A DNA stretch of 43,354 nucleotides, the filler included, from Jimgerdemannia flammicorona (taxonomy: Eukaryota): the NCBI GenBank assembly GCA_003990765.1. It is 2 parts of 2 records of this genome, joined end to end, with 100 filler letters (N's around TTAATTAATTAA, not from the genome) between each part and the next. Parts side by side here need not be neighbours in the genome. Positions count along the whole stretch, not along the records: positions 1 to 21,628 come from RBNJ01001418.1; 1 more part is not named here. One strand, written 5' to 3'. Of this stretch, positions 1 through 43,354 are shown piece by piece (positions within the stretch are counted from its first letter, which is position 1; every line of letters starts with the position of its first letter). Made by a program: the position numbers and the translations under genes. Under the pieces are notes generated by a model. That model was not told the origin of the DNA. It did not search any database and worked only from the letters and a program-made list of their open reading frames with translations.

Positions 1-1010
1 TTTTTTCCTCCTCCCCAGATAATCACTCTCTTCACTAACATACTCTTTTTGATATAAATCCAGAAATGTACAAGATTCTGTACCCCTACCAGAACTTTAG
101 AAATGCCATCAAAGAGCAAACTGCACATGAGTACAATATGGTCTGTATGGTGATAGTGACTATAATCTAGAGTTCTTTGAGTAGATTGGTAGAGCATATG
201 GCAGACCAGCTTGGTGGTGATCTCAGCACAGCTACATGTATATTTTTGATGCAATTTAGCATACCATATGAGGTGAGGAGCTCCACTTCTTTTATGCTAC
301 AGTCTAGGGGTTTCTGTGGCCCAGGGGGTTTCTGTTCCCTATATACAAAAAGGATTGACTGGATGTCATCCATTTTGGCAGGTTTCCAAGCTGGGGCTCC
401 TGGGGCTGGACCAAGAGCAGGTATCTATCAGTACAGCCTAGCAGTATGAGGTTCTGGACCAAGGGTTCACCCAACTGTATACTTATATTATATTAGAATA
501 TGTCAGGTGCAATATTTCTCTGCCCATATATACAGACAATAATATCACCCTGATAATGTTTTATATCCCAGAAAGGAAGGACCCAACCTGGGAGGATAGC
601 AGCAGAGTCTGGTATGACCTCACCTATAGTTTTAGAGTCTCATTTGTGGCCAACACAGCTGCCTTATTCTAACCACATGATCACTATGATACTATCACCT
701 TTGAGGAGAGCTCAGATATAACAGTCATTATACTCACAATGGATAACAGACTCATCAAGGCCTAGAACTAGTGGGTGGAGCAGTTTTTGTGAGAGTTAGG
801 TAGTTATTTTATATGGATTGGGTAGTCTTTTGTAGAGGGTTGGGCTGGCAGCTAGGTGCCTCTTCTGTAGCACTAGTTTAGCCATTATACTGGGCCCTAC
901 TGGCCCCTTGGCCCTGCTCTGTAGTGCCACTAGTACAGTACTACAGTACAGGGCCAGAGTGCCTGTAGGATCCAAAACAGCAATGAGGCCCAAATCAGTG
1001 GTGGACTTTG

Positions 1011-1110
1011 ACTACCAGAAGTACTCTCCAATTACCAAAAGTACTCTCAGACCACCAGAAGTACCCTCCAACTGCCAGAAGCACCCTCTGACTATCAGAA
1101 GTACTCTCTG
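1011..1110. repeat. 20-bp tandem minisatellite, ~5 copies (ACCACCAGAAGTACTCTCCA-like)
   Basis: Units actaccagaagtactctcca / attaccaaaagtactctcag / accaccagaagtaccctcca / actgccagaagcaccctctg / actatcagaagtactctctg read directly. Confidence 0.9.
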
Positions 1111-1133
1111 ATCTGGACTTAGACACCTTAGTA

Positions 1134-1682
1134 ACTTGGAGTTATCTCTTTGCTACTGACAGAGGGCTACAAATTTTGTATACTCCCTCTGCCAACTCTA
1201 CTGACCCCCAGCCTGGGCACAGACTGCTTGGGAGAGTCCCATGCTGCTGGCAGAGAGCCACAAATTTTGTATGCTCTCTCCACCTACCCTGCCCCCTCCT
1301 CTATCTCGACACTTGTGGCTTAGAGCTGCCCCTTTCTACTGGTAGAGGGCTACAAATATTGCACTCCCTCTACTGACCCTGCACTCACCAACCCCACCCA
1401 CTGACTCAGACACTGATGGCTTGGGGCTGCCCCTTGCTGCTGGCAGAGGGCTGCAAATTTTGTATGCTCCCTCTGCCTACCCCACCCCCTCTACCAACTC
1501 CTCTATCTCAGATACTTGTGGCTTGGGGCTACCCCTTGCTGTCAGTAGAGAGCTGCAAATTTTGTGTACTCTCTCTGCCAACCTCATGCCCACTGACCCT
1601 GCCTACTGACTCAGGCACTGATAGCTTGGAGCTGCCTCTTGCTGCTGACAGAGGGCTGCAAATTTTGCATATACCCTCTGTT
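1134..1682. repeat. Six-unit ~92-103 bp tandem repeat with conserved ~59-bp palindromic core
   Basis: Core gcttggggctgccccttgctgctggcagagggctgcaaattttgtatgctccctctgcc recurs at ~1134, 1226, 1318, 1419, 1521 and 1624; the linkers are related to each other. Confidence 0.9.
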
Positions 1683-1837
1683 ACCACTACTAATCCTGCT
1701 GACCACTACCCCACTTGGCTGCAAACTCTGGGCCAAGTCCTAAGTTTTTTTTCCTTGAAAAAGCATTAAATAACCCACAAGATCAATTAACCTATCTGCA
1801 AACCCTGGGACCCACCAAATTTTAGCAGCCTGAGCTC

Positions 1838-4230
1838 TACCAAGATTTCAGATACATATATACCTGAATTGTCTCAGCATTCAGTATACACCTCTTAGGG
1901 GCAATGAGATCCACCCCACCTGAGAACACTCACTTGATGGAAGTGCTGATAGCAGGAATTACCAGATAGTCCTGAGCCATACCACACAGACTGGGAAAGT
2001 CCATTTGATATAACTGCAGCTGTATACCCCAGTGGTCAGAATAGTGGTTAGGTTGGTGGATTAAATTAGTCCAATGCAACCAACTGCCTGTCTGACAACC
2101 CACCTTCTACCAGTTGAGCACCTCTATACCCTTCAGCAGAATTACATGATCCTGGTAATATAAATAGTGAATTTGTCTATTGACAGCAGCTCTTCTACTG
2201 ATGGCTCTCTCTTCCTCTTTCTGCTGAAGTAAATGTGAGATAGAAGGTATCCCTCAGTATATTTATTCAGACTTTAGCTAGAACCTTATAGTGGCACATA
2301 GTTTCTCTAGTATATTTCAATTACAGCCTGCTTGGTTCTCTCAATGAAGTGCTGCTCCTAGCTCTGATCTTTATAGTATTGTAGCTTTAAGTATGAGTCC
2401 AGCACTGTTCAGAGAAAGAGAGTGAGTTTTTGTGGGAATTTCTCTGTTTTGGAAAGGAGCAATGGCCACATGCTGACATATTTATACTAATTGAGTATAT
2501 GGTGGTATCTATTTTGGAGTAGTATTTTCTGAGCTTACTTAGAGCAACCTCCACAGTGTCTCTCTGATCCAGGCTTAACTATAAATCACTACAACTCTTC
2601 AGCCTGTCCTTGAGCTTGTCCTCTAGCTGGTCAATCAGAAGATTGTATACTGATATTATAGAGCTTATTATCAGGGTCATTTGTTTGACTATATCTTTCA
2701 TACAATTGTCAAAATACTGGCAGTTATATATAGTGAGGTATTACATTGTACAGAGGCAGACAAAACAAGTGTAGGGCCAGAGCAATCACTACTTACTTCC
2801 AAAACTCTGATAACATTCCTAAGTATATCCCACTCACTTTCACCTAGAGCCTTGCCCTGCATTTCCTTGTTGACAGCAACCATTAAATCTATTGGCTTTT
2901 TTTATTTTGAAAAAAAAAAATCTTCCATCATCTGAAATAAGTTACTTTAGCTGATCAAAGAAAAAGGATATATACTATAGCAAACTCCAGTACATACTGG
3001 ATCATTGTAAATATTGAGTTCCAATATGTACAGACATCTAATATAAGCTCTTTCAGAGCTAAACTGATTGCTCTACACTGTGCAGCAAATTTGTCTTATT
3101 ATTGTGATGATAATTGGACTGATACAACCAGTTTGTATAGCTTGGAAACTATACTCAGAGCCCCTCCTCTCTCAGATGTTTTGTCTATATATATAAGATA
3201 GTCCTAAATAGTGAGGTTCAGTATATGGGCCTGGCATTATATATGACAGCTTTCTGTACTGAAGGCTACATTTTTCTATTTGAGGCTAGCTGCTAAAACT
3301 TGGAAAAATATTGAGTTGTTTGTAGCATTGTTCATCATAATGGCCAAAATCTGTACTTGAAATATTTGATTGGTAAATTTATGCAAAAATAAATAACCAA
3401 TAAAATCTGTTTTATTTTAGAACCTCTCTCAAAATACTGACCTAATGGCAAGCCCCCCTTTTTTATCTTAGTTGTGATCCCAAGCTCTTGAATACAACTA
3501 ATAAAAGCATCTGTAATGTTGTCTTCAGAATGAGGGCCAGCAAGTTTGACAAAGTCAAGAGTGAGAGATTTAAGCTATCAATTGAGGTCAATCTAATAAC
3601 CAGTAAAACCCAGAAACAAAATTGCATTGAGAGATATCTATGTGTTAATTGTAAATGAAATTTTTCCTGCTGAATTCTGCTTATTGAATGTGAGATTAAA
3701 TTAGTGAGCTCTTTATAAATATATATATAATTCAGCTTGCAAAGGTCACAGTGCTGCTATTATTTATTTATTTTATCTGAAGTATTTGGCAGAGATTGTC
3801 ATGCTTCTTTCTATAGGCCTCCAGAACATCTTTGCAAATAGTATTGATACTTGGCAAATATAAATCATACTTGAGGAGGCCAAAGATGCTATACAATTGA
3901 TTGCTCTCAATAGTTATGAATGGCTATACACAATCCAGCAAATGAGCTGATTTTGAAATTCTGCTAAAGAGTATAGCTAAATATTTTTGATTAAATAGAG
4001 TTGTTAGTATAGAAATATCAGGCAATCAGATAAACATACCCACTATAGCTTGGATGTCAATTTTATTTGTCTCCATGTTCTTTTTGATTTTGTCATAGTA
4101 CTTATCTTTTATATATCAATATATGTTTGAAGTTGTACCACTAAGTATTTTGAACTTCTGGCTGATATAGTTTATAGGAGTAGATGAAACAGTATCATAT
4201 ATGTATCAAACAAAAAGGGTCAGTTATATC
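1838..4230 (-). pseudogene. Degenerate intron-containing hAT-superfamily transposase (hAT-1)
   Basis: Minus-strand translation gives hAT motifs in order: BED-like GTTSNI (~4130); ISFTINT*ISLN..FLGFTGY*ID..LKSLTLDFVKLAGPHSEDNI (~3500-3680); ILAIMMNNATNN; HI*CQAHILNL (CxxH); LILDVCTYWNS (RWNS); C-terminal dimerization domain DFPSLCGMAQDYLVIPAISTSIK*VFSGG...AETIQVYMYLKSW (1838-2002). Many stops. Confidence 0.85.
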
Positions 4231-4499
4231 ATAAGTGCATCTTCTTTTATTTTTTTTTTATTTTTTTTTTTACTTATAATAGTTACAAACAACATCATCT
4301 CCTAACTTAGTACAATATTACCAGATTTTAAAGTGAGGATTACATGGAAGGTGTGGAACTATCAGAGATATTTAACTTGAAGCATCATTGGTACTGTGAA
4401 CTATTGAAGACTGATCTGTTGATATGTATATTTGTATGTTTGCATATGTATATATATATTTGTATTTGTATATATTATATATATGGATACATCCAGCAT

Positions 4500-4790
4500 A
4501 TGAGTCATGTGGAGAATTTGGATTGGAGGATTCAGTTGAAGGATTCAGATGAGGATTTGAATTGGAGAATTCAAATTGGAGGATTTAGATTGAGTGATTT
4601 GGATTGATTGATTTGGATTGAGTAATTCAGATTGGGGTGGTTCAGATAGGTGATTCAGATGGGGTGCTTTAGATAGAGTGATTTAGATTAATTTGAGTTA
4701 ATTCAGATGGCTTCAGATTTGAGATTCAGATCAAACCATTATGTAATGAATTGAATTCAGATTGACTCATTTGGTATACTAATTAACAGT
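4500..4790. repeat. Short-motif array (TTCAGAT/TTGGAT), probable subterminal repeats of hAT-1
   Basis: Dense repeats of ttcagat/ttggat upstream of the minus-strand transposase, consistent with CpG-decayed TTCGGAT motifs. The link to hAT-1 is inference. Confidence 0.55.
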
Positions 4791-4899
4791 ATAAATATAA
4801 GTGTAAAAATAACCTCATTCTATCTGAACTATAGATAACACCTCTGAACTCCTATAACTATTATATAAGCAATAGTATTAGTGGTATAAGAAGTCATAG

Positions 4900-5390
4900 A
4901 TACTATATAAGATACTATCTAGCAAGTATATAATACTCTTATAGAAGTACAAAGAATATAAGTAGTATATACTGATAAAAATAGAAGAGAAGTTACATAT
5001 AAAAAAGATAAATAGATAATACTCAGTATATAATATCTAATTCTAGATAATATAGGATCAAAGAAGAAACTCAGACTCCACTATATTGAACTATTTAAGA
5101 TCTTAAAGAAGTATGGTCCTATTATATATAAGTTAGACCTCTTAATAACTTTAGAAAAATTCTACTCAGTATTTTACATATCTCAACTCTAGTTATATAT
5201 TAAAAACATCTTTAAAGAAAGAACAGTACTACTATTAGATCTAATTATTATTAATCAAAAATTAGAATATAAAGTTAATTATATTTTGAATCATAAGAAC
5301 TACCTATTTAGATGAACTATCAAGCCTATCTAATACTATCTCATGAAATAAAAGAGATATCTTGAATATAATACTATCTGGAAAAAGAAA
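4900..5390 (+). pseudogene. Ty3/gypsy chromovirus integrase C-terminus and chromodomain remnant
   Basis: RREVTYKKDK..SKKKLRLHYIELFKILKKYGPIIYKLDL..FYSVFYISQL (decayed GPF/Y-SH3) followed by EYKVNYILNH...YYLMK*KRYLEYNTIW (decayed chromodomain EYEVE.IL...YLVKWKGY..TW). Confidence 0.7.
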
Positions 5391-5556
5391 TTTTTTTTTT
5401 ACTAAATGTAAAAGCAGTAGTAACCTAATACAGATATCTAGTATAATGGAAATTTTAACAGAATTTTCAAAAGACAGTCATATATATCTCTGAATATGTA
5501 TCTCTAATAAAGAGAAGTATAAATAACCTAAACAATTCTATATAATATTATATATA

Positions 5557-5660
5557 TAGTAGGTACTAAGTTCTCTAAGTATGTCAGATTCTCTTTAAGA
5601 TATATCTCTTAGACCAACTACAAGTTTCTTATAAGTAAGTTCTATTGAAGTGCCTTTCCA
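5557..5660 (+). repeat. Dispersed ~100-bp repeat shared with 33314-33420 (probable DNA-transposon terminus)
   Basis: ggtactaagttctctaagtatgtcagattctc...aagtttcttataagtaagttctatt matches the copy beginning cagtgggcactaagttctccaagtatgtcag at 33314. Confidence 0.75.
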
Positions 5661-5999
5661 AGATCTTATAGTCCTCAAACTTCTTATCTTTAAACTGTTC
5701 TATTATCTCTTAGATTTGCTTGCTTGAAATTGAGTAAAGAACTAGAACTTCTGTGCTTCTTGAGTAGTTGGATACTTGAATGCTTGAGTATTTTTAATAC
5801 TAAATATTTGAATACTGACTTTATTACAAAGGAAATAAGAGAGATATTTATATAAAATATAATTCAATAGTTGCTAAGTTATAAAACTAAATATAGATTC
5901 CAATAATCAAATAAGATATTTGAATATAGAAAACTTCAGGTTATAAGTACAAATTTGAGTATCTGTATATTGGTTATATAAGATCAGAATTGGAATAAT

Positions 6000-7760
6000 T
6001 TCTGACAATTACAGAAGATCAGAATGCCAGAATAATTTCAATAGTTATATAAAGAACTTTGAGCAGAATATTTAGAATCCTGAGAACTTCATCTTCATCA
6101 CTATCATCAAGGCTAGAGATCAGAGACAGGATGTCTTTAAAGAAAATAAGGTTGATGAATATTTCTATAAGTGTCTTATCTGTTTTGCATATTTTGTATA
6201 TTTTACATATTTTGTATATTTTACATATTTTGCATATTTTGCATGTTTTGTATGTTTTGCACATTTAAATTAGCAGGATGACATCATCACTGATGACATC
6301 ATCATATTCAGCAGTAGTGGGGAGAGCAAAGAGATCAGGGACTCTTCAATTTAGATATTTTTCTCCACAAAGTAGAAGATAAAGATAAGATCTTGAGAGG
6401 GTCAAACCTGGATACTGGGGCCTTAGAATACTGAGATTAATCCTTACAGAAATTGATCTGGATTGTTCTTAAGGATGGGATTCCAGAACTTTTCTATCTC
6501 ATCACTTTTGAGAGTAATGGTGAATTAGGCTTCTGTGACCACTATGGCCTTTAGTACATCTGTATAGCAGGCTGACAATTCCTTGAAGTCTGAGACTCTA
6601 GTATACTCCAAATTGAGAATTGATCAAGGTACATATCTGAAGATCTGATGGGTCTTTTTAACTACCCTCAATTTATATATATCTATAGAGGTGGTATCTT
6701 ATATGTATCTCTTAAAAACTGACCTGAGAGAATTCCTGATAAAAGAGGTTTCCTATTTCATATTTCTACCATATCCAGAGATATTCAGTAGTAGTAGTGA
6801 TTCTTGTTTCCATTTTATAGCAGTAGAGGATAAAGTGATAAGAGTTATCAGTATCTAGATTGAGGCTAGAAATTCTTTTAGTGTGGGTCCTCATAGCTCT
6901 TCTGATGTCTTAGAATATCCTTTCTTAGACTGAGAAGCCTTGGTAGTTCTTAGACCTTATTGTTTGGCAAACAGTAGATATTTTGTTTATAGTGAGTCTT
7001 TTAGACTATTTTAGGATTTTGTGAGTCTTATTTAAATTACTGCTACTGTAGTTTTTTGGTCCTTCTTTTATATTCCTTGAGATATCTATCTTGTAGTCAT
7101 CATGACTCATAGTTTGTTATCATTACTCATCTTGTAGCCTGGGTGAGTTATACCATATGATCTTCTTATACTCTGATCAAGTGGCTTGTAAGAAAAGACT
7201 ATCTTCTGTGATAATGTCACCATTCTGAGGTCACTATTATAATAGATTACTCACCATAATATGAGTATCCAGTAAAGATACTGAGAATAAACTAAAAATA
7301 AGATTACTACTAGTGTCTTTATAACTATTGAATACTAATAGAATTCTACTAAACTATCCTCTATCAATATATAAATCTCTGGAGACCCAGACTCAAATAA
7401 AGTCCAATAATGTCTTAGAAGAATTCAGTATTTTCAGGTCTTCTGTTATTAATAAAAATTAAAGAAGTACTATGAGATCAGATGTCTTATCTATCAATAA
7501 GTCACTCTCAGTAGTACCAAGTAATAAGCCTGCCTTTTTATTGATAACTATATCTATTTTGTCACCAAGAGACTTTATATTCTTTTTTACACTCAACTTC
7601 AAGTTCTTGACTACTTTTATAAAGTATCTTCTGAGAAAATGACCAATTTAAATAATGAATAATAAAGCAATATTATCTTTTAAGTAGTTCAGTATACTGT
7701 CTTTCAGTTTGATGAATATCTAGAGTTTAGTGATAAATCCAATGAGTAGGTTCAGATAAG
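6000..7760 (-). mobile_element. Heavily decayed retroelement (gag-like) remnant, including a 9-bp microsatellite at 6181-6265
   Basis: Long stop-riddled, protein-like minus-strand frame lying among LTR-element fragments; (tattttgca)n-type repeat. No diagnostic motif was resolved. Confidence 0.35.
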
Positions 7761-8228
7761 AAAGAAAGAAAATAACAAATTATTACATATAAGTCATCAG
7801 AATTTCTAACAGAGATTTCAATAAAAATTCCTATAGAAATTCCTACAGAATTTCCAAATAATAGTTATAAATACTGAATATAATATAACTATATAGACAT
7901 ATCCAGCATACTATATTTAATTATAACTTCAAATTGATATAAATATCCTCTATACTGAGTATATTATAATCTTAGTATCACTTTTCTTAAATATAAAAAT
8001 AAAGTAGTATTTTTATCACAAAATCCTCAGATCCAACTTGTTAATAATTTTGAGTCAAATTAACTTAGAATATAAGTATAGTACTTTCACTAGTATAAGA
8101 ATCTGAAAGTGATACTTAAACTATATTGTTACAATAAGTAATTAGAACTTAGTACTTTTTCATAAGAACTTAGAACTTAAAACTGATAGTCATTTTAATT
8201 ATCTATAATATATTAATTCTATCAGTAT

Positions 8229-9770
8229 TGTAATATATCTGGCTCAATAGAGGCAAATTACAAGATTGGGAGTTGATGTAGTTTGGCTTGAGCTCTCAGT
8301 TACTTTGTCAAAAAGCAATAAAATGTTCTAAGATTCCTGAGGTCCTTGGTGTTTAGTAGTATAATAGTCAAAGCTGGATATCTATGAGTGATTTGTATAT
8401 CAGTTTCCTAATTGAGATAGTTCTCTTAGTGTAGCGGTAAGTTGTATGTAAATAGATTTCCTTCTTGAGTCAATTGGGAATTGATAGAAATTCATATGTA
8501 GTGCAACAATCTTCCTTATGTATGATGGTCTAGCAATTTATCAGTTTTCTTCTTGAGCAGTGACAATCTTTTATATAGTGCAATGATCTTTGTATAGTAC
8601 AGATTCCTTATGTTGAGCAGTCTGACAATTTGGCAGATAACTCGATTTGGTGTGGATTCTCCTGAATTAGCTCACTGGGAACAATAGATAACTCAGTAGA
8701 TAACTCAGATTACTCAGATGACTTAGATATCATGGATTCTTCCTAAATTAGTGACTCTCTGGGAAATAACTTGGATGGTGTGGATTCTTTCTGAATTGGT
8801 AGCTTTAACTGAGAATACTACTTGGATGGCATGGATTCTTCCTGAATTAGCAGGCTCTTCTGGGAATATGATGGTATGATTCTTCCTGAATTGATGGCTT
8901 TAACTGGGAAATGTGCTGGTGGCTTCTTGGAAAGGATCTCTTGGCAAAGTTGCATCAAAGACTGGCTTTATTTGTGCAAACAGATTACTGTAAAGTTGTA
9001 TCAGAAACTGGCTTAAGCAAGGTGGCTTTCTCTTAGGCAGAAATCTTTAGGCTTATCTGGCAAGCAAATCAATAATTCTAAAGATGGTGAAGTTCTTCAC
9101 TTGAACTTGGTGGCAAAATCTTCAAGCTTTGTATCAGAAAGTAGACTAGAGTGGGGAAATAAGCTCACAATCTCCTAGCAGTAGCTGTAGAGTTCCTCTT
9201 GAAGTATGGTAGGCAGACTTGCCTTTTGCTTCAATTTCAGACTTATTCTCTTTTGGCTTAGTCTGGCAAGTATACCAAATCAGTTCTTCAGGCTTAGTCT
9301 GATAAGCATACCAATAATTCCAAAGATAGCAAAGTTCTTCACTTGAACTTAGCAGTAAAATCAGCTTTGTATCAAAAAGTGGACTAGAGTGAAAAAGAAA
9401 TACTGTTGCTTTAGATTCAATTTCAGACTGAGGTTTATTCACTCTTGTCTCTGGGGTAATTTATACAAGTTGGTTGCTATCTGGTTACTATGTGGCTAAC
9501 TATAGATTTGCTACTTATGGCAGGTGTACAGAGTCTGTACAGTGTACAGGACCTGTACAGTGTATAGAGTCTGTATGGTGTACAGAGTCTGTACAGGTAA
9601 ACAGACCCTATCTAGTATGTCTGGCTAATTATAAGTGTGGCAGACATGAGTAACTATGATACACTGGAAGTTGTATCATATTGGGAGCCCACATTACCTA
9701 GTTAAGTATACTAATTGTTCATATCATCTGGCTAAGTTATAATTCAGATAGTATGTTTTGGTTTGTTATA
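8229..9770 (-). repeat. 3' LTR (~1.5 kb) of the dUTPase-bearing Ty3/gypsy element
   Basis: Bounded by TGTAAT (8229) and decayed GTTA(C>T)A (9770). Homologous along its length to 36897-38186 (e.g. ctggctcaatagaggcaaattacaagattggg). Contains internal repeats: ggattcttcctgaatt units, gtgtacagagtctgtaca x4, and a duplication 9086-9160/9326-9395. Confidence 0.75.
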
Positions 9771-10325
9771 TCAGCTCCTACTGAAGGATAGTCTGTCCCA
9801 GACTGTTCTTCAGTCATCATTCCAATAAGCATAAGCTGCTTCTGTATCTATACCTGTTTCATCATCTTCATTGTCTGTACTGGGGTCACTCTATTCTATA
9901 GGCTCTTCTTCTTCTTCAGGGAATAGAATTTCAACAGAATTGATGAGGCTCCAATAGATAGCAGGGTTCATTCCTTGAATGTCATTCAGAGAGAACTGTG
10001 CCTGTATCAGAGTGGTGATATTTCATTTATAAATGGTATATAGTCTGTCTGCAGCAGTAGCGTCTCTTCTGGTCAGACCTGTGATATTTCTGATATAGGT
10101 CTGCTCTGGGGCCAGAAGGTTCTGCAATTGTTCACCAATTGTATAATAGGCCTGCAGTTGGTGGACTTATAGTAGGCATCTAGCCTGGGTGAGATTTTCT
10201 TAGTGAACTTGGATCTTCTAAAGAGGGTTTCCATTAGCTTGGCTGAATTAGGGTAGAGGAACTGGTAGGGCCCGAAAGGAGCTGAGGACCAATGTCTGGA
10301 GGCACTGATCAATCCTTTGGCTTAT
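9771..10325 (-). pseudogene. Cryptic extra ORF (ORF3, ~184 codons) between pol and the 3' LTR, unknown function
   Basis: Single frame without frameshift from ATA (decayed ATG, overlapping the pol stop) to TGA adjacent to the LTR. The 7 internal stops are each one transition from CAA/CAG/CGA/TGG. Contains QAYYTIGEQL, TAADRLYTIYK and an acidic C-terminus. Confidence 0.6.
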
Positions 10326-12265
10326 GGTGTAGAGGGAAGATATAGTTTGAGGTAATTGATATGTACTGATGTTCTCAGGATTTGTCTATCCATATTTCTT
10401 AAATAGATGCTAGTTCCTCTAATGTTGGTTGCAAGATAAGGTCCTTCTCATTTGGATTCCAATTTGGTAGCAAAATTTGTTTCAATTATACTTCTCTATA
10501 CTAGTACTTGATCTCCAATCTTGATCTCCTAATTCTTCTATTTCTGGTTATAATACTTCTTTTGTCTTTCTTGGGCTTTAATAATCTGATTTTGGGCTTG
10601 ATTACATAACTGTTCTGTCTTCTTGAGAAGATCTCTGAGATTCTCATGGTCAGCAGTTCTGGTTTTCTTAGCAAATATCATTTTGAATGGCTTCTATTTG
10701 GTGGAGACAGCAGGGATGTTCTAAATTTCCCATAGGATCTCAGGTAAGCAGAGGTTCCAATTACTAGGATTGACTTGGGCAAGTTCTTTCTTAATGGTCA
10801 GGTTCATTCTTTCTGTCATGCCATTGATCTGAGAGTGGTATAATATAGTCCATTTGAGGTAGATCTTGTGAATTCAGATATAACTTGTGATTATGTTATT
10901 GATAAATTCTGTGCCTTGGTCAGAGATGAGTTCTTCTGGGGGTCTATATCTGAGTGTGAGTTCATAGAGAAGGCCTACAATGGTTAGGGCATCTGTGATT
11001 TCCATTGGAAAGGCTTTGGGCCACTTAGTCAGATATTTCACCAATACAAGGATATATTTGTTTCTTCTTAGTATAACTGGTAGAGGTCCAATTACATTTA
11101 TTCTCCATCTCTGAAAGATGTTGTCTGGTGGTGTGATTGGTTACAATGGTGCTTGATAGTTCTTCCTTCCTTAGTACTTCTGGCAGATATCACATTTCTT
11201 GAGTATATCCTGGACTTATGTTCTGAGGTTGGGCCAATGTTGGTGTGTTGTTTGCAGCTTCTCTTCTATATTTATCTGTCTCTGATGGGCTTTCTGATGT
11301 TCTTTTCAGATGAGATCTTCTTGTGCCTTGATAGTCTGAGGAGCTTCCTTTAGAGTGTAGTTCCTCAGGACACCCTTATTCTGGTTCATTGGGGTTGGTG
11401 AGAAAGTACATCAACATTGTTGTTGGCTTTCTCTACTTTATAGATGATAGTGATCTTGTAATCCTGAAGGATAAAGATCCAGTAGGCTAGGATTCTGGTG
11501 GGTTCCTTGTGGTTGAATAGCTATATGGTCTGTAATCAGGGTAAATATTTTTCTAATGAGGTAATGCTTGAACAGAGTGACTGCCCATATGGCTGCAAGA
11601 CATTCTAGTTTGGTGCTACCATAGTTCATCTGCTGCTGATTAATAGCTCTACTTGCATAAGCTATCACATAGTGCTGTTGATTAGATCCTTCTTGAGCTA
11701 AAACTACTCCAAGACCATCTTTAGAAGCATCTGTATGGCTTCTGTAGATTGGGGCACACAAGGATTGGTGCTATAGTCATGCAGTTCTTGAGCTCTTTGA
11801 AGGCTTTTTCTTGTGATTCTATTCATTTGAATAGTACTCCTTTCTTGAGAAGGATTCGGATTAGGGTGGCAACTTGGGTAAAATCCTTAATAAACCTTCT
11901 GTGGTAGGATACTAGCATCAGGAATGATAATATTTCCTTCAGAGTCTTGGGTGCTAGCCAATTGTTGATCTTTTCAGTTTTCTTTGAGTCTGTATGGGTT
12001 CCTTCTTTTGAAACTATAAATCCAAGGAATTTAAGTTTCTGTTTCTCAAAGTAGCATTTCTTTGCATTTAGTCTCAAGTGGTTCTTACAGGTGAGCTTAA
12101 AGAATTTCTCTAGATAGTATAGGTATTCTTCAAAATTTACTGAATAGATGTTGGAATCATCCATATATACAATTAGGCAGTGGTGAATCAAGGAGGTATA
12201 GACTGAATTCATTATCCTCTGAAAGGTGGGGAGTGCATTGCAAAGTCCAAAAGGCATTTGAAGAT
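10322..12265 (-). pseudogene. Ty3/gypsy pol 3' half: RT (YMDD), RNase H, integrase with GPY/F
   Basis: MPFGLCNALPTFQRIM, IVYMDD, HTDASKDGLGVVLAQ..IAYASR..KLECLAAIWAV..LITDH, CDICQ, INVIGPLP, ISDQGTEF, QINGMTERMN, EGPYL. Confidence 0.93.
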
Positions 12266-12372
12266 CAACATCTTTTACCAGTAACATTCAGGTGACACAA
12301 GATTCAGACAACACTTTCTACAATGTTTTTGGTGATTGACAACTATCAACATATATAGTAACAATTGAACTG

Positions 12373-14267
12373 ATGAGCATCTAGTCAGGAGGGAGGTAGG
12401 GCCTTTGGCTAGCAGTAAGTGGGGAGGAGGGGAGACAGTCTGGGGATGCCAGGGGTCTCAATGGCTAGCCGAAGCCCTGGTGGTGGAGGGAGGAGAGGCC
12501 TGAGGCAGCAAGGAGGAGAGAGGTTGACCTTTGCTGACAAGGTCAAAATGGGGAAGATGACCTCTGGTCTGGATGGTTAATTGGGCCTGGGAAAGGCATT
12601 GACAGCTATTGCTGGGGGATAGAGAGGAGGGCCCAGGGGAGTGTCCAGTGGTAGGGGAGAAGGGGGAGTAGGGGCTGGAGATGTAACTGTTGATGGGGCT
12701 GTGACTGGAGATCTGGCAAAAAATCCAGATGTGATGGTGGTTGCTAATTCAGGACAGAGAGTGGGCACAAGGCCCAGGGACCTAGTGGATGGGGTGATGG
12801 GTATGGTGTCAGCACTGTTACTCAAGAAATTGAGGTTGGAATTCATGGTCACTTTGTGTTTCAGGGGCTTGGCAGTGACTGCAAGGATGATCTTAGGACT
12901 GGTGGCACAAGAGGCAAAAGGAGCAGCTTTGGTGAAGTTTTTGAAGGAAAAGGAAGGGGTTGAGGTGGGGTTTGAGGATGAAGAAGTGTTTGCTGGCAGC
13001 CATGGAGAAGGGGGTGACAGTTGGAGGGGTTGTGGTCCCTATGGCCAGGTATATATGCTGGGACCCCCAAGTGGTGCAGTTGATGGTGTTGGATTTTCCT
13101 ATGGTGTCAAAGGAGAGGGCTAGAGAGTTGATTATGGAGGCAGTCAAGGAGTATGGGGAGATTGTGGATGTTGGGTTCAAGGTCTGGGAGGGTACAGAGC
13201 TCTGGACTAGTGATGTCAATATCAGGGTGAGACTGGCTGGAAAGGAGAACATGGGGAAGACAAGGGACTGGCCAGTGACTCTGAGGTGGAGACCTGTGGA
13301 GTGCAAGGTCATGAGGATGAAGGAGACTCAGGAAGAGGAGGAAGACTTGCTTGAGGCTCTGGAGAATCTGGAAGGGGCAGTCAAGAGGAGGAGATTGGCC
13401 TGGAAGGAGTATGAGGCCAGGATGGTGGTGGAAGAAGTTGATGAGAAGAGGGTCAGGATGGATCAGGTGACATGGGAGAGGATGCAGGGGAGGAAAATCC
13501 AGAAGGAGTTGCTGGAAAAGTTGGGTGGTGGTGGAGCAGGCAGCAGCACAGGGGATGGGAAAGCAGGATTGCAGGAGAGTGCCTGGGCTGGGGGAAGCAG
13601 GATGGCCCAAGGTGGGGCTCAGGTTGGATTGGAAGAGGTGAGGGAAGGCAGTGTGGAGGCAGATGTGGAAATGAGCAAAGGTGTACACCCTCAGTATAGT
13701 GTCCTGGGGGGAGCAGGGGGGGAGGAGGAGTTGCTGGATATGCCAGATGAGGAGTGGAATGAGTCAGTGAGAAGGAGCACTCTGGTGGATACAGAGATAG
13801 AGGGTGGTCAGATCACCCAGAGTGTGGCAGAGACAGTGGATGAGGAGAAGTGGCTGTGGAAGACCCTGGAAGGGGTAGCAGCAGAGGAGCTGGGGGGAGA
13901 GGATTTCTGGGTTATGGAAGAGAGACATTGAGAGGAAATCCTACAGAGGGAGGAGGTACCAAGGAAGGTGAGGAATGAGATACTGGTGGTCCTCTTGGAA
14001 TTGGTTGAATACCAAGTCGATGATCAGAGAGAGGAGGAACTTAGGGGGATTGCAAATGACTGGGCAGCATTCTTGTGGAACTTGAAGAAGGGATTGGAGA
14101 AGTGGCATACAGTCTGCATAGACTACTGGTCAGAAATGGAGGTGGTGGATGGGGTAGAATGTCAGGAAATCTTGGAGGCACTGGATGCTCAGGCTGTTGC
14201 AGAGGGTGACTTAGAAGCAGAGCAGTACTTGGATCTGGCTAGGGATGAGATGAGCATGGAATATTAG
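12373..14267 (+). pseudogene. LINE ORF1 (Gly-rich N-terminus, RRM-like region, acidic coiled-coil C-terminus), disrupted
   Basis: TFADKVK motif shared with ORF 21337; LDFPMVSKERARELIMEAVKEYGEIVDVGFK segment. Located 5' of ORF2; stops and frameshifts. Confidence 0.75.
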
Positions 14268-14298
14268 GCTGGAATCTCAAATTCAAACATTTTTCAAT

Positions 14299-17200
14299 AT
14301 GAATAGTATAACTAGAATATTCTCTTTGAACATGAATGGGTTATAGGGGGCAGCTAGGAGGAAGTATATATTTGGATGGCTAAAGGGACTGGATGCAGAT
14401 CTCTTCTTGCTGCAGGATGTCCATTATGAGGCAGATGTGGACTTATAGGATTAGACTAAGGAATGGGGAGGGGCAGTGGTATGGATGGGGAGGGTGGGTA
14501 TCCTCATTCAAAAAGGGATGGGGGATATTGGGGACATTAGACATTGGAGGTCTTGGGTGGTGTGGGGAGTGTGGAAGAGGTCTGGACAAAGCCCGTTGAT
14601 AGTTGGGTCTTATTACTGCCCGGCTGAGAGAGGGGAGTAGGTGGATTGGATTCGTGGGTTGAAAGAGGCTGGTGTCTTGGGTGAGGTTGGGTTGGACTGC
14701 TTGGGAGGTGACTTCAACATGGTATAGGATAAGGAGATGGACAGGACAGATAGCAGGAGGGGCATGCAGAGCAAGAGTAGTGGGTTGGATGACTGGTTGG
14801 AGACAGAGAGGTTGAGTTCTTTGGTGGATTCAGGAAGACAATTTGAGACAATTGGCAGGTATATACTTACTGGGTGGCAGGGCTGGGCTCCAGGATTGAC
14901 TGGATCTTGACAGCAGAGTGCTGGGGAGTAGATGTCTGGACAGCACTGGAGGTGGTTTAGTGTCCATGGTCTGATCACTGGGGGCTGCTAGGAGGGGAGA
15001 GGTTTGGGGGAAGTGGGGATGGGCCTGGACATTAGTGACTAAATTCTTCTTTATTGAAGGATGGGGTTTTGTGGATGGATTGGGAAAAGGAGGTTATTGG
15101 GAGTATTGGGAGGTGGCAGGACCAGGGCCTAGTGATTGGGGACTGCTGGAGGAGGCTGAAGGCAAATGCTCAGGGGTATTGGAGGGAAGCAGGGAAAGGA
15201 AGGTATGCTCAATGATAGTGTAGAGTGCTATGGGCCTCACAGTGATTGGTAGTGCTTATGAGGAGATAGGCAGATGTGCTTGATGATTGGGAGGTATCTG
15301 ACTGGCATATTGTAAGGATCCAAAAGGAGGTTGAGAAGCTTAAAGGAGTGTTACAAAGAGAGGAGGAGGTACAGCTGCAGGAGATGGTGGCCTAGCTGTG
15401 GTGGCAGGGGCTTGAGGAGGGGGAGAGACCTACTAGGTTTCTATCATGGTTGTTACAAGCATGACGAATGAAGCAGCAGTGGGAGGGAGTCCTGGATGAG
15501 GATGGGGAGCTGGTGGTGAAGACTCAGACAATTTTAGGACTGCTGAGAACCCAGTAGGAGGATCTATGGAGTGAGGAAGAAGGAGGGGAGAATGCCTTGG
15601 ACATTGAGAGACAGCTGGGGGACTGGCATTCAGACCCTGCAAGGGGTCTGGGGACTTTGGGGGACCCAGTGAGTGGAGAGGAAATCTGCAAGGTTTTGGC
15701 TTTGACAAGTAAGGGGATGGCTCTGACTTAAAAATAAAAAAAAAAAAAGTAAGGGGATAGCTCTGGAGGAGGATGGTCTTCTCTGGGATTTTTGGAAGAG
15801 GATAGCTGGGGTGAGTGAGGTACTGGAGGAAATGACAGCTATGTATGATGAGGTCATTTGGTCTGGATCTTGGATTGGGGGCCAGTGTCTGGAGCTGGTC
15901 TCCTTACTCTACAAGAATAAGAGAAGATGGGAAGATTGGAAGAACTGGCAGCTGATCATGCTTCTCGACATGGACCACAAGCTGGTGATGAAGATATTGG
16001 TGATGAGACTGTAAGGAATTGCTCAGCAAGTACTTGGTGTGGAACAATATGGATTTGTTGATGGCTGGTTGATCTATGATGGGATGGCTTGGGTACATGG
16101 TGTGATTGAGGGAGTCTAGACTACAGGGGTGGATGGTCAGTTGGTCTTTCTGGATCAGGAGAAGGCATATGATAGAGTGCAGAGGGTCTGGCTAGAGGGA
16201 GTGTTGAAATGGATTGGTACTCCCCCAGGGTTCTGTGGATCATTGATCAGCCTTTTGGAGGATAGTCAGGCTGCATTGGTAGTCAATGACCACAGGGGTA
16301 TAGCCTTTCTCCTTGGTCATGGGGTGCCTCAAGGTGACCCCTTGTCACCCATATTGTATGCCCTCTCCCTGGAGCCCCTACTGGACAGAATCTGGCATTA
16401 TATTGGGGGTTTGGACATTCTAGGGATTAATTGGAAGATGGGGACCTTTGCAGATGACATGGTGGTTAGACTGAGCTCACTGGTGGATGTAGGGGAGTTA
16501 CAGCAGTCTGTTGAATAGTATGAGAGGGAATCTGATGCTAAACTCAACTGGTACAAATGCAAGACTCTGGTGCTAGGTGGTGGAATTGTTGGTGGCAATG
16601 TAATTGGGACAGTGGTGCCAGCAGGTGAACCAGTGCATTACTTGGAGATTTACTTCTTGGTGTTTGGGTCACTTCTCCCCCATGCATAGTGGGACCAACA
16701 ACTTCTGGAGTGGGGAAATGTACTTCTGTGATGGGGTGGTTGGCATATGTCCTTAGCTAGAAGGGTGGTAATGATGAATGTGTATTGGCTGCTGAAGCTG
16801 TGATATGTGAGGTATTATCTGAATTTCCCAGCTTGGGTGGTCAGGAGGCTGTTGAAGATGGCATGATCATGGATCTGGGGAGGGCAGTGAAGTCAGATTG
16901 GTTGAGAGGTACTCACACTACTGGTGGAAAGAGGTGGGCTGGGTTTAGTGGACTTTACTAAACAGCTTCATTGTTTGAGGGCCTGGTGGCTGAGGAGAGC
17001 AAGTAAGCTGAGAGGCTGGGAGTGAGTGCCACTCATGCAGAGGGTATGGGAGGTCCAGTATTCCCCTCATGGAGACTCTGGCGACCTGCTTGTGATGGTG
17101 GCCATGGAGGGGAGCAGAAGGATACAGTATAAGGGCTTCTAGTGGGGGGTGGTGGATGGCACTAAGAGAATTGGACTCCAGTGGTAGGGTGATGAAGGAG

Positions 17201-18046
17201 AGGAGGATTGGGGACCACAGATGTGGTGGTGGGACAGGCTACTGCTGGGTGGTGTGTTGGTGGAGGACTTCCAGCTTGAGGAGGGTATAGAGTGTCTGCA
17301 GGGCTTGGGTGGAGATCTTTGGTCTAAAGCCTGGCAGAGGGTTGGGATTGGCAAGGAGTAGGACTGGAATGGGCTCTAGTATTGGAATAAGTGGGTGATG
17401 TAGTGGCTGCCCTCCAAGTTCTGAATAGTATGGTGGTGAGTTTTACAGTGGAATGTGATGCTGAACTATTGGTCTGGATACTTGGTGGATGGTGGCACAT
17501 TTGAGTGTGAGGAATGTTTCAATATTGGTCAGGAAGGAGGAGTAGTACAAATGCCTGAACATTGGCTTGGTGAGTGCGACATTTTGGAGGTATTTTGGAG
17601 ACATATTATGGACCAGTTAGGGCTATGAGCCCTGGAAGGTGGGGAAGTGGAGAGATGGGGAGAGCTCTGCTGAAGGCTGGTCAGTGGGGTTGGGGATGAA
17701 TGGCTGACTCTTGGCTGGGCTCTGGCCATATAGGTGGGGATGGCTGGGTATTGGATATATGTATTTGAGGAGGGTCAGCAGGTTGGGGTTGGGGACAAGG
17801 TGGCACATTAAGAATGGCTATTACTGGACATTTTGAATGGCTGGTGGTGAGGGTGGGGGCCAGGTGGGGGGAGTTGCAGAGGTTTGGTACAGTGTATCTC
17901 CCAGAAGAGTAGCAGAAGGATCCAGGTGGTGGGTGGCTGGGTTGTGCTCAGGCAGGGGAGCATTGAGGGGAGAGGAATGGGTCCATGGGGCATTGGTTAA
18001 GGGGATGGGGTGATATTGTATCATTATTGTTATAGATGGCAGTAAT
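14299..18046 (+). pseudogene. LINE ORF2 (APE endonuclease, RT, C-terminal Zn finger), disrupted
   Basis: FSLNMNGL, LLQDVH, GGDFN, RIDWI, SDH; PGEDG, LLDMDHKL, FLDQEKAYDRV, GVPQGDPLSPILY, FADD, GGLGLVD; CEEC...EHWLGEC. Confidence 0.92.
15726..15746 (+). mobile_element. Extremely 5'-truncated retroposon insertion (essentially tail only) with 19-bp TSD inside LINE-A ORF2
   Basis: aagtaaggggat(g/a)gctctg at 15707-15725 and 15747-15765 flanks acttaaaaataaaa... Confidence 0.8.
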
Positions 18047-18098
18047 AAAGGGCAGTCCAAGTGACTATAAAAATAAAAAATAAAAAAAAATAAATAAA

Positions 18099-18640
18099 AA
18101 AAGGCATTTGGAGATATTCAAACAGTTTTCTTAAAGCAAGAAAGGCTGTCTTTTGAATGTCTTTGGGGTCCATAGGGATCTCATAGAATTCTGTGAAAAG
18201 GTCCATACTGCTGAAGTATCTGGCATCCTGTAACTGATCCAAAAGGTCATCAATTCTGGGCAAAGCATAGGTATCCTTTTTAGTAACTGAGTTGAGCTTC
18301 CTGTAATTTACACAGAGTCTCCATCCTCCTTTCTTTGGTACAATAAGTATAGGGCTGGCCCAGGGACTGGTAGAGGGTTGGATGACTCCATTGTCTAAGA
18401 GTTCTTGAATGTGCTCCTTTTTAAATGTTTTTAAGTGATGGGGTATTCTATAGGATTTCTGCTAGATGGGTGTTATATTTTCTGTATTTATGCTGTAGTG
18501 ATATAATGGATTATATGGCAGATTGCCATAATTGGTGGTGAAGATATCTTGATATTTGTTGAGAAGTTCTACTAGTTGTTGCTGTTGTTGAGGTGTCAAT
18601 TATTCTCCAATGTTGGTAGAAGGCTTCACTGTCTCCTGGG
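18099..18640 (-). pseudogene. Ty3/gypsy RT N-terminal half
   Basis: LLNKYQDIF, VIQPSTSPWASPILIVPKKGGWRLCVNYRKLN, ALPRIDDLLDQL..FSSMDL..KTAF..LFEYLQMPF. Confidence 0.93.
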
Positions 18641-19036
18641 TCGCAGAGAGGCCTTTCCTTTCTTCTGGGACCTTTTGCCATTTCCCAATAGGTTTAGTTC
18701 ATAAACTTCCCTATGAGTTTGGTTGAGAAAAGGTACCAAATATCCTATGATGGTTTCTTTTGGCAAGATGATGGTCTCCCAACTTTGGTTGGTTGCTCAG
18801 GAGTGTACTGAATTCATCTTGTCAGGGAATGTGTGTCCCTCTATATCCAGGTGAGGAATATCTTCCTTGAGTTCAAAGAAAAGGTTTCTGGGGTCGGGTG
18901 GTGCAAAGATTTCGAAGGTAGTTTGTTCTCCAGGCTCTAGGATGAGATTCTTATACAGTTTGACTGGTTGGCAGTATACTTGCTGGAGAACATTCCTCTT
19001 GAGGTGATTGACTTGAAGGAGATGTACCTCATTCTT

Positions 19037-19440
19037 ATCTGAGCTCCCAAATCCTTTGGCTTGTCTTATTCCTTTAGTTAATTTGGAGACTTCTTGTAAT
19101 TGTGGGGTCTTGACCTTCATGAAGACTGCTTGAGCAATCTTCTGTCCTCTAATGATTTAGTGCCATTCTGTACTACTGTTGTGTAGCATGACCTTAATTT
19201 CGCCTATATATCCTGGGTCAATAGTTTCTCCTTCTATAGTTATTCCTTGTTTGGCAAGTCCAGACCTTGAGGTCAGTTGGATGTAAGCTCCTTGGGGTGG
19301 CTGCATGGCAAATCTAGTTCTGATCATAAAGGTTTTTCCAGGCTTGATAGATTCATCCTCTTGACTGTAAATATATACTCTACATCTTCTGGATAAGCTT
19401 TGGTCAGGGGTTTGGTCTTGGGATGTAGCAGGGCATACTG
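19037..19440 (-). pseudogene. Trimeric-type dUTPase domain within gypsy pol
   Basis: Decayed motif I (AYPED.. with an indel), II TSRSGLA, III GETIDPGYIGEIKV, IV RGQKIAQ, V RQAKGFGSSD. Confidence 0.88.
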
Positions 19441-20759
19441 GGCAATATCCTTACTGAGTTTGGGCTGTCCTAGGGCTAAAGCTCCACTAGCAGAGAGTCT
19501 TCAGGCTCTGAGGTTGAGGTGTGGCCATCTGGCTCCAGTAGAGAGATCTTGGAGATAATTGATTTCTCTTCTTTCTGTAGGGTCTAGGGCTTCCATGAAG
19601 TTGGTGGCATCTTCTGCTCATCCTTAGCAGGTTGTATATCTGATGAGAGCTAGGATATCTTCTCCTAAATCATAGATCTTGAGGGTCCTTCTTTCCAGCT
19701 TTTTGGTCTGGCTTTTTTGAATCTGGCTTCAGTTATCTCCTCTCTTCAAAGTATGAACTGTAACATCATGACTGAGATGGATCTTCTGATACCTGTAGTC
19801 TTGGCAATCTGGGTGTCTTTCATGGTTGCAATATTCCATTGCTTGGAAATGATGTTCCCAGTTATTGATCTCTTGTTGTCTCAGGAATCAGTATCCATCT
19901 TGGTCATAAGTTGGTAGAAGAGTAGATAAGGGATATACTTCTGTCTGGATAAAGAGACCTTGTCCTCTGAATCAGCTTTGCAACTTAGTAGTAACTTCTT
20001 GAAAAGTAGTTGACTGTACAACTATATTCAGGGGTTCTGGTCTCTGGGGTCTCTATCTCTTCTGTTGATCCAGTAGATGGCACTGATAGCAGTAGTCTTG
20101 GAGAGAGTAGAAGACCATTTGGTGTAGACATCTTCTTAGCTAAAAAGCCTTTTCTTGGTGAGTTTCTTTCTTGGGGATAATAGTGATTGTACTGGGTCCT
20201 TCTTCTATAATCCAAGGGTCATTGTCTTCAGGTGGTATCCATCAGGGGTCATCTCAGGGAATGAGTTTGGGGATCTCTTCTTCTTCAAGTACTTCTTGTT
20301 CAGGAACTTCTTAGTCTGGAAATTCTTCTTCCTCAGATGATTCTTGTTCCCAAATTGCTTACACTTCTGCAGCTTCAGTTGCAGGTATTTCTGGAACAAG
20401 TCTGTATTTTTTTTTCTTCTTTCTATACTCTGGGCAGGCTGTGCCAGGCAATTTTCTTGTTCCCATGATCTTGGAGGAATGCTTTGAATACTTGTATCTC
20501 TTGAGGCAGATAGGGCATCCTTTGATTTCTTCTACAATGGCTCCAATAGTGATAGGGATGGTGTTCTTGACCCACACATTGTCTTCTGGTCTGTCATCCA
20601 CTAGGTTAATTTGGAGATTGAGTCTGGGATCATTTCCATCTTCAGATTCTTTCTCTTCTTCTGTAGTAGATTCTTCACTGCTAACATATTCCTTCTGAAT
20701 AGTGACCTTCTTCTTCTTTAATTGCTCATAGCTGGTCACCTTAACTCTATACTTCTTGT

Positions 20760-21100
20760 CTCAGTAGTTAAACTTGAGTATCTGTTGACCAATGTCAACA
20801 ACTGCATTCATTTTCTTCATCCAGTTAGTATCAAGGATCATATCATAGGTAACAGCTTCAGTGACAATAGCTTTGAGGATGGAGAACTGAATGTATCTCA
20901 GTGAAATAGTGATGTTTTATACTTCTCCAAGGGGTTGAGTCCAGGTTCCATCTGCTACTATGATGCTGAGGCTGGATGGTCCATCAATAGGCCATTAGAG
21001 GATATCCAAGAATCATTTGCCAATGACACAGACAGCTGCTCTTGTGTCTATGAGGATTTTCGCTTTTTGTCCTTCAATATTCCCATATAAGTAGGTGCTG
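20760..21100 (-). pseudogene. Retropepsin aspartic protease of gypsy pol
   Basis: YLYGNIEGQKAKILIDTRAAVCVI (DTG decayed to DTR), IIVADG, YDMILDTNWM. Confidence 0.85.
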
Positions 21101-21249
21101 ACATGTCTTTCTGCAGCCTGAATAGGAATGGAAGCTGGTTCTTGCTGTGGGATGAGAACTTGGCCAGTGCTAGACCTGGTGGTTCTCAGCAATTTGTTTT
21201 GGACTCCAGCTGGTATCAGTTGCAGAAACTGCAGGAGATGGACTTCCAT

Positions 21250-21628
21250 CCATACACCTTTCTCTAGTACAATTCACGTTACACAAGACTTCAAGCAACA
21301 GTTTTCGACACTACTAGGAGAAAAGGTACTATCAACATGTCTTCGAGCAAGAGTTCCGACGGGCGTACTGGGTCGGGGGGAGCTAGGGCTTTCGGCTGGC
21401 AGGAGGTGGGGAGGGGTTTTGGCCTGGGGATGGGGGCCTTTGGAGGATCGAAAGGCGGGGAGGGCTCTGGAGGAGGACCGGTGTCAGGTGGTAACAGGGG
21501 AAGAGCTGGCCCCTCCAGCTTTGCTGACAAGGTGAAGGGGAGTGGATGGCCGGTTGGAGACAGGGCTGGAGACAGGGCTGGTGCTGCTGTGGGGAAGGGC
21601 AAGGCGAGCCTGGGGAGGGGGGGGGTCC
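21250..21628 (+). mobile_element. 5' end of a younger related LINE (LINE-B) with ORF1 start at 21337, running into the gap
   Basis: 5' UTR resembles 12266-12320. MSSSKSS..RAFGWQEVGRG..SFADKVKG parallels LINE-A ORF1. CpGs retained. Confidence 0.8.
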
Positions 21629-21728
21629 NNNNNNNNNNNNNNNNNNNNNNNNNNNNNNNNNNNNNNNNNNNNTTAATTAATTAANNNNNNNNNNNNNNNN
21701 NNNNNNNNNNNNNNNNNNNNNNNNNNNN
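21629..21728. other. Artificial assembly spacer (44 N + TTAATTAATTAA + 44 N)
   Basis: Exactly 100 bp with a six-frame stop linker in the centre. Confidence 0.95.
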
Positions 21729-21754
21729 AAAAAAAAAAAAAAAAAAAAAAAAAA

Positions 21755-24700
21755 TTATATTTTGAGATTCTCAGTAGATAAAAAGATTTTATTACTAATA
21801 ATACAAATAATATCATAGTATTTCTTATCAGTATACTTAGCTTAATATTGTTGAGTTTTCTGAAGATTTATAGTAGTAATTTTAAATAGTTTATATATCT
21901 TATCAATAAGGTTCTTAGTAATAAAAACTTATATTTGAAAAAGAGATTAGACTTGTAAAGATCTCAGAATCTTAACTATAAAGTAGCTAAAAAGAGAAAA
22001 GATTAGTAGATAATTGAACCATATTATTATATAAATTCTGTATAAGTCAGATAATGGTTTTAATTATCTTACTTATAAGAAATATATATAGTTTCTAAGT
22101 ATCTATTTAAGAGTTTTATTTATATGTTCAGTTTGTCTATCAGTTTGAGAGTAAAAGATAGTAAATATAGTAATTTAAGTTCCAAGAATCTTAAAAAGAG
22201 CTTATTAAAAGTAACTGATGAACTTGAGATTTTGATTATTAATAATAACTTATAATAGACTATAATAGTAGAAGATTAACTTGAAGAAGATTTTTATAAT
22301 TTTGAATATAGTAGAGTAACTTTATTCTTATATCAATCAATATTTGAGTTATATTTTATAAGCTAGGTTTTTCTAGAATCAGATTATAATCTCCTAAAGA
22401 TATAATCTCAAAGTCAACTTATTTCATAATTAACTCAAAAGAATATAATGTATTATCAGCTATAACTACTCTATTATTCTTAGATATAGGTTTGGTAAGA
22501 ATTTTGAGAGTTTCAATAAAATTCTGATTGATAAAGTTATTAGCTACTTTACTATTAATAAGTACTTAAACTTTTTTTCCTTTAACTAGACCTTTGAAAA
22601 TAAATATAGCTTAAGCTTAGTTCTTAGATAAATTTATTGTTTAATCTATACTTTTAAAGTCTTTCTGATCTCACTTAGTTAGAGAGTAGTTTTGAACTTA
22701 TCTATAGTAGTTTAGATCAATGATATCAGTACTAATATTTAAATAATAGTTGATACTGAGTTCTGATCTAACTGTAATTCTTATATAGTAGTCTTCTAAA
22801 TATTAAATTATAATTTCAGTAGATATTAGAGCTCTTCTTTTAATAGAAATGATCTGAGTAAAAGTTAAGTCTAATAACTTCTTCTGATTAATATTGAGAG
22901 ATCTAAGTCTTTAGATATAACTTCTTAATCTTAAGTTCTAGTTAACTAGTAGTAAAATTGATAGATATATCTTTAGACAATATAGTGACTAGTCTGACTG
23001 ATTCACTTGTCTTCTTAGAATATTTGGTTGCAATATATTCTATTTAATAATAAAAGAAGTATACTTTTAACTTCTTTAGATATTTATTTTCTTCTAAAAT
23101 AAGCTTAGTATTTTTCTTATTTATGAAATCTAAATCCATTAAGACTAGTTCTACTATTTTAAGCTAATTCTTATGATAGTTCTCAAAGTTATTCTTCTTA
23201 TAATATTCTGATTCAAAGTAGTAATTATAAATGATAATATCAAACCTATTAGTAATTCTTAAGAAAACTTAGTTCTTTTAACTCAATCTTAACTTATGTA
23301 TTTTCTTTCAAGTCTTAGATATAGTTGTCTATCTTTTTATCTTTTATAATATCAGAGAGTTCTAGAAGAATTAATAGAAATTATATTATAACATTATATA
23401 AACTTAAGTTACTTAATATTTACTAGTCAGTCTTTAATTAATTTAATAGTATTAGTAGACTTGAACTAATTATAAAGAGCTTCTTTGAATATTGCTCAAT
23501 TTTTTACTCTTATATCTCAATAGGTAAAAATACATAGTTATAATATAATTATACTATTAGATAACTATATTTTTTTGAAAAAATATAGTAGTAAATTAGA
23601 CTTATATATCTTCTTTTATTTTTGTAAGCTTGAAGTATTAGTTTAATTAGAAAATTTAGATATCAGTAGACAGTCTTTCTTAGTAACTATTAAAGATATC
23701 TAACTTAAGCTAATAGATATAATTATAGAGTGAGCTACTATAGTTATACTTATAAGGTTTAAATCTAATATACTATTATAATAATCATCTCTTTTAGATT
23801 GATTTGTATTTCTGAGTCTATATCTTTTATTATAAAAGAGTCTGAATAGTTAACTAGTTATTTGATATTCATTTTTAGTTTATATAACTAATTGTGACTA
23901 GTTTTAAATTTATATAAAATTTTTAATAAAGTAAAATATAGCTTTACTAATATTATTTATAATAGTTCTAATTTTTTAAGAGAAAGTAACTAAATCTGAA
24001 AGATTTTAGTAGATCTAAAGTAACTCAAAAAGATACTTATAGATTTAAGTAATCTTAAAGAATTTTTAAAAAAAATATTCTAAACTTTATTTGAGTAGAG
24101 AAAAAAGATATTTATATAAAATCTAAAGAAAGATTTTGAAAAATCTTAAAAATAAAAAGAAAAGCCAAAAAAAGTAGATTTTAGTAAAGATAATTAATAG
24201 AATTCTATAATATTTCAAAAGATTCTATAACTAGCTAAGATAAGATACTTAGTGTTGAAAAAAGATAAAAATATTCTAAAGAAGTCTTAGTACTAAGAAA
24301 AAATTTCTAAGTATTCAAAAAAGTATTAGAATATTGTAAAATATTTAAGAAAAGATAAGAAAAGACTAGAGAAAAGATATAAAATATAATATATATAATT
24401 AAGATATAATTAAGAGATTATTATAATATAATATAATTTAAATTTAATTTAATTCAAATTAATTAATATTAATATTATAAAGTAAAAAAATTAAACCAAT
24501 TAATATTATTATTAAACTTAAGAAAGATAATATATTATATAAAATTCTATATTTTATAATTTTTTTAAATATTATAATATTTATCATATTTATTAAATTA
24601 TATTTTTTTAATAATCTTATATGGTTATAAATATCTATAATAAAAAATATTTAATAACAAAGTAATACTTTAGTTTATAATACTTATACTATTTATTAAA

Positions 24701-24850
24701 AGCTTAAAGAGATTAGATTAAAAATAATTTAATTAATTTATTAAGTCTCTTAATATATATCTGATTAAATATCTATAGAGTTATATATTTTATTAATAGT
24801 ATATTAATAAACTTTAGTAAATATAAATAACAGAGCTACTTATTATTAAT
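21755..24850. mobile_element. Extremely AT-rich, terminally decayed repeat (probable retroelement gag/LTR remnant)
   Basis: No ORF of 60 aa or more in the track. CpG essentially absent, TpA abundant. Only faint gag-like translation on the minus strand. Confidence 0.4.
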
Positions 24851-25100
24851 CTAATATATAAGCTTGATAGTAGAACCACTCATTGTTAATCTATCTTTTT
24901 TTTTTTTTTGTCTTGTATATTGTCTAACTCGGAGAACTGAAAAGGAAAGTTTACACTGACCCATAGTAAACCACCGCCCCTTTATTGTAATTTCTGTGGA
25001 ACCTCACATGGGTGACTGTTTAACCAGTAACCGAAGTAATTATCACAACCCCATTACCTCTCTCCCCCAAAGTTTTCCACATCACCACTACGAGCAAAAC

Positions 25101-27142
<2,042 letters not shown>

Positions 27143-27339
27143 TAGAAAAGATGAAGGGTAGTTGTGAAAGTCCTTTTCGTCGTCAAGCTGTTTGAAGATT
27201 TCAAAAAAAAAGAAAAAAAAAATATGGTTGTGGACCTGGACTGGCATTTTATTTGAATATGTTGAAATCAACTTCATCAATCCCTCCAACCCTCCAATAT
27301 TCAATCGGAGATGTTAAGGATAGGGTCAATGACTCATAC

Positions 27340-27470
27340 TTGGGCGCGCGCTGGCAACAAAGCTTGAGCTTGAATGATAATTCGATCTGATAACATATGA
27401 TGACGTCACCAAGCAAAGCCTCTCATTCTACTTGCGCGTCATTATCGCGAACCACCATAACGCGAGGTCA
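27340..27470 (+). promoter_or_regulatory. Putative CHL1 promoter with CGCG-core motifs and a CRE palindrome
   Basis: gggcgcgcg (~27342), TGACGTCA (27401-27408), tgcgcgt, tcgcgaa and acgcga lie within 140 bp upstream of the ATG. Function is inferred only. Confidence 0.35.
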
Positions 27471-27477
27471 GCGAAGA

Positions 27478-30400
27478 ATGCAGTTGACCTATGAAAACCA
27501 GGAAGAGATATTGGAAGAGCCTTCGCTTTCAACCCCCACCGACTTTAAGGCTTTCCAGTTTCCGTACAGCCCCTACTCCATTCAACATGACTTCATGACC
27601 CACCTTTACGAGGCCATTGAGCAACGGAAGGTTGCCATTTTCGAGAGCCCAACGGGCACGGTAAATATGCAAAACCGTTCATGATAGCTTGGCATATTCC
27701 AACTTTGGCAAGGCGTCAACCTTCAATTGTTAACTTCACAGGGCAAATCACTCAGCTTGATCTGCGGCTCCCTCAAGTGGCTCCAGGACCATGTCCACCG
27801 TCACGACGAAGCCGCGTCAGACGCAAACGACACGACGGCAACGTCCACAGATGCTTCTGACGGTACGTTATCCATGTTTGATCAAGCCCTGACAGATTTC
27901 ATCCTCTCGCTCACCTAGTTTATCGCAAACGGTCTGCCAGAACCAGATTGGATTCTAGCCTACGACGCCGAGTTGAAACGCGCAGCCCAGAAGGACGCAC
28001 TCGCACTATATCGTGAAGAACTCGATGCGCGGATACGGCGCGTGCGCGAACGGGAGGAGAAAGAGCGACGAGGGACGGCGAAGCATTGGCGAAAGAAACA
28101 GGTGTGTTTCCTGACGCAGATAGAGAAAGTTCGCGGTATTGTTGAATTTTATATCCTCAACGTTCTTGTTGCAACGGATGCTTCTACCAGAAACTCTCCT
28201 CTTCAGACGACGCCGCCAACCCGACGATCACATCGCTCACCGACGACGACTCGGAGTTTGTGCTGGAGGAGTACCACAGTGAGGGCGAAGACGACGGTCG
28301 TGACGGTGAACCGAAAGTGACGATGCCGGACGACGCGGCAGATAATCTATCGAATGAGGTGAAGGAGCTAATGAAGCGGTGAGTAGCGGGATAGCATGCC
28401 TTTGTATATCTGCACGTATTTTACGATTAGCTTGTTAGGTAGGTGCGAGAGTATGAGTTTGGTGGAAAAGTCAGCAGATCGGCCGCTGTGTAAGATTTTC
28501 GCCCTCCCTGTCGCGGGTTAGATTCACCTTAGGATTCGATTTATGAGATTTCAGTTGCTGAGTTTCATAAGCTCGCGAGTGACCATGCATGCACATGTAA
28601 TACATTCTACTCCGGTCGTTGATTAACATGTATTTCCTCACATTGCACACAGGCTACAACAACAAGATCAGACGGCGAATATGTCTTCCGGCAGCGGATA
28701 TAGGCAATTACTCGATGACCGCGAAGAAGAGGAACTCGAGCCCGACGAGCCCAAGGTATGTGTGAACGGAATCGGTCGCCGATTCACGTTTCAAGCTCCA
28801 GGATCATCATTTTCAGCCCTGCCTGGAGATAAAGATATGTCCCCGGCGTTATTTGTTAAAATACCCCTCATTCTTACTCGAACCATTCTTCACGATCGAA
28901 AAACCGCTTTATCTCCACACATTGTACCACCCAGATTTACTACGCTTCTCGTACGCACTCGCAACTCACGCAGTTCATTCACGAGATCTGCAAGACCGCC
29001 TACGCGGATGACCTGCGCGCCGTGCCGCTCGGGTCACGCAAAAATCTGTGCATTAATAAGGAGGTGCGAAAGCTCGGAGGCGTGCAGAGGATGAACGAGC
29101 GATGTTTGGAAATGCAAAAGGCTGGTGGGTGTTGGGAGATTGGGTTGAAGGGCAGTAGTGTGTGTCTAAATGGATGAGTTTGTGGTAAGTCTACAGGTCG
29201 TGAAACCCCAGTTTGTGGGGACACGATTTTTATTTTGAAGATAGAATCTGATTTCCTCAGCTTTTTACATCAGGTACTAAACCCGAACACCGATGTCCGC
29301 ATTTACCGACCAAAGACAAATCTCGTATACTCGATTTTCGGGATCACACATTGGTATGAAAGGCAGTATTCTTTATTTGTACTTGTTTCAGAAGGAAGAA
29401 GTTAAGCCTTTTAAACCGATGGTGCTGAATCCACGACGCGCTCTAATAGGCTCACGTTCGCGATATCGAGGATCTCGTTGAAATCGGTCAGAGTTTGAAC
29501 GCCTGTCCTTACTATGGCACTCGACGGAGCATCAGACCCGCGCAGGCAAGCTTCGTTGAATTTATACGTAAATGATACCAAACCCTTCCACATTCTTTTC
29601 GTGTAATAAATCTTATTCATCTATCTGTCGTTGCTTCAACAGATCGTCACCCTCCCCTACCAACTCCTTCTTCACCCATCTTCCCGCTCCTCTCTCGGTA
29701 TCTCCCTCCGCAACCACGTCATCATCATTGACGAGGCTCACAACCTCATCGACACTATCACCGCCATCCACACTTGCCTCCTTCCGCTCGCGCAGATTTC
29801 CCTTGCGCAAAACCAGCTCAGCATGTACCTCTCCAAATACAAGTCGAGGCTGAAGGGCAGAAATGTGGTGTATGTTAGGCAGATACTGGGCATTCTGAGG
29901 GGGTTGGAGATGGTTGTGAGGAAATGGGTAGAGGGGAAGGGAAAAGGCGAGAAGGAGGCGATGGTGTCGGCGAATCAATTTGTGCATGAGGCCGGGATTG
30001 ATCATTTGAACCTTTTCAAGATCGAGAAGTACTTGAGAAAAAGTCAAGTCGCGCGGAAGGTTGGTACTATTTGCTGGAATCTCTAGGTCCATCTCAGAAA
30101 GAATTGTAGTCGAGTGACCGTGACTTCATTTGTTACGAATTTTTATTTTGTCTTGCTTCGTCTCGGTCATCGCCAGTTGAATGGTTTTGTAGGAAAGATA
30201 CAAGAACAGGAAGCACAACAACAGCAATCAAAAACGTTTGGTGGAACGGCCGGTAAGAAGTACTTGGGATAAATTTCAGCACTCCATCTCTTAGGCTCTG
30301 ATCGATATACCCATTAATAGCCGCTTAGGAAAAATGCCATCTTCCATATTTACTTCGAGTTAGCCGCATCCTTCTCCACCGTTCCATCCCTCTCGCAAGT

Positions 30401-32177
30401 CGAGACCTTTCTCATGGCCCTCACACACGCCGATAAAGATGGCCGCGTGGTCATGGGCGTAGGCGATAGTCCGGCTGAAGAGCTATACGTGAAATATATG
30501 CTTTTGAACCCCGCCAACGCATTCCGCGATGTCGTGGAGGAGGCTAGGAGCGTGGTGCTAGCGGGAGGGACAATGGAGCCGGTGAATATATGTTTTGTTG
30601 CGATCGACGATTATCCGTGTCAAGAATTCTCTTTACGATATAAAAGCAGAAGGCGCTAATGTAATCTAAACTTGGTCGCATTCATTCTTTTCTGATTCTC
30701 CTCCATATTTCTTTTCGAAGATTGCCGACTATCTACACCATCTTTTCCCCTATCTCCCACCCGACCGTCTCTCTCGCTTTTCGTGCGGCCACGTCATTCC
30801 CCAGGAGAATCTTATCACACTGGCCGTCGCTGAAGGACCGTCGAGCATGCCTCTCGAGTTCACTTTTGAGAAGAGAAGCGATGCAAAATTGGTACGCGGA
30901 GAATGCTGCTTTGGGGCAAAGCGAGCCCTCTATTTAAGTTCATATGTCCAAGTGACGTTTGTTGAGCTTACAATTTGAGGTCCTAATGCTCTCCCGATTA
31001 TCATATCACTCTCTAGATAGACGAGCTGGGTCAGATTGTCGTCAACCTTTGCAACCTAATCCCAGACGGCGTCGTTTGCTTCTTTGCGAGTTACGCGTAT
31101 CTCGAGCAGGTCACTCGGCGGTGGGAAGGTTCGGGCGGGGTGTTGGAGCGAATCGGGAAGAGGAAAAAGGTTGGTGGATTCATTATGTGGTTTTGTCAAA
31201 TTTACAGACAATTGTGCCCAGGGGATCTTGGTGGCGGTGGCAAATGACTAAACAATCGAGTGTGGTGACCTGCATGTAGGTCTTCCGGGAACCGCGGCAA
31301 GCAAATGAAGTCGAGCAGACGTTGCGAGATTATGCGCTGTGCATAGATTCCTCTGAGGTTGGTTGATACTCAGCGTCCCTGTGCTCATTTAGCTGCACGT
31401 CGTCTTCCCATTACCAAACTCCTACGAGCTCCAGAACTAATTATCCAACAGACTGGCTCGCCATTAAACGGGGCCCTACTACTTTGTGTAGTGGGCGGAA
31501 AGATGTCGGAAGGGATCAATTTCTCGGATAGATTAGGAAGGTTTGGAACGGAGCTCTTTCACCATCATATGACGACCACTGCCATTCATTTTGGTTTACT
31601 CATAATATATTTCGGTTACCTGACATTTGTTCCGTTTCACGGTTCTCTCCCGTTACGCAGAGGAGTCATCATGGTCGGCCTCCCGTTTGCAAATCTTGGT
31701 TCTGCTGAATTGACGGAGAAGATGCGGTATATCCAGGAGCGACCTGGGGCTACGCCCGACGCTGCGAAGGATTATTACGAAAATTTATGTATGCGCGCAG
31801 TGAACCAGTCCATTGGTAAGGACGGCACTGATTTTTCTCGCTTTTCTCTATATCAATATTTATTTATTGAACCCTTTGATTCATCGATCTTGTTAATTTA
31901 AACATATTTTACTTCATATATCGACCCAATGCACTCCATATTAACGTAAAACTCTCTCGCAGGCCGAGCTATCCGGCACAGGAATGATTACGCAACAATC
32001 ATTCTACTTGACCGTCGATTCTGCACTCCGCGCATCCGAAGCAAGCTTCCAGGGTGGATAGGTGAGCGGACGGAGGAGTGCGCTAAGTTTGGGAAGACTG
32101 TCGGTAAGGTTGCAGCGTTCTTTCGAAAATGGAAAACACTAGAGGGTAGAGGTGCGGCGGAGGGTGTTGGGTCATAA
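27478..32177 (+). CDS. CHL1: CHL1/DDX11 Fe-S cluster DEAH DNA helicase (XPD/FANCJ family), many introns
   Basis: FPYSPYSIQ (Q motif); ESPTGT|GKS; EPDW; EEYHSE (EYE-like); [10 protein letters not shown]; Fe-S Cys in [17 protein letters not shown] and [59 protein letters not shown]; stop TAA at 32175-32177. Confidence 0.96.
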
Positions 32178-33313
32178 GCATATGAGTGTTTGGGTCTTAG
32201 AGGAAGATGTCTGTTATCGGCGATCGTGAACGAATAAAGACACAAATCACTTGGTGCGTACTAGATGGCATTCCGCCAACCAGTTAGTCATTTGCGAGAT
32301 GCATGGATGGATTATTGCCTCGCATTCCGCCGTGGAGCTACAAACATAACGCAACAAACCTGGTATCCCGGTTCGGTTTTCCATCCCAATCGCCCGGTTT
32401 ACGTAAATTAAACGGATTTTCGAATGTCTGTTTGTCCGACGAATCAGGATTTTACGATATATTCCGCGTACATTTTTCTTACGGCTTGAAGCTACAAATC
32501 GAAACCGAGCATCAATGGTAACGACAGTTACGAAAAGTCACTGTCAACGAACGGAAACACAATACCTGGTATGACCCTCTTTACATCTCGGTCCAGAACG
32601 ACCATAGTTATTAACTTTAGTCAGACCATGAACCTTCAATTGCTTGGCGCATTGATGGTCGTTGAAACAATACTGCTCGGGTGGTGGTAGCAGATAGATT
32701 TTGTCATGATTTACCACCAGGATGTGTCAGTCACGGTCGTGAGCATATTTAATACGTGCACCTATACATTTTGTGGGTGACAGAGCAAAACACACCCTTT
32801 CGCAACTTAAAGATACAAGGTCCTCCCCACTGTATTGATCATCATGATGAAAAAAATTTGGACAACTCACCTGGTGCAATCTTCATTGGGGCCATCTGAC
32901 CACATCTATAATATCTCACTCTGTATCTGAATTGAGGACATCTCCTATCTACATTCATAACTGATAGTTATCTATATTAGAACCAATATTAATATAAATT
33001 TAGAATTAAAAATATTACTGAAAATCAATCTCATGCAAGAATATACATCTCTTTGATATAATTATTTACTGTCTTTTTTGAATCAGATTTCTTATTATTA
33101 TAATATAGCAGATACTTAATCTGAGAAGTATGTATAGTAGATTTCTTTATCTTGTTCTTTTGATCTTGACTTCTCAGAGTTCTTAATAGAGGTGAGATTG
33201 AAGTATATATATCTGTTTGTAGGCTTACTAATTCTTTACTTTTGAACTATTTCAATCTGAGAATTATTTATTCTAGATACTGGAGATATTTATATAAGTT
33301 TGCTAGTATCACA

Positions 33314-35380
33314 CAGTGGGCACTAAGTTCTCCAAGTATGTCAGATTCTCTTCAAGGTGTATGTATCTCTTAAACTAACTATAAGTTTCTTATAAGTAAG
33401 TTCTATTAGAGTGTCTTCTCAATAGTACTCAGAACAAATTAAATCAAATTGAATTTGAACCAGATTCAATTTGAGTCAAATTAAATTGAGGGCCAATTTG
33501 ATTTAAACCAATTTGAATTAGAGTCTAATATATATACATATACTCTCTCTCAAAATAATCATGTCAGATATACCTTTTATACTCTTTATGGAGAATATTA
33601 TGACAATAGTCTCAGTATCAGATATAGCTTCAATAAGTCTAATCTCATCTAAGAAAGGAAAAGAAAAAGTACAAAAATAATCTGGTATTTAAAAGGAGTT
33701 TACAAAAGAGCATAAGAAAAATAGAGATATCAGAATTAAATGTAATTATTGTAAAATATCATATATATAAGGCTATTGGTAGCTCAATAACAAATTTGTA
33801 GGTATATTTTGACAAATTTCATAAGAGTTGTCAAACAGGAGTAATAGAGTCATTTTTTTTTTTTGAAAGTATAGTTTTTATATAACTTGTCTGCTTTTTT
33901 TTCTTTTCTTATTATTAATTCATTACTACTTAATAATTCTCTAAATAGCCAAGATTCTCTGTAAAGTTATTTTAAGACAAACTTGTTTACTGGATTATCC
34001 ATAATAGCTAGCCTTTTACAGTTATTGAGAATTTAGAGCTGAAAGATCTTTTTTATCTTCTAAAACCAAATATTACTATTCCTTCTGCTGGAACTATACA
34101 AAGTGAAATTAGACTGGCCTTTTAATGAAAATATAATACTATCAAAATTACACTATATATAGGTAATATTTAATATTTTAATATTAAATATATATGAATT
34201 TGAATATTTTAAAGTTAAATGGCTTTGAATTAACCTTATTTTGATTTATTTATCTAGAAATAGAATATATCTAGTCAAATATTCTTCACTATTAATATAT
34301 AGATATTACTCAATATGCATGCATTTCTTAAAATTAATATATACTAGATTTGTTAAAATTAGCAACTTAACTATATGTTGATTGATTTTATCAAACTATC
34401 AGAATCTCATTTGGGTGAAAATCTTGCTTGTACCTTTGTGAACTATATTCAAGATTTTGGCATATAGATAAAGGTATATAGAGAATAAGCCTTTCAAAAA
34501 GATCATATTTTAAAAAGGTTAGATTTTCAAAAAAGGTTGGATTTTTAAAAAAGGTTGGGTTTTCAAAAAAGGTCAGGTTTTCAAAAAAGATTTGGTTTTC
34601 AAAAAAGATTAGGTTTCAAAAAAGATTGGATTTTCAAAAAAGATTGGGTTTTCAAAAAAGATCATCTTACATTCAAATTATTGATTTTCTACTTTAGATA
34701 TTAGCTATAACAATAGAGAATATATCCAACAATACTATATTTTTTCAAATAATCAGAACAGAGTTTGATCATACTAGCCTCAACTATTAGCCAATATAAT
34801 ATATATACTATCTAACTTATATCATTAATTTGACTGTTCAGGACTTTTTAGTTTATTTAAAAGCTAATGATGAATGTAAGTGAGGATGGTTCTAGAGAAA
34901 TAATTTCAAAGCTTTAATTAATTATTATCAAGATGTGGTCATTACTATAATATCAAGAGAGATTTACTATACAATATAAAGCTTTTGGAGTCTGCAATTC
35001 AAAAGAATTTATTTTGGATATTAAAACTCAATAGAATTCAACATATTTGATAGTTGAATAGACTTTAGAATTATCAGAGGTAAGCTGATTATATTATATT
35101 TAATTTTTTTATTTTTCAGTTTTTTCTTCAAATAATCTAATAAATTAATTTATTAATAGTGATTAACCTTAACAGTAATAGCTGATAAAGATTTATAAAA
35201 ATATGCTATAGAAGACTATACTTGGCAGATACTAAAAGACATTATTAGTATGCTAAAGTACTTTAAACAAGCAATAGATCTTGTAGCTCAGTATAAATAT
35301 TTAATGATTTATTCTATTATTTCTATTTATAACTTTTTAATGGATATGTTGGAGAATAATGATCAAGAAATTCGAAAATG
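33314..35380 (+). mobile_element. Degenerate intron-containing hAT transposon (hAT-2), 3'-truncated
   Basis: Begins CAGTGGG; subterminal ttgaa/tcaaa repeats 33430-33530; BED finger KCNYCK..GSSITNL..KFH; LIDFIKLSESHLGENLA; ILAITIEN; IINLTVQDFL; ILDIKTQ*NST; ISIYNFLMDMLE. Confidence 0.82.
34493..34663. repeat. 18-bp minisatellite (~9 copies, TTTTCAAAAAAGRTTGGR) in an intron of hAT-2
   Basis: Read directly; lies between GT at 34474 and AG at 34697. Confidence 0.9.
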
Positions 35381-36896
35381 TATAGAAGAGCTGAATATTA
35401 TTCACCTTTTGGTCACTTCTTCTATTATCATATTCTGTGGTATAGTGTCTGAATTATCTATAATAGAAGTATTAGACTTGGGCTCTATCTTGGGCAGGAT
35501 ATTTTCTTTCTTCTTACTGATGGTTTCTGTTATCTCTTAGTGGATAACCTTGATTCCTCTGTGATGAGTATCCTCTGTTGTCTTGATAGCTCTGATTTTT
35601 ATATGTAGTAAGTTTTTCAATCTATCCAATCAATTGGTCTAACTTGGAACTAAGGTCTTGAATTTTACTCTTATTCTTCTTTCTTTTTTTAACTGGTCTT
35701 CTTTCTTTAGATCTTTCTTATCCTTGAAGGAGTCCTTGTAGGGCCTTGACCAGGATGTCTTCTTTGTTATCTTTCTTATCATAATCACTCCAGATAGTTC
35801 CTTATCTGATATTAAAGAATCCTTAGACTGTATCTACTTACTCTTTAGACCTTCTGATGTCTATAGTACAGATATGCTAGGCAATGTTTGGGGGAATTTT
35901 ATTCATGAAGGTCATTGGACCTATGATGTCTTGGTTGATAGCATTGAACCCAGCTATATGTATTCTCTTCTAGATTCTTATAAAGAAGGCTCTGGGTAAT
36001 TCTCTAAGATTCATCTTCATTCCCATGATGGATTCTTAAGTCTTATAGTGGGTTTCATTTTCTGCATATTTTTCAATAAGCCAGTGGACTATGGCTATGT
36101 ATTCTAGCTCATAAGATACTATTGCTTATATTTGTGCTACTAGTTCTGAGTATAGATTATTTACTATTTGGTGAAAAATTCCTCTGGCTGGTTCTCTGAG
36201 CTAGGTCTATAGATGGTAATTTTCCTTTCATCTAAGAGATTCCTCAGAGCTATAATTCCCTCAATTCTATCAAGGAATTCTCTAGGATCTTTCTTTGGAT
36301 ATCTTGCAAAGATTAGCAATAAGGTGACCATTTCATCATCACTTTCTTCTGATTCTGGTTCTGGTCCAGATTCTGATTCAGATTCTGCTCTGATTCACTT
36401 TCTGAACTATTACTAGAGATGGAGGTGCTTGGGTATCTTGAGGATGGTGTTCTGGACCTTGGATAAAGTAGAATGAGTCTAGATATTCTTAACGGAGCTA
36501 CTTTCAATTCTGTAAGAACTGATGGTAAAGATTCAATAAATGAGACTAGAGAGACCTCTCTAGGATGTCTGGCTGCTAGATGCCAGGCTTGTATAATAAG
36601 ATCTTCTAGTTCTTGTACAAGTTCTTCAAATTGTCCAACAGGGCTACCTGAATTGTCTGGTTCTGATTGAAGATTTTGGGCTATACTGGCTTCTGGTTCT
36701 GATTGGGATCCTTTTAATATTACATAGTTAGTAAGTCTTGAAGTAATTACTTCTCTTCTTGTCCAAATATTAGTGATAACTAGTTCTCTTGTAGTAGTAG
36801 AAATTGGTGTTATATCAAATATATTCAGTTTGACTATGGGTTCTTGTGAGTTAAAAAGTCATGTTAATTTGAAATCTTCTCAGTTGAGTCTTCAAA
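35381..36896 (-). pseudogene. Leader plus decayed gag of a Ty3/gypsy element related to the one at 8229-21250
   Basis: Follows the LTR on the minus strand. Decayed PBS-like tttgaagactcaactgag abuts the LTR. FARYPKKDPREFLDRIEGI is gag-like. Confidence 0.6.
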
Positions 36897-38186
36897 TATA
36901 ATATGCCTGGCTCAATAGAGGCAAATTACAAGATTGGGGATTGATGTAGTTTAGTTTGAGCCCCTAGTTACTTTGTTAAAAGCAATAAAATATTCTTAGT
37001 ATTTAGTGGTATAATAGTCAAAGCTGAGTATCTATAAGCAATTTCTTTATTGGGATGAGTTCTTAGGTATAGCAGCAATTTGTATATATGGCAGATGATT
37101 TGATATAACATGACAATCTCCTTAAGTATGATGGTCTGGCAATTTAGCAGTTTCCTTCTTAAGTGGCAATCTCCAAAAGTATGCAATTTCTGTATGATGA
37201 TCTCTTATATAGCAGAATGGGTTCCTTATGTGGTTTTTGGTGAATAACTTAATTTAGTGGGTTATTCTGAAATGGACTTACTGGGAATAGAGAATAGTGT
37301 GGATTCTTCTGAATCAGCTCACTGGGAATTATACTGGTGGCAGATTCTTCCTGAATCAGTGAGCTTTTGGGAATAATAACTCAGTGGGTTTTCTAAGAGT
37401 GGTAGATATTTTGGATAACTCAGACAACTTGGATATCATAGATTCTTTCTGAATTGACTCACTGAAAATGAGTGAATAACTTAGACAATGTGGATAATTT
37501 GGATAACTCGGATAACTCAGATAACTCAGATAACTTAAATGTTACAGATTTTTTCTAAATCAGTGGTTTACTAAGAAATGACTCAGATTCTTGGCAAGTT
37601 ATATCAAAGACTAACTTCATTTACATAGAGTTATATCATAGACTGGCTTCATTGTGAAGTTGCATCAGATAGACTGGCTTGTGGTAAGTTTCCTTAAGGG
37701 CTCTCTGGAAATATAGGTTTCTCTTCAAAAGATGGCAAAGTTCTTTCTTAAACTTTAGTAGCAAATCTTCAGACTTATCTGATAAGTGAACTAAGGCTTT
37801 ATATTGGAAAGGGGACTGGAGTGGGGAAAAGGAATCAATGTTCAATCTTTAGAGGCTTTTTTGGTTTACTTCAACTTTTCAGACTAAGGTTTATTCACTC
37901 TTGTCTCTGGAGTATTTTATATAATTTTAGTTACCACTAGTTACTATATTGCTAACTATAGATTACTATCTATAGCAAGTGTTTCTGAATGATACAGTAT
38001 ATCTATTGAGTATAGTATATCTACTTGGTATAGTATATCTACTTAGTATAGGTAAATATACTATTTCTAATATCTCTGGTTAATTATACAAGTTGGTACA
38101 GTAAAGTAGTCTTAGTTACTTAGTGTACTAGATATGGTATATGGCTAATTTATAAATTTGGTAGTATAATTCTATTGCTTATCACA
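36897..38186 (-). repeat. LTR (5' LTR position), diverged relative of 8229-9770
   Basis: Collinear similarity to 8229-9770; ends T(G>A)TAAT ... ATCACA. Confidence 0.72.
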
Positions 38187-38341
38187 CTATCTATAAGTAA
38201 GAAATATAACCAATATATATAATTTATATAATCTACTCATAGATAAGAGATGTAATCAATATAGATATAAAATATATATATAATATGAGAGGCTTTTGAT
38301 AGCCTAAAAAGTATTCTACTTTAGTTATTATATCTATTATA

Positions 38342-39932
38342 CAGTGGTGAGTAAAAGGGTAATAATGTTTTGAAAATTTTACTTTTATAAATAATATCTC
38401 TATAAATAATTAATATAATGAAATGTAACTTATATTTTTCAAAAGCTCTTGCTTTTCTTTACCATTGGTTAAAATATCATTTTGATACCATTATTATTTA
38501 GCTTGCAATAAATTTTTACATTAATACTATATATTGTTACCCTTTTGGCTTTTCTACCACCATTTTTGCTATTTTAATATTTCACATAACCCGCTCAACC
38601 TTTTATACAGCTGCAACATATGGTATTATTCTTGGTGTAAAAATGGTGTAAAAATTCATACCAACATTCGTTTCTTATATAAAATATGGAAGCTATCTAT
38701 TGAGATTCACGACACTATCATCAATAGATTGAATTCCAGGCAGTTGGTAAAAAAGATTGCCAAAGCAATCAGCATAAGCATTACTTCAGTTAGCCGCATC
38801 CAAAACGAGCATTGTGATGATGCAAATATATTAAAAGGCAGTCATCCACCAAAGTTATCTACTCAAGATAGATCATGGATTGTCTGCCAGGTGTCCAGTG
38901 GTAAGATTGAAACTGCTGCAAATATTACAAAAATACTTCAAGAAGAGGGCCAAGCCAGTGTGAGTGCAACTACAGTATATCAAACATTAAAAGGTGCTGG
39001 TTTGAAGTCATTTGTGAAGCAGAAAAAGCTATTATTGTTGCCATACCATATCAAATCGCAGTACAAATTTGCACAAAAATACAAGAACTGGACTGTAGAT
39101 GACTGAAAATGGGTGATATTCTCGGATGAAACAAAAGTCAACTGTTTGGGGTCAGATGGACAAGAATGGGCATAGAAGAGGCCCAGGGCACAGCTTGAGC
39201 AACATTATGTGACTCTGACATTGAAATTCAGTGGCAGATCAATTATGATTTAGAGATGTATGAGTTACTATAGTATTGGATATACATGCAGAATTGATGG
39301 GCATATGAATTCGGAGCTATATACAGAAATCCTCGAAGATGAATTAAAGGAATCTATTAAATTCTTTAGAATGGACAAAAAGAAGGTGATATTTCAACAA
39401 AATAATGATCCAAAACATATGTCGAAGATGGTGCGCAACTGGTTTAAGAACAATTCCATCTGTTTGCTAGATTGGCCAGCACAGTCCCCTGATCTTAATC
39501 CAATTGAACATCTTTGGAGACATCTCAAACAACTGCTCAATACATATGATGAACCACCCAAAGGAATGCAAGAGCTTTGGGAATGTATAGAGTATGAATG
39601 GGAAGGCATATTGACCAAAAAATGCATTGACCTAATTGAGAGCATGCCAAGATGCATTGCTGCTGTGTACAAGACCAAAGGAGGTTATGTGAAATATTAA
39701 AATAGCAAAAATGGCAGTGGAAAAACCAAAAGGGTAACAATACATAGTATTAATGTAAAAATTTATTACAAGCTAAATAATAATGGTATCAAAATGATAT
39801 TTTAACCAATGGTAAAGAAAAGCAAGAGCTTTTGGAAAATATAAGTTACATTTTATTATATTAATTATTTATAGAGATATTATTTATAAAAGTAAAATTT
39901 TCAAAACATTGTTACCCTTTTGCTCATCACTG
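38342..39932 (+). mobile_element. Complete Tc1/mariner element (1591 bp) with ~250-bp TIRs and TA TSD
   Basis: TA|CAGTGGTGAG...CTCATCACTG|TA; TIRs 38342-~38592 and ~39683-39932 are nearly perfect. Confidence 0.96.
38684..39700 (+). pseudogene. Tc1 DD34E transposase with nonsense mutations
   Basis: HTH N-terminus, VIFSDETK, FQQ(D>N)NDPKH-34 aa-WPAQSPDLNPIEHLW, LIESMPRC..KGGYVKY*. Several TGG>TGA/TAG stops. Confidence 0.93.
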
Positions 39933-40627
39933 TAGATTAGTTAGTATTGTAGAAGATAGATATTATAGATATCATTAATTATGGATGTCAATACTCCTAC
40001 TTAATTATTATTATTTCTATTATTTACTTGTTGATAGGGTGTTTCTGGCTTATTGTTTAAACTCATTAGTCTTTCTGTAGTCTTATTGGCTATGCCTCAT
40101 TACTAGCTATATTGCTGATCTTATCAGTCTTATTAATCTCACCTATATTTTGAACCTTAGGTTTAGATTCACCTCTGTTGATCTTATTACTAGTCTTATA
40201 TATACTGACTTTATCAGTCTTGTTAGCTGGTATCCTTATTGTCATAATTGCCTTAACTATTTGAGAGAGCTTTATAATTACCTTGAATATCTAAGTGAGT
40301 GCCTTTGTCATAATTATCTTCTACTACTAAGAAGAACTTTATTATCACCATTAGTAGGCTTCTTCACTATACCTAGGCCATATTCATCCATACTTATAAC
40401 AGAACTATATTTTCTATTACTAAGTATTTATATCATATATCTTACAGTATAGTATATATACTAGAGGAGTTTTTAGCTATTAACTGGAACTCATAATCTA
40501 TATTATAATAAATAGAAGAAGTAATTTATTTATAATATAAATTGTATACTTTTAGGTATTAATATAAATGATATAAAACAAATTAGTATAAAGTTATATA
40601 GATATATATTGACTTATAATTCCAATA

Positions 40628-40628
<1 letters not shown>

Positions 40629-40697
<69 letters not shown>

Positions 40698-43293
40698 TTT
40701 TTTATTTTTTTATAGTCACTTGGACTTTGCCATTTATTATCAGTCTATATATATAATTACATTATCTCCTCCTACTGCCTAATCTCCATAGGGGAACTCT
40801 CTCTCTTATTTCTTCATACTTGAAAATCACTCTATCCCACATTACCCCAACTCTCTCCCCACTCTATCTACAGATTCTCTCCACCAAACAATACTACTGA
40901 TCACTCTGCAGACTCTAACCAAGCCACTAGCCTATCAGAGTATTCTCCATCAACTCTTCCCATCACAGTAGTTGTATCTCCAATCTTAAATATCTTCCAT
41001 CCTTAAAAACAAACAACCAGTGACCTGCCAACTCCACCCATACAGTCAGTATCTAACCTAAAATAAGCTACTTCTTTCCAACCCCTCTCACCAATCTATC
41101 TTACAAATCCTCTCACTAATCCCTCACACTATTCCCCCTCTACATAATATTCAATTACTCTTCAACTACTATTTAGAAATCACTAAACATCTCACACTCT
41201 CCTAGCCAATCTGCACAAATCCCCCTTTCTATCCAACATTATAGCACTCCTCACAATCAAAGTTTCTCCCTTCTACAAGGTGACCAGAGCAAAAGTTGAG
41301 CATGATATTCCTCCTCAATATGTACCACCAGACTACTCAATACTTTGATGGTAGCTATTACTGAACCTCAGCACTCTAGGCCCAGACCTCATTCTAGTCC
41401 CACTCTTCTCTGATATCCACCAACTGCCATCTACTAGGCCACAGATCCTGCCCCAACCTCCTCTGGCACTCAACTTCCTCATCAATATTGAAAGTGATCA
41501 AAAGAGATGCCCTCCAGTAATACTCAGTCTTATCTCTACATTGCTGGACCTTAAGATATCTCTCCTTCATCTCTCTGCTAACAAATACCAATATAGTATA
41601 CCCTATCTGCAACTCCCCACCAGAAGTCCTTAAACCACATATACCTATTGTTCTGAAGCCCAACCAAGGACAGTAGATCTCCTGTAGAGTCTCTCAGTGA
41701 GGATCTCATCTCCCAGACCTTCTTCATTAGAGGAACCCAGCTGCCACCACTCAGCTCCATAGCTCTCTTAAGCCACCATACTCTCAGACAGTGCAACCTC
41801 TTCAGAAAGTCAACCAGCTTAAGTTCCTCTCTAGCTACTAGTAAAGATAAGATTTCTCAGCTAATCTGACTCCTCCTCCTAGCCCAAATCCACCCCTTGG
41901 TCAGTTTCAGTAATCTCTTCACCACCCAGGCTGAGAAGTCCAGATGATAAGCCAAATACCACAACTTCAGCAGCCAGTAAATATTCAAGATAGAAATATA
42001 TCCTGTCAGGGATAAGTGACAGTCTCCCCAACTCTGCAGAGCCTCTCCTCAGATAGCAACTCACTGCTCCTACTAGAGTCTTGGTAGAACTGATCCATAT
42101 ACTGAGAGATAGATGCCCAAGTATCTCACTACCTCCCCAGCAGAGACAATTATTCCAATGACATCTCTCCCCATCAGGCCATTACTAAGCACTATTGTTT
42201 TATACTTATACCAATTGAGTTTAGCTCCAGAGTATATCTCATACTACTCTATAGTCTCTTTGAGTTCCTTAACATCAGTGATTGAGTCCAGGCTAACCAC
42301 CATATCATCTGCAAAGGTACCAACTTTCCATCCAATGCCAAATACTGAAAGCTCTCCTATTCTTCTCCAAATTCTATCCATCAAAGGCTCCAAGAAAAGT
42401 ACATATAGAATGGGGGACAGTGGGTCTCCCTGGAGCTAGAGGGAAAGCCACCCCTCAATGTCCATTACATATGAGCACAGCTCTGCTCCCTTTCAGTAAG
42501 CTGACTATTGCTACTTGGAACTATTGAGGGACACCAATCCAATCTAGTATCTTTGCCATCTAGACCCATTGAATATGGTCATATGCCTTTTCCTGATCCA
42601 AGAAGACCAGGCACCCATCCAGTTTACAGGCTCAAACCTCTTCAATAATGCTATATATCTAAGCTGTGTCATCCCAAATGAGTCAGTTCCTGACAAAGCC
42701 CCACTGCTCCTCCCTCAAGACCAGTTGAGTCATCTTCTGCAGCCTTGCTACTATTACCTTAGTAACCAACTTTCTGTCCATGTCCAGTAGTATGATCAGT
42801 CTCCAGTTCTTCCAGTTCTCTCTCCTACTCTTATTCTTATACAACAGTACTACCAGCCTCAGATCCTGCTCACCTACCTATCTCTCAGACTATAGTACTA
42901 AGTCACAAAGTGCTCTCAGCTCTCCCAGTATGCTGGAGATACTTACCATCTTCTTTCAGAAATTCCAGGGCAGGCCATCCTCCCCTGGTGCTGCACCTAG
43001 TATAGTTGTAGCAAGAACCTGGTGAATCTCCTCCTCCTGTACTGGCAACATCAGGTCACCCAGTCCTTCTGCCTATAGTGGATACCAATCCTCCAAGGCA
43101 TGATCAATAGTGGCAGTATCAGCCCCACCCTTCTCTTCACTCCACAGACTACTCCACCTCTTCTTCAACATTTTGTATATACTATACACCAATAGTCTCT
43201 CAGAATTGAGAACCCCCTCCCACCTCTGCTGAACTCTCCTCACCTGAAGGCCCCTTGTGAGAAACTTAGAGGGCCTCTCTTCTTCCTCCAGCT

Positions 43294-43294
<1 letters not shown>
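40629..43294 (-). mobile_element. 3' part of another LINE of the LINE-A family (LINE-C), decayed, with long poly(A) tail
   Basis: Poly(T) 40629-40710 then tatagtcacttggac, the reverse complement of the LINE-A 3' end. Minus strand gives PGEDG, FLDQEKAYD, QGDPLSPILY, FADD and CEEC. Confidence 0.9.

Positions 43295-43354
<60 letters not shown>
43295..43354 (-). repeat. Poly(T) at window end, probably the tail of a further retroposon inserted into LINE-C
   Basis: 60 T interrupting LINE-C ORF2; the window ends here. Confidence 0.5.

Follow-up and report, generated by a model that had tools for sequence, protein, structure and literature searches.

We consider it likely, as a whole, that a very abundant Ty3/gypsy family of Jimgerdemannia flammicorona encodes Gag, protease (PR) and an active dUTPase followed by a second, dead dUTPase-fold domain (Y) in one ORF1, that the active enzyme is the later acquisition of the two, and that reverse transcriptase (RT) is reached behind both by a -1 frameshift. 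The element in the window, by which we mean the whole stretch of 43,354 nucleotides analysed, is a dead copy of this non-chromoviral family. Only positions 1-21628 of the window map to contig C1418 of our genome set (G000); positions 21629-21728 are an N-TTAATTAATTAA-N linker that joins two contigs.

On the minus strand, the region from about 9100 to 21250 is a single decayed Ty3/gypsy element (Table 1), with a CpG observed/expected ratio of 0.04 against 1.06 in the host genes of the window. Gag-CCHC, PR, RT, RNase H and integrase (IN) follow one another between LTRs in the order that defines Ty3/gypsy. The single pol ORF from PR to IN that is also used to define the group is not what we found: PR is in ORF1, RT and RNase H are in ORF2, and IN is in ORF3. 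The protease was recognized through a stop-free natural ORF1, P0021, of 1343 amino acids, in which Pfam finds the CCHC, protease and dUTPase domains (gag-asp_proteas, E 6e-10); relatives of P0021 at 74-81% identity share its ORF1 endpoint. The X spacer between protease and dUTPase ends, at its C terminus, in a conserved EALDP/TGARWP block. The ATGA overlap at the start of integrase is present in 19 of the 20 copies read (22 examined), and no chromodomain was seen after the SH3-like part of IN in the copies read. ORF4, which has an ATGA overlap of its own, varies more in sequence among sister copies than pol does.

Table 1. Coordinates of the decayed Ty3/gypsy element and of the sequences inserted in or abutting it, as positions of the window.
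Feature	Position	Strand	Basis or remark
Aspartic protease of ORF1 (decayed here)	20760..21100, bounds approximate	-	tblastn of intact ORF1 P0021 on the window
X spacer, about 440 aa, acidic and Cys/His-rich	19431..20759	-	without Pfam family
dUTPase, trimeric type	19035..19430	-	family has all five motifs; motif I damaged in this copy
Y, probable dUTPase-fold domain, catalytic motifs absent	18728..18967	-	profiles and fold model
Putative slippery heptamer, ORF1 phase	18680..18686	-	G GGA AAU in the window copy
Candidate stimulatory stem-loop	18639..18672	-	7 nt downstream of the heptamer
ORF1/ORF2 overlap	18626..18701	-	limits: -1-frame stop 18699-18701, ORF1 stop 18626-18628
RT N-terminal part, ORF2, -1 frame	18099..18698	-	RVT_1, E 2.7e-08
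LINE-like element inside RT	12264..18098	+	poly(A) tail; target-site duplication, ~17 bp
RT C-terminal part and RNase H, ORF2	11386..12263	-	RVT_1, E 3.1e-13; ends at ATGA stop/start overlap
Integrase, separate ORF3	10325..11389	-	frame closes shortly past the SH3-like part
ORF4, small accessory gene 3' of integrase	9790..10328, approximate	-	ATGA start in 6 copies read (22 examined)
3' LTR remains	9127..9770, approximate	-	blastn against full-length sisters
Foreign CpG-containing sequence, truncates gag	21251..21628	+	contig end at 21628

Several other sequences share the window with this element. The LINE-like insertion is about 5.8 kb long; near 40678-40726 there is a related 3' end, oppositely oriented. 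The foreign sequence that breaks the element upstream of the protease retains its CpGs and resembles a LINE 5' end; it probably derives from the 5' part of a younger LINE. Segments at 5558-9471 and 33250-38097, about 28 kb apart, match each other, which suggests that the other contig contains another LTR element in a more decayed state. Two intron-containing host genes without CpG depletion are present on the plus strand: an NAD-dependent epimerase, GDP-fucose synthase-like by eye (24960-27050), and a DEAD_2/Helicase_C_2 helicase (27500-32130). An inverted repeat of 261 bp (38331-38591 and 39683-39943), 95% complementary and 1091 bp apart, is possibly a small DNA transposon, and tandem arrays occupy 1150-1700 (unit about 100 bp) and 34472-34685 (unit about 18 bp).

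A DNA search for sister copies gave 1279 candidates, the 39 scored ones being 89-92% identical, and a protein search gave 8497, of which 134 were scored. Full sister copies are about 9.5 kb long, with LTR pairs 87-94% identical. Three subfamilies can be told apart, A and, at 74% and 65% nucleotide identity to it, B and C; identities among the three span 64-75%. In the 16 long copies, the other apparent stops inside ORFs switch among CGA, CAA and TGA from copy to copy, as expected of CpG decay. One sister copy, L037 (G000:C1784:160-10159), carries an internal inversion or a head-to-head nesting. The best-scoring samples for the family were mostly soil metagenomes. No relative of P0028 was found in IMG/VR and the only match in JGI metagenomes was one phage-like dUTPase locus, so that DNA of the relatives at 74-81% identity was not recovered. 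As weak evidence, none of 2102 candidates proved to be a longer relative of dUTPase-Y.

The dUTPase itself is beyond reasonable dispute. The first-pass annotation had read it, between protease and RT, from motifs II-V (RSGLA, IDPGYIGEI, GQKIAQ and RQAKGFGSS), with a decayed motif I, and had proposed a check with the Pfam dUTPase HMM. All four motifs were found and the location was borne out. With stops read as X, the window copy (18797-19507) matches PF00692 at E 3.4e-20 and 72.6 bits, against a cut-off of 22, and a sister copy matches TIGR00576 at 121.6 bits, against a cut-off of 102.55. The decay of motif I is true of the window copy and not of the family. Compared with 6/6 sisters, the window copy is one base short near 19374-19379, within motif I, and this loss shifts its motifs II-V out of the protease frame; as 67 of 79 sisters have motif I intact, its decay is damage specific to the window copy. 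In their canonical spellings, motifs II, IV and V were found in 69, 70 and 64 of 84 sisters, respectively, and motif III exactly in 43 of 84, with its Asp retained in the eight most frequent variants. All five motifs, in trimeric order and with the motif III Asp, are thus the majority state of the 79-84 sister copies. Between subfamilies, dN/dS of the dUTPase is 0.14-0.20, compared with 0.17-0.38 for X and 0.13-0.21 for Y (nine copies, with codons containing stops or gaps skipped). A separate later insertion, absent from sister copies, was the outcome that could have overturned the annotation, and it is ruled out by the presence of the dUTPase across the sisters. The domain is almost certainly real and ancestral in the family; it is a selected, integral part of the element and very likely to be catalytically active in live elements.

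The dUTPase had also been described as in frame with pol, and here the annotation has to be corrected. ORF1, that is Gag(CCHC)-PR-X-dUTPase-Y, is closed by a stop in all 16 long copies (stops counted per column), and RT-RNase H follows in the -1 frame after an overlap of about 70 nt, whose two bounding stops are likewise present in 16/16. RT is offset by -1 relative to dUTPase-Y in each of the 66 distinct copies that span the junction, and the window copy has its lost base in addition. Sequencing contigs from three studies span the junction gap-free in three of four runs, the fourth ending within it. The dN/dS of RT between subfamilies is 0.05-0.21 in the -1 frame, whereas the RT region read in the ORF1 frame gives 0.66-1.12; because RT is selected in the -1 frame, decay is ruled out as the origin of the frame break.

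A heptamer of the X XXY YYZ form that marks frameshift sites lies in phase within the ORF overlap. It reads G GGA AAC in 25 and G GGA AAU in 12 of the 66 copies, so that 37/66 are intact; CpG decay can account for most of the remaining 29. PMC5009743 lists G_GGA_AAC with the heptamers most prone to shifting. The candidate stem-loop lies within the 5-9 nt downstream of the heptamer at which a stimulatory structure is expected, and its arms are the same in the three subfamilies. A stimulatory RNA structure is unproven, because the fold of the window copy is no more stable than shuffles (z -0.2), covariation is lacking and synonymous conservation falls to background just beyond the ORF1/ORF2 overlap. 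We also drew, by eye, a pseudoknot whose second stem would lie beyond the ORF1 stop; neither the subfamily comparison nor the synonymous conservation supported it, and it was dropped.

From its layout, RT is very probably reached by a programmed -1 frameshift at the heptamer. Splicing or some other recoding could serve the same end, with the heptamer present by chance, and the weakness of the stem speaks for this, as does a chance rate of about 5-7% for an in-phase heptamer in the 23-codon overlap, a rate taken from three related copies, whose 2032 codons contain 4 such sites elsewhere. We nevertheless think it improbable: the junction is common to all three subfamilies, with the heptamer in phase near the overlap start in each; Gly-Asn is invariant in 10/10 aligned rows though both flanking residues vary; and no Met precedes the RT core in the -1 frame of the sister copies read. 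Barely credible by comparison is the idea that a non-autonomous master copy, inactivated by the mutation that broke the frame, was amplified in trans. Every genomic copy examined is decayed, with heavy CpG loss, as such an origin would have it, but the break is common to three subfamilies that are 25-36% diverged and whose RT has been under strong purifying selection throughout, and it recurs in contigs of three other studies and in independent proteins; the dN/dS between subfamilies has largely refuted this idea already.

A second, degenerate dUTPase-like fold downstream had been suspected in the first-pass annotation, and profiles, a structure model and fold searches now support it as Y. By itself Y matches no Pfam family, and the ESM Atlas offered only leads below 0.9. 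An AlphaFold model of Y reached pLDDT 83 with an alignment of 4 Y and 31 rows of the pre-RT spacer described below, no true dUTPase being included; a model from the family alone reached pLDDT 32. The Y model leans on the 31 spacer rows. With this model, all 40 of the Foldseek matches listed were dUTPases, and ranks 1-22 of 48,161 chains in VIA were dUTPases, dCTP deaminases and herpesviral tegument (pp71)/ORF10 proteins. The best VIA match had Z 11.6 and rmsd 7.2 over 102 aligned residues, and the match to the EIAV dUTPase had Z 10.2 and rmsd 3.2 over 99. A profile of Y and spacers found 21 PDB sequences at E <=10 (best 0.0027), 18 of them named dUTPases, two named E165R, which we take to be the ASFV dUTPase, and one a xylanase. 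Y very probably has the dUTPase fold. The RSG or motif III pattern is present in 0/35 Y/spacer rows, and Y, predicted to be without catalysis, was under purifying selection. If the model is right, its role would be non-catalytic and structural, possibly in oligomerisation.

Many of 150 RT relatives carry a beta-rich spacer directly upstream of RT, and a profile built from 16 spacers detects it in 63 of the 150, seeds counted. Six of the 16 seeds had been chosen via their dUTPase similarity, and the other ten make up an unbiased profile. On the 16-seed profile, true dUTPases score up to 31.9 bits, Y 11.5-18.1 and 500 shuffles at most 7.7. The spacer matches the dUTPase profile at 96.7% with all seeds and at 92.9% with the ten unbiased ones, and one spacer, that of P0163, passes the Pfam dUTPase cut-off by itself (24.3 vs 22 bits). 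Y matches the spacer profile at 78% (E 1.8e-5) with all seeds and at 42% with the ten unbiased seeds, with which the HMM scores of Y are 7-10 bits against a shuffled maximum of 7.0; Y matches the dUTPase profile at 8%. Named bearers of the spacer are amphioxus, a goby (fish), ticks (one named via a cluster member) and a pseudoscorpion. As a lead, look-alikes of the spacer in the Atlas (0.94) belong to no Pfam family and occur most often in oomycetes, rotifers and molluscs. The taxonomic range is not measurable from the spacer search, which returned three family proteins and otherwise rows of one pseudoscorpion, and the search for RT relatives was crowded by multi-RT proteins.

In the survey of RT relatives proposed in the annotation, the spacer is widespread, and the nearest RT relatives of the family (P0120, P0159, P0147 and L146/L149) have neither dUTPase nor Y. 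RT groups (SH-aLRT 90) with elements that include one from Entrophospora, the nearest named relative, and that lack dUTPase and Y as well. L146 and L149 (G000:C8569 and C3096) are a related gypsy family with Gag-PR-RT in one frame and a short acidic spacer. Of 152 RT rows, 94 were kept after removal of redundancy, and 36 were afterwards picked by hand. In the 36-row tree the family falls among elements that bear the spacer (SH-aLRT 91); the 94-row tree puts it outside the main spacer group, with its placement unresolved. A single clade of the family and 18 spacer-bearing rows is not rejected (p-AU 0.16). The RT of the family also falls outside a clade with support of 99 that includes L086 and is called chromovirus-like by inference, in a tree without named references. 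The families of the L082-L110 type in the genome (e.g. G000:C7553:1-3251), probably chromovirus-like too, are other gypsy families with the order Gag-dUTPase-PR-RT in a single frame.

We lean towards Y being orthologous to the animal spacer, and somewhat favour the retention of an old dead domain with a later gain of the active dUTPase over a local duplication. In the latter case, Y would stem from a tandem duplication or a second dUTPase capture within the lineage, followed by convergent decay, and its likeness to the spacer would be one of fold and position only. That is a less probable account, for which one can point to the closest RT relatives having neither domain, to the moderate Y-spacer profile match and to the 94-row tree; yet Y is unlike its neighbour dUTPase (profile match 0.9%), it shares with 22/30 spacers a Glu in one aligned column, by eye the motif II region, Y and spacers occupy the same site directly upstream of RT, and the smaller tree nests the family among the spacer-bearers. 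It is also rather improbable that Y is a functional partner of the dUTPase in a two-domain enzyme like the monomeric dUTPases of herpesviruses. The EBV dUTPase is the best structural match of Y, and Y is conserved as strongly as the dUTPase, both of which would suit such an enzyme, but the first domain has five motifs in trimeric order, the herpesviral motifs being arranged differently (PMC4531489), and spacers are common without an active dUTPase alongside. Retention of an old dead domain can be carried one step further, to a proposition that we regard as evenly balanced: that the spacer of about 90 aa in a broad range of non-chromoviral gypsy elements is a fossil dUTPase with a structural job, the product of one ancient capture, and that an active dUTPase was regained by this family in front of it, with a frameshift placed behind both.

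The donor of the active dUTPase is less clear. The phylogeny proposed in the annotation does not decide on an independent capture: the 34-row tree, for which 22 of 121 fetched loci were kept after filtering and de-duplication, is unresolved, a host-type origin is compatible with it (p-AU 0.25), and grouping with other retroelement dUTPases is not rejected (p-AU 0.16). The family dUTPase comes closest in identity, at 47-49%, to enzymes of prokaryotes and phages; it is 38% identical to the host-like copy and 30% to the L086 dUTPase. Among 30 loci read, a single intronless host-type dUTPase, L081 (G000:C6287:6598-6984), was seen; it shows some unusual residues near motif II and may be a cellular dUTPase gene or a decayed copy.

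We suggest the following mechanism. Most ribosomes would produce ORF1 alone, while a minority would shift -1 at G GGA AAC and add RT-RNase H; with ORF1 mostly made alone, protease and dUTPase would therefore be packaged at Gag level. Within the particle, the dUTPase would clear dUTP during reverse transcription and so reduce uracil in the cDNA, a role that the annotation had proposed and that seems reasonable. Y would descend from an older dUTPase that lost its activity and was retained for structural purposes, and would be homologous to the pre-RT spacer of many animal gypsy elements; the active dUTPase would have been acquired later, upstream of it.

A dead dUTPase-fold domain seems to be common in gypsy Pol without a Pfam model of its own, and its prevalence raises the question of its job. 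If the spacer is a dead dUTPase, the "dUTPase-like" domains reported here and there between PR and RT would trace to one old capture, and such capture would be one ancient event and no rarity. The active and dead domains side by side in one element allow a direct comparison. The frameshift would lie after protease and dUTPase rather than between gag and pol and, if our reading is true, the family has converged on the betaretroviral over-production of protease and dUTPase relative to RT. In the open-access literature we found no account of a tandem active and dead dUTPase, of a widespread dead pre-RT spacer or of a retrotransposon frameshift placed after a dUTPase.

The position of the dUTPase, taken in the annotation to differ from known ones, is not new, because it has been published for fungi, rotifers and a planarian. 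A dUTPase between PR and RT is reported in PosPlaTy3-5 of Postia placenta (PMC2864245, which also cites dUTPase-bearing Phanerochaete elements and Tuber Tmt1) and in bdelloid Juno, Vesta and TelKA (PMC5408684), and a "dUTPase-like" domain is reported there in planarian Burro (PMC6431247); PMC2774666 and PMC5006619 added nothing decisive. The architecture is accordingly catalogued as far as the PR-RT position goes, and not for the family's own clade. PosPlaTy3-5 is a fungal Ty3/gypsy element with a dUTPase between PR and RT, like our presumably fungal family, but it comes, with the Phanerochaete elements and Tmt1, from a chromovirus survey, whereas our family lies outside the chromovirus-like clade. 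Further traits that may set our family apart from these elements are the 440-aa X, the second dead fold, the RT in another frame and the separate integrase, and a chromodomain was not seen in our family. For Juno, Vesta, TelKA and Burro a single domain is described, in contrast to dUTPase and Y here, and the bdelloid frameshift is described as gag-pol, whereas ours lies after dUTPase-Y. In a vertebrate metavirus used as a proxy for the PNMA ancestor, a dUTPase domain was annotated with HMM and structure tools (PMC11011659); it is mentioned there in passing, and called neither inactive nor widespread. It may be the pre-RT spacer.

The betaretroviruses MMTV and M-PMV resemble our family in making protease and dUTPase above the level of RT, which needs a further -1 shift, but they do so with NC-dUTPase-PR and two frameshifts (PMC4531489), while our family has Gag-PR-X-dUTPase-Y in one ORF and one inferred frameshift. 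For Y, the nearest parallel comes from the fold matches, among which herpesviral proteins derived from dUTPase appear. The herpesviral pp71/UL82, ORF10 and pp65 are all derived from dUTPase. In these proteins, as predicted for Y, the dUTPase fold is reused without catalysis; they are large DNA-virus proteins, whereas Y, part of a retroelement polyprotein, consists of one domain of about 85 aa.
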